From Bdellovibrionota bacterium (GTDB taxonomy: Bacteria; Bdellovibrionota_G; JALEGL01; DATDPG01): 64,000 bases of DNA. The notes beneath the pieces are model-generated. The model had not been told where the DNA came from. It did not search any database and saw only the letters and a list, made by a program, of their open reading frames with translations. The DNA lies in contig OY764265.1 of NCBI GenBank assembly GCA_963668355.1, forward strand, positions 1,153,317 to 1,217,316, read 5' to 3'. Shown here piece after piece: positions 1 to 64,000 of the stretch. Each line of letters starts with the position of its first letter. Within the stretch, counting starts at the first letter, position 1. Position numbers and translations under genes: made by a program.

Positions 1-706
1 GGATGACATCCAGTTTTTAGCCGGGAAAGAGCGTACGCAAGAAGAGTTTTTCCATACATTCAACGCCCTTCACGAAGCCAACAAACAAATTGTTTTAACT
101 TCGGACCGCTTTCCTAAGGAAATTCCTGATCTAGATGAGCGTTTGAGGTCTCGTTTTCAATCGGGCTTATTCTGTGACATTCAGCCTCCAGACGTAGAAA
201 CTCGTGTGGCCATCCTCAAAAAGCGGGCTGAATCGGAAAGTCTGGTTTTACCTGACGATGTAGCTCTCTTTTTGGCCAAAAAGGTGAAATCCAATATCCG
301 TGTTCTGGAGGGGGCCTTCATTCGACTAACCGCCTTTGCGTCCATTAGTCGGCGGCCCATTACGCTGGAATTGACCGAAGAGGTCTTTGGTTCCTTGGCC
401 CCTGAGGAGTCTCGGATCACCATCGAAGCCATTCAAAAACGCGTAGCGGAGTTCTTTAATCTAAACGTTGCCGATTTGAAGTCTTCCCGGCGCCACAAAG
501 TGGTGGCCCTGCCGCGACAAATTGCCATGTATCTAAGCCGAAAGCTAACTCAGGCCTCGTTTCCAGAGCTAGGGAGCCGTTTTGGTGGGAAAGATCACAC
601 CACGGTCATGCATGCCGTCCAAAAAGTCGAACGGCTTCTAGATGATGATTCTCCCCTTCGAAATTCCGTTTCTACCATCGAAAAAACGCTTACCAGTGGT
701 GTGTAA
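1..706 (+). CDS. dnaA: Chromosomal replication initiator DnaA, C-terminal part (5' end lies upstream of the window)
   Basis: Frame 2 is open from the window start (DDIQFLAGKERTQEEFFHTFNAL...); C-terminus RQIAMYLSRKLT...FGGKDHTTVMHA is the DnaA domain IV DNA-binding signature; followed by dnaN-recF-gyrB-gyrA. Confidence 0.9.
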   Translation, partial: DDIQFLAGKERTQEEFFHTFNALHEANKQIVLTSDRFPKEIPDLDERLRSRFQSGLFCDIQPPDVETRVAILKKRAESESLVLPDDVALFLAKKVKSNIRVLEGAFIRLTAFASISRRPITLELTEEVFGSLAPEESRITIEAIQKRVAEFFNLNVADLKSSRRHKVVALPRQIAMYLSRKLTQASFPELGSRFGGKDHTTVMHAVQKVERLLDDDSPLRNSVSTIEKTLTSGV

Positions 707-923
707 ACTCCATTGCTTCTTGTGGATAAATATGATTCTTATTCTCAGCTTCTGGGGAAACCACAGTTATGAATATTCAAGAAGTCCATAGGGTGTCCAT
801 TTCATACACAGGCCAAAATTTTTCTCGTCGGCCTGGAAAGGCTTTTTCCCGAGTTTTCTGCAGTTATCCCCAGGACATACTGCTACTATCTTTTATATAT
901 ACTTATATTTACTTATTTAACGG
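707..923. promoter_or_regulatory. Candidate oriC segment / dnaN upstream region with DnaA-box-like 9-mers and an AT-rich element
   Basis: TTATCCACA (perfect, minus strand) at 721-729; TCATACACA at 802-810; TTATCCCCA at 864-872; AT-rich run cttttatatatacttatatttacttatttaa at about 890-920. Confidence 0.4.
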
Positions 924-2057
924 GTGGGGGTTAGCGTGAAGATTGAATTTGATCGTGACCAATTAGCTAAGGCTCTTCAAAGAGTTGGAACGGTGGTTGA
1001 AAAGAAATCAACCATGCCTGCTTTGGGAAATGTTTTACTTGAAGCAAAAGACAAAGAATTAACGTTAACGGCAACGGATTTAGAAACCACGATCCAAAGT
1101 ACGTGTGCAGTGAAAGTTACCGAAGAGGGTCGAATTTGCATTCCAGCCAAAAGCCTTTTGGATATTGTGAAAGAGCTTCCTAACCGAACCGGCACCCTTT
1201 CTAGAACCGACAACGACTGGATGATTTTGGAAAGTGGAAAAGCTCATTTTCGCGTTGTGGGTATGGAACCCAATAAATTCCCAAAAGTTCTCAATAAAGA
1301 GGAATTTAAGTTTGAGCAAATTCGTGTGGATACCTTAAAGAAGGGTGTCGACAAAACCAGCTTTGCCATTTCCACCGATGAAATGCGCTACAACTTAAAT
1401 GGCGTTTTTGTTGAATTTAAAAAAGATGGAAAAAAACCGGAGGTTCGATTTGTCGCCACAGATGGTCATCGATTGGCCGTGATTGACCGAGAATTGAGCG
1501 ATGATGAAACCTTTCGATCTGAAAAAGGATTTATCCTTCCCCGCAAAGGCGTCATGGAGCTCAAACGTCTTTTAGGTGGATTGGAACAAAAACATATTGA
1601 AATTGCATTGACCGATTCCAATGCGGTCTTTCGAATGGAAGACATCGTCATTTTCATGCGTTTGGTGGTTGGCGAATTCCCGGATTACAGCGCGGTCATT
1701 CCCAAAGGAAATAAGAAAAAACTGAAAATGAATCGAGCCCATTTTTCCAACAGTCTCCGACGTGTTTCTTTGCTTTCAGAAGGAAAATCCAAATGCGTTC
1801 GTCTTGGCATTCGTCAAGATGGCGTTCACTTGGTGGCGAATAGTCCAGAATTGGGAGAAGCCGAGGAAGATGTGGTCGGCGAATTTACCGGTGGCGAACT
1901 GGAGATCGGATTCAACGCCCGCTATCTTTTGGATGTATTGAGCGTGATCGAAGGAGAAGAAGTGGTTTTGGAACTTGACCACGAGACCAGTCCTGGGGTT
2001 GTGCGGGTACCGGAAGAAGTCGGCTTTTTCGGCGTGATTATGCCCATGCGGGTATAA
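924..2057 (+). CDS. dnaN: DNA polymerase III beta sliding clamp
   Basis: 377-aa ORF with three-domain clamp-like length and pattern; canonical position after dnaA; GTG start at 924 (alternative GTG at 936). Confidence 0.93.
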   Translation: MGVSVKIEFDRDQLAKALQRVGTVVEKKSTMPALGNVLLEAKDKELTLTATDLETTIQSTCAVKVTEEGRICIPAKSLLDIVKELPNRTGTLSRTDNDWMILESGKAHFRVVGMEPNKFPKVLNKEEFKFEQIRVDTLKKGVDKTSFAISTDEMRYNLNGVFVEFKKDGKKPEVRFVATDGHRLAVIDRELSDDETFRSEKGFILPRKGVMELKRLLGGLEQKHIEIALTDSNAVFRMEDIVIFMRLVVGEFPDYSAVIPKGNKKKLKMNRAHFSNSLRRVSLLSEGKSKCVRLGIRQDGVHLVANSPELGEAEEDVVGEFTGGELEIGFNARYLLDVLSVIEGEEVVLELDHETSPGVVRVPEEVGFFGVIMPMRV

Positions 2058-2101
2058 GGATTCGATCCTCCTTCATGTTGAAGGAATGAGAAGAGATTTC
2101 T

Positions 2102-3199
2102 TTGAAGGTTAGTCAACTTCAGTTGGTGCAATTTCGGCTTTATTCTCGGCTGGATGTGAGCTTTTCTGACGGGTTTTCGGTGTTTTTTGGCCCCAATGGA
2201 GCCGGAAAAACCACCATTTTGGAGGCCCTTTATTTTTTAATGACGCTCAAATCATTTCGCTCATCTCGAAATACAGACCTCATAGGGACGCCTTACACAG
2301 AATGTGGCCTGAGCGCCAAGTTTGAGGATCCGTCAATTCATGCCCAAATCGAACTGAAAACGCGGGGGCAAAAAAAAGAACTCGACGGAAAAGCGATTCG
2401 AAAAACCCTCGATTTTTGCAAACATTTTTCGGTGGTGGCCCTGTGCCCAGAACACCAAGGAATCCTTTCCGGAGCCCCGGAAGAGCGGCGCAAATATTTG
2501 GATCGCGTGCTTTTTTCTCAAGAGGCACCCTACTTGAATAAAGCACAACGATATCGAAAGGCCTTAAAACATAAACAGGCGCTGCTTCGAGAAGACTTAA
2601 GCTTTGAAGCTTATAAAGATCAGGTTTCTCCGTGGAATCAAGAAATCCTCGCATTGGGCCAAGAGATGCGCCGGGCACGCAGACAAATGATCGACACGTT
2701 GACGCCGCGATTTAAAAAACATCACGGCGTGCTCTTTGAAAAGGACGAGGTCAATTTAAGCTATGAGTGTTCCACAACCCCCTTGGAAGAAGAGTTACAA
2801 GAACGAGGGCGCCAAGAATATTTCGCTAAGAGAGTGCTTTTTGGTCCCCACAGAGATGATGTGCTCATTTCATTAAGAGGGCGGAAAGCCGCTGAAATTG
2901 CGAGCCAGGGAGAGAGAGCTTCGCTGTTGCTTTCCTTAAAGCTGAGCGAAATTGAGCTGGCGGAAGAAGGTATGCGCTCCAAACCCATTTTGCTTTTGGA
3001 CGACCTGGGCGCGACATTGGACATGGGTCGAAGAGAACGGCTTCTCGATTTTCTAAAAACGGGGTCTCATCAAACACTTATCACCACGACAGAACCATCT
3101 TTAGTAGAGGTTTTGCGAGGGATGGGTTCACAAGTTCTAGAACCCCAAAAGACTTCTCTCGAAGAGGGCATTTCGATTGCACGCTGGTTGCCGGCATGA
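2102..3199 (+). CDS. recF: DNA replication and repair protein RecF
   Basis: Walker A FGPNGAGKTTILEA near N-terminus, SMC-like ABC ATPase architecture, about 365 aa, between dnaN and gyrB; TTG start. Confidence 0.92.
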   Translation: MKVSQLQLVQFRLYSRLDVSFSDGFSVFFGPNGAGKTTILEALYFLMTLKSFRSSRNTDLIGTPYTECGLSAKFEDPSIHAQIELKTRGQKKELDGKAIRKTLDFCKHFSVVALCPEHQGILSGAPEERRKYLDRVLFSQEAPYLNKAQRYRKALKHKQALLREDLSFEAYKDQVSPWNQEILALGQEMRRARRQMIDTLTPRFKKHHGVLFEKDEVNLSYECSTTPLEEELQERGRQEYFAKRVLFGPHRDDVLISLRGRKAAEIASQGERASLLLSLKLSEIELAEEGMRSKPILLLDDLGATLDMGRRERLLDFLKTGSHQTLITTTEPSLVEVLRGMGSQVLEPQKTSLEEGISIARWLPA

Positions 3200-3230
3200 T
3201 AAATCTCGCCTTCCTTTTTTGGAGTATTAG

Positions 3231-5681
<2,451 letters not shown>

Positions 5682-5691
5682 GAGGGGCGAA

Positions 5692-8160
5692 ATGGGTACG
5701 AAAGAAGCAGTCAGAGAAATTCCCCGTTCCATTGAAGAGGAAATGCGTGCGTCATACCTCGATTATGCCATGAGCGTCATCGTGGGACGTGCACTTCCAG
5801 ACATTCGCGACGGATTAAAACCCGTCCACCGGCGCGTGCTCTATGGCATGTATGACATGGGCAACACGCATAGCAAGCCTTACAAGAAATCGGCACGCGT
5901 GGTCGGGGATGTCATGGGTAAATATCATCCGCATGGCGATTCAGCGATTTACGACACGATTGTGCGCATGGCCCAAGACTTTTCTCTTCGATATCCGCTG
6001 GTGGATGGCCAAGGGAACTTTGGATCCATCGATGGCGATTCAGCGGCCGCCATGCGTTACACCGAAATTCGGATGGATCGCATAGCCGAAGAATTTCTCG
6101 AAGACATCGAAAAAGAAACGGTCAAATTTGGTCGAAACTATGATGACTCCTTAGATGAGCCGCTGGTTTTGCCTACGCGTGTTCCGAACCTGTTAGTTAA
6201 CGGATCCTCCGGAATTGCCGTTGGAATGGCCACAAACATTCCCCCACACAATCTAACCGAAATTTGCGATGGCGTGGTTTCCATGATTCGAAACCCCGAA
6301 CTTTCGGATAAAGAGCTTTTTACAACGGTTAAGGGACCCGATTTTCCCACGGGCGGCATCATTTATGGCCGAACGGGCATCAAGAGCGCGTTCACAACCG
6401 GGCGAGGAAAATTCATCATCCGCGCTCGCGCCATGATTGAGGACATGAAAAAGGGCGATCGTCAGCAGATCGTTGTCACGGAAATTCCCTATCAGGTGAA
6501 TAAAGTTCGGCTCATCGAAGCCATTGCAAATCTGGTTCGAAACAAAAAAATCGAAGGAATATCTGATCTGAGGGATGAGTCGGATCGAGATGGAATGCGG
6601 ATTGTCATTGAGCTCAAGCGAGATGCCAACTCGGCCGTAATTTTGAACCAACTGTATGCGAACACGCAAATGCAAACCTCTTTTGGCGTGATCATGCTGG
6701 GACTGGTCAACGGCCAACCCAAAGTGGTTTCACTCCGCGAGGCCATGGAAATTTTCATTGGTCACCGAAAAGAAGTTGTCATTCGACGGACCATCTTTGA
6801 CTTGCGAAAGGCCGAAGAAAAAGCCCATCTTTTGGAGGGCTTAAAAATTGCCTTGGAAAACATTGATGAGGTTATCCGAATCATCAAAAAGTCCAAAGAT
6901 CCTCATTTGGCTCGAGAGGCACTTTGTAAAAAGTTTTCATTATCCGAACGACAATCCACCGCGATTCTGGAAATGCGTCTCCAACGGTTAACCAACCTGG
7001 AACGCGATAAAATTTTAGAGGACTACAAAGCTACGCTTGAACTCATTAAGAAATATCGCGCGATTTTGGCCGATGAAAAATTGGTCTACAACATCATCGT
7101 GGATGAGTTGGAAGAGATTAAGAAAAAGTATGGTGACAAGCGATTGACCGAAATTCGAGCTCAATTGGATGAATTTTCCGAAGAAGATCTCATAGCCGAA
7201 GAAGATATGGTGGTGACGATCACGCATGCCGGATACATCAAGCGAAACCCCGTGACGATGTATCGCAACCAGCGTCGAGGTGGACGAGGGAAAATTGGGA
7301 CCGGGATCCGAGAGGAAGACTTTGTCACGTCGCTCTTTGTGACCTCAACACACGACTATCTTTTGATTTTCACAGACCGTGGGAAATTATATTGGGTCAA
7401 AGTTCACGAACTTCCCCAAGCGGGAAGAGCGGCGAAGGGAAAACCTTTGGTGAACTTGATTCGTTTGAGTCCGCAAGAAAATGTCACGGCCATTTTACCC
7501 GTTCGGGAATTTGTCGAAGGAAAGCAGATTGTGATGGCGACGAGAAAAGGCGTGATCAAGAAGACAGACCTGATGGCTTTTTCTAACCCAAGGGCGGCAG
7601 GAATCATTGCCTGTGGAATTGATGAAGGGGACCGAATGATCTCCGCCGCGATTACCGAAGGAAACTCGGAAATCTTTTTGGCCACGCGAACGGGCCAGGC
7701 CATTCGTTTTAAAGAGGCCAACGTTCGTTCCATGGGTCGGCAGGCTTACGGCGTAAAGGGCGTTGAGCTTGGAAAGGGCGATGCGGTTGTCGGCATGGAA
7801 GTGTTGACCGGCGAGGGCTTGATGTTGACAGCCACGGAGAATGGTTACGGAAAATTGACCGAAACCACCGAATACCGAACACAGAGCCGCGGCGGAAAAG
7901 GCATCATGACCATGAAGGTCACCGAAAAGAATGGCCCGGTGGTTGGGGTGGCCCAGGTTGCTAAAGATGATGATGTGATGCTCATCAGCGATCATGGAAA
8001 ACTCATCCGAACCCAGGCCAAGGGCATTTCGATCTATGGTCGGGCAACGCAGGGTGTTCGCCTCATTCATATGGAAAAGACCGAAAAACTCGTTGCATTA
8101 GCGAAAATCGTTCCCGAAGACGAAGAAGAAGCTACAGCCCCTGTTGCTGGAAACGCTTAA
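5692..8160 (+). CDS. gyrA: DNA gyrase subunit A
   Basis: 822 aa; N-terminal [31 protein letters not shown] and active-site region AAMRYTE; AGGAGG RBS. Confidence 0.97.
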
Positions 8161-8230
8161 AAAGCGCGACACCCGTCGCGCAAGAGGACTCCGAAATCGT
8201 TGTTAAGAACAGCTACGTTTAAGGGAAGCA

Positions 8231-8419
8231 AATCTGAGGAAGAGTCTCTCCGCTTCGGGTTACGTTCGCTCCAAAGACTACGATCACTGCAGGCGGGGCC
8301 CCTCGTTGTCCGCCCAGCGTCAAGCATAGCTTGCCGCAGGTCGTCTCCGTTTCCCCTACCTTCCGTTCACGAGGTCTTTGGGCTCTCTTCACAGGCGCGG
8401 AGAGACTCTTCCTCAGATT
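8231..8419. repeat. Perfect 23-bp inverted repeat pair (AATCTGAGGAAGAGTCTCTCCGC and its reverse complement) flanking a 143-bp interior
   Basis: Arm 1 at 8231-8253 and arm 2 at 8397-8419 are exact reverse complements; interior shows further imperfect complementarity (CCAAAGAC / GTCTTTGG). Confidence 0.8.
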
Positions 8420-8541
8420 CGCTTTTCGTCATGAGTAATTCTTTTATCTCGCTCCCCTCGCTTGAAATCATTCATTCAAACGGAGACACCTTTTTTGTGA
8501 GAGATGTTTTTAAAGTTACCTTGGAAATGTTGAAAGGGTGG

Positions 8542-8600
8542 CCGACAGGGAAAGGGGCTCCGAGCACTGTCGGGGCGCAGCGAGCCCCTTTCCCTGTCGG
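8542..8600. repeat. Perfect 19-bp stem hairpin (CCGACAGGGAAAGGGGCTC ... GAGCCCCTTTCCCTGTCGG) with 21-nt loop
   Basis: Exact reverse-complement arms at 8542-8560 and 8582-8600; no downstream T-tract. Confidence 0.8.
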
Positions 8601-8756
8601 TCAGGACCCTCCCACAAAATCTCCTCGGCTCACTTTATGCCCAGAACGAAACTCATGCGCGACGAATGTCGCGCATTTACGGATGTCGCGCTTTTTGAGT
8701 TTGGTTTTGAAGGAAGGGCCTTGCTTACATTTCGGATCTGGGGCAGCATCGGGGGC

Positions 8757-9551
8757 GTGAAGGTTTTTTATCTCATCATTCTTGTCAGCCTGGTTGGTTG
8801 TGCTACGGCAGACTTTCGAACCGCAGAAGAAATGGTTCGCCACCAGAAATTCTATAATGGCATAGAACTTTACCTAACCTTTGTCCGAGAGCACCCCAAG
8901 CACAGACGTGCGCCCGAAGCGTTGTTTGAAGTTGGAAATATTCAACAACTCATGTTGAACGATCACAAACAGGCCATGGCCACGTATCGAAAACTGGTCA
9001 ACAACTTTCCCATTAGCCACTACACCATCAACGCCCAACAACGAATCGCAGAGATCTACAAAACCCAACAAGCGGATTATCGTCAGGCCATCGTTGAATA
9101 CGAAAAACTCATCCAAGCTTCCCCCAAAAACCCCCAAGCGGGGAACTATCAGCTTGAGATCGCACAATGCTACACGCTCCTACACAACTACGAACAAGCG
9201 GCGATTGAATTTCAAAAACTCATCGATGAATATCCTGCCTATGGACGCCTGGACGAGGTGTTTTTTCAGGCAGGAAACAATTTTTACATCAGCGGAAAGT
9301 ATAAGGAAGCCATTCAAAGCTATGAAACGGTTTTGAGTCGATTTCCAAACTCCAATTTTCGCCCCCAAGCTCTTTTTGGAATCGGGGGGGCCTATGAGGA
9401 GATGGACCAGTTCAAAGAGGCACGCAAGTATTATGAGATGGTGGTGAAAGATTACCCCTCTCCCCAAGTCGTTCAGATTCGCTTAAAGGGTTTGTCTGAG
9501 CGAGAGAAGAAGAAGACCAAGATCGCAAAGGGCGCACATATCCGGCATTGA
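8757..9551 (+). CDS. TPR-repeat lipoprotein (YbgF/tol-pal-associated-like)
   Basis: In-frame GTG start gives MKVFYLIILVSLVGC lipoprotein signal; tetratricopeptide-like repeats follow; the longer ORF-track start at 8538 runs through the palindromes and is unlikely. Confidence 0.6.
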   Translation: MKVFYLIILVSLVGCATADFRTAEEMVRHQKFYNGIELYLTFVREHPKHRRAPEALFEVGNIQQLMLNDHKQAMATYRKLVNNFPISHYTINAQQRIAEIYKTQQADYRQAIVEYEKLIQASPKNPQAGNYQLEIAQCYTLLHNYEQAAIEFQKLIDEYPAYGRLDEVFFQAGNNFYISGKYKEAIQSYETVLSRFPNSNFRPQALFGIGGAYEEMDQFKEARKYYEMVVKDYPSPQVVQIRLKGLSEREKKKTKIAKGAHIRH

Positions 9552-10894
9552 TGGACGCCTGGTCGCCCCTTGCCACCCGATCGAATCCGTCTATACTTCA
9601 TCCTCTTATGACAACCGGCAGTCTATCGAAAGAACTTTTCAACGCATCCATGAAACTCATTCCAGGAGGTGTGAATTCCCCTGTTAGGGCTTTTCACAGC
9701 GTTGGAGGAGAACCCCTTTTCATTGAAAAAGGAAAGGGCGCCATGTTGGTGGACGCAGACGGTCAAGAATACATTGACTATATGATGAGCTGGGGAGCGT
9801 TGTTGCACGGTCACGCGCACAAAGAAATTACCGGTAAAATTGCAAAAGCTTTGGAACGAGGAACGTCCTTTGGGGCGCCAACAGGCTTTGAATTGGAATT
9901 GGCAAAATTGGTTACAGACGCCCTTCCCGCTATGGACATGATCCGGTTGGTGAACTCCGGGACGGAGGCGACCATGTCCGCCATTCGGCTGGCCCGAGGA
10001 CACACAAACCGAAAAAAGATCATCAAGTTTGATGGCTGCTATCATGGTCATGTCGACGCTCTTCTGGTTGAAGCCGGCAGCGGTGTGGCCACGCTGGGCA
10101 TTCCGGGTTCGCCGGGCATTCCGGAGGAAGTCACGGCACACACGATCAGCCTCCCGTTCAATGATTTGGAAGCGGTTCGAGAGGTCTTTCAGAAAGACCC
10201 CCAAGGTTTTGCGGCCGTGATTGTAGAGCCGGTTGCTGGAAATATGGGCGTCATCCCCCCGCAAGAAGGATTTTTACAAGGCTTAAGGACGCTTACAGAA
10301 GAGCACGGCACGTTGCTCATTTTGGATGAAGTCATGACGGGTTTTCGCGTGGCGTGGGAAGGAGCTCAAGGCATGTTTCAGGTCACACCGGACCTGACCT
10401 GTTTGGGGAAAATCATCGGTGGGGGCCTTCCGGTAGGAGCCTATGGCGGAAAACGCGAAATCATGGAAAAAATTGCGCCCGCCGGACCCATTTACCAAGC
10501 CGGGACCTTGTCGGGAAATCCCATCGCCATGGCGGCGGGAACCAAGGCCCTGAAGCTGGCCAAAGAGCCGGAAACCTACCAACGACTGGACTACCGAAGC
10601 CAATATTTAACAGACGAGCTTAAGAAGAGGGCCGATGCGGCGAAGATTCCCATGACGATCAATCGTGTGGGATCCATGTTTACCCTCTTTTTCTCTGAGA
10701 AGCCGATCACAGACCTTCAAGACGTCAAAGAGTCCAATTTGCGTCGGTTTGCTAAGTACTTCAACGCGATGCTGGAAGAAGGGGTCTATTTTCCCCCCTC
10801 CCCGTTCGAAGCTTGCTTCCTGTCAACGGCCCACGGGGAAACCACGATTGAAAAGACCCTTGCGGCGCACGAAAAAGCTCTCAAGAAATTATAA
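9548..10894 (+). CDS. hemL: Glutamate-1-semialdehyde 2,1-aminomutase
   Basis: Class-III aminotransferase pattern (IPGGVNSPVRAF, YIDYMMSWGALLHGHAH, LILDEVMTGFRVA, GKIIGGGLPVGAYGG); start may be ATG 9551 or ATG 9608. Confidence 0.9.
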   Translation: MMDAWSPLATRSNPSILHPLMTTGSLSKELFNASMKLIPGGVNSPVRAFHSVGGEPLFIEKGKGAMLVDADGQEYIDYMMSWGALLHGHAHKEITGKIAKALERGTSFGAPTGFELELAKLVTDALPAMDMIRLVNSGTEATMSAIRLARGHTNRKKIIKFDGCYHGHVDALLVEAGSGVATLGIPGSPGIPEEVTAHTISLPFNDLEAVREVFQKDPQGFAAVIVEPVAGNMGVIPPQEGFLQGLRTLTEEHGTLLILDEVMTGFRVAWEGAQGMFQVTPDLTCLGKIIGGGLPVGAYGGKREIMEKIAPAGPIYQAGTLSGNPIAMAAGTKALKLAKEPETYQRLDYRSQYLTDELKKRADAAKIPMTINRVGSMFTLFFSEKPITDLQDVKESNLRRFAKYFNAMLEEGVYFPPSPFEACFLSTAHGETTIEKTLAAHEKALKKL

Positions 10895-11058
10895 ACGCTT
10901 TCGAATGTACCGAAACGAGGATTCGGGGTGTTGCTTTGACTTACATCCGCGATCTACCTTTGGGGTTTTGGCGAAAGACGCAGACTTGAGTCTCTTGACT
11001 TAGAGGGGGTTTGCTGTAAAAACCGGCACTTTGCGAGGTCAATCCTCCCAATTTCCAT

Positions 11059-11286
11059 ATGATGAAACGTCCCAGGTTAGAGGTTGCGGCGCAAGCGTTG
11101 GAAGCCCTTCTAATGCCGGGAATCGGGCTGATCATAGGAAATGCCTTGGACGGTCGTTGGGGGAGTTCGCCTTGGGGAGCTTTGGTGGGTGCCATCCTTG
11201 GGTTGGCGGTGTCGGCCAAAATTCTCCTCCAAATCGCAAACAGAGAAGATAAACGAAGTGGAAACCAAAACGACAACGAAAATTGA
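11059..11286 (+). CDS. AtpZ/AtpR-like small membrane protein of ATP synthase operons
   Basis: 75 aa with two hydrophobic helices, immediately upstream of atpI-atpB-atpE. Confidence 0.5.
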   Translation: MMKRPRLEVAAQALEALLMPGIGLIIGNALDGRWGSSPWGALVGAILGLAVSAKILLQIANREDKRSGNQNDNEN

Positions 11287-11305
11287 TCGAGCCAATCTGG
11301 GAGTT

Positions 11306-11626
11306 ATGCTTGCCCTGGGTGTGGTGAGTGCATTCACGCTGTCCTGGGATGTGACGATCGGGCTGGTCATCGGTTGTGCCATCATGGCTTTTGATTTTTA
11401 CTTGATGCGCGTCTTGCTGAGCCAGGTATTGTTCGGGACGAGAACCTCGGCCGGCGTGTCCATGGCGTTGCTGGTAGCAAAATTTTTAGGGCTATTTGGT
11501 TTGGTCGCGCTCTGTCTGTTTTTCATTCCCATGAACTTATTTGCATTTGGTTTGGGTGCGACGGCGGTGGTTTTAACGGCAGCCATCGTGGCTATGACCA
11601 TGCAAAAGAAAGCTCAGGAGAAATAA
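11306..11626 (+). CDS. atpI: ATP synthase protein I-like membrane protein
   Basis: About 106-aa hydrophobic protein directly upstream of atpB; ATG 11306 preceded by GGGAG; ORF-track start 11141 overlaps atpZ and is unlikely. Confidence 0.5.
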   Translation: MLALGVVSAFTLSWDVTIGLVIGCAIMAFDFYLMRVLLSQVLFGTRTSAGVSMALLVAKFLGLFGLVALCLFFIPMNLFAFGLGATAVVLTAAIVAMTMQKKAQEK

Positions 11627-11629
11627 AAC

Positions 11630-12379
11630 GTGGACCACCCCTTCACATTTTTTGAACGGTATCTTCCGGGGGTAAACCACCACAACTTGCACATGGTCAC
11701 CGCAACGTTTGTGGTTCTCCTGCTCGCCTTGGCGACGGGGATTCTTTTTCCCAGACTTCGAAAAGCAAAAGAGAACATTCTTCCGGATCGAGGGTTTTCA
11801 CTCCGGAACGGATTTGAAATTTTCATGGACATGATTCGTGGTCTTTGTGAGGACATCATTGGTTCGGATGGCCGAAAATATCTCCCCTTTATTGGAACGG
11901 TATTCTTTTTCATTTTTGGCATGAACATCATCGGAATGATTCCTGGTTTTTTGCCTCCCACGGAAAACGCAGTGACGGGCGCGGCGGTTGCGACCATTGT
12001 GTTCATCGCATTTAATTATTTTGGATTTCAGGAACACGGCCTTTCTTATTTCAAACATTTTTTAGCGCCGGTTCCGATGGGAAAACAAAAAAGCATTTTA
12101 TTCACGGCGCTGTTAGTTCCCGCCATGATTGGATTGCATAGTTTGTTTGCGGCCATTGAGGTTGTTGGCATGGCGTTTCGTCCGGTCTCTTTGTCCATTC
12201 GTTTGTACGGAAACATTTTTGGGGACCACGTGGTTTTGGGAATTTTTTCGGACTTGGTCCCGTGGCTCTTCCCCATGTGTTTTATGGTCTTGGGAATTTT
12301 CGTTTCGTTTATGCAGGCATTTATTTTTATGTTGTTAACGATTGTTTACATTTCGGGAGCTGTGGCTCACGAGCATTAG
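11630..12379 (+). CDS. atpB: F0F1 ATP synthase subunit a
   Basis: 249-aa polytopic membrane protein with subunit-a C-terminal region (LSIRLYGNIFGDHVVL); GTG start. Confidence 0.9.
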   Translation: MDHPFTFFERYLPGVNHHNLHMVTATFVVLLLALATGILFPRLRKAKENILPDRGFSLRNGFEIFMDMIRGLCEDIIGSDGRKYLPFIGTVFFFIFGMNIIGMIPGFLPPTENAVTGAAVATIVFIAFNYFGFQEHGLSYFKHFLAPVPMGKQKSILFTALLVPAMIGLHSLFAAIEVVGMAFRPVSLSIRLYGNIFGDHVVLGIFSDLVPWLFPMCFMVLGIFVSFMQAFIFMLLTIVYISGAVAHEH

Positions 12380-12397
12380 GAAAGGAGCATCGGAAAG

Positions 12398-12736
12398 ATG
12401 AAAATTTTTGGTTTATTGGTCGTTGGCTTAGTGTCGTTGGTTGCAACTGCAGCATTTGCTGAAGGAGGAGCTGAAGCGGCAGCGGCTGGCGCAGCCATGT
12501 TGGGAGATGGTGCGAAACAAGCGCTCGCGATTGGTGCGGGCTTGGGTTTGGCGTTGGCGGTTTTTGGGGGCGCTTTGGGACAATCAAAAGCAACCGCCGC
12601 AGCGGTTTCGGGCATCGCTCGAAATCCAGAATCTCGAAAAGAGCTGTTCATTCCGTTCATGTTGGGACTGGTCTTCATGGAGTCTTTGGTTCTGTACATG
12701 TTCGTTATCGCCTTTTTCTTCATGCAAAAAATTTAA
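12398..12736 (+). CDS. atpE: F0F1 ATP synthase subunit c
   Basis: Helical-hairpin proteolipid with Gly/Ala-rich helix 1 and conserved carboxylate in helix 2 (LGLVFMESLVLY); preceded by GGAAAGGAG RBS. Confidence 0.88.
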   Translation: MKIFGLLVVGLVSLVATAAFAEGGAEAAAAGAAMLGDGAKQALAIGAGLGLALAVFGGALGQSKATAAAVSGIARNPESRKELFIPFMLGLVFMESLVLYMFVIAFFFMQKI

Positions 12737-12749
12737 ACGTTGGAACATA

Positions 12750-12782
12750 GGGAGGCGTTCTCTTTCAGCGCCTCCCTTTTTT
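12750..12782 (+). terminator. Rho-independent terminator-like hairpin downstream of atpE
   Basis: 8-bp GC stem GGGAGGCG / CGCCTCCC, 11-nt loop, followed by TTTTTT (12777-12782). Confidence 0.55.
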
Positions 12783-12787
12783 GTATC

Positions 12788-13906
12788 ATGACCAAGCGCG
12801 ACTATTATGAAGTGCTCTCGGTGAGCCGCGAGTCCACACAGGCAGACATCAAAAAAGCCTATCGACAACTCGCCAAGAAATATCACCCGGATTTAAATCC
12901 GGACAACGCCGAGGCCGAAGAAAAATTTAAGGAAGCCTCCGAAGCCTATGAAGTGCTTCACGATGTCGAAAAGCGTCGCGTATATGACCAATTCGGACAC
13001 GAAGGGTTAAAAGGAAGAGGGTTTCAGGGCTTCTCCGGCGTCGATGATATTTTCTCTTCTTTTGGAGACATTTTCGATTCATTTTTCGGTTTTGGCGGAG
13101 GCCGTCGGCGAGGAGGCCCACGCCGAGGGAACGATTTAGAGATGTTGGTTGAGATTTCTTTTCGAGATGCCATTTTTGGATGTCGAAAAGAAATTGAAGT
13201 CGAACGCCAAGTTTCCTGCACACATTGCTCAGGAACTGGCGCGGAGCCCGGACACGAACCTGAAAGTTGCGGCACCTGTGGCGGCATCGGTCAAGTGCGA
13301 ACGGTTCAGGGCTTTTTCTCCATGCAAACAACCTGCCCCCATTGTCGAGGAACGGGAAAATTCATTCGAGTTCCATGTAAAAACTGTCACGGTTCTGGCC
13401 GGGGCGTGGAAAAGAAACATCTGGAAGTGGATATTCCCGCCGGTGTGGATCGAGGCATGCGGGTTCGTCTTCCAGGCGAAGGGTCTGGGGGCTTGCAAGG
13501 AGGCTCTCCTGGGGACCTGTACGTTGTTCTCGATGTTGCCGAAGACGAAAATTTTATTCGAAAAGAGGAAAACATTTTTTCGCAGCTGAACATTGGCGTC
13601 GCTCAAGCCTCTCTGGGGACAGAGGTTCGCGTGGAAACGCTTGATGGACATGAGGTCGTTGAAGTGCCTCGGGGCTCTCAAAGTGGAGATGTCATTACAC
13701 TCAACGGTAAAGGCGTCCCTCGACTCCGGCGAGGAGGACGGGGGAGTCACTTTGTCGAATTACGGGTCATGATTCCAAAGAGACTCACCAGCAAACAGGA
13801 AGAACTGCTTCGTGCATTTGCCCAAGAATCTGGGGAAAGCGTATCAGCCCCGAAAGAAGGCTTTTTGGACAAACTCAAAAGCAAAAAGAAAACCAAGAAA
13901 AAATAG
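12788..13906 (+). CDS. dnaJ: Molecular chaperone DnaJ
   Basis: J-domain [13 protein letters not shown]...YHPD, Gly/Phe-rich region, four CxxCxGxG zinc-finger repeats; ORF-track start 12740 would include the terminator hairpin. Confidence 0.92.
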
Positions 13907-13914
13907 ACAGGTTT

Positions 13915-15579
13915 TTAAAGTACGTTTTTCAAAGAAAGCAATTGTTTCGGATCATTTTCCAATTGAACCCCAACGCCCACACGGGACGAACTTTTGGGCT
14001 GAGAGTAAACCACACGACCTTTAAGTAAAATTTGTCGAAAGGTGTTTGGCAGATGAATGCGAATGAAAATCGTTTCATCATTTTCAAACGTCTTTGCAGA
14101 CTCTACGTAAAGACCGCCTTGGGAAATATTTGATTCAAACTCTTTTCGAAACTCATCCATATTTCGAAAATATAGATCCACAAAGAATCGATCAGAACTT
14201 TCTTGCGGAACCTGGCCGCATAAATCAAAAGACTCCAGCTGTGAACGAACAAAGGAATCCAAGATCTTGACATTTTCTGGTGAAATATTGGTGAACTGAA
14301 AGCCAGCAAAGGGAGAGGCGTTTCGGGAAACTTCGTAAACCAATTTACCCAACCCTGAAATGGGAGGGTGGTCTTTTCCCAAGTGAAGAACGATTCCGTA
14401 CTCTCCGCCCTCTTTTTGAGGAAGACCCTTCCACTCCACCAGCATGCCACCGCGCCCTAACTCCGCGACTGCACAAGCTCCCCGAGCTTTGTCGGAAAGA
14501 TCCACCACGTCAGCCGAAATCCCAATATGTTCTGTGGAAATGCGAGGGTGTTTGCGTTGTCCAACTTGGCCGGCCAATGATTCGACGGGGCCACTGGGAA
14601 CTTTAGGAACACGCGTTCCCGCGTTGAACTCGGAAATGGCTTGAGTCCAATTTTGATCTTTGGCAATGAGTCGTCCGACGAACGCTGGAGAAAAAAGAGA
14701 CGAAGCGTCTAAAATATTCTCCAAGGGTTTTTCGCGAAATCGAATGTGAAGCAAGGCCTCTTCAAACGCTTCAACCGTTTGAAACCGCAAGGCAGGATCT
14801 CGGTGAAGGGCCTTATTGAAGAAGATTCGAAGAGAGATCTCATCCGAACGAGAACGGACGAGATTGGAACATTCAAATTTCGGAACAGTGGCATTTCGAA
14901 CTTTGGCAATGAGATCGACTTTGTTTTCAGCTTTGAAGGGAACCGTTCCGTGGAAAAGAATAAATGCAATCACACCTAAACTATAGAGGTCCGTTACGGT
15001 GGTGAGGGGACGACCTTCTAAAATGTCGGCCGGCAAATAATGGATGCGACCAAAGGGTCGCTCCAATGGATCCGTAGAGCTTTCTTGTCCGGCGCTGCCA
15101 AAATCCGTCAGGCGAAGCAAGCCCTCTCGTGTGATCATGATGTTTTCCAAAGACAGGTCGCCATGAAACAACACAGATTGCGAATTTCGGAAAATAGAGG
15201 TGTTGTGAAGATAGCGAAGGGCGGAGCAAAGCTCCTTTATAAAATAAAGCGTGAGTGACAAGGGAGGTCGGCCGTGGTCGCGACGAAAGTCGGAAACCAT
15301 TTCGTGTAAGCTTCCCGCCAATAAAAGTTCAGAAACGGCGAAAAAAACGCCATCCACTTTTCCGTGATCCAAAATTTTCAAAATATTTGGGTGATTTAGT
15401 TTTGAGGCGATTTGGATTTCACGAATAAACGAAGCGACAATGCGAGGGACCTGGGCGCGTTCCGGTTTTAAGCATTTCACTGCAAAAGACTGATTCTCGC
15501 TCATGCCCAAATAGACATGAGACAGCCCTCCCTCCCCGATTTTGGTTAACAGTGAATATTTTCCAAGCACATTACTCAT
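13915..15579 (-). CDS. Hanks-type Ser/Thr protein kinase with C-terminal PilZ-like region
   Basis: GEGGLSHVY glycine loop, AVK lysine, HGDLSLEN catalytic loop, DFG; C-terminal 250 aa contain RxxxR-like and D-x-S-x-x-G/A-like segments suggestive of PilZ (tentative). Confidence 0.75.
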   Translation of the reverse strand: MSNVLGKYSLLTKIGEGGLSHVYLGMSENQSFAVKCLKPERAQVPRIVASFIREIQIASKLNHPNILKILDHGKVDGVFFAVSELLLAGSLHEMVSDFRRDHGRPPLSLTLYFIKELCSALRYLHNTSIFRNSQSVLFHGDLSLENIMITREGLLRLTDFGSAGQESSTDPLERPFGRIHYLPADILEGRPLTTVTDLYSLGVIAFILFHGTVPFKAENKVDLIAKVRNATVPKFECSNLVRSRSDEISLRIFFNKALHRDPALRFQTVEAFEEALLHIRFREKPLENILDASSLFSPAFVGRLIAKDQNWTQAISEFNAGTRVPKVPSGPVESLAGQVGQRKHPRISTEHIGISADVVDLSDKARGACAVAELGRGGMLVEWKGLPQKEGGEYGIVLHLGKDHPPISGLGKLVYEVSRNASPFAGFQFTNISPENVKILDSFVRSQLESFDLCGQVPQESSDRFFVDLYFRNMDEFRKEFESNISQGGLYVESAKTFENDETIFIRIHLPNTFRQILLKGRVVYSQPKSSSRVGVGVQLENDPKQLLSLKNVL

Positions 15580-18067
15580 TTAAGAAAAACTGCTGAGGCG
15601 TTTTACTTCGATCCACGTCTTCCGATGTTTCTTCCGGCTCGGTGCCTTCCAAAAACGCTTCGAAGACGGGATGCTTCGTCTCTCTGGAAGCAATTTTACC
15701 ACTTTTTGGATCAATCTGCGCGAAGACCACACCAGGGGGCACCGAAAAGTCCATAATGGGCTCTTCTTCCAGCGCTTTCTTCATAAAATCCAACCAGATG
15801 GGACTTGCGGCACTTCCTCCGACCTCCAACACGCCGAGCTTCTCTGCCTGGTCGAATCCCACCCAAACTCCGGTGACGAGAGAGGGTGTAAACCCGACAA
15901 ACCAGGCATCGTGGTTGTCGTTTGTGGTCCCGGTTTTTCCAGCAGCGGGTCGATTGATGCTCTGAGCCCGTCTTCCCGTTCCTATGGAAATGACCTCCTT
16001 TAAAAGGTGGGTCATGATGTAGGCCGTTTGCGGGCGAACCGCAAAACTCGAAGGTAAGTCGGCAGAATCTTCCATTCCTCTTTGAACCGCCAGGTCGAAG
16101 GTTTGTTTTTCACGCTCCTTTTGTTCCAGAAGCTCCAGCTCAAAATCCAAAGGCAGCGTGAGACCGTCGGGAATATTCCTTTCCAAAACATTTCCGTCGC
16201 GATCCACAATCTTTTCAATGGCGGCTGGAGGAAGACGGCGACCGCTGGCTGCAAAGACCGTATACGCTGAGACCAGCTCCAAGGGTTTGACGGCCGAAGA
16301 TCCAAGAGCCAGCGAATGATCGCGAGCCAAAGGAGAGGCAATTCCGAAGCGAGAGGCGTAGTCCAACACGACATCGATGCCGATGTCTTGGACGATGCGA
16401 ACGGTGGGAACGTTTCTGGACTTGATCAAGGCCTCACGGAAGACCGTATTGCCATAAAATTTTCCTCCAAAGTTTTTTGGCTTCCACGTCAACGCCGTGA
16501 TCGGGTCATCATAGACAATGGGAGAATCCAAGAGCATGCTTGCGGCGGTGTATCCGTGGTCGATGGCTGCGGTATAGATCAGTGGCTTGAAAGCTGAGCC
16601 AGGCTGTCGAGCGGCTTGCGTAACTCGATTGAATTCACTTTTTTCAAAATCGTAGCCGCCAACCATGGCACGAATGCCTCCGTCTCTGGGGTCAATTCCC
16701 ACCAGCGCACCTTGAACTTCAGGTTCCTGGATCAGTTCGAAAAACAATTCCCCTTCTGTCAGTGGTTTTTCATCGGTTTGAATTTCCGAACTCTTCAAAG
16801 GACGAACCAACACCACGTCTCCCACCGACAAAGCTTGAGAAGGTTTTTCAATGAGACCACGTTTCCAATATTGATCCGCATTGGGCTCACGAGCCCAGGT
16901 CATGACATCCAAAGGTATGATTCCCTTCAATCGTCCGAGGTTGACATGGGTTTGAAGATTTTTGTCATCTACCTGTGTCACCAATGCACGATAATTATGA
17001 TCGACCTCCAATTCCCCCGGACCTCTCTCGGAGCGAAGAACTTCCAAATACTCTGGAAACGCTTCTTCGGTAATTTGGTTTAAGGGTCCTCGAAATCCCT
17101 GTCTTCGGTCCAAGGCCTCCAACCCTTTTCGAAGGGCCTTTCTTGCAGAACGAGCATTTCTGGCTTCAAGCGTCGTATAAATTTGTAAGCCCCCTTCCAG
17201 AACCAGCGCTTCTCCGTATTTTTCCATGACGTATCGCCGAACATGTTCCACGAAGTAAGGAGCGTATCGAAGGTTGAGTTGAGCGTTTCGAACCAAACTC
17301 AAGGGACGTTCGATTTCTTGAAGGTATTGAGCTTTTGAAATGTAGCCCTCCGCTTGCAAACGACTCAACACATAACTTTGGCGTGATTGCGCGCGATCCA
17401 AACTTCGAAAAGGGTTATCTCGGCTGGGAGCTTTGGTGAGTCCCGCCAGCATGGCGATTTCGGCCAAACTTAACGAGGCCGCATCTTTATTGAAGTAAAT
17501 TTGTGAAGCGGCTTGCACACCATACGCACCATGTCCCAAATAGACCTGGTTCAAGTAAATCTCCAAAATTTCTTCCTTGGATAGGAAGCGTTCCATTTTA
17601 TAAGCCAAAACCGCCTCTTTGGCTTTTCGCGTGTAACTTCGCTCGGGAGAAAGAAGTAAGGATTTGGCGACTTGCTGCGTAATGGTGCTGCCGCCTTGAC
17701 GCACTCTTCCCGCAAGAACATTTTTCACCATGGCTCGAAAAATGCCAGCAAATGAGATTCCACCATGTTCGAAGAACTCGGCATCTTCGGCGGAAATGAA
17801 CGCCTTAATCATGGCGGGGGGCATTTGTGCGAGGGGGAGGTACACCCTTCGTTGCCGGAAGAACTCTCCAATTTTCACCATGTCGTGGCTGTACACCTCA
17901 GAAGCGACAGGCGGCCGAAACTCTTTGAGCGACTCAATGGAGGGCAGATTCCACGCCAAATAGACGAAGGAGGAACCTCCAATGATAAAGACCACCATGG
18001 CTGGATAGACGATCCAACGAAGCTTTTTCCACAAACGTGTTCGGAACATGCGAAAGAGTGTACCCAT
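15572..18067 (-). CDS. mrcA: Penicillin-binding protein 1A (bifunctional glycosyltransferase/transpeptidase)
   Basis: GT51 motif FISAEDAEFFEHGG; transpeptidase SxxK (GSAFKP), SRN, KTG motifs; N-terminal membrane anchor. Confidence 0.9.
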   Translation of the reverse strand: MGTLFRMFRTRLWKKLRWIVYPAMVVFIIGGSSFVYLAWNLPSIESLKEFRPPVASEVYSHDMVKIGEFFRQRRVYLPLAQMPPAMIKAFISAEDAEFFEHGGISFAGIFRAMVKNVLAGRVRQGGSTITQQVAKSLLLSPERSYTRKAKEAVLAYKMERFLSKEEILEIYLNQVYLGHGAYGVQAASQIYFNKDAASLSLAEIAMLAGLTKAPSRDNPFRSLDRAQSRQSYVLSRLQAEGYISKAQYLQEIERPLSLVRNAQLNLRYAPYFVEHVRRYVMEKYGEALVLEGGLQIYTTLEARNARSARKALRKGLEALDRRQGFRGPLNQITEEAFPEYLEVLRSERGPGELEVDHNYRALVTQVDDKNLQTHVNLGRLKGIIPLDVMTWAREPNADQYWKRGLIEKPSQALSVGDVVLVRPLKSSEIQTDEKPLTEGELFFELIQEPEVQGALVGIDPRDGGIRAMVGGYDFEKSEFNRVTQAARQPGSAFKPLIYTAAIDHGYTAASMLLDSPIVYDDPITALTWKPKNFGGKFYGNTVFREALIKSRNVPTVRIVQDIGIDVVLDYASRFGIASPLARDHSLALGSSAVKPLELVSAYTVFAASGRRLPPAAIEKIVDRDGNVLERNIPDGLTLPLDFELELLEQKEREKQTFDLAVQRGMEDSADLPSSFAVRPQTAYIMTHLLKEVISIGTGRRAQSINRPAAGKTGTTNDNHDAWFVGFTPSLVTGVWVGFDQAEKLGVLEVGGSAASPIWLDFMKKALEEEPIMDFSVPPGVVFAQIDPKSGKIASRETKHPVFEAFLEGTEPEETSEDVDRSKTPQQFFLNE

Positions 18068-18262
18068 TGGGAAGATTTTTTCATGGGAGAAACACCTCAG
18101 GACGCTGAAAATCGTTGTGGGAGAGTTTTATGAGACGCAAAACCAGCCTCCAAAAGGTTGGCCGCGAAACGTCAGTAAACTGAGTAATACAGAAAGTTAG
18201 CAACAAAACGAGCGTGAAAAGCTTTCTGAAAGGGATCCTTAAGGGGGTGTAAAGATCCACGC

Positions 18263-18291
18263 TTGACAAAGCCTCGTGGCTTACATATTAC
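18263..18291 (+). promoter_or_regulatory. Candidate sigma70-type promoter upstream of the radical-SAM/tatA/tatC genes
   Basis: TTGACA (18263-18268), 17-bp spacer, TATTAC (18286-18291). Confidence 0.25.
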
Positions 18292-18323
18292 ACTGACCCA
18301 CATACCTAAATTGAGGTAAGTCC

Positions 18324-19406
18324 TTGGATTTCAAATGGAATTCGGGTTTTTTTGGTGAGTTGAAGAAGTTCGGGAGGAGAACCATGGCGGCAACGATCCA
18401 AGACATGAATGGCGATGTAGCACGTACATTGCGCTTGTCGATTACGGGGGAATGTAATTTAGACTGCTTCTATTGTAAGCCCACAGGGAGGTCCAAAGAC
18501 CTCTTCCAACCCAAAACCCCCGTCCAGCCTTCGGATGTGACGAAGTTGGTGAAAATTTTGGGAGAAAAGGGTGTTTCCAAGGTTTTGATCTCCGGGGGAG
18601 AGCCCCTGCTCCGAAAAGATGCTGCAAATTTTGTCAAATCAGCCACCGCCCATCGGGCCATTCAAGAAGTTCGCCTGGTGACGAATGGAACCTACCTGAA
18701 AGCTCACGCGGATGCTCTGCGAAAACTGGGCCTGCGTAAGGTGGACATCAATTTCGACACGTTGAAATATGAGAAATACCAGACATTGACCAAGAAAGAT
18801 GACCTCTTTCGCGTGTTGGATGGGATCGAAAAAGTCGAAAAGCTCAACTACACGTCGATTCGCGTAAATGTCTTCATGTTAAGAGGCATCAACGATGAAG
18901 AGCTTGTGGACTTCGCTCGAATGACGAAAGATCACAAAATTTATTTGCGCTTCATGGAATACGATTCGAACGGAACCCAGAAGGATTCAAAATCTGCGTC
19001 GCGCCTGTTTTTCCCGGCACTTGCCGCAAAGCGCATGATTAATAATTACCAGAAATTGGTGATGGAGCCCGAATTGGAGGGAGAGCATCCGGTTCCCGCT
19101 TTTCGATTTGTTGATGGCCTGGGGAAAATGTCCTTTTTAAGTCGCGATGAGGTGGCGAAAGAAGATTCCACGCCTCGCGTAGCCTTCAATGCGAGTGGCG
19201 TTTTCTTCAATGAGGCTGCGTCCAATCGAGGTCACGCCATTTTGGCCGACCTTCGAAGAGATGCGAAAGAAACCAAGCTCCACCGAACCATAGAGCGGGT
19301 CTTGACGCTTCACGCAGCTCCGGCGCCGAAGAAGAAAGCCAGCAAATCGGTTACGACGCTAAAAACCAAGACGACAACACGAGCTAAACGCGCGGCAAGG
19401 GCCTAA
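18324..19406 (+). CDS. Radical SAM protein, MoaA-like N-terminus but lacking the MoaA C-terminal cluster cysteines
   Basis: CNLDCFYC (CxxxCxxC) and GGEPLL motifs; no further Cys in the protein; Lys/Thr/Arg-rich C-terminal tail; possible start at ATG 18384. Confidence 0.7.
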   Translation: MDFKWNSGFFGELKKFGRRTMAATIQDMNGDVARTLRLSITGECNLDCFYCKPTGRSKDLFQPKTPVQPSDVTKLVKILGEKGVSKVLISGGEPLLRKDAANFVKSATAHRAIQEVRLVTNGTYLKAHADALRKLGLRKVDINFDTLKYEKYQTLTKKDDLFRVLDGIEKVEKLNYTSIRVNVFMLRGINDEELVDFARMTKDHKIYLRFMEYDSNGTQKDSKSASRLFFPALAAKRMINNYQKLVMEPELEGEHPVPAFRFVDGLGKMSFLSRDEVAKEDSTPRVAFNASGVFFNEAASNRGHAILADLRRDAKETKLHRTIERVLTLHAAPAPKKKASKSVTTLKTKTTTRAKRAARA

Positions 19407-19467
19407 GATATAAGCGGCCGTTCTTTCTCTCTTGAAATCGTGAGAAACGTGCTTTAATCGAGGCCTT

Positions 19468-19662
19468 GTGTTTGGCATTGGCTTTGGCGAAATTTTATTG
19501 ATCCTCATTGTGGTTCTTTTGATCTACGGACCCAACAGACTTCCCGAGTTGGCTCAGAAGGTGGGGCGCGTGATGCGAGAATTTCGAAGAGCCACCAACG
19601 AAGTGCGCGACGCATTGTCTGAAACCGATCCTACGGAAACGAAAGACTCGGATGACGCCTAA
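19468..19662 (+). CDS. tatA: Twin-arginine translocase TatA/E family subunit
   Basis: 64 aa; N-terminal TM helix then amphipathic helix and acidic tail (FGEILLILIVVLLIYGPNRLPEL). Confidence 0.8.
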   Translation: MFGIGFGEILLILIVVLLIYGPNRLPELAQKVGRVMREFRRATNEVRDALSETDPTETKDSDDA

Positions 19663-20398
19663 ACCTCCATCCATGCCCTTTTTGGCCCATCTTCAGGACC
19701 TTAGAAAATGCTTCCTTCATAGTTTCGTGGCGATTTTGGTGGGGTTTGGCGTGGCATATACTTTTCGACAAGAAGTGTTCGCCCTTCTTACCCTGCCCTT
19801 CAACGACGCCTATCGGGCGGCGTTTGACCAAGAGCCTCATATGATTACCACAGGTTTGGTGGAATCCTTCCTGGTGTATTTGAAGGTTTCCCTCCTGGCG
19901 GGGTTCTTTTTGGCCAGCCCGGTGGTGTTTTACCAGGTATGGAAATTTGTCGGGCCGGCCTTGACCCGAGGAGAACGGAAGCACGCCCTTCCGGTCGTTT
20001 TTTTAGCGACGGTGTTCTTTGTGGGAGGGGCGCTCTTTGGATATTTCGGCGTGTTTCCCCTGGGCTTTCGATTCTTTCTCGAAGTCGCGCCAGGAGATTA
20101 TGTGGAGCCCATGATTCGCATGCAGGAGTATTTTCACCTATCTTCCTGGATGCTTGTGGTTTTTGGGTTGGTTTTTGAACTTCCTCTAATGGTTCTTTAC
20201 CTCACGATCACGGGTGTAATTTCTCCGGCCGGACTCATTCGCCCCTGGCGGGCCGTTATCATTGGAATTGCGGTTGGTTCTGCCATTCTGACCCCGGCTG
20301 ACCCGGCGTCGATGTTACTGATGGCCCTTCCACTCCTCGTTTTATATGGAGTCACCGTCGCAATCGCGTTTATATTGGGACAAAGGCGCCGCAAATAA
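19652..20398 (+). CDS. tatC: Twin-arginine translocase subunit TatC
   Basis: 248-aa six-TM protein; overlaps tatA by 11 nt. Confidence 0.88.
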   Translation: MTPKPPSMPFLAHLQDLRKCFLHSFVAILVGFGVAYTFRQEVFALLTLPFNDAYRAAFDQEPHMITTGLVESFLVYLKVSLLAGFFLASPVVFYQVWKFVGPALTRGERKHALPVVFLATVFFVGGALFGYFGVFPLGFRFFLEVAPGDYVEPMIRMQEYFHLSSWMLVVFGLVFELPLMVLYLTITGVISPAGLIRPWRAVIIGIAVGSAILTPADPASMLLMALPLLVLYGVTVAIAFILGQRRRK

Positions 20399-20477
20399 TT
20401 TGCACAACCCTGAAAACTTTGATATTCGGATCTTAGAGTAGGGGAATTTACTGGGCGATTCTAAAAAGGGGGGAATC

Positions 20478-21380
20478 ATGTCCAAATCACTTCACGGCTT
20501 ATGGGTCTTGGTTTTTCTGTTCACCACCACCGCGTTCGCGGGAAACTTGTTTGAGGGAGGTCAGGAGGTCGAATTTGATCTCATCGAACCCACGGGGCCC
20601 TGCGCAGTTGTTGACGGGAAATACCCCACCGACCCGCTCTGTTATGAAATTGCTGAGGTTCAACTCACACCGCAGGTTCGTGTTCCCTTGATGGCGTTGG
20701 AATCGGCTCGAACGCCCACCCTGAGTCAACGATCCAAGGCACCCGGACGAACGGGCGGAATTCCGGGGATGCAAGAAGCCAAAGAAATCATGAATACGAT
20801 TGATTGGTTCTGGCGATTTCTGGAAAAAAACCAAGCCAAATTGGAAGTCAATACCCAAGGACGAGCCAATGCGCTTCCCACAGCGAAAGAATGTCAAAAC
20901 TGGGAGAACATGGGAGGTTGGAATCCCACGCCCAAAGCCATTCCCTATGTTTTGAGTGCAAAGAACCCCTTTGGGATTGAAGTGGTTCGTTTGGAATACA
21001 CAATTCAGTTCACGTACGGCGGGAATTGTCTTGGAAAAGGTCAATATCTTGAAAACGTCCGCCTGGTTTACGGAAATGCGTCGGCGTCGTTGTTTTTTAC
21101 CGCAGAGGTCGATGTTGAAATTGGAGACATCGTGAACTTCGGAACGTCTGAAGCCCCCATTGCCGGCCTACAAATTCTTTCTCACAATCGCGTAAAGTCT
21201 TTGGTGAAAAGCATCAATCAGTCCACGGCGTACTATGTGATGGGAAATGGAGACTTCTCTGAGGTTATGCCCCATCGTGTGATGGGAGACGAGCCTTTCT
21301 CGGCGAGGGAAGACGGATCGAAGAAAGATTCAGCCTTGGTTGGTGACGGCTACGAGCTTCTGGATCTTAGCCAACCCTAG
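20478..21380 (+). CDS. Exported hypothetical protein
   Basis: N-terminal Sec-type signal peptide (LWVLVFLFTTTAFA); no recognisable domain. Confidence 0.5.
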   Translation: MSKSLHGLWVLVFLFTTTAFAGNLFEGGQEVEFDLIEPTGPCAVVDGKYPTDPLCYEIAEVQLTPQVRVPLMALESARTPTLSQRSKAPGRTGGIPGMQEAKEIMNTIDWFWRFLEKNQAKLEVNTQGRANALPTAKECQNWENMGGWNPTPKAIPYVLSAKNPFGIEVVRLEYTIQFTYGGNCLGKGQYLENVRLVYGNASASLFFTAEVDVEIGDIVNFGTSEAPIAGLQILSHNRVKSLVKSINQSTAYYVMGNGDFSEVMPHRVMGDEPFSAREDGSKKDSALVGDGYELLDLSQP

Positions 21381-21382
21381 AG

Positions 21383-22978
21383 CTAAACATGTGTTTGGTG
21401 AGGTTGGTAGGTCCCAAAGACCTCGCGCAGGACATCTGAAATTTCTCCGACGGTCGCACGGGCTTCTGCGGCTTTGAGAATGAAGGGAACCAAATTCGTG
21501 CTTGATTTGGCTGCGCTGGCCAAATCCGTGAGCGAGCGGTGAAGGTTTGGGGCGTTCCGCTCTTTTCGAAAGCGATTCAAATCTTTGCGACGAGTGGTTT
21601 CCAAAACGGGATTCATTTTTAAGGAAGACGAAGCGGAAATTTCTTCGGTCTGGTAAGCATTGAGACCCACAACACGCCGTTCGTTCTTTTCAATTTCTTG
21701 CTGCACTTGATACGAACGTTCAGCAATGGCCTTTTGAAAATATCCCTGCTCAATGGCGCTGGCGCTTCCGCCCAGGCGATCAATTTCCTCCAAAAGGATT
21801 CGCGCGCTTCTTTCAATCCGAGTTGTCTCGTTTTCCAGGAGATAACTACCCCCTAGAGGATCCACGGTGTTAACCACGCCGGACTCCTCTGCCAGAATTT
21901 GTTGCGTACGCAGAGCCAATAAAGCCGAAGCCTCACTTGGAAGAGAAAGGGCTTCGTCGCGTGAGTTGGTATGCAAAGATTGACAGCCCCCCAGAATGGC
22001 CGCCAATGCTTGCAGAGTTACGCGAACAATATTGTTATTGGGTTGTTGGGCCGTGAGCGTGCTCCCAGCCGTTTGAACATGAAAGCGCAGCAACTTGGAG
22101 CGTTGTTTCTTGGCACCAAATGTTTCAGAAGCCATTCGAGCCCAAAGCCGACGAGCCGCACGAAATTTGGCCACTTCTTCGATGAAGTCATTGTGAGAGG
22201 TAAAGAAAAACGAAAGCTGTCCCGCAAAATCATCAAAACTTAAACCGCGCGCCAAAACGGATTTTGAATATTCTTTTGCGTTGGCCAACGTAAACGCAAC
22301 CTCTTGAACCGCATCCGATCCAGCTTCGCGTATATGATATCCCGAAATGGAAATGGGGTTCCACTTAGGAACGTGTTCGGAACAATAAGCAATCAAATCT
22401 GTGACCAATCTCAAAGAATGCGAGGGCGTATAGATATAGGTGCCGCGTGCAATGTATTCCTTGAGAACATCGTTTTGAATGGTTCCACGAAGGTCGAAAA
22501 AAGAACTTCCCTGTTTTTTGGCCAAAGCCAGATAGAAACATAAAAGAATGGCCGCCGTTGAGTTGATGGTCATGGAGGTGGAAACCTTGGAAAGCGGAAT
22601 TCCTTGGAAAAGCGTTTCCATATCTTCGAGAGATGAAATGGCGACCCCCACCCTTCCGACCTCTCCCTGCGCCATGGGGTGATCACTGTCGAATCCCATT
22701 TGAGTGGGCAGGTCAAAAGCTACAGAAAGTCCGGTTTGACCCGCAGCTAAAAGTTTTTGGAATCGTTGATTGGTTTCCTTGGCGGTTCCAAACCCAGCGT
22801 ACTGCCGCATCGTCCATAAACGCCCCCGATACATCGTGGGCTGGACGCCTCGTGTGAAGGGAAAGCTTCCCGGAAAACCGCTTTGTGAAAGTGCATCAAA
22901 GTCGGAATCCTTGGAGGCACACAAAGGAATGTCGGACCCATCGGAACGCCTTAAAAAAAGTTTGGAGTCTTTTTTCAT
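21383..22978 (-). CDS. Methylmalonyl-CoA mutase-family large subunit (substrate-binding TIM-barrel; no B12-binding domain in this ORF)
   Basis: [24 protein letters not shown] signature; 531 aa; start codon overlaps BCCP stop. Confidence 0.88.
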
Positions 22979-23487
22979 GTTGGGTCACAACCTTTTTTCA
23001 ATGAGAGAAGAAGTGCACCCGCTTCGACGGTTTCTCCTAAAATGGCGAAAAGCTCCTCGACATTTCCATCTTCTTGAGCAGAAATTTCATTTTCCATTTT
23101 CATCGCCTCAAGCACCATTAAAGGCATTCCTTTTTTTACGCGCTCTCCCTTTTTGACATGGATGCAAACCACCCGCCCAGGCATGACTGCTCGGACTTCG
23201 CCATTGACATTTGCTTTCCGCGTTCCATTCGAAGGCTTAAAACGACGCTCATCAATCCAATCCAATGAGACCGGTTGTCCATTTACCCAAAGGTCCAATG
23301 TGGACCCCTTTCGTTCGTTTAAGAAGACTTCAAAGATTTTTCCTTCTTGATTTAAGAGAAGGCCGGAAGAAAGGTTCGCTATTTGGAAGGAACGTGTCGT
23401 ATTGTTTAATGAAACAAAAACGCGGTCGCCCCTTGTTTGAACCTCCACTTCTCCAGAAAGATTTCCGTGACGAAAGAAATGTTTCAT
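22975..23487 (-). CDS. Biotin carboxyl carrier protein
   Basis: C-terminal biotinyl domain with EAMKMEN biotinylation motif; Met at 23487 forms an ATGA overlap with the biotin carboxylase stop. Confidence 0.8.
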
Positions 23488-24992
23488 AGAGAAGGACCTT
23501 TCGATTGATGGGGAAGACCCGTGAGCCACCAACCGGATTCACTTTCTTCAGCGTGTGTTGATCGCGGTGTAATCTTTGTCCCCTCCATCACATGCGCGGC
23601 AGCAATGGCCGCCATGAGTTGTTCCAGAGAGGGAGCAACCGTTGAGAAAGGAAAATGCTCCTGGATGAAAGACGTGGTCACGCGAGCGTGGACAAATTCG
23701 GAATGCGCGAGAGCCTGTTTTAAAAATGAAAGATTGGTTTTCATCCCCAGAACATGGGTTTCATTCAACGCGCGAAGAAGGCGAAGTCGAGCCTCTTCTC
23801 GTGATGCACCCCACGCCGTAATTTTTGCAAGCAGGGGATCATAAAAAACGGAAACGACAGACCCTGTTTCAACCCCTGAATCGACACGAACTCCGGGACC
23901 TAAAGGCCAGGCTAAAGATTTCACCGTTCCGGGAGAGGGGAAAAACGAATTTTCAGGGTCTTCCGCGTATAGGCGAACCTCAATCGAATGACCCTGAAGG
24001 GAAACCTCTTCCTGTTTCAGCGGAAGAGATTTCTCTTGAGCCACGCGCATTTGCCAAGCCACGAGATCTTGGCACGTGATCCATTCGGTCACGGGATGTT
24101 CAACTTGAAGACGCGTGTTCATTTCCAGGAAAAAGAAGTTTTCACTTTCATCCACTAAAAATTCCACGGTTCCCGCGCCAACATAGTGAACTGCACGCGC
24201 CAACGTTTCGGCAGCCAGAGCCAAAGCTTCATGGGTTTCGGGCTTTAAATTTGGAGCGGGAGCTTCTTCAATAACTTTTTGGTGACGTCGTTGAACCGAG
24301 CACTCTCGGTCTCCCAACGAAATGACATGACCTTGGAGATCGGAAAAAATCTGAACCTCAATATGTCTGGGACGAACCAAACATTTTTCCATGTAAAGCG
24401 TGTCATCTGAAAACGATTGTTGTGCCTCCGACTTTGCCATTTGGTATGCCGACGTTAACTCGCGCTCACAAGATACAGCGCGCATACCTTTCCCCCCTCC
24501 ACCGGCCTTGGCTTTGATCAGCACGGGAAAACCAATTTCTTGGGCGCGTTGTCGGGCATCTTCCACGGAAGATAACGGACCACTGGCGGGCAGAAGAGAA
24601 AGCCCGGCCTTTTCGGCAAGGGCTCGGGCCTGAATTTTATCTCCCATTTGCGCAATGGTTTCAGCCTTTGGGCCCACAAACACCAAACCCTCTTCTTCAC
24701 AGGCTTGAGCAAAAGAGGCGTTTTCAGACAAGAATCCGTAACCTGGATGCACGAACGTGGCGCCGCAATGTTTGGCCACCCCCACAATTCGCTCGACATT
24801 CAAATAACTTTCCGACGAGGGTGCCGGACCCACATGATAGGCTTCATGGGCCTTTCGAACATGCAGGGCTTTTTGGTCAGCTTCGGAAAAAATGGCGACA
24901 GGAAGGCATTGCAAATCTTTTAACGTGCGAGAAATTCGAACGGAAACCTCTCCACGATTGGCAATCAAAACTTTCGGAAAAGTGCCGCTCAA
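23484..24992 (-). CDS. accC: Biotin carboxylase (ATP-grasp)
   Basis: [10 protein letters not shown]-terminus, ATP-grasp glycine-rich loop, conserved C-terminal biotin carboxylase region; operon-coupled with carboxyltransferase and BCCP. Confidence 0.9.
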
Positions 24993-26560
24993 AGTGGAAT
25001 GTTCCCATGCTTCTTGGGTGGATTGTGGTCCTTTTTATTCCGCAGCATTTCGAGAGAACGAAATAATTTTTTTCGCGTTCCTGCTGGTTCAATGATTTCA
25101 TCAATGAATCCCAACGCAGCGGTTTTATATGGATTGGCAAAGGTTTCTCGATATTCCTGTGTCAACTCTTCTCTCTTGGCTTGTGGGTTTTTGGATCTTT
25201 CGAGTTCTTCTCGAAAGACGATGTTGACCGCTCCCTCGGGTCCCATGACGGCAATTTCCGCCGTTGGGTAAGCAAAGTTCAAATCTCCACGAATATGCTT
25301 GGAAGACATCACATCGTATGCGCCCCCATAAGCCTTTCGTGTGATGATCGTAATTTTGGGAACGGTTGCCTCAGCAAAGGCAAAAAGAAGCTTGGCCCCA
25401 TGCTTGATGATCCCTCCAAATTCCTGAGCGGTTCCGGGTAAAAACCCCGGAACGTCCACCCAGGTGATCAGAGGAATATTGAAACAATCACAAAATCGAA
25501 CAAAACGTGCCGCCTTCAACGAGGCATCGATGTCCAAACAACCCGCAAGAACATTGGGTTGATTCGCAACAATTCCGACGGTGGATCCGCCAATGCGTCC
25601 AAAGCCAATGACCATGTTTTGAGCAAAAGCTTCTTGGATTTCAAAAAAGTTTTTTTCATCGAGTGTGGGAACAAAAACGTCACGAATATCATAGGGCTTG
25701 GAAGGCGTTTCCGGAACGACATCATTCAACGACATTTCCACACGATCCACGGGATCCTCCGTGGCGATATGTGGAGGTCGTTCCATATTGTTCAAAGGGA
25801 GGTAAGAGAGAAGTTGGCGAATACCTCGCAGGCAGTCTTTGTCACTTGGAAACGAAAAGTGGGCCACACCACTTTGATGATTGTGGGTTTTAGAGCCGCC
25901 CAGAACCTCTTTTGTGACTTCCTCATGAGTGACGGTTTTGATGACATCGGGTCCGGTAATGAAGAGGTAACTGGTATGTTCCACCATCAGGATGAAGTCT
26001 GTGATGGCGGGAGAATAGACGGCACCCCCCGCACACGGACCCATAATGGCGGAGATTTGTGGAATGACGCCGGAGGCGAGGGTGTTGCGCAAGAAAATAT
26101 CGGCATAGCCTCCGAGACCCTCAACACCTTCGTGAATGCGAGCCCCACCCGAATCATTTAACCCAATGACCGGAGCCCCCACCTTCATGGCCAGGTCCAT
26201 GACTTTGCAGATTTTTCTGGCGTTGGCGCCTGAGAGAGACCCACCAAAAACCGTGAAGTCTTGGGCAAAGACAAAGACCTGCCGTCCCTCCACCAAGCCT
26301 TGTCCGGCGACAACGCCATCTCCGGGAATTTTCTTTTGGCTCATTCCAAAATCGGTGCATCGATGCTCAACGAACCGATCGATTTCTTCGAACGTTCCTT
26401 CATCCAAAAGGAACTCCACGCGCTCCCGAGCCGTGAGTTTTCCGCTCTTGTGTTGTTTTGCAACTCGCACCTCTCCACCTGCGCGCTCAGAGGCCTCGAC
26501 GCGTTCTTTGAAAAGGTTGAGGGATGATCGGGAATCCTGATCCGTTTTGGGCATGGGCAT
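24989..26560 (-). CDS. pccB: Propionyl-CoA carboxylase beta chain / methylmalonyl-CoA carboxyltransferase
   Basis: 523 aa with two crotonase-like carboxyltransferase halves; first gene of the carboxylase-mutase operon. Confidence 0.9.
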
Positions 26561-26623
26561 CTTACTTAGACGGATGACCTCAAAATGTCTAATAATTGTG
26601 GAAAACCCTTGGCCGGGAGGGAA

Positions 26624-27316
26624 TTATTTATCGTAGATCGAGCAATCGTCTCGATTCTCAATCAGAGTCATCCAATTGAAAGTATCTTTTTCAGGAGTTT
26701 CATATCGAAAGGAACACATGACGAACGTGGGATATTTCTCCTCGTCACATTGATACTCGTATTCCACGCGACCCAAAGAAATCAAATCCGCCGGCGTCGG
26801 GAAAGGGGCCTTGGAGGTGATTCGGATTTCTTTGTGAAATCGCCACACCTTGGACAGTTCACAGGTTTGCCCAGGATATTTTTCGGTCAAGAGGTCCAAC
26901 GCGATTTCCCGGCGTTCGGGCGTGTCGGATTGGGAATAAATTCCTGGAATCTGAAAATAAACACTGTTGAGAAACCAACAACGAGCTCCGGTTTCATCGT
27001 TTACGTAATACGCATCATTGGTGGTGCAGTAAAAAGGGGCGTAGACGGTTCCAAACTCTTTATCCTGGCATTGAACGGTGAACGAAAACCCATTGGGAGA
27101 GCGTCGATCTCCATGTTCTAATTCGTCCCAAACCACGGAACAATCTGACTTTCCACCCAGTGCATTGGCATAACGGCGAGCCTCTTCCGTACAAGAACGC
27201 CACTCATTTTCATATAATTGTTGATAACGATTCAGGGCCTCACTCGTTGGGCTGAAGGCCAAAAAAAGACCCCAAACCAAAAGAAAAGAACCGAATATGG
27301 TCTTGGTGCGTTTCAT
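26624..27316 (-). CDS. Exported cysteine-rich hypothetical protein (paralog A)
   Basis: Signal peptide; shares with the 27440-28186 product the blocks VYAPFYCT, SDTPERREIALDL, FPTP, YEYQC and seven aligned Cys. Confidence 0.6.
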   Translation of the reverse strand: MKRTKTIFGSFLLVWGLFLAFSPTSEALNRYQQLYENEWRSCTEEARRYANALGGKSDCSVVWDELEHGDRRSPNGFSFTVQCQDKEFGTVYAPFYCTTNDAYYVNDETGARCWFLNSVYFQIPGIYSQSDTPERREIALDLLTEKYPGQTCELSKVWRFHKEIRITSKAPFPTPADLISLGRVEYEYQCDEEKYPTFVMCSFRYETPEKDTFNWMTLIENRDDCSIYDK

Positions 27317-27439
27317 CTTGGATTCCGGAGATGGCTTCTAACACCAACTAACGCGCCCCGTCAAACCGAATTTTTAACATCTGAAAATGGGCTACGGTTA
27401 AGCAAAATGATCCATGCCTTGGGTTTGCAGAAGTTTACT

Positions 27440-28186
27440 TTAATGGAGTTGGCAGAAATTAAAATCTTCGGTGAAGGCAAACAATTGATCTTCTTCGGTT
27501 TCTCTTGGGTTCTGAGAATTGGCCCTGATCCGATCCCCGCCCGTTTCGACGTCTAAGCTTTCTTCTTGAGATTCTTTAAAAAGGTAAAAACATCGAATGT
27601 GAATAGACTTAGGCTCGCCCTCACATTGATATTCATAATCCACATCGCCAAGCTTTTCGAGCTGAGAAGGAGTTGGGAAGGGAGGAAATTTGGAAATGCG
27701 GATTTCATAGTGGGAATAAAGAACCCGTTGGAAATGACATGCTTCATGCGGAAAATGCTGCTCAACCAAATCAAGGGCCAATTCACGACGTTCCGGCGTG
27801 TCCGAAGGCCAGTACACACCGCTAAGAAAGAAGCGTCCCGCTCCGCCAATCCAGCAGTGGGCCTTTTTTTCTTCCTGAAAGCTGAAATTTTTCTCGGCTG
27901 TGCAAAAGATGGGTGCGTAGACATCTCCATAAGAATCATCCATGCACTGAACGGTGAACCACATGCCACGCTTAGATGAGTTCAGCAAATACTCGGATTG
28001 ATCCCAGACGATTTTACAATGGGATAAGCGGTCAAAGGAGTTCGAAAAATGCAAAGCCTCGTCCCGATAGATCCCTCTCAAGGCGGAGAGATCAAGCTGG
28101 GCGGGCTCAGCCAAAACCGAAAGCGCGAAGGTCCATAGGCCGACGAAGAGAAAAAGGACCGCAGGTCTGGAGAAAGACAGTTTCAT
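27440..28186 (-). CDS. Exported cysteine-rich hypothetical protein (paralog B)
   Basis: Signal peptide; same conserved blocks as paralog A; acidic C-terminal extension. Confidence 0.6.
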   Translation of the reverse strand: MKLSFSRPAVLFLFVGLWTFALSVLAEPAQLDLSALRGIYRDEALHFSNSFDRLSHCKIVWDQSEYLLNSSKRGMWFTVQCMDDSYGDVYAPIFCTAEKNFSFQEEKKAHCWIGGAGRFFLSGVYWPSDTPERRELALDLVEQHFPHEACHFQRVLYSHYEIRISKFPPFPTPSQLEKLGDVDYEYQCEGEPKSIHIRCFYLFKESQEESLDVETGGDRIRANSQNPRETEEDQLFAFTEDFNFCQLH

Positions 28187-28322
28187 ACAAATTGGCCTGA
28201 AAACCGCCTTCTACCATCGCCTAACGCAAAACGTCAATTTCTATTTTTCACACCCCTCTTATGTGCGCCGGAAGAGGATAGGGCGTATAAATCAACCCAG
28301 AGGGAGTCGACTTAACCTATTT

Positions 28323-28348
28323 TTAAGAATTCATTTATAAGTTCTTAA
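28323..28348. promoter_or_regulatory. Candidate operator palindrome in a divergent promoter region
   Basis: TTAAGAA (28323-28329) N12 TTCTTAA (28342-28348) in the AT-rich interval between divergent genes. Confidence 0.2.
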
Positions 28349-28387
28349 TACTTCACAGATATATCTGGGTTCGCAAGGTAGATATTT

Positions 28388-29488
28388 ATGTCGAAGGGGG
28401 ACTCTAAAAAAATTCTACTTACACTCTTTGGAGTGGCTTGTCTCTATCCGCTTTCCGCCTCTGCAAATCTTTACACTCAGCTTCGCGATACGGTTGTTCC
28501 TCAAGCCAAAGTGGTTCCGGCCGTTCAAAGCGAAATCGGTCGAACGGCTCGGCAGTTAACAGCCATTTCAAACCGATATGAGGCTGCCGGAATTTTTCCC
28601 CATGACATGGGCGATGTTTTCAAAAATGCTTTCGCAGGTGGGCGCATTCAAGGACATCAACCCAAATTTTCCCAAGCGTTTAGTCGATACGGAAAGTCCA
28701 TCGGCTTTGAAACTTCAAATGGGTTTTCCTTTTTGGTTCCCTCTTTTGAACGAAGGGGAACGCTCCCGTTTGAAAAATGTGAAAATGGCCCCTCCCTCTC
28801 CGATCTTTTGATGCATGTAGCTCAAATTGAGACAGGGGATGCGAAGGCCGAACTCGAGGAAATTCACTTTGTCCACACGCCTGAAATGTCTGCATCTACC
28901 GCAAGCATTCTGTACGCCGCTGAATATTGTTCTTCGGATCGTTTGGTTTATGCAAGTGCAAATGGCGAAATGAAAGACTTGGTCGAGCGGGTGCGAAGAG
29001 TCATGGGAAGAAATCCCAAGCGGCCCCTTGGAAATGAAGCCGTCATCCCAGAGCGCCTAATCTCGGCGCTTGAAAGTGTGTATCAGTTGCAAGAGATACA
29101 GGTTCCTGATCTCGAAACCTACGACCGATTTTCCGGCTTCGACTTTTCCGAGAGTGGCACCATGCAGGACGTTGTGGATATGGCCATGGATTATCTAGAG
29201 GAAGTGAGCCGTTTGCTGGAAGAGGTGAGTTCTCCCTCTATGGATGCTTCTCGCAGTTATCGAAAAACGAGGACGTATTTAGAAATCGTCGCTCCGGCCA
29301 TGTTGACGACGATTGAGTCCAAGTATCGAACCTTGTTATCGATTCGAAATCCTGAAATCGCCCCCAGCGTGCAAAAATTTCGAAAATTTCGCCAGAAACA
29401 TAATCGTCTCATGGATCATCTCACGGAACATCGCCGTGTTCAGTGGAATGACTTTCTGCGTGGCGTTTCCCTCCACCCCCAAGGGTAA
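28388..29488 (+). CDS. Exported hypothetical protein
   Basis: 366 aa; signal peptide ILLTLFGVACLYPLSASA; no recognisable domain. Confidence 0.55.
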   Translation: MSKGDSKKILLTLFGVACLYPLSASANLYTQLRDTVVPQAKVVPAVQSEIGRTARQLTAISNRYEAAGIFPHDMGDVFKNAFAGGRIQGHQPKFSQAFSRYGKSIGFETSNGFSFLVPSFERRGTLPFEKCENGPSLSDLLMHVAQIETGDAKAELEEIHFVHTPEMSASTASILYAAEYCSSDRLVYASANGEMKDLVERVRRVMGRNPKRPLGNEAVIPERLISALESVYQLQEIQVPDLETYDRFSGFDFSESGTMQDVVDMAMDYLEEVSRLLEEVSSPSMDASRSYRKTRTYLEIVAPAMLTTIESKYRTLLSIRNPEIAPSVQKFRKFRQKHNRLMDHLTEHRRVQWNDFLRGVSLHPQG

Positions 29489-29518
29489 AAAGAGCATAAA
29501 TATTAGGTTGTTGTAAAA

Positions 29519-32500
29519 ATGAAACGGGTCGTAAAGGAGAGGTTGGCTTTTATGACGCAGTGTGGTAAACCGCGCTCGAATCAAGGGACTATGCTAAGGG
29601 TGAGGTTTAAAAAGATAATTCTATTTTTTGTGGTGGTCTTGGGACTGCCTTGCTTGGCCGTGGCCAGTCAGGCCCCCAAATCCATTCCGGATGAAGGTCG
29701 CCTTACGAAAGAAATTTCCATTGAACGCTTCAACGGAGCGACGAAAGTCGTCATTGCTCCGGATTTATTACGAAAATGGGACGGAAAACTCACGGAGGAC
29801 AGCAAACTCGTCTTGGCGGAGGTCCTTATTTATCGGAAGCGAACCGTACAAATCCTTCTCGAAGCCCTGGATCGCCTACGATTCTTGGCCTTAGCCTTGG
29901 GAGAAACCGCATACCAAGACCCTTCCTTAGCCATGCCGGACGATTTGGCCATGGTCCTAGACCGCGCGTTTGATCCACGTCAATTTGGTGATCTCATGGG
30001 AGGCGTCGGTTGGCTCCGTAATCCGCTTGCCCAAGGCGCGGAGTTTGATCCCGTGGTCATGGATGCATTTTGGCGAGATATTCTGGAGCGGTCTATCGGA
30101 GTGGTCCATCGAGAATCACAAAAAGCCTTTTACGAACGCTACCGCGGAGTGGATGAGGTCATTGATGAGTCGGTGAGCTTGGAGGAAAACCTAGGTGAGT
30201 ATTGTCGCCGCACGCGCGATGAAATCGATCAATCCAAGGCGGTCTCACAATCCATCGAAGCGAGAAACCAAGAGGCCAGGACGCTGCTCTATGACATCGA
30301 TGGAAATGCCTACGAAGGAGAGCGACTTCTTTTTACGCCCCTTCATTATGGCAAGACCTTTCTTCCCAATGAAATTTATCGCGAGAAGGTTCGCCCCATT
30401 CTTCGGGACATCAATACGCTTCGACAATACCCGGGCAAGGGTCGAGATGATGGCTACTTGGCCAACTTCTTTGTCGCGTTGGCCCTCAATGAATTGTCGG
30501 AGAAGCATGGTTTCGATATACGCCTGGCGACGGAGAGTCAGCCGCGCTCCAGTTTGATCTGTGCGGCGTGGGATGAAATTCCCTTTGATCAACTCGACGA
30601 CGAATTTTTTGTCCGAAATTCGGAGCATTTTCGGACAGCTTTTCTGGCGGCAATTCAAGAGGCCATCCGCCTGCATCAACATGTATTGGTGTACTTATTG
30701 GATTTACATGCGCCTTCCCGCTTTGGCGGCGTCGTCTCGTTTGCTCAATCCGTTACCCGGACCATCAGTCGCGTGTTTAAAAACGACTACCTGCCTTACC
30801 CAGACAACCCCCTCGACATTATCCAAAAACTCTCCGTTCTGGCTGCCATCTTCCAGGGGGCACCCGATCTCATGGAAGAAGTCAGGGCCGAGAATCCAAT
30901 GGATAAAGTCTCCTGGGAAAATTTGCAGAACTGTCTCCGAGAGGAATTTGAGCAATACCAAGTTCGCTTGGAGGGTGATGAACGTCTCAAAGCGTTTAAC
31001 TCGATTGGTTATGTGGGCATGGCCGCCACCATGGTTACCCGGTCTTGGATTCCCACGATTATCATGGTTGTGAATGATGCCTTCATTACGTTTACGATCA
31101 CACGTCCTCGAATGCACTATCGGCAGAATTTGACGAAGTTGTATCAGTCCATGTTTTTGAATGTTGACCCCCAATGGGTCCTGGCCAACGAAGCAAAAAT
31201 AAAACTGGATGTGCATGACCACGCGGACAAACTTCGCGACTTGGTCGTTTTAGACGCTCAAGCGTCCCAAGAATTTCGAAATGCCTGTGGCTGGATGCTG
31301 GGGTTCGGAACGTTCTGGGCCTTTCGAGGCATCAAATGGTTCAATGGCATGTGGCGCTGGGTTCAGGGTGCCGTCAGTCCGGAAAAATATATTGTGAGTT
31401 CGGGATCCAATATGTTCGAACTTCGCAAGGAAGTCATGCGCACGGTCAAAGCCATCTATCAACTTTTTGATGAAAAAATGCTTGTGGACGGAAAGGGCCG
31501 GCGAATTGAAGTCATTGGGGCTTTTCGTAAACAAGGCTGGTGGAAAGAGGTTTGGGAAAGAGCCTATTCTTTCATACCCAATGATCTCACGATCATTCAA
31601 CGCGAGTTTCCTCAAGTCTATCGAAGGTTAGCCCGAGAGTTTAGAAAACTTCACTTACATATAGAGAATCCGGAAGACATCACAAAGTTTTTGGCCCACC
31701 ACGAAAAGGGAGAAGGGTTTTCCCTTTGGTCCCTGGCACAAGAACTCAAATTGGCTAGCCGTGCGGATATCGAAGATTGGGCACGTCGCATGGATAGCTC
31801 GGACGTGGAAGATTTCATCCAACATGCGGGCCAACGTGTGGAAGGAAGAGTTCGCTTCAATCAACTTCACAAACTTCGGATTCGTCGCGAGGGATTTCGA
31901 ATAAAAATCGAGGCGCCCAGAATGCCTGCGCCACCTCTTCAGCCGGCATCCACGGCACAGCAGGCACGGAACAGTCAAAATGTTTTGGCAACGCTCAACG
32001 AAAGATACCAGGTCGCACGCAGACAATTGGCAGCGGACCTTAAAGGTCTCAAAGTTTATGCAGAAGCGGAAGATGATGTCGTCGGGCGCGCGGGAGAATA
32101 TCATTTTAAGAAAAAAGAGATTCAACATGTTCACAATATTCAAAAGACACTTCGGGATTTAGAACACTTATTGGATCCGGTTACCCGCCATAGAGATCGA
32201 AGCGCCCCTGGGGTGGAGCGCACAGCAAAACTTCTCCTTGCCATTGGTAGACCCTTTGAAAAACCCGTTCATGCCAGCCAAGAATTTGTATTTCAAGCCG
32301 TTAGAACCATGTCCGCTTGGATCGGCGTTTATCTTGACCTCAGCCTCGCCATGCGCATGAAGCGCATGATCCCTCCAGGAGCACTTTCTCAAGTGATGAG
32401 AAATGCCATTGCGCAAAAAGTTGAGCGTGTGCCGGGGCTACGACCGTTTGCCGATGCTGTACGCAAAGGAAAGGATTGGATCACCGTAGGCAAAGATGGA

Positions 32501-33415
32501 ATCGCGAGTGGAATCGCCAAGGCCGATGACGTGGCCGAGGAGTTCGCTCGAAAAAAATGGAAACTCAATATTGATGAAAGTTTTGTTTCTACATTTATTG
32601 GAGACAGCGTCATTCTCGGATTGATCACCGGATTTGTGGGTGATCGCCTGTATCGTATGGGAGAAGTAACGTGGCAAAACCGAAGCGATGGGTATGGGGC
32701 GGCACTAAGTGAAGGTGCGGATGCTTTGCTCGTTAATCCCTTCAATTTGGGGGATGCTCACGAGGGGGAAGAGACGAGAATCAACCTTGTTACGGGCATG
32801 GTGCGTCGTGCGTACACCACGTTTTTCATGACTTCGGCCTTAAGTTTTCGAAAGAAAATGATGTGGGTCAACCTGGGTGGCGCCGCAGTTGAAGGCCTCA
32901 CCACCGCCGCGACCAACCTCTACGGTCTTACACATGGCGATGACGCCCTTGACTTCGAGGATGCCCTGGCAACATTGGTTTCACCCGAATGTCTCATCGC
33001 CATCGCCAAGCGCTTAAACCTTGGGTACATCTACAACAACTTCTACGCCCTGTGGCATAAGCAAGCCTATTGGAAAGTCCGACACGCCATGCGCAGTCCC
33101 ATGATGAATCGTTCGATGTACGACGTGTTTGTACTTCGTCTGGGCTGGTCAACCGTCTTAGGCAAGGCAGGATTCACCGGTGCAACTCATTTGTTTGATG
33201 CGCCAGGGGAATGCGCTCCGGTGGACCACCCGTTTGAAGAACTTTCGGTCAAGGGTAACGACCCTCGCATGAGCTTTGCGTTCCAACAAACCGCAGACGA
33301 ATTGGATGCTTTGACGATCAACGATTGGATGGATTTGCAAGAAGAACTCGAAGCCGAAGGCGTAGAAATTGATGAAACATTGGGCATGGAAGAGTTTGAG
33401 GGAGACGTCGAATGA
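29519..33415 (+). CDS. Large exported hypothetical protein (1298 aa)
   Basis: N-terminal hydrophobic signal/anchor (IILFFVVVLGLPCLAVA, likely start near 29591); Gly/Ala-rich hydrophobic segments near C-terminus; acidic tail; no known catalytic motif found. Confidence 0.6.
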   Translation: MKRVVKERLAFMTQCGKPRSNQGTMLRVRFKKIILFFVVVLGLPCLAVASQAPKSIPDEGRLTKEISIERFNGATKVVIAPDLLRKWDGKLTEDSKLVLAEVLIYRKRTVQILLEALDRLRFLALALGETAYQDPSLAMPDDLAMVLDRAFDPRQFGDLMGGVGWLRNPLAQGAEFDPVVMDAFWRDILERSIGVVHRESQKAFYERYRGVDEVIDESVSLEENLGEYCRRTRDEIDQSKAVSQSIEARNQEARTLLYDIDGNAYEGERLLFTPLHYGKTFLPNEIYREKVRPILRDINTLRQYPGKGRDDGYLANFFVALALNELSEKHGFDIRLATESQPRSSLICAAWDEIPFDQLDDEFFVRNSEHFRTAFLAAIQEAIRLHQHVLVYLLDLHAPSRFGGVVSFAQSVTRTISRVFKNDYLPYPDNPLDIIQKLSVLAAIFQGAPDLMEEVRAENPMDKVSWENLQNCLREEFEQYQVRLEGDERLKAFNSIGYVGMAATMVTRSWIPTIIMVVNDAFITFTITRPRMHYRQNLTKLYQSMFLNVDPQWVLANEAKIKLDVHDHADKLRDLVVLDAQASQEFRNACGWMLGFGTFWAFRGIKWFNGMWRWVQGAVSPEKYIVSSGSNMFELRKEVMRTVKAIYQLFDEKMLVDGKGRRIEVIGAFRKQGWWKEVWERAYSFIPNDLTIIQREFPQVYRRLAREFRKLHLHIENPEDITKFLAHHEKGEGFSLWSLAQELKLASRADIEDWARRMDSSDVEDFIQHAGQRVEGRVRFNQLHKLRIRREGFRIKIEAPRMPAPPLQPASTAQQARNSQNVLATLNERYQVARRQLAADLKGLKVYAEAEDDVVGRAGEYHFKKKEIQHVHNIQKTLRDLEHLLDPVTRHRDRSAPGVERTAKLLLAIGRPFEKPVHASQEFVFQAVRTMSAWIGVYLDLSLAMRMKRMIPPGALSQVMRNAIAQKVERVPGLRPFADAVRKGKDWITVGKDGIASGIAKADDVAEEFARKKWKLNIDESFVSTFIGDSVILGLITGFVGDRLYRMGEVTWQNRSDGYGAALSEGADALLVNPFNLGDAHEGEETRINLVTGMVRRAYTTFFMTSALSFRKKMMWVNLGGAAVEGLTTAATNLYGLTHGDDALDFEDALATLVSPECLIAIAKRLNLGYIYNNFYALWHKQAYWKVRHAMRSPMMNRSMYDVFVLRLGWSTVLGKAGFTGATHLFDAPGECAPVDHPFEELSVKGNDPRMSFAFQQTADELDALTINDWMDLQEELEAEGVEIDETLGMEEFEGDVE

Positions 33416-35925
33416 AATATCTTAAACTCACCTTGATCGTGGTTTCCGTTCTTATTGGATGTACCTATGTCCAGAGTGTTGATGCACGCCCTCGTGCAAA
33501 TCGTCAAACGGAAGCCGAAAAAGTCGGAGGTCTTTATCCCCTTACCCCCGAACTTCGTAGCCAGATCTCCACACTCATTGGCATGGCTAGATTTGGTTTG
33601 GGATATAAAAACACAGCCATTCATACTTCGGTCACGAACCCTGCCACGAATCCGTCCTACTACAATGATCTTCTTTATGGCGCCGTACACGCAGGAAGCG
33701 CTGTGCGCGTGCCCAACCGCATCAAAGAGCCCACGCTCTATCATATCAACCATCTCCGACAGGATCTGGGTGCCGAGTATGAGTTGCTGTATTGGAGCGA
33801 AGAAGCGCGCAAGCTTGGCTTCATCACCTCCGTGCGAATGTTAAAGGAATCAGAGGAATATCTTTGGGCGTCGAAGGCCGATCAGCAAGCCATGGAACTG
33901 AACTTAGCCAATCAATATGCCGTTTCTACGGTTCCCAGAGTCACTGAAGCTTTGGAAGAGGTGCGGAAGACAGCTCGCTACGCGGAAGCGGTTGAACGCG
34001 ACGATAAAGGCAGAATCGCTCAATTGGAACTTTGGACGCGTATCAATGCTCTGTATGCGATTTTGCAAGAAACCCGAGCCTATCAAAAAGCACCCAGCTG
34101 GAAGCAGAAAGCCATGGAAGAATTGATTCTGGCCAAAGAGCGCCAAGGTCTCATGAGTGCTTTCCTTCACTTTCGCATTCCCATGTTTCAAATTCCGGTG
34201 GACGGTCTTTCCTCGAATGAAATCGAGGAACTTCTCTTGGAAATGAATCAGGCTTTTCCAGAACACCACCCCTATGTGTTTGAGGTGAAGGATGGTGTGT
34301 TTCAAGGTTGGTTAGATTTAACCGAGCTTTTGCTCATGCGTTCGATGCTGTATCGCACGCGTCTTCCTTGGGAAGACAACACGCTCTCGGAAACATCCGA
34401 TCTCCCGGTGCTGGACCAAATCGCTTTGGGATCGACCCTCACGCACCAAGCGGTCCACATGACCGCGCCCATTCTACAGAATTGGGCGCAAGGTGTGGTC
34501 GCAACGACAACGGCAGCGGACCTTGCGGCATACGAAGGAGCGAGCAGCGCCATTCAATTTTTGGGAGATCGCTATCGTGAAATGCCTCTGCGAGCGCGCA
34601 CTGGAATGTTGGCGCGGACCCTGGTTCCCCGCTTGCCAATATTGAAAGGGCTCTATCTGGAGAATGCGGAGTGGGCCAAGATTGCGGCGGCCATATTTAC
34701 TCGCGCGCAGAAAGAAAGCACGAAAGCCGCGGCGGGGTTTGTTACCACCAAACTCAAGGCCCTGGGAGGCGTAGCCTTACGAAATTCAGCCCTTTTTGGT
34801 CTGGCACTGGTAATTGCGATAGATGCCTATCAGGTCTACCGCGCCGGCCAAGACGCTGGCTCGCCTCAAATGCAAGCCGAGGCGTTTGGAAACTTAGCCG
34901 TTCATTTGGCTGAAGGATTTGGGGCAAGCATGCTCATCAAGGCTTTAGCGGGCGCGGAAATGGTTCAAGTTACGGCAGGTATGGGTTTGGCCCAAGCAAC
35001 GGGTGCGATGCTCACGGCCGCCCTCACCAATCCCGTAACCTGGATCATTGTTCTGGGAATTGTCGCGACGGAAGTGATTCAGCGAAACTGGTATCCGGAC
35101 ATGATTACAATTGGCGTGGTTCGTCAATATGGACAGGCCTTTTTTGCCGATATGTGGAGAACCGTAGCGGACGACTTAATTCGCAGCAAAATCTGCGGAC
35201 GAAACCTTGTGATGGAGCAGTGGCAAAAGAAAGTATGTCTTAAGAAAGAGGAAGGCGGAGATTGGGAGCCTCGCACGTTTTCCTTTTTGGATTATCGCGT
35301 TCCACCTCAGGCCTTCATGGAAATGAACCCAGAGCAGCAGCGAGAAAACCGACGGCTGTATGTCTTGGACTTGGACCATTTTGAGGGATCCGTGGAAGAA
35401 ATCCTTACCTATCCTCCCATTGATCGAGCGGAAGCCTTAGACACTTTAGTAAAGGGCTATGCCGTGGCCTATTTAGAGCGGATGTTTTTCACGCTTCAAT
35501 TCCTAGGAGATGTCAACGTGAACCACTTTAAAGGACTCTTCGAAGAGATTGGTTTGTTGGCTTCGTCTGCTTCAATCGTTCCGGTCGATTTTGAGACGCA
35601 TGTGGCCAAATACGAGACGAAGGACCGCCTAGAAGTAAGAAGCGCGCTGCAGACCGAGCTGGAAGAGTTTGTGGGGCGCGCCGAGGGGCTCGAAAAAGAG
35701 TACGGTCGAAACCTTGTCTTCGGGTCGATTTCCGATGATATGATGCGGCGTTTGACTGGCTTGACGGATGAAGCAATTCTTGTTTTAGAGAACTGCTTTG
35801 ACCTCGAAGGCGAAGATGGGGAAATGCGTGCACGAAAACCTTGTATTCCCACGCCAATTGAGGAAAAAGCCTTGGAAGCTTTGTACGAACAAAGAGATCA
35901 AACAGAGCGGCACTGGTTGAAATAA
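33412..35925 (+). CDS. Large hypothetical lipoprotein (837 aa) with central Gly/Ala-rich hydrophobic helices
   Basis: Lipobox-like LIGC signal; ATGA overlap with upstream gene; central segments (GFGASMLIKALAGA, AGMGLAQATGAMLTAALT) resemble glycine-zipper membrane helices. Confidence 0.6.
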   Translation: MKYLKLTLIVVSVLIGCTYVQSVDARPRANRQTEAEKVGGLYPLTPELRSQISTLIGMARFGLGYKNTAIHTSVTNPATNPSYYNDLLYGAVHAGSAVRVPNRIKEPTLYHINHLRQDLGAEYELLYWSEEARKLGFITSVRMLKESEEYLWASKADQQAMELNLANQYAVSTVPRVTEALEEVRKTARYAEAVERDDKGRIAQLELWTRINALYAILQETRAYQKAPSWKQKAMEELILAKERQGLMSAFLHFRIPMFQIPVDGLSSNEIEELLLEMNQAFPEHHPYVFEVKDGVFQGWLDLTELLLMRSMLYRTRLPWEDNTLSETSDLPVLDQIALGSTLTHQAVHMTAPILQNWAQGVVATTTAADLAAYEGASSAIQFLGDRYREMPLRARTGMLARTLVPRLPILKGLYLENAEWAKIAAAIFTRAQKESTKAAAGFVTTKLKALGGVALRNSALFGLALVIAIDAYQVYRAGQDAGSPQMQAEAFGNLAVHLAEGFGASMLIKALAGAEMVQVTAGMGLAQATGAMLTAALTNPVTWIIVLGIVATEVIQRNWYPDMITIGVVRQYGQAFFADMWRTVADDLIRSKICGRNLVMEQWQKKVCLKKEEGGDWEPRTFSFLDYRVPPQAFMEMNPEQQRENRRLYVLDLDHFEGSVEEILTYPPIDRAEALDTLVKGYAVAYLERMFFTLQFLGDVNVNHFKGLFEEIGLLASSASIVPVDFETHVAKYETKDRLEVRSALQTELEEFVGRAEGLEKEYGRNLVFGSISDDMMRRLTGLTDEAILVLENCFDLEGEDGEMRARKPCIPTPIEEKALEALYEQRDQTERHWLK

Positions 35926-35957
35926 ATCCGAAGAAAAAGAAAAACAAAGGAAATGAA

Positions 35958-37013
35958 ATGAGTCTCCCGGTTACGATCACTAATCTTACGAAGCGTTTTA
36001 ATGACCATGTGGCGGTAAATGATATCTCGTTAACCATTCCTCAAGGCCAGTTATTCTTTTTATTGGGACCTTCGGGATGTGGAAAAACCACGCTTCTTCG
36101 ATCGGTGGCAGGCTTTGCCAAACCCGAAGAAGGAACCATTCACTTCGGAGACAAAGACATCACGAATGTCGCTCCCCACAAACGAAATTGCGGATTCGTT
36201 TTTCAAAACTATGCACTTTGGCCGCATATGACGGTTTTTGACAATGTAGCCTATGGATTAAATGTCCGAAAAATGACCAAGGCCGATGTTCAGGAGAAAG
36301 TCCAATTGGCTCTTAAAATGGTGCGATTGGAAACGTTGTGTGATCGAAAACCCACGCAGCTTTCGGGAGGCCAACAACAGCGCGTCGCACTCGCGAGAGC
36401 GTTAGTGATTACGCCGGACGTTCTGTTATTGGATGAACCGTTGAGCAATTTGGATGCAAAACTTCGATTGGAAATGCGAGATGAAATTCGTCGGATTCAT
36501 TCGGAAACAGGAATTACGACCATCTACGTCACGCATGAACAAAAGGAAGCCTTAAGTTTGGCTCAGCAAGTGGCCATCATGAATTTGGGAAAGATCGAAC
36601 AGCTCGGAGCCCCTAAGGATTTATACTTCAATCCAGCCAATGAGTTTGTCGCCAACTTCATTGGTGAAACAAATATGCTCAAGGGATCGCTCGAAGATTC
36701 AAAGCATGTGTGCCTGCCCTTTGGAACGTTGGAGGTCCCCATTTTTTCCGGCCCCACGGAACAGGATGTAAAAGTTTCTGTACGCCCTGAATCCGTACGG
36801 ATTCACTCCTCCAAGAAAGAGGGGAAAAATATTTTTTCCGCCACGGTTGAAAATGCCATCTATCTGGGTGAACACGAACAAGTTTGCTTGAATCTTTCGG
36901 ACGGAACGTCGCTAAAAGTCCTTGCGTATGATCCCGGAGGAAACACGCATCATGAAGGTGAATCCGTCTGGCTTGAGATTCCTTCGACCTCTGTTCGGGT
37001 TTTTGCCTCGTGA
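35958..37013 (+). CDS. ABC transporter ATP-binding protein (PotA/FbpC-type importer ATPase)
   Basis: Walker A GPSGCGKTT, ABC signature LSGGQQQRVALARA, Walker B LLLDEP, C-terminal regulatory domain. Confidence 0.9.
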   Translation: MSLPVTITNLTKRFNDHVAVNDISLTIPQGQLFFLLGPSGCGKTTLLRSVAGFAKPEEGTIHFGDKDITNVAPHKRNCGFVFQNYALWPHMTVFDNVAYGLNVRKMTKADVQEKVQLALKMVRLETLCDRKPTQLSGGQQQRVALARALVITPDVLLLDEPLSNLDAKLRLEMRDEIRRIHSETGITTIYVTHEQKEALSLAQQVAIMNLGKIEQLGAPKDLYFNPANEFVANFIGETNMLKGSLEDSKHVCLPFGTLEVPIFSGPTEQDVKVSVRPESVRIHSSKKEGKNIFSATVENAIYLGEHEQVCLNLSDGTSLKVLAYDPGGNTHHEGESVWLEIPSTSVRVFAS

Positions 37014-38383
37014 ACAAGAAAGTCGCATTGGCCGGATTAGGGTTGGCCCTTTTTGCCCTTTTGGGACTGCCTTTTTTTCTTACACCCAAGGTTGATCAGG
37101 TTGTGGCCGACAAAGAACTCATTGTCATTACGCCTCATTGGGAAGGGATCAAATATGAGTTTGATCGAGGGTTTCGGGAGTATTGGAAAGAAAAGACAGG
37201 AGAGACCGTCAAGGTTCAATGGTTGGATGTAGGGGGCGGAACAGATGCATTAAAGTTTGTTTTGGGACAATTTCGAAACAATTCGGAAAGTATCGGCGTC
37301 GATATGTTTTGGGGAGGAGGCGTAGACCCCTTTGAACTCATGAAAGAAAAGGGCCACTTAGAACCTTTCAAAGTTTCGGAAAAACAAATTCAACGAATTC
37401 CTCGGAGGCTTTTCGGTTACAATTTATATGCTCCAAACTTTGAATGGTACGGAACCGTCATTTCAGGGTTTGGCATCATTTATAATAAAAAAGTTTCTGA
37501 GCTTTTGGGTTTTCCGATGCCCACGACCTGGGAAGATTTGGCCCGACCCGAAGTGTTTTCTTATATTGGAACCGGTGATCCCGCCAATAGTTCAACATCT
37601 CATGTGATGTATGAATTCATTCTTCAGGGGTATGGATTTGAAAAAGGTATGGACGTGATCACACGCATGGCGGCGAATGCCAGGCGATTCGACAAACACT
37701 CCAGCAATGTTTCGCGAGAGGTGGCCTTGGGAGAAGTCGCCTACGGAATCTCCATTGATTTTTATGCGGGGGCGGCCATAGCCGAGGCCGGTGCCGACAA
37801 GTTGGGGTTCGTATATCCGAATCGACTCACCGTCGTGAATCCGGATCCCATTGCCATTTTAAAAGGAGCGCCCCATCCCAAGTTGGCCCGAGAGTTTTTG
37901 AAATACGTTCTTTCCGATCAGGCACAACGCCTTTGGTTTTTGCCCAAAGGTTCTCCGGGGGGACCTGCAAAGTACAACCTCATGCGTGTTCCCATTTTAA
38001 AAGATCTTATTGAAAAGGAAGCTCAAAACTCTTCGATGACTTACAACCCGTTTTTGATTGAGGGGACACTGGATTACAAACAAGATTTTGGCTCAAAACG
38101 TTGGACAATTCTGAATGATTTTTTGCGAGCCGCGTTAATCGATACGCATCAAGATTTGGTGGATGCCTGGAAGGCCATCCGAAAACTGCCAGAAAAGCAA
38201 AGAGAACCTTGGATTGAACGCATGACGCACCCGTTGGTGACGGAGAAAGAAATGTTTGAGTTGGCCGAAGGCTCCTGGAAGAACGCGGAATATCGAAACA
38301 ACACGCGAACCGAATGGACGAAAGCTTACCGAAAGCGTTATCAAAAAATTGAGGATGAGTTGAACCGAGGAGGGCACAAATGA
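37010..38383 (+). CDS. ABC transporter periplasmic substrate-binding protein (Fe3+/thiamine/polyamine-type family)
   Basis: N-terminal signal/anchor; 457 aa; translationally coupled to ATPase and permease. Confidence 0.75.
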   Translation: MNKKVALAGLGLALFALLGLPFFLTPKVDQVVADKELIVITPHWEGIKYEFDRGFREYWKEKTGETVKVQWLDVGGGTDALKFVLGQFRNNSESIGVDMFWGGGVDPFELMKEKGHLEPFKVSEKQIQRIPRRLFGYNLYAPNFEWYGTVISGFGIIYNKKVSELLGFPMPTTWEDLARPEVFSYIGTGDPANSSTSHVMYEFILQGYGFEKGMDVITRMAANARRFDKHSSNVSREVALGEVAYGISIDFYAGAAIAEAGADKLGFVYPNRLTVVNPDPIAILKGAPHPKLAREFLKYVLSDQAQRLWFLPKGSPGGPAKYNLMRVPILKDLIEKEAQNSSMTYNPFLIEGTLDYKQDFGSKRWTILNDFLRAALIDTHQDLVDAWKAIRKLPEKQREPWIERMTHPLVTEKEMFELAEGSWKNAEYRNNTRTEWTKAYRKRYQKIEDELNRGGHK

Positions 38384-40149
38384 AGTCCTTCAAATTAACA
38401 CCGAGCCTTGCATTATTCTATGCGGTCATCGGTTCGTACTTCGGCCTCTTTTTGGTCTGGCCGGTGTTAAGCATGACGGCGAATGCGTTTTTTTTGGAGG
38501 GAGAATTTTCTCTAACCTTTTTAATGTCGATTTTTAATGATCCCGCTCTTTCCATGACCATCCTTCGCTCTCTGTGGATTGGTTTTGCGGTCACGTTTGC
38601 CACGCTTTTAATCTCCCTGCCCTTGGCCTATGCCTGCTCTCGCCTCTCGTTTAAGGGAAAAGCGTTTTTGCAGGCCCTCACACTTGTTCCCCTTATTTTA
38701 CCTCCCTTTGTGGGCGCGCTGGGCATGCGTCAGTTTTTTGCCCGCTTTGGAAGTGTGAACCTTCTCCTCATGCAAATGGGAATCATTGATCAACCCATCG
38801 ACTGGTTTGGAGATATGGGGTTTTGGGGTGTGGTGTTCTTGGAAGCCATTCATTTGTATCCCATCATGTTTTTGAATTTGACCAGCGCGTTGGCCAATAT
38901 TGATCCGGCCATGGAAGAAGCGGCACAGAGCCAAGGGGCGGGTCCGTGGAAAATTTTCCGAAGTATTACATTTCCACTCACGTTACCCGGCTTTTTTGCC
39001 GGAGCCTCGATTGTGTTCATTTGGGCGTTCACCGACTTGGGGACACCGCTCATGATGGGGTATCGCCAAGTTGCACCCGTACAAATTTTTCAGAAAATCA
39101 CGGAGATCGAAAATAATCCTCAGGGGTATGCACTGGTCTTGGTGGTGTTGGTGGTCACGGCCTTGACCTTTGTTCTTAGTGGAAAGCTAGTTCAGAAAAA
39201 TGAATACGCCATGATTTCCAAAGGAGGGGCGGGAACACGAGCCCGAAACGTCGGATGGTTTGGTCATATTGGGTTGTATGCACTCTTCCTGGGCGTCTTT
39301 TTCATGTCGGTTCTTCCCCACATCGGCGTCATTTTAAACTCTGTGCGAGATTCTTGGTTCATGACCATTTTGCCGGAGAGCTATACGATGGGCCATTGGG
39401 AAAAAATCCTCTCCCATAACATCACGCTTCCCAGCATCATGAATTCCATCAAGTACAGCTTCTTCTCCACCATTTTGGATGTGGTTTTAGGCGTGTGGTT
39501 GGCCTATATGATCGTTAGGAAAAAAGTATGGGGTTCAAAAATCTTAGATGCCATGGCCATGTTGCCCTTGGCGCTTCCAGGAATTGTTCTGGCTTTTGGA
39601 TTCCTTGGATGCTTCATCGGATGGGATGCCCCGGCCAATGCCTTTCTCTCCTTTGTTTTGGCTCCGTTTTATGGAGGAAGGGAACAAGTCCCTTATTTTG
39701 TGATTTTTGATCCGAAAGTGAACCCCATGGTTCTTCTCATCATCGCGTATTCCGTTAGACGCATTCCCTTCATTGTTCGTTCGGCCGCTGCAGGATTTCA
39801 ACAGGTCAGTCATACGTTTGAAGAAGCCTCGGCCAGTTTGGGAGCCAACCCAGCGTACACCGTCCGAAAAATCACGATTCCTTTGATCAGCTCCAACTTG
39901 GTGGCTGGCGTTTTGCTGACGTTCATTTTTGCCATGTTGGAAGTGTCCGACAGTTTGATTCTGGCGTTTCGAGAAGAAACCTATCCCATTACCAAAGCCA
40001 TTTATTCTTTGGCCATGCGATTGGGTGACGGACCCTTTGTGGCTTCGGCGCTGGGTGTGTGGGGCATGCTCCTTCTCACCTGTGGTTTGTTGATCTCGTC
40101 CATTTCCATGGGATCCAAACTCGGCCAGCTCTTTCGCGCGTCTGGGTAG
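38380..40149 (+). CDS. ABC transporter permease, duplicated (two fused transmembrane domains, FbpB/SfuB-like)
   Basis: 589-aa polytopic membrane protein with two permease repeats. Confidence 0.8.
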   Translation: MKSFKLTPSLALFYAVIGSYFGLFLVWPVLSMTANAFFLEGEFSLTFLMSIFNDPALSMTILRSLWIGFAVTFATLLISLPLAYACSRLSFKGKAFLQALTLVPLILPPFVGALGMRQFFARFGSVNLLLMQMGIIDQPIDWFGDMGFWGVVFLEAIHLYPIMFLNLTSALANIDPAMEEAAQSQGAGPWKIFRSITFPLTLPGFFAGASIVFIWAFTDLGTPLMMGYRQVAPVQIFQKITEIENNPQGYALVLVVLVVTALTFVLSGKLVQKNEYAMISKGGAGTRARNVGWFGHIGLYALFLGVFFMSVLPHIGVILNSVRDSWFMTILPESYTMGHWEKILSHNITLPSIMNSIKYSFFSTILDVVLGVWLAYMIVRKKVWGSKILDAMAMLPLALPGIVLAFGFLGCFIGWDAPANAFLSFVLAPFYGGREQVPYFVIFDPKVNPMVLLIIAYSVRRIPFIVRSAAAGFQQVSHTFEEASASLGANPAYTVRKITIPLISSNLVAGVLLTFIFAMLEVSDSLILAFREETYPITKAIYSLAMRLGDGPFVASALGVWGMLLLTCGLLISSISMGSKLGQLFRASG

Positions 40150-40287
40150 GGTTTCTCCTCTGAAGCCTTGCTTTCAACACATTGTTTTTAAAGGAAAAAT
40201 CGTATAGAAGGCTCCGTCCCACAAAGGGTGTAATTTTTTCCCACAAAAATAACGCACCGTGCTATATGACCGTGGGAAAAGGAGTAA

Positions 40288-43200
40288 TTGGCGGGGAAGT
40301 TTCGTATGAAGACCAGAGATCTGTTGACCAAGGTGTTGTTTTCTTTCCTTTTTGGGCTTTTGGCTTTTTCAGGACAAAGCTTTGCCCAACCGGTATGGCC
40401 ACATTATTTTCAAAATCTTCACCCGAAGGTTTCCTCCACCGAAACCCAATATCTTCTGAGAGAGTTTGCCGATGAATGTGCGGCCCTGGACGTTCTCGGC
40501 TCTCAGCGCTACATCAGTTGGCAAAATCGCGGGACCTCAAGAAAAGATCGAGCGTTGGAGGAAGAATTCGATCAAGCTTTTGAAGAGCTCAAACAATTGA
40601 GTTTTGACATCGTTGATCGCCTGGAGCCCTCCGAACTTTTTCTTTTGCTTCAACAATTTCCGTCTCTGGCCTCGCGCTTGGGAATTCCACAATACGCACA
40701 CAATTTGGTTTCGATGGTCAGCATCGGGAGACCCAAGTTCGGAATTGGCGAACTGGAAAAATTCGTTCGCCATCGCACGCTCGTGCGCTTTCTGGAATTT
40801 TCGGAGGAGGAAGATCCCGAATTTGTCGCGTGGCTCTTAGAGATGTTGATCAAGGCGGAGGCCCATTGGGAGTTGTATGGGAATCTTCTAGCGCGAATGG
40901 ATGCTCTTGAAAGTCAGCGGCAGTACTTGGGCTATACGAACGATGAAAAAATAGACGAATTGAGAAGACACACCGAGTTTTATCAAAAGGCAAAGCCTCA
41001 ATTGGCTAGAGAAATTTTGGAATTGAAAAGGGCGACCGATCATCCCCGTTATGAAGCGTGGTTGAATTTGGCGCAAACCTATTTAGATGAATCTCCGGAC
41101 CTTCCGCAAAACATCGGTGAAGGTTTTGGTCTCCCTTTCTATTATGGTTTTCGTTCGGGCTTAGACAGTCTGGCCAGCGTCTTCCATCGTTTTGTTCTGA
41201 AAGATCCAAAGAAAGCCAGTGAAGCGACACATAATGCCGTCAAGTGGCACGAGCGCGCGTTTGCCAGCTCTCATTATTCTGGACTTCGTATGGACCGGCT
41301 TTTAAAGGGCGCAACCTTCCGTCCCGAAAACAGCCCCACTTTAGTTGGCGCAGGGGCCTCTGAAACTTTTTTGGGCGTTTTTGCTTGGCTGGGAACCGCA
41401 AGCGGTCACATCATGGAAGGGGATATCGGACAAGGGGCCAAGGTTCTTTTCATTGATTTTGCCGATGGGCTGTTTTCGTTGGCGGCGGCGCGCGACGACT
41501 TTGTCGAAGACTGGGCCGAGGTCGCTCAAATGCGATTGCAGGCGCAACTCATTGAGGATGAAACGATTCGTCAAGAAAAGATCATTCAAGCCGGCCAAAT
41601 GGCCTTGGCCAATCGACAAAACGGATATTTCAATCCCCATTATTCCGCGCCTTATGCCATCGGTGCGGTGATGGGAGCCAAAAAGGCATTTCGTTTGATG
41701 GTGGTTCCAATTCGATATCTTCGCTCTTTAAATCCTCGGATTCAGGAAGCCCAAGCCCGAGCAGGGCTGGAAACTTCTTCACGAGGAGGTCAGGGTTTTG
41801 AATGGAAACCCTTAGACGAACAGTCTCGAATACAAGTAGAAAGCCTCATTGAAAGTCTCCGAAAATCTGAAAATGCGGAATTGCAGGCCTTGATCCAAAA
41901 TGTGGAAAAAGGCGAACCTCCAGCCGGTCTATTTCCGGATGAAGGCGGAAGCGCAGCTCCTTCTCTTTCGCCACGCCGAGGAAGTGGCGGAGGTGGACCC
42001 GCAACGCTCGTCGAGTCTCGTCCCACGACGGGCTCACAAACTTCCACATCAACCTCTGTGGGTCAAAGCGCACGCACCCTTCAGCCATCACAGCCCTCTC
42101 CCTCCCAAGGGCCGGTCGCCCAGATTCAAACTCCGACGCAAATCGCTCAAGGTCTCGTCGTCGGAAATGTTGAACTCTTACATGCGAATGAAAATGAAGG
42201 TGAGGAAACCAGCGGGGAGGAAAGCTCATCGGAATTCATTGAACGTTTAACGCGCGAAGTTCGTGAATTACAGAAGCGATTGTTCGATTTCATTCCAGCT
42301 CTGGCTGAAACATTCGGCAGCTTTGAAAACTGGGTTCTGAAAGGCATGCCCCTACCTAGAGAAAGCGAGTTGCATGTTCGAGAAATTCGTCGCTCGATTC
42401 AATTGCCACCTCCTTCTCCCGAGACTATTCCCGATCAACTCATCTTCAACTCGCCAGAATATTTTCGTTGGCTTTTTACAGCCGTCGAAGCCTTAGACAA
42501 AGCCGAGCAAGAAGCTCTAACCGACGCGCTTCAAGGGCTAAACCTCATGACGGAGAGGGGCGGAGATGTCGCGTCCGACGCCACGCGCTTAAGTCAAATT
42601 TTTCAGGGTGTTTCAACCCTCAACTTAAGCGACTTTGATGGAACTCGTTCGCGCCTAGAAGATTTGGGAGAAGCGCGCAATACAGAAGTCGATCAACGCG
42701 CGGAAGAACTCCATGAACTGGAAGCCAACTTGGGCCTACATACGGTAAAAGTTTCGGGAAGACCGCTGGTTTGGCCGGAAATAGGATTGCTTGGTAGTTC
42801 TCAGGCCTCTCCACCACTCGCCATTGGAGAAGCCGGAGCGGCCATGGCTATTGATGGTGTGCCCTCGGAAGAATATCAAGGCTTCATTGATCAGCGTTCA
42901 GGTTTCAATCGTAGTGAACTCGATTTACAAATTCGCATTTTACTCTCGGCCATGGTGTTGCACGGCGAGTTTTTGGAAGCCTGGCGGCCTCAAGCTCAAA
43001 ACGGAGTGACACACAAAATTGCCTATGACGTTAAGCTCAAAGATGACAGCGACGGCGAAACGATTTTAAAACTTCAATTATGGCTTCAGGAAGTCGTAGG
43101 TGAGCGTGCCAAAGTTGTGCAAAGCCATTTCATTGAAGCTGAAAATGTAGGCCATAAAAATGTTTATCGCATTGACATCGTTCCGGGGGATAAAGCCGAC

Positions 43201-52583: not shown

Positions 52584-53087
52584 CTATTGAGAGCGGGTTG
52601 AAAAGGTAATCGTGCGGCAGGGAGCCGTGTTTTTCGAAGAGGCTCTCGTTAGAATGCGGCCCGAAAGACTTCCATCTTCATTGAGGCGAATCCATAAATC
52701 CTGGCAGACGGTTGAGCCCTTGTTGATGTGGCAAGGGATTTGTTGCCATTGGTTTGGTGTTAGTGTGGTTTCCAGAACGCTTGGTTCCAGGAGGGCCTCT
52801 CCAAGGAGTTTTCCGCCGTTGTCATGGGTGCGAACTGTCAGGTGAAGGCCATTATCCAGATCAGCAAGGATAAACTCCAGCAAACCCTCGTGGTGCACAA
52901 CCTGTCCCCCCGCTTTCCAATCGTCTCCTGGGGCGTATAGCTGCGTGGTTTCGCACCTTCCTGCGATGCCGTGTTGCATGCCCTCAAGGCTAAGGAGGGC
53001 TTCTTCGATGGTTAGATCTTCAGCAATAGCGAGCCTTGGGATTAAAAGTCCTATGCTTACCACCACACCCAGAAAGAATTTGTTCAT
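52584..53087 (-). CDS. Small exported hypothetical protein
   Basis: 167 aa with signal peptide FLGVVVSIGLLIPRLAIA; upstream of the SSF transporter on the same strand. Confidence 0.45.
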   Translation of the reverse strand: MNKFFLGVVVSIGLLIPRLAIAEDLTIEEALLSLEGMQHGIAGRCETTQLYAPGDDWKAGGQVVHHEGLLEFILADLDNGLHLTVRTHDNGGKLLGEALLEPSVLETTLTPNQWQQIPCHINKGSTVCQDLWIRLNEDGSLSGRILTRASSKNTAPCRTITFSTRSQ

Positions 53088-53375
53088 TGCCCTGTCCTTT
53101 AAAAATTAATGCTTCGCGTCAGGCTGGACTTTATACCTCATCTGGAGCCTCGAAAGAAAGGTTCAAGGGGAGATTTTTTGAAAAAAATTTTGGGCCACCG
53201 TGTAGAAATTTCGAAAAATTCGTAAACTTTAGTTGTCGTTTAAGATATTAAAATAAAAAGATAAATTTGGTTATTGCTTTAAAAACGTGTTTTTTGTTAC
53301 ACTAAAGCTGCACCCCCGAAGGTTGCTCCAGGAGGCGGGACCCAGATTTTCTGGGTTTGGAGTGTCATCGGGTTT

Positions 53376-53412
53376 GGGGTGGGCTCCCTCCCGGGCCCAC
53401 CCCCTTTTTTTT
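53376..53412 (+). terminator. Strong Rho-independent terminator on the plus strand with no plus-strand CDS upstream
   Basis: GC stem GGGGTGGGC(TC) / (GG)GCCCACCCC with short loop followed by T8 (53405-53412). Confidence 0.55.
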
Positions 53413-53613
53413 GCTCACAGCAAAAAACTTGGGAACGGCTAATTCGCCGCATATCTTCGTTAGAGCCCTTCGCTCGGTCCTCACGTACCGCGCAAGTACG
53501 CTGCGGTCGTTTTTCGTTTTCCGCCTTGATCTGCACCAAAATAGCTCGTTTCGTAGTTGTTCAAAGAAGACGCGTGAGCGTTTCTCCCGGGTTTTTCCTC
53601 CGAAAAAAGTTTT

Positions 53614-55050
53614 CTAAAAACGTAAGCTTGTTGTCAAAAAGATTTCGTGGAGTTGGATTTTTGCGTCTAGGTCGTTGGTTTCGGTTTCTTGGCGAAACGC
53701 ATACTGAAGGGCGCAAGAGAGGTTTCGGATCGGGTAGTAAAACGCATGGGCTCGGAGCGACCACTCTTTCTCCGTGGTTCGAGGTGCGGATGTAGGAGAA
53801 AGGTCTTGCCAGGCGTCACGCTCATTGCCTTCGAGGGTTCCTCCCATCTCCAGGCGAAACTCCCCATCTCGGAAATTTCTTCCCATCAAAAGATCTATGC
53901 CCGTGTTGAATCCACGATAATTGTCGATGAGGTCCGCTTGAATTCGTAGATCAAAATCGGAATCAAAGAGTTGGGGGTCACGATAGCCTACGGTGTATTT
54001 GATTTGGTTTTGGTCATCAAAGGTGCGTTTCATGTATTGGATGGCGCCAAAGACATAATTGCGATCAAAAATCCGAAACATGATCTGATCTCGAACACCA
54101 TAGTAGTACGCGTCAGTGACTTGAGCCCCTCCCAATAACGTGGAGTTAAAGAGGGGATCGCTGGAAGGAAGAATGGTCGAGAGATTTGAGGCATCAAACT
54201 GAAGAACGCGCCACAAGTTGAGGGAAAGCGTGTTGGTGAAGCTGGGTTGAGGTCGGGTAATCACCGATAATTGACCCAGTCGAAAGGCTGCGACTCCAGC
54301 AACATCTGCTTCCACCAAGCCAGAAAGACTCCATCGCGCATTGAAGTCGTAGGTACCTTGAGCAAATGCGGTCATGCGATCCAAACTCTTCTTGAACCAT
54401 TGGGCGTGAAGCGCGACATCTCCTCGAAAAGCGTTTCCTCGATACGAAGCATACACACCTGAAGTGAGGTAATCCAAAGAGAAGGGCTCACTCCGATACG
54501 CGCTTCCCAAGTAGCCAACTTGATTTCTCAAGTCATTGGCGAATCCGCCGAATAAACCAAGGCTCACACGATTGGAAGAGTGATAGACCAAACGAAGGCC
54601 ATCTACGCGAGCCCCTCCGGCTTCATACATGCGTTGGCGTCCCACCCATAAATCCAGTGATTTTGCGATGGAGGGAAGCTCCAAGCTGGCTTCGTAAAGT
54701 TGGTGCCGCCCCGCATTCGAAAATGAAAAGGTGGAATTTTTTTCTCCAATATTGAAATAGCTTCGTCCTTTGAAATGAAAAGTGCCGTCCTGTGAAGCAT
54801 TTTCACCAAAGAGTTTGGAAATTTTGGTTCGAAGGCCCAGCGAGAAAAGGCTGTACTGATCTTGAATATAATTGTTTCCGTAAAGATCGTCGGCCTGGAA
54901 GTTGGCTTGGCTCGAGACATTGTTTCGTAGATGCCAAAAACCCATATCCACATTGCCTTTGAATTCGGCCGCGTGAAGAGGAGCATGCGCGGCAAAAAGG
55001 AGCGCCCCTCCCAACAGGCCCAGAGCTCGAAGGGTTCCCCGTTTCTTCAT
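53614..55050 (-). CDS. Outer-membrane beta-barrel protein (porin-like), third gene of cytochrome operon
   Basis: Signal peptide LRALGLLGGALLFAAHAPLHA; alternating amphipathic beta-strand pattern; C-terminal ...TSLRF aromatic terminus; ATGA start/stop overlap with the cytochrome gene. Confidence 0.7.
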   Translation of the reverse strand: MKKRGTLRALGLLGGALLFAAHAPLHAAEFKGNVDMGFWHLRNNVSSQANFQADDLYGNNYIQDQYSLFSLGLRTKISKLFGENASQDGTFHFKGRSYFNIGEKNSTFSFSNAGRHQLYEASLELPSIAKSLDLWVGRQRMYEAGGARVDGLRLVYHSSNRVSLGLFGGFANDLRNQVGYLGSAYRSEPFSLDYLTSGVYASYRGNAFRGDVALHAQWFKKSLDRMTAFAQGTYDFNARWSLSGLVEADVAGVAAFRLGQLSVITRPQPSFTNTLSLNLWRVLQFDASNLSTILPSSDPLFNSTLLGGAQVTDAYYYGVRDQIMFRIFDRNYVFGAIQYMKRTFDDQNQIKYTVGYRDPQLFDSDFDLRIQADLIDNYRGFNTGIDLLMGRNFRDGEFRLEMGGTLEGNERDAWQDLSPTSAPRTTEKEWSLRAHAFYYPIRNLSCALQYAFRQETETNDLDAKIQLHEIFLTTSLRF

Positions 55051-57128
55051 GGTTTTGCCGGCCTCCATCCAAATGTGAAGTGGCAGGTTTCACAGGTGAT
55101 GGGTGCGCCCACATGACCGGTGATCGTGGCATCGAAGTCCTTGGCATGACAGAAGTGACAATCTTGCGGTAAGCCGCCAAAAATTCGATTGGCATGACAT
55201 TGGTTGCAATCCAAGAAGCGGTGGGCTCCCGAGAGGTCAAAGCCCGTTTGGGAGTGTCGGAAGGTGGTGGGGAGCCAAGCTTGTTGGTTGTGACATTGCC
55301 AACACGTTCGCCCAAAGGAATTCATATGGGGGTCGAGATGGCAAGCCGCGCAGTCCGTTCGGGAGGTGCGAACGTTTTCCGTGGCATTGTGGCAGGCCGT
55401 GCAATCCATTTGATCATGAACTCCACCCAACGAAAATTCGCCAAAATCATGAAAGCCTCCTTTTCGAACGGAGAAGCCTTCAAAGACATGACAACGCTCA
55501 CAATTGGTTCCAAACGTTCCATCATGAACATCCCGGTGACAAGACGAGCATTCGCTGGATTCAAACTTGTATTGATAATCTTTATGGCATTGATTGCAGG
55601 CCAGCTTTCGATGTTGTCCTCTTAAGTTAAACCTGGAACCTCGCTCATGATCGAATTCGATGTCGTTGAAGGCAATGGGCGCATGGCATCGCATGCATTC
55701 AATTCCAAGTTCTCCCTTGTGGAAGTCCGTGTGGCAATTTTGGCAAAGGGTGTCGATGCCGGCATAGCGGCCATTCGAGTGACAATCCGCACAGGGTACG
55801 TTTTGGTGTTTTCCAACCAACGGAAAACGGGATTGCCGATTGTGGTCGAAGGTCAGGTTTTTAAATGCAGAGAACGTATGACAGGATGCACAGGTTTTCT
55901 TTCCAAATTGTCCTTTATGTACATCGATGTGACAGTAGGAGCAGTCCGGATTTTGATTAAGCCAGCGATACTTGGCGTCTGCATGACATTGGCCACAGGG
56001 AACGACCTTATGTTTTCCTTCGAGTTTGAACCGCGCATCTTTTTCATGGTTGAACTTCAAGAACTTCCAGCCGTCTTCAATATGGCAGCTCTTGCAAGTT
56101 TTCTTTTCGGTCCAGAGAATTTCGAATTGATTTCCATGGGGGTTATTGTGACAGCCGCTGCATTGAGAAAAGTTTTTCATTTTTCCAATGACAGGGCCGT
56201 GACACCTCACGCACGTCACATAGTTATGTTCGCCTCGTAAAGGAAAGGCAGTTTTACTGTGGTCAAACTCACCCTTTCCTTTAGGGGTGATCGCTCGCCA
56301 AGAACGCGTGTGATGACATTTCTTGCAATCTTTTCCCAGCTTTCCCTTGTGGGGATCTACGTGGCAATTGCTACATCGTTTGAACGGGGTGGGTTTCCAG
56401 AGTTTGTTTTTGTGACACGCGTAACAATCGACCGGTTTATGTTTCCCGGTGAGAGGATATTTCGTGTCTCTATCGTGATCAAACGGGAGCCGGGCTAAAA
56501 TGGGGGACCATTTCGAAGTGTTGTGACATTTTTCACATAAGGTGAACGATTGGGTTTTGGACTTATGAATGTCCTCGTGACAAGACGCACATTTAGAGGG
56601 GGTGTTGATGTAAGTTCGTGTGTTGGTTTTACGGCCGGTTTTTACATGGCGGCGTTTGGCTTTGTGGCAGTCCTCACATTGCGCAGTGACGTGTGCACCA
56701 TCCAACGGCCAGTCGGTTTCGTCGTGATGAAAGGAAAGGCGCGTTAAACCCATCAAATCATAATCCAAGCCTTTGTGATCACTGTGGCATTCGATGCAGG
56801 TTCCTTCAACACGCGCATGGTATCCCTTGTCCTTGGAAACCAGAGAGGCGATTTCGGTATGGCAGTCGAGGCATTTTTGGTCAGGGACACCTTTTGCGGT
56901 GGCGTGGCAATCGGTACACTTGCTCAAGCCTTCCAGCTCTTGGTGGGCTTTGGCCAAAGGACCGGGATTTAGAAGCCCTCCGAAGTCAAGCTGGGCCCTT
57001 GCCGGTGACGCTGTCGCCAGAAATCCAAAAATGGCCGCAATGATTATGTGTCCCCGAAATCTCAAAAACATCCCCAAGTGAACTAAAACGATACCCGGAA
57101 TCGTCCAATTGGCGAAATTTTCAATCAC
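55047..57128 (-). CDS. Multiheme cytochrome c with 27 CxxCH motifs (about nine triheme c7-like repeats)
   Basis: 27 CxxCH motifs counted in the translation; signal peptide MFLRFRGHIIIAAIFGFLATASPARA (alternative start near 57071); recurrent FDH / GxH distal-His spacing. Confidence 0.9.
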   Translation of the reverse strand: MIENFANWTIPGIVLVHLGMFLRFRGHIIIAAIFGFLATASPARAQLDFGGLLNPGPLAKAHQELEGLSKCTDCHATAKGVPDQKCLDCHTEIASLVSKDKGYHARVEGTCIECHSDHKGLDYDLMGLTRLSFHHDETDWPLDGAHVTAQCEDCHKAKRRHVKTGRKTNTRTYINTPSKCASCHEDIHKSKTQSFTLCEKCHNTSKWSPILARLPFDHDRDTKYPLTGKHKPVDCYACHKNKLWKPTPFKRCSNCHVDPHKGKLGKDCKKCHHTRSWRAITPKGKGEFDHSKTAFPLRGEHNYVTCVRCHGPVIGKMKNFSQCSGCHNNPHGNQFEILWTEKKTCKSCHIEDGWKFLKFNHEKDARFKLEGKHKVVPCGQCHADAKYRWLNQNPDCSYCHIDVHKGQFGKKTCASCHTFSAFKNLTFDHNRQSRFPLVGKHQNVPCADCHSNGRYAGIDTLCQNCHTDFHKGELGIECMRCHAPIAFNDIEFDHERGSRFNLRGQHRKLACNQCHKDYQYKFESSECSSCHRDVHDGTFGTNCERCHVFEGFSVRKGGFHDFGEFSLGGVHDQMDCTACHNATENVRTSRTDCAACHLDPHMNSFGRTCWQCHNQQAWLPTTFRHSQTGFDLSGAHRFLDCNQCHANRIFGGLPQDCHFCHAKDFDATITGHVGAPITCETCHFTFGWRPAKP

Positions 57129-57156
57129 AAAAGAAGAAAAGAAATCTTTAGTGAAA

Positions 57157-59127
57157 TCACCAGTTTGTGAAAAGAATGAGGTTCTTCAAAATGTGACCGA
57201 CGGCGATCATCATCATGATCCAAGCGAAGGGTCGATGAACCGTTCGCCAAAGGGCAAAAAGTCTGGACGTTACATTTAATAGAGCCGCGTTTCGTTGCAG
57301 GCGGATTTGGCTTTTCAGCAAATCCAGGAAGACGTGAACTTGGCGACCTTGAATTTTGATTTCTGAAGGAAGGCGAAGTCGGTAGGTCCACAGCATGACC
57401 CATGTACGGATGACCGAACGAATCAAAGACCAAAAGGTTGGATTCAGGCGCGCATCTTCGGTGGCCGTTTGAACAATCTTTTTCACAAAAGCCTTTTGCG
57501 CATCGGACTGACCCAAAAGGGCGCCTAATTTTTGCGTCAGAGCTTCATCTTCTTCTTCAATGTCCCGCATGCGCAGTTCAGTCCCTGCAACCCCACGCGG
57601 TATGATTTGATAGAGGAACCGTCCGAACAGTCCACTTAAAACCACCAGTCCCAAGGCCACGATCCCGAAAGAACTGGGCTGGAAGGGAAAGACAAAAGCC
57701 GTGTGAAAGAGGATCAAAACCGATCCAAAAAATCCGCAGAAATTGTGAAAATCCAACCAGGCGGGTTCTCGGCCCAAATACTTAAAGAGGCGTGGAAACT
57801 GTTTCCGCAAGGGGTAGGCTAAGCTTCCCATGATCAGAAGAAAGCCCAAGTTTCCATAGAAGTTACAAAGTTTGGAGCCTCGAGAAAATTCCAAAACCGC
57901 ATCTGAGGGGAGCCAGCCCCAGGCCTTCATGAGAAGAAGCAACGAGACGTCCGGGGATTTGGTGAGGGCAAAGGCTTCCCACGCCAGAAAGAGCGTTCCC
58001 ACAAAGGCTAAGAAAACATATGTTTTTTGCAGAGCCAAATCGAACCAATTCCTCTGCAAAAGACTGTCCATGGGTTTCTGAACGCCTTTCCCGGCTCCCA
58101 GAATTCGGGGATCTTCCAGAAGTTCCGAAGCTTCTACCTCCAGAATCGCACCCGTGGGGCAATTGGCGACGCAGGCAAGATCATCAAACCCATCACAGTG
58201 ATTGCATTTGTCCGCGATGAACTTGGGTTTGACCTTTTTATGGGGATCGAGGAAACGAGAAAACACAGGAAGTGTGGGCTCAACCTTGTGCATGAGGATG
58301 GCTCCATACTGACAAGCCGTGGCACAGGCCGAGCAGCCGATGCAATTGTCCAAAATTTCCACCTCACCCGTTTGTCGGTTGAACACCACAGAATCCACAG
58401 GGCAAGAGGGGATGCACGCGGGGTAGAAGCAAGTCAGGCAGCTTTTGGCAAAGTCCAGAACGCCAAACCGGGCATACCCCCGTTCAATTCGTTGAAACCC
58501 GTGCCGTTCTTCACAGGAGGTGTAGCAAATATTGCATTCGATGCATTTGTCCATTTGGGTGATTTTCACGCGAGAGCCTTGCGTGAGTTCGGTTTGGATC
58601 AAGAATTCAAGCGCGGACCGAGAATGTTTATCCTCACTGAACGTCCGGTTTCGATAGTCGACGCGATCGGCAAGTTTTTTTAAGTCATCCTTAAAGCCGG
58701 GTTGAATCTCGGCCAAGCGCTGAAGGTCTTGTCGGGAAACGACCAAGAGTTCTACCGCCGTGATGGCAGTGGCCTTCGTGGCCACTTGTCCCCGCCAGGA
58801 GAACGCCTTATCTACAAAAAAATCGCCTTTTCGGAGAAAATTGAGCGGTTTTTGACGTGCCTCCTCGTCAAATCCTGAGATTTGCAGTTGTCCTTGCAGA
58901 AGGAAAAAGAAGTATGAGAAAACAGCCTCTCGTTTGGGAAGTTCCAGAACGGTCTCTCGGGCGGGATAGCTGCATCGATACACGCGGCCATCCAGGTGGC
59001 GCAATGAAGCCCCTGGGACTTTGCGAAACAAGCGCAAGCGTTTCAAGTCCTCTGAGGTGGCCAGAGGAAAAGAAAGGGGCTTGGATGCCTGTTGCGAAGT
59101 TGGTTTTAAGGGCATACGTTTTCCCAT
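57157..59127 (-). CDS. Membrane-bound iron-sulfur protein: cNMP-binding-like N-terminus, two 2x[4Fe-4S] ferredoxin domains, C-terminal polytopic membrane domain
   Basis: Cys clusters CIECNICYTSC, CLTCFYPACIPSCP, CIGCSACATAC, CNHCDGFDDLACVANCP; N-terminal Crp-like beta-roll pattern; four to five hydrophobic helices at C-terminus. Confidence 0.8.
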   Translation of the reverse strand: MGKRMPLKPTSQQASKPLSFPLATSEDLKRLRLFRKVPGASLRHLDGRVYRCSYPARETVLELPKREAVFSYFFFLLQGQLQISGFDEEARQKPLNFLRKGDFFVDKAFSWRGQVATKATAITAVELLVVSRQDLQRLAEIQPGFKDDLKKLADRVDYRNRTFSEDKHSRSALEFLIQTELTQGSRVKITQMDKCIECNICYTSCEERHGFQRIERGYARFGVLDFAKSCLTCFYPACIPSCPVDSVVFNRQTGEVEILDNCIGCSACATACQYGAILMHKVEPTLPVFSRFLDPHKKVKPKFIADKCNHCDGFDDLACVANCPTGAILEVEASELLEDPRILGAGKGVQKPMDSLLQRNWFDLALQKTYVFLAFVGTLFLAWEAFALTKSPDVSLLLLMKAWGWLPSDAVLEFSRGSKLCNFYGNLGFLLIMGSLAYPLRKQFPRLFKYLGREPAWLDFHNFCGFFGSVLILFHTAFVFPFQPSSFGIVALGLVVLSGLFGRFLYQIIPRGVAGTELRMRDIEEEDEALTQKLGALLGQSDAQKAFVKKIVQTATEDARLNPTFWSLIRSVIRTWVMLWTYRLRLPSEIKIQGRQVHVFLDLLKSQIRLQRNAALLNVTSRLFALWRTVHRPFAWIMMMIAVGHILKNLILFTNW

Positions 59128-59243
59128 TATAGGGAATGCTTGAGAAACTTGACAGAGGATTGATCCGATTTCATCTTTGATTTCAGCATGATTGGCGATG
59201 AGCCAAAAAGGAATGGAACGAAAGGGTTAAAGCAGGTGAGAAA

Positions 59244-59966
59244 ATGATCGAAGTAAATCAGCTAACCAAAAAGTATGGAGAAATTCATGCCGTAGATGGC
59301 GTCTCGTTCAAAGTTGATGACGGAGAAATTCTTGGTTTTTTAGGACCAAACGGAGCTGGCAAGACCACCACCATGCGCATTTTAACGGGGTTCATTCCTC
59401 CCTCATCGGGAACGGCGGTTGTGGCGGGCCACGACATCCAAGTCGAACCCCTGGAGGTCAAAAAACGAATCGGCTATTTGCCGGAAACCCCTCCGCTTTA
59501 CACCGACTTAAGCGTGTCGGCCTATTTGAATTTTGTGGCCAAAATCAAACAGATTCCTTCCGAAAAGAGAGCTGAGCGCTTGGACTGGGTATTGGAACAA
59601 TGTGGGTTGAAAGATGTGCACAAGCGCGTCATCCAAAATCTTTCGAAAGGATATCGCCAGCGCGTGGGTTTGGCACAAGCCATCATTCATGAACCAGAGG
59701 TCTTGATTTTGGATGAGCCGACGGTCGGGTTGGATCCGGCTCAAATCCGGGAAATTCGAGAGCTGATCAGAAAGTTGTCGGAAAACCACACCATTATTTT
59801 ATCCACACATATTCTTCCAGAAGTGACGCTGATCTGTAATCGGGCTGTGATCATCAATCGCGGAAAAATTGTGTTGGAAGGCACCGTATCTGAGCTTACG
59901 GCGGAGAAAAATTTGGAAGAGGTTTTCGTCGACCTGGTTTCAAAAGGCGAAACAACCGAAGCTTAG
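59244..59966 (+). CDS. ABC transporter ATP-binding protein (ABC-2 / GldA-like)
   Basis: Walker A GPNGAGKTT, signature LSKGYRQRVGLA, Walker B ILDEPT. Confidence 0.9.
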   Translation: MIEVNQLTKKYGEIHAVDGVSFKVDDGEILGFLGPNGAGKTTTMRILTGFIPPSSGTAVVAGHDIQVEPLEVKKRIGYLPETPPLYTDLSVSAYLNFVAKIKQIPSEKRAERLDWVLEQCGLKDVHKRVIQNLSKGYRQRVGLAQAIIHEPEVLILDEPTVGLDPAQIREIRELIRKLSENHTIILSTHILPEVTLICNRAVIINRGKIVLEGTVSELTAEKNLEEVFVDLVSKGETTEA

Positions 59967-59983
59967 GCTAGAAGGAGAAGGAC

Positions 59984-60769
59984 ATGTCAACGACTTGGGC
60001 CATCATTCAGAAAGAAATTAAACATTATTTCGTATCTCCCATCGCCTACGTGGTGATGATGATTTATCTCACGCTGTCGGGGTATTTCTTTTTCGTGGGG
60101 CTGAATCGATTCAGTCATGTGTATAGCGAGGCCAAAAATTCCATGCGGTTTTATCAAAATCCGCAGATCCTGGAACACATCAACCTGAATGAGATTGTGA
60201 TTGCACCGGCCTTGTTCAATATGATTTTTGTGTTTCTCTTCCTGTTGCCCTTGATCATGATGCGATCCTTTGCCGAAGAGAAAAGGGCTCGTACAGATGA
60301 ACTTTTAATGACATCCCCCATCACGACGGGACAACTCGTCATGGGTAAATTCATCGGCTCCATACTTTTCATTCTGGTTTTGATTCTGCCCACGCTGATC
60401 TATCAAGGATTTCTTTTTTATTATGCTTCCCCCGAGTGGGGGCCCGTGTTTACGGGGTATGTCGGCGTAATTTTATTTGCGATGGCAGGTGTTTCCATCG
60501 GTCTGTTTGCCTCCTCGTTGACTGAAAATCAAATCATCGCAGCGGTCATTACCTTCGTGATTTTGCTATTCATGTTCATCATCAATTTTATTGGGCAAGC
60601 CGAGGGGACCTTTTTGTACGACATTGTTCGGTACCTTGCAGTAGCCGAGCATATTCAAAACTTACTCATGGGTGTGATCGACACAAAAGATCTAGCGTAT
60701 TTTTTAAGCATCATTCTTTTGTTTTTGTTCATGACCAAACGATCTGTGGAATCGTTCCGTTGGAGATAG
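59984..60769 (+). CDS. ABC-2 family permease (GldF-like)
   Basis: 261-aa six-TM protein directly downstream of the ATPase. Confidence 0.8.
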   Translation: MSTTWAIIQKEIKHYFVSPIAYVVMMIYLTLSGYFFFVGLNRFSHVYSEAKNSMRFYQNPQILEHINLNEIVIAPALFNMIFVFLFLLPLIMMRSFAEEKRARTDELLMTSPITTGQLVMGKFIGSILFILVLILPTLIYQGFLFYYASPEWGPVFTGYVGVILFAMAGVSIGLFASSLTENQIIAAVITFVILLFMFIINFIGQAEGTFLYDIVRYLAVAEHIQNLLMGVIDTKDLAYFLSIILLFLFMTKRSVESFRWR

Positions 60770-60776
60770 GAGGACG

Positions 60777-62534
60777 ATGATGAACGTATTATTTCAATGT
60801 TTGGGAATTACTGGATTAATCATGCTGCTCTATGGCCTTTTGGCCTTTGCAGTGACTCCCGTTGCTTCCGTTTTCTTTTGGGTTTTGGTGATTTTGGGAA
60901 CGCTCTTGATCTTAACCTTTGTCATCAAGTCTTTGTCTCGGCGTTGGCAGTTGGTCACGGCGTCCTTTGTGGGCCTAAATGGCATTTGGATTTTTCTTTC
61001 TTTTGGAGAGAAGTTGGGCTTCTGGGATGAGTTAGACTGGCGCTATCTTTTAATTGGGGCGTTTGTTCTCAATGTCATTTTTGTGGTTGCGGCCAGAAAG
61101 TTTTTGAAAGACCTGTTTGAAAAACGAGCCGTTCAACATGGTGCCAATGCCATTGTGTATTCCTTGATCTTTTTGGCCACTCTGGTGGTTTTAAATATTT
61201 TTGCCGTCGACGTGAATCGCAAATGGGATTTTACCGAAAGCTCCATCAATACGCTGAGCCAGCAATCTGTTGACCTTCTCAATCGTCTGGATGCTCCTTT
61301 GAACATCTATGTATTCGTAGATGATCAATATCCGGACAAACCACGCCTGAAAAAATTGCTCGGAATGTATGAATTTGAATCCGATAAAGTGAACGTTGAG
61401 TTTTTGGACCCGGATCGAGAACGTCATCTGGCCGAAAAATACAAGGTGCAGAATGGCCAACTCGTTGTGGAGTATAAAAATCAGTCGCACATCACCCAAG
61501 GAACCAACGAAGAAGGGATTACGCAGGCCATTTTGAAAGTGGCTGACAAAAGAGATGCGACGATCTGCTTCGTTCAGGGTCACGGAGAGTTGGGCATCGA
61601 TAGCGAAAATGATGATCCACGAAGCCTCTCCGCCGTCAACGGAGGTCTTGAAAACGAGGGATATACCACCAAAGTCGTCAACAATATTACGGGGGGTATT
61701 CCTCAAGATTGTTCGATTCTGACGATTGCCGGCCCCACCCAAATGTATACGCCGGATGAAGTGAAGTCGGTGGAGAACTTTTTGGCCGGGGGAGGAAAGG
61801 CCATGATCCTTTTGGATCCAAACATCCCCAATCCAAAATTGAATCCAAAAACCTTCCATATTTTGCCGACGGGATTGGAACAAACGCTCAAGAAATGGGG
61901 CGTGTTGGTTGGGCAAAACTTCATTCTGGAAAAACATTTGGAGCTTTTGCGTGGAATGACGGTGGGTCTGACCGTTATGGCACGGAACTATGGAAATCAC
62001 CCCATTGTCGATCCTTTAAAAGGACGACAAACGGTGTTCCAAAATGTTCAATCCATCCAAAAGAACAAAGATTTTTCCGGAACCGCGCTTGAAATCATTT
62101 CAAGTGCAAAGGGAGATTTGAGCTGGGCGGAACAAAACATTGACCGTCTTTTAAAAGAAGGCGCGGCAGAACCGAATGCTGGAGAGCTGAAAGGGCCTGT
62201 GCCGTTTGCTGTTGCGGTTGAAAAGGATATGAAAGGGAAAGATGAATTGGATGAAAGGCAAACGCGCATTCTCGTCATCGGCGATGCGGATTTCGCCTCC
62301 AATGGAATGGTGACCTCTTATGAGTTCAATTTTGACCTTTTCTTAAATGGTTACAATTGGCTTTCCGGACAGAAAGAAAGCATCACCATTCGTCCAAAGC
62401 GTCTTCGGGCTTCAGCCATCGAACTAACTCCGGAACAATCTCTTCGGATTTTTCACATTGCGATTGTTGGCATCCCCATGCTGGTTCTCATCTTTGGCAT
62501 GAACCTTTGGTGGTGGCGCAGACGAAAGGGGTAG
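60777..62534 (+). CDS. GldG-like ABC-transport auxiliary protein
   Basis: 585 aa with N- and C-terminal membrane anchors and large extracytoplasmic domain; gene order ATPase-permease-GldG. Confidence 0.7.
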   Translation: MMNVLFQCLGITGLIMLLYGLLAFAVTPVASVFFWVLVILGTLLILTFVIKSLSRRWQLVTASFVGLNGIWIFLSFGEKLGFWDELDWRYLLIGAFVLNVIFVVAARKFLKDLFEKRAVQHGANAIVYSLIFLATLVVLNIFAVDVNRKWDFTESSINTLSQQSVDLLNRLDAPLNIYVFVDDQYPDKPRLKKLLGMYEFESDKVNVEFLDPDRERHLAEKYKVQNGQLVVEYKNQSHITQGTNEEGITQAILKVADKRDATICFVQGHGELGIDSENDDPRSLSAVNGGLENEGYTTKVVNNITGGIPQDCSILTIAGPTQMYTPDEVKSVENFLAGGGKAMILLDPNIPNPKLNPKTFHILPTGLEQTLKKWGVLVGQNFILEKHLELLRGMTVGLTVMARNYGNHPIVDPLKGRQTVFQNVQSIQKNKDFSGTALEIISSAKGDLSWAEQNIDRLLKEGAAEPNAGELKGPVPFAVAVEKDMKGKDELDERQTRILVIGDADFASNGMVTSYEFNFDLFLNGYNWLSGQKESITIRPKRLRASAIELTPEQSLRIFHIAIVGIPMLVLIFGMNLWWWRRRKG

Positions 62535-62536
62535 TC

Positions 62537-64000
62537 ATGGGAAAAGAGTGGATTCGTGTCGGCGTAGCCTTTCTAATCTTGGTGGGTGTGACGCTTTTTG
62601 TGTCCAACCACAAGAAAAAGAAATTTGAAAAACTGGAACAAGAGGATGCCAAAGCCAAAATCGTTCAATTGGAATCCAAAAGCATTCATCGTGTGGATGT
62701 TGTCACAAAGGATGAAACGGTGGTTTTGCTTCGGCGTGAGAAAAAGGATGACACCTTTTTGGATCGGTGGGCCCCTCTGTCGGAAGAGTTTTTGAACGTT
62801 TCAAACTGGTGGATCAAATCGCCCAAAGAGGCTTTGGCGGACCGAACCGGAATTGAAACACTGCTTTCACATCTGGATCACTTAGAAAGCAAGAAGGTGA
62901 TTGATGAGAAGGGGGAGCGTTTAAAGGAATACGACCTGGACCAGCCCCCGGTGATTCTCCGTTTGTATACGCAGACGAAAGGGAAACCAGATGAGACTCT
63001 CCTCGTTGGAGCGAAGAACGCCTCGGGGACAGGGCTTTATCTGAAAACAAGCACCTCCCCTCGAATTGTTTTGGCAGGGATGGAACTCAATTATCTCAAA
63101 GAGCGGACGCTCTATGATTGGCGCATGAAGGAAATTTTCGGCTTTAAGAATAAGTACGATGTTCAGTCTCTGAAATTAACGACAGGACCTCGGGTGGCGG
63201 GGGCATCTTTCTTTGCGACCCAAAAAGACCGGCACTGGTTTTTGGAAAAGCCGAAAAGACTTCCGGGGGATGATGCCGTGTTGGATCAATTGGTGGCGGT
63301 TGTCAAAGATCTGCGTGTGAAGGAGTTTGTCAGCGAGAACGCCAAGGCCGATTTAAAAAAGTATGGATTTGATCATCCCATGATTCAAATGGACATCGAT
63401 CTTAAACGAGATCAAGAAGCCGCCGTTCGCACGTTCCTGTTTACCGAATCCAAGAATCACCCGGATTTATTGGTGCAGCGTGTGGGTTTTCCTCAAATTT
63501 ACGCCATTGAAAAAAGCGAAAAAGATAAGTTGTTGAAGGTTTTTTCAGATTTGGTGAGTAAACGACCGTATAAAATTTCGGCCTCTGACGTCACGAAAAT
63601 TTCGGTGACCACCGCCCAGGAGAATATGGAATTTGAGAAAGAAGAGGGTGTTTGGAAATTGGTTAAGCCGACTTTGGACTTGGCCAATAATGAGGAAGTA
63701 AAAAGGCTTCTTCAAAAAGTCGTGGCGTTCAAAGCTACGGCGTATGAACCGAAAGCGCCCCCAAAGAGTAAAAAACTCTATTTGGATGTTCTCCTGACAA
63801 CGGACAAGGAAACTCATCGGGCCGTCTTTACAGAGTCTGCCAAAAAGACCGATTTATGGCTCTACGCTGAAAATCCCCAGAGAGCCTATCGCATTGCCAA
63901 GAGTGCTGTGGCGTCGGTTTCCTCCATACTCAAGGCTGCCAGGGAACATCGAATGGTTCCGATGGATCTGGAACATATTTCTTCCTTTCAAATGAAAGAT
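62537..64000 (+). CDS. Hypothetical membrane-anchored protein, 3' end beyond window (DUF4340-like position after GldG)
   Basis: ATG at 62537 gives MGKEWIRVGVAFLILVGVTLFV...; frame 2 stays open to position 64000, so it is absent from the closed-ORF track. Confidence 0.6.
   Translation, partial: MGKEWIRVGVAFLILVGVTLFVSNHKKKKFEKLEQEDAKAKIVQLESKSIHRVDVVTKDETVVLLRREKKDDTFLDRWAPLSEEFLNVSNWWIKSPKEALADRTGIETLLSHLDHLESKKVIDEKGERLKEYDLDQPPVILRLYTQTKGKPDETLLVGAKNASGTGLYLKTSTSPRIVLAGMELNYLKERTLYDWRMKEIFGFKNKYDVQSLKLTTGPRVAGASFFATQKDRHWFLEKPKRLPGDDAVLDQLVAVVKDLRVKEFVSENAKADLKKYGFDHPMIQMDIDLKRDQEAAVRTFLFTESKNHPDLLVQRVGFPQIYAIEKSEKDKLLKVFSDLVSKRPYKISASDVTKISVTTAQENMEFEKEEGVWKLVKPTLDLANNEEVKRLLQKVVAFKATAYEPKAPPKSKKLYLDVLLTTDKETHRAVFTESAKKTDLWLYAENPQRAYRIAKSAVASVSSILKAAREHRMVPMDLEHISSFQMKD

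What the first reader, a model, noticed from the sequence alone, without database searches (positions are those of the whole stretch)
55047..57128. Exceptionally heme-dense cytochrome: 27 CxxCH in about 670 mature residues with a roughly 75-residue triheme periodicity
Counting the translation gives 27 CxxCH motifs, about one heme per 25 residues, in a repeating pattern of three motifs with recurrent FDH and GxH strings. This matches polymerised cytochrome c7-type triheme units (about nine of them), an architecture proposed for long-range electron transfer.
Basis: seen in the sequence. Interest (0 to 1): 0.6.

Follow-up and report, generated by a model that had tools for sequence, protein, structure and literature searches.

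The report
27-heme periplasmic cytochrome wire gene
This minus-strand gene encodes a real 27-heme cytochrome built from nine three-heme modules, a predicted "molecular wire" that sits in a conserved three-gene unit with an inner-membrane iron-sulfur/heme-b protein and a likely outer-membrane barrel; this kind of system has been predicted in other bacteria but never tested.

Summary
The ORF at 55047-57128 lies on the minus strand and has 27 CxxCH motifs. All 54 Cys are in motifs, and composition shuffles give 0.36 motifs. That is 24 residues per heme in the roughly 648-residue mature protein. The motifs form nine triheme units of 65-84 residues (mean 71, modal 65, not 75).

Each unit also has three conserved extra His, so all 27 hemes are probably bis-His. 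Pfam Cytochrome_C7 scores 106 bits. A profile of the unit finds the Geobacter dodecaheme GSU1996 as its best solved relative.

The architecture is not unique. More than 6000 homologs exist with 24, 27, 30 and up to 49 hemes. Geobacter GSU2210 (27 hemes) and the "PCC3" periplasmic cytochromes (21/24/27 hemes, 66-residue repeats) are already described.

The added finding is the context. A three-gene module is conserved across Bdellovibrionota, Bradymonadia and Myxococcota MAGs: a cNMP-like domain plus four [4Fe-4S] motifs plus a five-helix diheme-b membrane domain, then the cytochrome, then a likely outer-membrane barrel. The membrane domain carries the PCC3/PCC4 signature motifs.

The most likely function is a trans-envelope electron conduit, a reduced PCC3/PCC4-like variant. 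Structure prediction failed, so the fold and the insertion into the barrel remain inferred.

The parts
55047..57128 (-). Gene for the 27-heme c-type cytochrome. The ORF has 693 codons from GTG 57128; the probable start is ATG at 57071; the stop is at 55047-55049.
   Evidence: orthologs align from query residue about 18-21 onward
56994..57071 (-). Predicted Sec signal peptide MFLRFRGHIIIAAIFGFLATASPARA (residues 20-45). It has no lipobox Cys.
   Evidence: read from the sequence; inference
56745..56984 (-). Triheme unit 1 (residues 49-128). It is atypical, with Cys spacing 15/25, and its best Pfam match is Cytochrom_CIII. Its N-terminal motif is conserved.
56493..56744 (-). Triheme unit 2 (residues 129-212). 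It is the most c7-like unit, with a long loop between hemes 1 and 2.
   Evidence: Cytochrome_C7 29.5 bits for this unit alone
56280..56492 (-). Triheme unit 3 (residues 213-283)
56064..56279 (-). Triheme unit 4 (residues 284-355)
55860..56063 (-). Triheme unit 5 (residues 356-423). This unit is absent from the 24-heme relatives and duplicated in the 30-heme relatives.
55665..55859 (-). Triheme unit 6 (residues 424-488), 65 residues, canonical pattern FDH-x11-H-x4-CxxCH-x11-CxxCH-x3-H-x7-CxxCH
55470..55664 (-). Triheme unit 7 (residues 489-553), 65 residues
55275..55469 (-). Triheme unit 8 (residues 554-618), 65 residues
55050..55274 (-). Triheme unit 9 (residues 619-693) with the conserved C-terminal tail ...TFGWRPAK
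57157..59127 (-). Upstream gene, 656 aa. It is a fusion of a cNMP-binding-like domain, four ferredoxin-type [4Fe-4S] motifs and a five-helix membrane domain.
   Evidence: conserved next to the cytochrome in about 27 loci
58708..58926 (-). cNMP-binding-like domain of the upstream protein (residues 68-140). The canonical phosphate-binding Arg is not conserved.
   Evidence: Pfam PF00027 E 9e-10; found in 16 of 17 orthologs; the Arg statement comes from reading alignment A5
58138..58563 (-). Iron-sulfur domain (residues about 189-330). Its four Cys motifs start at C195, C230, C262 and C308. It has no Sec or Tat signal, so it is predicted to be cytoplasmic.
   Evidence: all 16 Cys invariant in 17 orthologs; Fer4_11 in 16 of 17
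57172..58038 (-). Membrane domain (residues about 364-652). It carries W457-x3-H461-x13-H475 on TM3, S498-G-L-F-G502 on TM4 and W627-x3-H631-x13-H645 on TM5, and is predicted to bind two b-type hemes.
   Evidence: four His invariant; DUF4405 in 14 of 17, Ferric_reduct in 7 of 17; the motif definition is from PMC5566968
53614..55050 (-). Downstream gene, 478 aa from ATG 55050 (an alternative ATG lies at 55068). It is a likely outer-membrane beta-barrel. Its ATG overlaps the cytochrome stop codon as ATGA.
   Evidence: C-terminal F/Y in all orthologs; beta-type alternation 2.4 times the shuffles, no TM helix; a few distant members hit Porin_4 / OMP_b-brl

Best explanation
The gene encodes a secreted, non-lipidated c-type cytochrome made of nine tandem c7-like (class III) modules. 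Each module covalently binds three hemes and supplies three further conserved His. The result would be 27 low-spin bis-His hemes arranged as one continuous chain, that is, an electron wire and not an enzyme.

The cytochrome is the middle gene of a three-gene module. The first product is an inner-membrane protein. Its cytoplasmic domain, with four [4Fe-4S] motifs, would pass electrons to two b-type hemes held between transmembrane helices 3 and 5, as in a ferric-reductase-type domain. The 27-heme chain would be about 27 nm long if extended like GSU1996, which measures 12 nm for 12 hemes. It would carry the electrons across the periplasm. The third product, translationally coupled to the cytochrome, is a probable outer-membrane barrel that would let the distal end of the wire reach the cell surface.

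The system would therefore be a reduced relative of the predicted PCC3/PCC4 porin-cytochrome conduits, without a separate extracellular cytochrome.

Shown here: the motif count, the modularity, the conserved ligands, the conserved gene order and the signature motifs. Inferred: the heme-wire geometry, the localisation, the contacts between the three proteins and the direction of electron flow (outward is favoured).
For: Cytochrome:
- It has 27 CxxCH motifs, no free Cys and 33 other His.
- Three extra His per unit are invariant in 28 homologs, and there is no conserved Met per unit.
- The nine-unit alignment averages 33% identity.
- Pfam Cytochrome_C7 scores 106 bits. The unit profile hits 3OV0 (GSU1996) at 4.5e-9, then nine-heme and 16-heme class III cytochromes. 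hhalign against PpcA gives 88.6%.
- The 24/27/30-heme variants differ by whole triheme blocks.
- The heme number is fixed within clades: 27 in the Bdellovibrionota-type loci and 30 in about 20 Myxococcota/Bradymonadia loci.

Module:
- The order FeS/membrane protein, then cytochrome, then barrel, on one strand, recurs in nearly all of 32 genome loci from two phyla.
- The cytochrome stop and the barrel start overlap as ATGA.
- The cytochrome is the only CxxCH-rich ORF within 8 kb in these loci.

Inner-membrane protein:
- All 16 Cys and four His are invariant.
- It carries two W-x3-H-x13-H motifs plus SGxxG, exactly as defined for the PCC3/PCC4 inner-membrane proteins.
- Orthologs give DUF4405, Ferric_reduct and Fer4_11 hits.

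Barrel:
- It has a signal peptide, a conserved aromatic C-terminus, an alternating hydrophobic pattern and no helical TM segment.
- Distant family members hit Porin_4 and OMP_b-brl.

Precedent:
- PCC3 periplasmic cytochromes have 21/24/27 hemes in 66-residue repeats, 26-27 residues per heme, next to a porin and this type of membrane protein.
Against: - The barrel is small (about 450 mature residues, perhaps 18-24 strands by a crude count) compared with the 26-strand MtrB that sheathes MtrA. Insertion of the wire into it is uncertain.
- There is no extracellular cytochrome in the module.
- The cytoplasmic electron donor is unknown.
- The cNMP-like domain lacks the canonical Arg.
- PCC3 and PCC4 are themselves untested predictions.
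- All carriers of the module are uncultured MAGs.
Confidence: 0.55

Rival explanations
1. The cytochrome is a periplasmic electron store (capacitor). It soaks up electrons from the inner-membrane module when acceptors are scarce, as proposed for GSU1996. It does not cross the outer membrane, and the barrel gene serves some other purpose such as solute uptake.
For: GSU1996, the best solved relative by profile, is discussed as a capacitor (PMC10138318). The module has no extracellular cytochrome. The barrel may be too narrow to sheath a cytochrome (crude estimate).
Against: The barrel gene is translationally coupled to the cytochrome. It stays adjacent across two phyla even though its sequence has drifted to 23-26% identity. 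The barrel family is rare, with 47 representative clusters in 1.84 billion proteins, which suggests a dedicated partner. The heme number is fixed within clades, which fits a length constraint better than a storage role.
Confidence: 0.2
2. The hardware is the same but runs in reverse. Electrons taken up from extracellular Fe(II), minerals or other cells pass inward through the barrel, the wire and the diheme-b domain, as hypothesised for PCC3 in iron oxidisers.
For: PCC3 and PCC4 were proposed as electron-uptake conduits in Fe(II) oxidisers (PMC5566968). Mtr/Mto-type conduits are described as reversible (PMC10734462).
Against: c7-type bis-His hemes are typically low-potential (established knowledge, not measured here). 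Ferredoxin-type clusters on the cytoplasmic side make inward flow from Fe(II) energetically uphill. The ferric-reductase-type diheme domain normally moves electrons outward. The carriers belong to Bdellovibrionota, Myxococcota and Bradymonadia, which are not known lithotrophs; that is a statement about lineages, since these MAGs are uncharacterised.
Confidence: 0.15
3. The protein is a catalytic multiheme reductase or oxidase (of the nitrite, sulfite or hydroxylamine type), or a subunit that polymerises into extracellular filaments like OmcS.
For: There are only weak, short profile matches to NrfH, cytochrome c552 and OmcS (E 7e-5 to 0.1, over 16-45 residues).
Against: Every heme has a conserved candidate sixth His ligand. 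There is no CxxCK motif or other variant motif, so no open catalytic site is apparent. The matches are driven by CxxCH motifs. Pfam and NCBIfam detect no catalytic family. The architecture is purely repetitive.
Confidence: 0.03
4. It is an annotation or sequencing artefact: a low-complexity repeat, or a frameshifted fusion that inflates the motif count.
For: None was found.
Against: The ORF is intact and the other strand is closed. Orthologs at 50-59% identity have the same 27 motifs and length. The identical 693-aa product is on record from a 2.9 Mb contig.
Confidence: 0.01

Closest known systems
PCC3 periplasmic multiheme cytochrome and PCC3 gene cluster (He et al. 2017, PMC5566968; Hoover et al. 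2023, PMC10734462)
   Same: The PCC3 periplasmic cytochrome has 21, 24 or 27 hemes arranged in 7-8 repeats with a 66-residue period, at 26-27 residues per heme. It is proposed to span the periplasm. It sits next to a porin gene (22 strands predicted in Leptothrix cholodnii). It is paired with an inner-membrane protein with five TM helices, SGxxG on TM4 and W-x3-H-x13-H on TM3 and TM5. All of these features are matched here.
   Different: There is no extracellular multiheme cytochrome gene here. The membrane protein is fused to a four-cluster ferredoxin domain and a cNMP-like domain (656 aa, against about 300 aa). The barrel is smaller than most PCC3 porins, which have up to 42 strands. The hosts are Bdellovibrionota and Myxococcota rather than Proteobacteria. 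Direct sequence homology was not tested.
PCC4 cluster, subgroup II (He et al. 2017)
   Same: A Fer4_11 iron-sulfur protein is encoded with the same kind of diheme-b membrane protein, and the two are annotated as one gene in Oceanospirillum beijerinckii. A porin is present and there is no extracellular cytochrome.
   Different: PCC4 has three small periplasmic cytochromes (4, 5 and 10 hemes) instead of one 27-heme polypeptide.
Geobacter sulfurreducens c7-type polymers GSU1996 / GSU0592 (12 hemes) and GSU2210 (27 hemes)
   Same: These are tandem triheme c7-like domains on one polypeptide, and GSU2210 even has the same total of 27 hemes. GSU1996 (3OV0) is the best solved relative of the unit profile, E 4.5e-9. 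It is an elongated 12 nm heme wire.
   Different: Each GSU1996 domain has one His-Met heme. Here there is no conserved Met, and there are three conserved His per unit. A single-sequence search finds no PDB relative, so the proteins are only remotely related. I know of no barrel or FeS-membrane partner reported for the Geobacter proteins (not checked here).
Cytochrome c7 (PpcA family, Pfam PF14522)
   Same: It has three bis-His hemes in about 70 residues. The heme order is collinear with the unit here (hhalign 88.6%). The heme density is the same, about 24 residues per heme.
   Different: c7 is a single-domain soluble carrier. The loop between hemes I and III is shortened here. The third distal His lies after, not before, the second heme motif. 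The first two distal His are 11 residues apart rather than 2.
MtrAB / MtoAB / PioAB porin-cytochrome conduits
   Same: The concept is the same: a periplasmic multiheme cytochrome encoded next to, and inserted into, an outer-membrane barrel. MtoAB and PioAB also lack an extracellular cytochrome.
   Different: MtrA is a decaheme of a different family, and MtrB is a 26-strand barrel of about 700 aa. Neither protein here matches the MtrB_PioB family or passes the threshold of any Mtr-family Pfam model. In the Mtr systems the link to the inner membrane is made by separate carriers.

Membership tests
Cytochrome c7 / class III cytochromes (Pfam PF14522, PF02085) | Significant match to the family profile | tested here: met
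   Cytochrome_C7 scores 106 bits (cutoff 24.8) in 5 stretches. Cytochrom_c3_2 scores 60.7 and Cytochrom_CIII 50.5. Taken singly, only units 2 and 5 pass the c7 cutoff.
Cytochrome c7 / class III cytochromes (Pfam PF14522, PF02085) | Three CxxCH hemes per unit of about 70 residues, collinear with c7 hemes I, III and IV | tested here: met
   hhalign of the unit profile against PpcA gives probability 88.6% over 51 columns, with all three motifs aligned. The PDB PpcA entry 4hc3 also matches, at E 0.06.
Cytochrome c7 / class III cytochromes (Pfam PF14522, PF02085) | All hemes bis-His | tested here: inconclusive
   Three non-motif His per unit are invariant in 28 homologs, making 27 candidates for 27 hemes. 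Actual ligation cannot be shown from sequence.
Cytochrome c7 / class III cytochromes (Pfam PF14522, PF02085) | Positions of the distal His as in c7 (H17, H20 and H47 of PpcA) | tested here: not met
   The unit pattern is H-x11-H-x4-CxxCH ... CxxCH-x3-H, whereas c7 has H-x2-H-x6-CxxCH ... H-x3-CxxCH.
Cytochrome c7 / class III cytochromes (Pfam PF14522, PF02085) | c7 three-dimensional fold | tested here: inconclusive
Geobacter c7-type polymers (GSU1996 type) | Tandem triheme domains on one chain | tested here: met
   There are nine units, and indels occur as whole units.
Geobacter c7-type polymers (GSU1996 type) | One His-Met heme per domain | tested here: not met
   The protein has only 6 Met, and none recurs once per unit (M602 alone is nearly invariant). 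There are three conserved His per unit. The feature is as described in PMC10138318.
Geobacter c7-type polymers (GSU1996 type) | Detectable sequence relationship | tested here: inconclusive
   The profile hits 3OV0 at E 4.5e-9, but in short pieces rich in CxxCH. phmmer with the whole protein finds nothing. No NCBIfam model passes its cutoff; the only hit, HmcA, scores 20 bits against a cutoff of 400.
PCC3 porin-cytochrome cluster | Periplasmic cytochrome with 21-27 hemes in repeats of about 66 residues, 22-39 residues per heme | tested here: met
   There are 27 hemes in units of 65-84 residues, at 24 residues per heme, compared with supplementary figure 1 of PMC5566968.
PCC3 porin-cytochrome cluster | Inner-membrane protein with five TM helices, SGxxG on TM4 and W-x3-H-x13-H on TM3 and TM5 | tested here: met
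   Both motifs and SGxxG are present in the window protein and in all 6 close orthologs. The four His are invariant in 17 orthologs.
PCC3 porin-cytochrome cluster | Adjacent outer-membrane porin gene | tested here: inconclusive
   An adjacent gene is conserved, with a signal peptide, a C-terminal F/Y, beta-type alternation and distant Porin_4 / OMP_b-brl links. The structure prediction failed and the protein has no direct Pfam hit.
PCC3 porin-cytochrome cluster | Extracellular multiheme cytochrome in the cluster | tested here: not met
   No second CxxCH-rich ORF occurs in the window or within 8 kb in 30 orthologous loci.
PCC3 porin-cytochrome cluster | Sequence homology to reference PCC3 proteins (Sideroxydans, Leptothrix) | not testable with these tools
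The supplement gives only repeat coordinates.
PCC4 cluster, subgroup II | Fer4_11 iron-sulfur protein joined to the membrane protein; no extracellular cytochrome | tested here: met
   Fer4_11 is found in 16 of 17 orthologs, fused in one ORF. There is no second cytochrome.
PCC4 cluster, subgroup II | Three periplasmic cytochromes with 4, 5 and 10 hemes | tested here: not met
   There is a single cytochrome with 27 hemes.
MtrAB / MtoAB | MtrA-type decaheme and MtrB_PioB-type barrel | tested here: not met
   The barrel and its orthologs do not hit the MtrB_PioB family. The cytochrome gives only a sub-threshold hit to an MtrC/F domain (16 bits against a cutoff of 30).

The most novel reading that the evidence does not exclude
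This would be a minimal three-protein trans-envelope electron conduit found in Bdellovibrionota, Bradymonadia and Myxococcota (lineages known for predatory members). One cytochrome polypeptide, with a heme number fixed per clade (24, 27 or 30), would act as a ruler-length wire. It would connect a quinone-independent inner-membrane exporter (a cytoplasmic four-cluster ferredoxin domain plus a ferric-reductase-type diheme b domain) directly to a new, rare outer-membrane barrel family, with no soluble shuttle and no extracellular cytochrome.
Probability: 0.3. Interest if true: 0.65.

Novelty: new variant of a known kind. Interest (0 to 1): 0.42.

Why it matters
Single-polypeptide heme wires long enough to bridge the periplasm have been predicted (PCC3, GSU2210) but never demonstrated. 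This module is the simplest version seen so far, with one membrane protein, one cytochrome and one barrel, so it would be a tractable target for structural and heterologous-expression work. The strict 24/27/30 heme counts, which change only by whole modules, offer a direct test of whether wire length is matched to envelope width. The module would also extend candidate extracellular electron transfer to Bdellovibrionota and Myxococcota, where I found no report of it in the searched literature. As a gene annotation, however, the cytochrome belongs to a very large family already labelled "cytochrome c3 family protein".

Tried and rejected
- Two word-indexed homology searches with the barrel, as a single sequence and as a profile, returned only 2 hits each. 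The exhaustive representative search found 47.
- phmmer of the whole cytochrome against the PDB found nothing. NCBIfam gave no model above its cutoff; the only hit was HmcA at 20 bits against a cutoff of 400.
- Exact look-ups for the source contig failed, so the organism is known only by its relatives.
- The barrel profile against the PDB gave only FapF at E 0.2.
- Rfam and tRNA scans of the window found nothing.
- The 167-aa secreted protein downstream was considered as a fourth component. It was rejected because it is absent from all orthologous loci.
- A catalytic role and an artefact were both considered and rejected (see the rival explanations).

Full report
**Observation.**

The interval 55047-57128 holds one intact ORF on the minus strand; the plus-strand reading is interrupted by many stops. 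The ORF has 693 codons from a GTG. Orthologs align only from about residue 18-21. M20 is followed by a typical signal peptide, MFLRFRGHIIIAAIFGFLATASPARA|QLDF. The real start is therefore probably the ATG at 57071, and the mature protein has about 648 residues.

There are exactly 27 CxxCH motifs. All 54 Cys of the protein lie inside them, and there are no variant motifs. Shuffling the protein's own composition gives 0.36 motifs on average and at most 5 in 20,000 trials. The density is 24 residues per heme.

The motifs form nine triads. The distances from first Cys to first Cys are 80, 84, 71, 72, 68, 65, 65, 65, with a mean of 71. Aligning the nine units gives the consensus F-D-H-x5-F-P-L-x-G-x-H-x4-CxxCH-x11-13-CxxCH-x3-H-x6-7-CxxCH, at 33% mean pairwise identity. 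The stated period of about 75 is somewhat high.

**What the protein is.**

- Pfam gives Cytochrome_C7 at 106 bits in five stretches, plus Cytochrom_c3_2 and Cytochrom_CIII.
- Scanned one at a time, most units have Cytochrome_C7 as best or near-best family. Only units 2 and 5 pass the cutoff alone, and units 1 and 4 lean towards class III c3.
- A whole-protein phmmer search finds no solved structure.
- A profile of 23 units does find solved relatives. The best is the Geobacter dodecaheme GSU1996 (3OV0, E 4.5e-9). Next come the nine-heme and 16-heme class III cytochromes, and PpcA scores E 0.06.

In an alignment of 28 homologs, every CxxCH motif and three further His per unit are invariant, apart from those in unit 5, which some relatives lack. 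No Met recurs once per unit. All 27 hemes therefore have a candidate sixth His ligand. This argues for a pure electron-transfer chain and against catalysis. It also separates the protein from GSU1996, whose domains each carry one His-Met heme. The distal His are placed differently from c7, so the unit is c7-like rather than a canonical c7.

**How unusual it is.**

The homology search returned more than 6260 proteins at E below 1e-5. They come from Bdellovibrionota, Myxococcota, Bacteroidota, Acidobacteria, Chloroflexota and Nitrospinae, among others. Where they are named at all, they are called "cytochrome c3 family protein".

Among the best 120, heme counts peak at 24, 27 and 30 and reach 49, at 24-28 residues per heme among the 30 listed. 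The density is thus normal for the family.

The literature already lists three comparable cases:
- G. sulfurreducens GSU2210, with 27 hemes, as a c7-type "nanowire of hemes" (PMC10138318).
- A predicted 27-heme nanowire cluster in Desulfuromonadia (PMC11492766).
- The PCC3 periplasmic cytochromes with 21, 24 or 27 hemes, proposed to span the periplasm (PMC10734462).

The supplement of He et al. 2017 shows that these PCC3 proteins consist of 7-8 repeats with a 66-residue period, at 26-27 residues per heme. That is the same architecture as here.

**Modularity.**

The 24-, 27- and 30-heme relatives differ only by whole three-heme blocks at one central position (unit 5). The other 24 heme sites align one to one. 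The heme number is fixed within clades: 27 in the Bdellovibrionota-type loci, 24 in a sister group, and 30 in about 20 Myxococcota/Bradymonadia loci. This is the strongest evidence that the triheme unit is the building block. It also hints at a constraint on total length.

**Context.**

The cytochrome is flanked on the same strand by two genes that stay with it. The order FeS/membrane protein, then cytochrome, then 440-490-aa protein recurs in close orthologs. It also recurs in nearly all of 32 genome loci, all of them MAGs. This includes Myxococcota and Bradymonadia, where the flanking proteins have drifted to 26-28% and 23-26% identity. No other CxxCH-rich ORF lies in the window or within 8 kb in these loci.

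*The upstream protein (656 aa):*
- It has a cNMP-binding-like domain and four ferredoxin-type Cys motifs. It has no export signal, so this part should be cytoplasmic.
- It has a C-terminal membrane domain.
- All 16 Cys and four membrane His are invariant in 17 orthologs.
- The membrane domain carries W-x3-H-x13-H on TM3 and TM5 and SGxxG on TM4. This is exactly the signature He et al. defined for the conserved inner-membrane proteins of PCC3 and PCC4, which they read as a ferric-reductase-like site for two b hemes.
- Orthologs give weak DUF4405 and Ferric_reduct hits, and Fer4_11 hits. Fer4_11 is the iron-sulfur family that PCC4 subgroup II encodes next to its membrane protein.

*The downstream protein (478 aa):*
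- Its ATG overlaps the cytochrome stop codon as ATGA.
- It has a signal peptide, and every ortholog ends in F or Y.
- It shows 2.4-fold enriched alternating hydrophobicity and has no helical TM segment.
- It belongs to a rare family, with 47 representative clusters among 1.84 billion proteins.
- A few distant members of that family hit Porin_4 or OMP_b-brl.
- It is most likely an outer-membrane barrel, but AF2 failed on it (pLDDT 27).

**Mechanism.**

The best-supported reading is a trans-envelope electron path with four stages:
1. Cytoplasmic iron-sulfur clusters.
2. Two b hemes across the inner membrane.
3. A 27-heme chain across the periplasm.
4. A barrel in the outer membrane.

The periplasmic length is extrapolated. 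GSU1996 measures 12 nm for 12 hemes, and MtrA about 10 nm for 10 hemes. That gives roughly 27 nm for 27 hemes.

The shown parts are the motifs, the conserved ligands, the modularity, the gene linkage and the translational coupling. The geometry, the contacts and the direction of flow are inferred. Outward flow is favoured by the ferredoxin-type cytoplasmic end and by the low-potential character usual for bis-His c7-type hemes.

The rivals are a periplasmic capacitor role, as discussed for GSU1996, and inward electron uptake, as proposed for PCC3 in iron oxidisers. Points against the conduit reading are the modest barrel size, the absence of an extracellular cytochrome, the unknown donor, and the fact that PCC3 itself has never been tested.

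**Comparison and novelty.**

The cytochrome works like, and is built like, the PCC3 periplasmic cytochromes and the Geobacter c7 polymers. It is not a GSU1996-type member, because it lacks the His-Met hemes. Homology to PCC3 proteins could not be tested directly.

The module combines three features in phyla where I found no report of it in the searched literature:
- a long cytochrome of the PCC3 type;
- an iron-sulfur-plus-membrane-protein unit of the PCC4-II type, here fused and with an added cNMP-like domain;
- no extracellular cytochrome.

I rate it a new variant of a known, still hypothetical, kind. The interest is moderate.

Noticed in passing
window 924-8160 (+): dnaN, recF, gyrB and gyrA lie in a row (Pfam). 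The window probably lies next to the chromosomal replication origin of the 2.9 Mb source contig.
   Followed up: no
window 59244-62534 (+): A GldA/GldF/GldG-like ABC transporter cluster is transcribed divergently from the cytochrome operon. This adjacency is conserved in all Bdellovibrionota-clade loci, which also carry a DUF4340 gene, but not in Myxococcota.
   Followed up: partly
window 53088-53613, hairpin at 53376-53403: A 526-nt gene-free stretch lies downstream of the barrel gene. It contains an 11-bp GC-rich hairpin (GGGGTGGGC...GCCCACCCC) with an A-run before it and no T-run after it on the operon strand. Rfam finds no match.
   Followed up: partly
window 52584-53087 (-): A 167-aa secreted protein has no Pfam or NCBIfam hit. 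It forms a singleton cluster in the 15-billion-protein collection and is absent from all orthologous loci.
   Followed up: partly
L016:4096-5856 and equivalents in about 15 Myxococcota/Bradymonadia loci: A conserved protein of about 586 aa with a lipoprotein-like N-terminus (...LGAVGC) and no Pfam hit sits next to the three-gene module in Myxococcota and Bradymonadia, but not in the window's clade. It could be a fourth component there.
   Followed up: partly
L038 and L039 (distant 35-48-heme relatives): More distant poly-triheme cytochromes sit beside a roughly 430-aa Fer4 + Pyr_redox_2 flavoprotein-like gene. In L039 they also sit beside further cytochromes, one of them fused to a Ni_hydr_CYTB cytochrome b domain. 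This suggests that other inner-membrane or cytoplasmic input modules serve the same kind of wire.
   Followed up: no
window 29519-35925 (+) and 40288-46539 (+): Two large ORFs of 1298 and 837 aa have no Pfam hit at all. A 2083-aa ORF has as its only recognisable part a GT4 glycosyltransferase domain near residues 1240-1590.
   Followed up: no
window 13915-15579 (-): A Ser/Thr protein kinase carries a C-terminal PilZ (c-di-GMP-binding) domain.
   Followed up: no
window 21383-26560 (-): A gene cluster for methylmalonyl-CoA mutase, biotin carboxylase and carboxyltransferase is present. In relative L002 the same cluster lies immediately downstream of the barrel gene, so the region is rearranged between relatives.
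   Followed up: no

What the first reader, a model, noticed from the sequence alone, without database searches (positions are those of the whole stretch)
57157..59127. Unusual fusion: cyclic-nucleotide-binding-like domain + two dicluster ferredoxin domains + polytopic membrane domain
The first gene of the cytochrome operon combines a Crp-like beta-roll (GDFFVDKAF region) with four complete [4Fe-4S] motifs and a C-terminal multi-helix membrane domain. This suggests a ligand-gated or redox-sensing electron-input module. NapH/MauN/NosR-like proteins share the Fe-S plus membrane theme but not this domain order or the cNMP-like domain.
Basis: partly seen in the sequence, partly recalled or inferred. 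Interest (0 to 1): 0.55.

Follow-up and report, generated by a model that had tools for sequence, protein, structure and literature searches.

The report
Fused Fe-S/cytochrome-b inner-membrane electron conduit
This gene encodes one protein that joins a sensor-like domain, a four-cluster iron-sulfur wire and a probable two-haem membrane domain; it heads a conserved three-gene unit with a 27-haem cytochrome and a probable outer-membrane pore, so it most likely carries electrons across the inner membrane, and it is a fused form of parts already predicted (never tested) in other bacteria.

Summary
ORF 57157..59127 (-) encodes 656 aa with three parts: a Pfam-significant cNMP_binding domain, four complete [4Fe-4S] motifs of the HycB/DmsB type, and a C-terminal 5-helix membrane domain. 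It is not a one-off: about 40 full-length homologs exist (Bdellovibrionota-type MAGs, plus about 27%-identical Myxococcota/Bradymonadia and other lineages). In every locus with enough DNA the gene is followed by a 23-30-haem c7-repeat cytochrome and a putative outer-membrane barrel. The membrane domain is not NapH/NosR-like. It carries the exact signature of the PCC3/PCC4 inner-membrane protein of He et al. 2017 (5 TM; WX3HX13H on TM3 and TM5; SGxxG on TM4), inferred to bind two b haems. It is homologous to more than 1500 mostly stand-alone proteins of about 290 aa; those sampled lie in cytochrome/porin clusters, usually beside a Fer4+FAD oxidoreductase. A 2024 preprint (ptd operon) describes adjacent PtdE (cNMP domain + 4Fe-4S) and PtdF (ferric-reductase-like) genes; this protein is their fusion. 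The cNMP-like domain lacks the phosphate-binding Arg in 22 of 22 sequences, so cNMP gating is not supported, although the site is highly conserved. Verdict: a new fused variant of a known, uncharacterised kind. Best model: a trans-inner-membrane electron conduit that need not use quinones.

The parts
57157..59127 (-). Gene A: 656-aa fusion protein (cNMP-like domain + four [4Fe-4S] motifs + 5-TM putative di-haem b domain). The real start may be Met5 at 59115.
   Evidence: ORF list; Pfam; 100%-identical 652-aa database protein P0001 and about 40 homologs; alignment A1.
58633..59055 (-). CRP-type cNMP-binding-like beta-roll plus C-helix (aa about 25-165), cytoplasmic. The conserved motif LNFLRKG[DE]FFVDK..W..QV[AST]TK replaces the canonical phosphate-binding cassette.
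   Evidence: PF00027 at 38.8 bits, above GA 27.5; Foldseek top hits are CRP, Clr and GlxR; HMMER alignment to CRP shows R82->A116 and G71->V105; the PBC region has conservation 0.80 against 0.65 for the whole domain, and 22 of 22 sequences lack Arg.
58108..58572 (-). Four-cluster ferredoxin domain (aa 186-340), HycB/HydN/DmsB-type, cytoplasmic; 16 invariant Cys in four motifs.
   Evidence: Motifs; invariance; HycB3 7qv7_A at E 3e-10 over residues 186-336; NCBIfam HydN, DmsB, ArrB and QrcC partial hits, all below cutoff. The AF2 model is poor here (pLDDT below 50).
57160..58047 (-). Membrane domain (aa 361-656). TM1 361-390, TM2 419-443, TM3 454-475 (W457x3H461x13H475), TM4 484-508 (S498GxxG502), cytoplasmic helical insert 509-616 (begins with the conserved PRxxxGxEL), TM5 617-652 (W627x3H631x13H645). 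Predicted N-in, C-out.
55047..57128 (-). Gene B: 27-haem c-type cytochrome made of nine tri-haem c7-type repeats (period about 65-84 aa). It has an N-terminal signal or anchor sequence, and the start is probably Met20 at 57071.
   Evidence: 27 CXXCH in nine triplets; Cytochrome_C7 at E 9e-31 with 8 stretches; conserved directly after gene A with 23-30 CXXCH in 11 of 11 loci that reach it (one copy cut by the contig end); 31-33% identical to the first cytochrome of the IMP clusters L016 and L019.
53614..55068 (-). Gene C: putative outer-membrane beta-barrel (porin of a porin-cytochrome pair). The start is probably Met7 at 55050, overlapping the stop of B as ATGA, with GGAGG 10 nt upstream.
   Evidence: Signal peptide and C-terminal ...SLRF; invariant terminal Phe in 11 homologs; beta-amphipathicity z=3.3 against shuffles and no TM helices; always follows B; ATGA overlap. 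No Pfam or PDB hit even with a profile, so the barrel assignment is an inference.
59126..59155 (-). Promoter-like site (CTGTCA-18-TATAAT, 10 of 12) in the 116-bp divergent intergenic region. The -10 hexamer overlaps the first ATG.
   Evidence: Consensus scan and sequence. The scan found fewer sites than the shuffles did (3 against 5.2), so this is weak.

Best explanation
Gene A encodes a single-polypeptide electron conduit across the inner membrane. Its N-terminal 360 residues sit in the cytoplasm, because there is no signal or Tat peptide and Fe-S clusters are assembled there. They form a wire of four [4Fe-4S] clusters, preceded by a CRP-like beta-roll. The C-terminal five helices hold two b-type haems stacked across the membrane: H461+H631 near the cytoplasmic face and H475+H645 near the periplasmic face. 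Electrons from a cytoplasmic reductant would pass through the Fe-S wire, then the inner haem b, then the outer haem b, and then to the periplasmic 27-haem c7-repeat cytochrome (gene B). That cytochrome is long enough to bridge the periplasm and plug into the outer-membrane barrel (gene C), giving a complete cytoplasm-to-cell-surface path that need not pass through the quinone pool. The cytoplasmic reductant is most likely an unlinked NAD(P)H- or ferredoxin-dependent Fe-S flavoprotein, like the one encoded beside stand-alone homologs. The most likely direction is outward, that is, disposal of reducing equivalents to an extracellular acceptor. The cNMP-like domain is not a cyclic-nucleotide sensor. 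Its conserved, remodelled pocket probably binds another small ligand or docks the redox partner. Shown here: domain content, invariant ligand residues, topology consistent with the positive-inside rule, conserved three-gene synteny, and homology to IMP-family proteins in cytochrome/porin clusters. Inferred: cofactor occupancy, the electron path, the direction, the donor, and the role of the beta-roll.
Confidence: 0.6

Rival explanations
1. The protein is a quinone-coupled module. The di-haem b domain would be a quinol dehydrogenase or quinone reductase, as in CymA/CbcL function or NarI/FdnI/HyaC/CybB architecture. The Fe-S wire would deliver cytoplasmic electrons to menaquinone, or take them from it. 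The 27-haem cytochrome would be reduced by quinol at the periplasmic face. Electrons would therefore pass via the quinone pool rather than straight through.
Against: No quinone-site motif was identified. The fusion of a four-cluster cytoplasmic wire in line with two stacked haems, and the recurrent Fe-S flavoprotein neighbour of stand-alone IMPs, already give a complete path without quinone. All NCBIfam hits are far below their cutoffs.
Confidence: 0.22
2. The module is an inward electron-uptake route. It would oxidise an extracellular donor such as Fe(II), Mn(II), reduced humics or another cell, and carry electrons through C, B and the b haems to the cytoplasmic Fe-S wire, reducing a cytoplasmic acceptor.
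For: PCC3 and PCC4 clusters were discovered in neutrophilic Fe(II) oxidisers. The PCC3 IMP gene was up-regulated when Sideroxydans CL21 became able to oxidise iron. Porin-cytochrome conduits are known to be reversible (statement, and general knowledge).
Against: Moving electrons from the positive outer face to the negative cytoplasmic face works against the membrane potential. Typical [4Fe-4S] ferredoxin clusters are much lower in potential than c7-type haems or Fe(II)/Fe(III) couples (general knowledge, not tested). The hosts are Bdellovibrionota-type and Myxococcota MAGs, not known lithotrophs.
Confidence: 0.13
3. The protein is a membrane-bound redox or ligand sensor rather than a conduit. 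The beta-roll and Fe-S clusters would sense the cytoplasmic redox state or a metabolite and regulate the cytochrome system allosterically.
For: The CRP/FNR-type effector domain is typical of sensors. Its pocket region is strongly conserved.
Against: There is no output domain: no HTH, kinase, GGDEF or similar in Pfam. Four clusters in a DmsB/HycB-type wire plus two stacked haems is an electron-transfer layout. The membrane domain occurs far more often without the beta-roll, so the core function does not need it.
Confidence: 0.05

Closest known systems
Inner-membrane protein (IMP) of the PCC3/PCC4 porin-cytochrome clusters, with the upstream Fe-S (pfam13247) gene of PCC4 subgroup II (He et al. 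2017, Front Microbiol 8:1584, PMC5566968)
   Same: Five TM helices, WX3HX13H on TM3 and TM5, and SGxxG on TM4. Encoded with a very haem-rich periplasmic cytochrome (21-27 haems in PCC3; here 27) and a porin. An Fe-S protein is encoded immediately before the IMP in PCC4 subgroup II, and was even annotated as one gene in Oceanospirillum beijerinckii.
   Different: Here the Fe-S protein and the IMP are one conserved polypeptide with an added CRP-like domain. The cluster is minimal, with three genes: there is no extracellular cytochrome as in PCC3, and no 4/5/10-haem set or other redox genes as in PCC4. The hosts are Bdellovibrionota-type and Myxococcota MAGs rather than Proteobacterial Fe(II) oxidisers. 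I did not compare directly with named PCC3/PCC4 IMP sequences.
PtdE + PtdF (+ PtdC) of the ptdABCDEFG operon (bioRxiv 10.1101/2023.11.21.568154)
   Same: [quoted passage not shown] PtdF, encoded next to it, is a transmembrane ferric-reductase-like protein. Both are embedded in a putative porin-cytochrome cluster of unknown function.
   Different: They are separate genes there and fused here. Ptd has penta-, tetra- and deca-haem cytochromes and an in-operon FAD/NAD(P) oxidoreductase (PtdC); here there is a single 27-haem cytochrome and no flavoprotein in the window. The preprint describes PtdE as having two 4Fe-4S clusters; here four motifs are complete. Sequence homology to PtdE/F could not be tested because no sequences were available.
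Ferric-reductase-domain proteins (NOX, FRE, MsrQ/YedZ; Pfam PF01794) and other di-haem b bundles (CybB, cytochrome b561, FdnI, HyaC)
   Different: Five helices rather than six. A helical insert of about 100 aa lies between TM4 and TM5. The cytoplasmic module is a 4x[4Fe-4S] wire rather than an FAD/NADPH domain. The PF01794 score is below its cutoff. The acceptor is a multihaem cytochrome rather than O2, Fe(III) chelate or MsrP.
NarHI / DmsBC / FdnHI-type Fe-S subunit plus membrane anchor
   Same: A four-cluster DmsB/NarH/HycB-type ferredoxin is coupled to a haem-b membrane anchor (as in NarI and FdnI). The Cys-motif pattern is identical to the four-cluster family.
   Different: No molybdopterin or other catalytic subunit. 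The Fe-S part is fused to the anchor. The anchor family is different. The periplasmic partner is a cytochrome c wire.
NapH / NosR / MauN / CcoG polyferredoxin membrane proteins
   Same: Membrane protein with cytoplasmic [4Fe-4S] motifs, used in periplasmic redox systems.
   Different: No profile hit to these families. The domain order is opposite. Those proteins have no haem-ligand His pairs and carry two clusters rather than four.
Geobacter c7-repeat cytochromes (GSU1996 with 12 haems; GSU2210 with 27 haems), for gene B
   Same: Polymer of tri-haem c7-type domains; 27 haems as nine repeats. The GSU2210 haem count is recalled from memory and from titles found; it was not compared.
   Different: No significant sequence hit to any solved structure, including GSU1996. 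Here the gene is translationally coupled to a barrel gene.

Membership tests
Pfam cNMP_binding (PF00027) / CRP-type effector domain | Profile score above the gathering threshold | tested here: met
   38.8 bits against 27.5, E 9e-10, residues 68-140.
Pfam cNMP_binding (PF00027) / CRP-type effector domain | Beta-roll plus C-helix fold | tested here: met
   AF2 pLDDT 78-91 for residues 21-160. Foldseek top 50 are CRP, Clr, GlxR, Vfr, PKA-R and MlotiK1 CNBDs, E about 1e-7 to 3e-6.
Functional cyclic-nucleotide binding site | Phosphate-binding cassette with Gly-Glu ... Arg-Ser/Thr-Ala (CRP G71, E72, R82, S83) | tested here: not met
   HMMER alignment to CRP gives V105-D106 and A116-T117. The R82 position holds A, S, V or T, and never Arg, in 22 of 22 sequences.
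CRP/FNR transcription factors | C-terminal helix-turn-helix DNA-binding domain | tested here: not met
   No HTH_Crp_2 or Crp family hit. The beta-roll is followed by the Fe-S domain.
Four-cluster ferredoxins (HycB/HydN/DmsB/NrfC type) | Four Cys motifs (CxxCxxCxxxC, CxxCxnCxxxCP, CxxCxxCxxxC, CxxCxnCxxxCP), all conserved | tested here: met
   Motifs at 195, 230, 262 and 308. All 16 Cys are invariant. HycB3 7qv7_A scores E 3e-10 over 186-336.
Four-cluster ferredoxins (HycB/HydN/DmsB/NrfC type) | Actual [4Fe-4S] occupancy | not testable with these tools
   Needs EPR, UV-vis or iron analysis of purified protein.
PCC3/PCC4 inner-membrane protein (He et al. 2017) | Five transmembrane helices | tested here: met
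   Helices 361-390, 419-443, 454-475, 484-508 and 617-652 in two AF2 models, with hydropathy.
PCC3/PCC4 inner-membrane protein (He et al. 2017) | WX3HX13H on TM3 and on TM5 | tested here: met
   W457-H461-H475 and W627-H631-H645. The four His and W627 are invariant and W457 is at least 90% conserved in 50 sequences.
PCC3/PCC4 inner-membrane protein (He et al. 2017) | SGXXG on TM4 | tested here: met
   S498-G499-L-F-G502; G499 and G502 are invariant.
PCC3/PCC4 inner-membrane protein (He et al. 2017) | Encoded in a cluster with multihaem cytochrome(s) and a porin | tested here: met
   A-B-C is conserved in all loci with enough DNA. Stand-alone homologs lie in IMP + cytochromes + porin-sized gene clusters.
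PCC3/PCC4 inner-membrane protein (He et al. 2017) | Stand-alone protein of about 300 aa | tested here: not met
   Here the domain is the C-terminal 300 aa of a 656-aa fusion. Most homologs (1558 representatives) are 270-320 aa.
PCC3/PCC4 inner-membrane protein (He et al. 2017) | Sequence homology to the named IMPs of Sideroxydans, Leptothrix, Mariprofundus or Hyphomicrobium | not tested
   The reference sequences could not be fetched.
Ptd operon (PtdA-G) | cNMP-domain Fe-S protein encoded next to an FRD-like TM protein within a porin-cytochrome cluster | tested here: met
   The same two modules are present, fused here. This is equivalence by description, not by sequence.
Ptd operon (PtdA-G) | Penta-, tetra- and deca-haem cytochromes and the FAD/NAD(P) oxidoreductase PtdC in the operon | tested here: not met
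   There is a single 27-haem cytochrome. No Pyr_redox-type gene is in the window by tblastn or in the Pfam scans of the 23 largest ORFs checked.
Pfam Ferric_reduct (PF01794) | Profile score above the gathering threshold | tested here: not met
   15.1 bits against 28, E 0.025, residues 425-480 only.
Di-haem transmembrane cytochrome b (general) | Two His pairs placed to ligate two haems across a four-helix core | tested here: inconclusive
NapH/NosR/MauN polyferredoxin membrane proteins | Profile similarity and TM-then-Fer4 order | tested here: not met
   These families do not appear in the Pfam or NCBIfam output, and the order here is Fer4-then-TM.
Mtr/Pcc-type porin-cytochrome complexes | Adjacent periplasmic multihaem cytochrome and outer-membrane barrel genes | tested here: met
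   B and C are adjacent and translationally coupled by an ATGA overlap. C has a signal peptide, an invariant terminal Phe, and beta-amphipathicity z=3.3.
Mtr/Pcc-type porin-cytochrome complexes | Homology to MtrA/MtrB or OmaB/OmbB | tested here: not met
   B has only a sub-threshold Mtrc-MtrF_II-IV hit (16 bits against 30). C has no Pfam or PDB hit even as a profile.

The most novel reading that the evidence does not exclude
The fusion may be a self-contained, quinone-independent 'electron export valve' in non-lithotrophic, possibly predatory Bdellovibrionota and Myxococcota. Its remodelled but highly conserved CRP-like pocket would bind a metabolite other than a cyclic nucleotide, or a redox partner, and gate electron flow from the cytoplasmic Fe-S wire through two b haems to a periplasm-spanning 27-haem wire. 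This would be a ligand-gated trans-envelope electron conduit, a mode of regulation not shown for any extracellular-electron-transfer system.
Probability: 0.2. Interest if true: 0.75.

Novelty: new variant of a known kind. Interest (0 to 1): 0.45.

Why it matters
How electrons cross the inner membrane in the PCC3/PCC4/Ptd-type porin-cytochrome systems is unresolved, and none of these proteins has been studied experimentally. The fused form puts the cytoplasmic Fe-S wire and the putative di-haem domain in one polypeptide, in a minimal three-gene unit. That argues the IMP family is a true through-membrane conduit with a cytoplasmic Fe-S partner. It also gives a compact target for expression, spectroscopy and cryo-EM. 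Finally, it extends such conduits to Bdellovibrionota-type and Myxococcota lineages, which are not known for metal respiration, and it raises the question of what the non-canonical CRP-like domain senses or docks.

Tried and rejected
1. NapH/NosR/RnfB/MauN membership was rejected: there are no profile hits.
2. True cNMP sensing was rejected on the missing PBC Arg and Gly.
3. A frameshift or assembly artefact creating the fusion was rejected. The single ORF is conserved in about 40 homologs; only L010 has it split into three ORFs.
4. I searched for an in-window flavoprotein donor. tblastn with three Fer4/Pyr_redox proteins from related clusters found nothing, and the Pfam scans of 23 large window ORFs showed none.
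5. The genes inserted between A and B in L001, L003, L005 and L012 are variable. Most are small secreted ORFs; L012 also has a 417-aa ORF that I did not scan. None has a CXXCH motif, and nothing is conserved between loci.
6. Gene D (52584..53087) is not part of the unit. It has no homolog downstream in any locus and lies after a 526-bp gap.
7. Sequence searches of B and C against the PDB found nothing.
9. The metagenome scan with the N-terminal profile found no usable split PtdE-like loci, only short or truncated contigs.
10. The profile search with the N-terminal half found soluble relatives instead.
11. The source assembly of the window could not be identified.
12. Rfam found no RNA element in 52000-60000.
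13. The promoter/terminator scan was not above shuffles.
Full report
**1. Observation**

The ORF list shows a 656-aa ORF at exactly 57157..59127 on the minus strand. A 100%-identical database protein of 652 aa starts at Met5.

- Pfam gives cNMP_binding for residues 68-140 at 38.8 bits (gathering cutoff 27.5; E 9e-10), plus a dozen Fer4 families over residues 190-330.
- Four complete cluster motifs are present at C195, C230, C262 and C308. All 16 cysteines are invariant in 22 aligned homologs.
- The pattern and the best solved relative (HycB3, 7qv7_A, E 3e-10 over residues 186-336) identify a four-cluster ferredoxin of the HycB/HydN/DmsB type.
- The C-terminal 300 residues are hydrophobic and helical.
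- The gene is followed on the same strand by a 693-aa ORF with 27 CXXCH motifs in nine triplets, and then by a 484-aa secreted protein.

**2. Not a singleton**

About 40 full-length homologs at 47-59% identity come from MAGs labelled Bdellovibrionota, Bdellovibrionales or Oligoflexia. A few are labelled 'Pseudomonadota' or 'Deltaproteobacteria'. None has a functional name.

- A 28%-identical full-length form occurs in Myxococcota and Bradymonadia.
- Further divergent forms with the same architecture exist: P0043, P0044, P0057 and P0183.
- Of 14 genome loci, 11 reach far enough downstream to show the next gene, and all 11 have a 23-30-haem cytochrome there, homologous to gene B (in L006 the copy is cut by the contig end). 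The 10 loci that extend further also have a homolog of gene C.
- The P0183 lineage does the same: a 26-haem cytochrome followed by a 511-aa protein ending in ...WRF.
- A divergent ABC-2/GldG-like transporter upstream is conserved only in the Bdellovibrionota-type loci.
- Gene D (52584..53087) is not conserved. It lies beyond a 526-bp gap containing a GC-rich hairpin.

The functional unit is A-B-C. The stop of B and the likely start of C overlap as ATGA, with a GGAGG 10 nt upstream.

**3. The membrane domain**

Four histidines are invariant: H461, H475, H631 and H645. They form two HX13H pairs.

- I searched residues 345-656 alone against 1.84 billion cluster representatives. This gave 1558 hits at E≤1e-3 and 468 at E≤1e-10, nearly all stand-alone proteins of 270-320 aa with no Pfam domain.
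- In an alignment with 49 of these (21-30% identity to the query domain), the only invariant positions are G425, G428, H461, H475, G499, G502, W627, H631 and H645. W457 is conserved in at least 90%.
- Apart from the two TM2 glycines, these are the signature residues that He et al. 2017 reported for the conserved inner-membrane protein (IMP) of their PCC3 and PCC4 porin-cytochrome clusters. That signature is five TM helices, SGXXG on TM4, and WX3HX13H on TM3 and TM5. They interpreted it as two bis-His b haems, by analogy with the ferric-reductase domain and cytochrome b.
- A domain-only AF2 model is confident (pLDDT 87.9, pTM 0.78). It shows five TM helices with a four-helix cytoplasmic insert between TM4 and TM5.
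- Weak Pfam hits (DUF4405, Ferric_reduct, Ni_hydr_CYTB) are all below their cutoffs.
- Loop charges fit an N-in, C-out topology. This puts H461 and H631 near the cytoplasmic face and H475 and H645 near the periplasmic face.

**4. Context of the stand-alone relatives**

Five neighbourhoods with usable flanks were read (L016, L017, L018, L033, L034).

- In L016, L017 and L018 the IMP gene is followed by two or three multihaem cytochromes and then a 530-570-aa protein with no Pfam hit. L033 has one cytochrome before the contig ends.
- The first cytochrome of L016 is 31% identical to gene B over 97% of its length.
- In four of the five (L016, L018, L033, L034) a 437-485-aa Fer4+Pyr_redox_2 flavoprotein gene lies beside the IMP gene or within the operon.
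- A profile of the N-terminal half retrieved soluble 590-aa proteins (Fer4 + two cNMP domains + a four-cluster ferredoxin). One of these lies between a Pyr_redox_2-FHA protein and an 876-aa cytochrome, amid Ccm genes.

The IMP family therefore recurrently partners with cytoplasmic Fe-S redox proteins. The cNMP-like/polyferredoxin module recurrently accompanies multihaem cytochromes.

**5. Literature**

- He et al. 2017 note that PCC4 subgroup II has an Fe-S (pfam13247) gene immediately upstream of the IMP. [quoted passage not shown] The operon also has a porin and 5-, 4- and 10-haem cytochromes. The authors state that its function is 'completely unknown'.
- PCC3 is still 'functionally unverified' in 2025.
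- Searches for the fused form, or for such clusters in Bdellovibrionota, found nothing.

The window protein is therefore best described as a PtdE-PtdF (PCC4 Fe-S + IMP) fusion, heading a minimal cluster. Its 27-haem cytochrome resembles the PCC3 periplasmic cytochrome in haem number (21-27).

**6. The cNMP-like domain**

The fold is CRP-type, but the ligand-binding residues are not.

- HMMER aligns V105-D106 with CRP G71-E72, and A116-T117 with CRP R82-S83.
- No Arg occupies the R82 position in any of 22 sequences.
- Even so, this stretch (LNFLRKG[DE]FFVDK..W..QV[AST]TK) is the best conserved part of the domain: 0.80 against 0.65, equal to the Fe-S domain at 0.81. It recurs in the divergent P0057 and P0183.
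- There is no HTH or other output domain.

Cyclic-nucleotide gating is therefore not supported. A different ligand or a docking role is possible but untested.

**7. Mechanism**

The best-supported model (confidence 0.6) is a trans-inner-membrane conduit. The path runs from a cytoplasmic reductant through four [4Fe-4S] clusters, then haem b on the N side, then haem b on the P side, then the 27-haem cytochrome, to the outer-membrane barrel.

- Shown: domains, invariant ligand residues, a topology consistent with charge bias, synteny, and homology.
- Inferred: cofactors, electron path, direction, donor, and the barrel nature of C. For C there is a signal peptide, an invariant terminal Phe and beta-amphipathicity z=3.3, but no homology.
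- Outward flow is favoured on general thermodynamic grounds: low-potential clusters, and transfer aided by the membrane potential.
- Rivals are quinone coupling (0.22), inward electron uptake (0.13), and a pure sensor (0.05).

**8. Novelty and score**

The parts and their association are already in the literature as predictions, so this is not categorically new. The new elements are:

- the conserved single-polypeptide fusion with four clusters;
- the minimal three-gene layout;
- the host range;
- the demonstration that the CRP-like pocket is non-canonical yet conserved;
- the recurring Fe-S flavoprotein neighbour of the stand-alone IMPs.

I rate it a new variant of a known kind, with interest 0.45.

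Noticed in passing
window 59244..62534 (+): A divergently transcribed ABC ATPase, ABC-2 permease and GldG-like ABC_transp_aux/DUF7088 protein lie upstream. They are conserved next to gene A in all 10 Bdellovibrionota-type loci (62-74% identity for the first two) but absent from the Myxococcota loci. Whether the linkage is functional is unknown.
   Followed up: partly
L016, L018, L033, L034 (neighbourhoods of stand-alone IMP homologs): A 437-485-aa Fer4 + Pyr_redox_2 protein with an N-terminal hydrophobic helix is encoded beside the IMP gene in 4 of 5 contexts. In L033 a pyruvate:ferredoxin oxidoreductase cluster also lies just upstream. This is a candidate cytoplasmic donor for the whole IMP family.
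   Followed up: partly
L021 7001-8773 (P0223) and relatives P0224-P0230: Soluble 590-aa proteins with an N-terminal Fer4, two cNMP-like domains and a C-terminal four-cluster ferredoxin. One relative (P0224) is labelled Actinomycetota. P0223 is encoded between a Pyr_redox_2 protein with three FHA domains and an 876-aa cytochrome, flanked by Ccm maturation genes. Their cNMP-like domains also appear to lack the canonical Arg-Ser/Thr-Ala (by eye only).
   Followed up: partly
P0143 (663 aa; metagenomic representative): An IMP-type domain with the TM3 WX3HX13H motif and SGxxG is fused at its C-terminus to a c7-type multihaem region with 9 CXXCH. The membrane domain is thus fused to its periplasmic partner instead of its cytoplasmic one. 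The sequence looks partly frameshifted.
   Followed up: no
L010 7947-9927: In the MAG ABC1.34 the homolog of gene A is broken into three consecutive ORFs (166, 267 and 237 aa), either a pseudogene or assembly frameshifts. Its cytochrome has 24 CXXCH.
   Followed up: no
L001 10012-11492, L003 10547-11254, L005 10072-11361, L012 5560-7592: Some loci carry 1.2-2.1 kb of extra, non-conserved genes between A and B. Most are small secreted proteins; L012 also has a 417-aa ORF that I did not scan. The A-B junction therefore tolerates insertions.
   Followed up: partly
window 53376..53403, within the 526-bp gap 53088..53613: A strong GC-rich hairpin (11 pairs, 9 of them G-C) is flanked by an A-run on one side and a T-run on the other (plus-strand view). 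It could be a bidirectional terminator downstream of gene C. The rest of the long intergenic region is unexplained, and there is no Rfam hit.
   Followed up: partly
window 59115..59155 (-): A TATAAT hexamer overlaps the first ATG of gene A (59127), and a second ATG (Met5, 59115) follows 12 nt later. Neither has an obvious Shine-Dalgarno sequence. The mRNA may be leaderless or near-leaderless, starting at Met5, which matches the 652-aa database entry.
   Followed up: no
window 40288..46539 (+) and 46536..48647 (-): A 2083-aa ORF whose only Pfam hits are GT4 glycosyltransferase domains near residues 1240-1590. Beside it is a convergent 703-aa GT4 + uridine-kinase-like (PRK) fusion.
   Followed up: no
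window 28388..35925 (+) and 48877..50901 (+): Four large ORFs (366, 1298, 837 and 674 aa) have no Pfam hit at E≤1e-4.
   Followed up: no
window 13915..15579 (-): A Ser/Thr protein kinase with a C-terminal PilZ (c-di-GMP-binding) domain, an uncommon combination.
   Followed up: no
window 3231..8160 (+): gyrB and gyrA lie near the start of the window, preceded by two ORFs of dnaN/recF size. The window probably lies next to the chromosomal replication origin.
   Followed up: no
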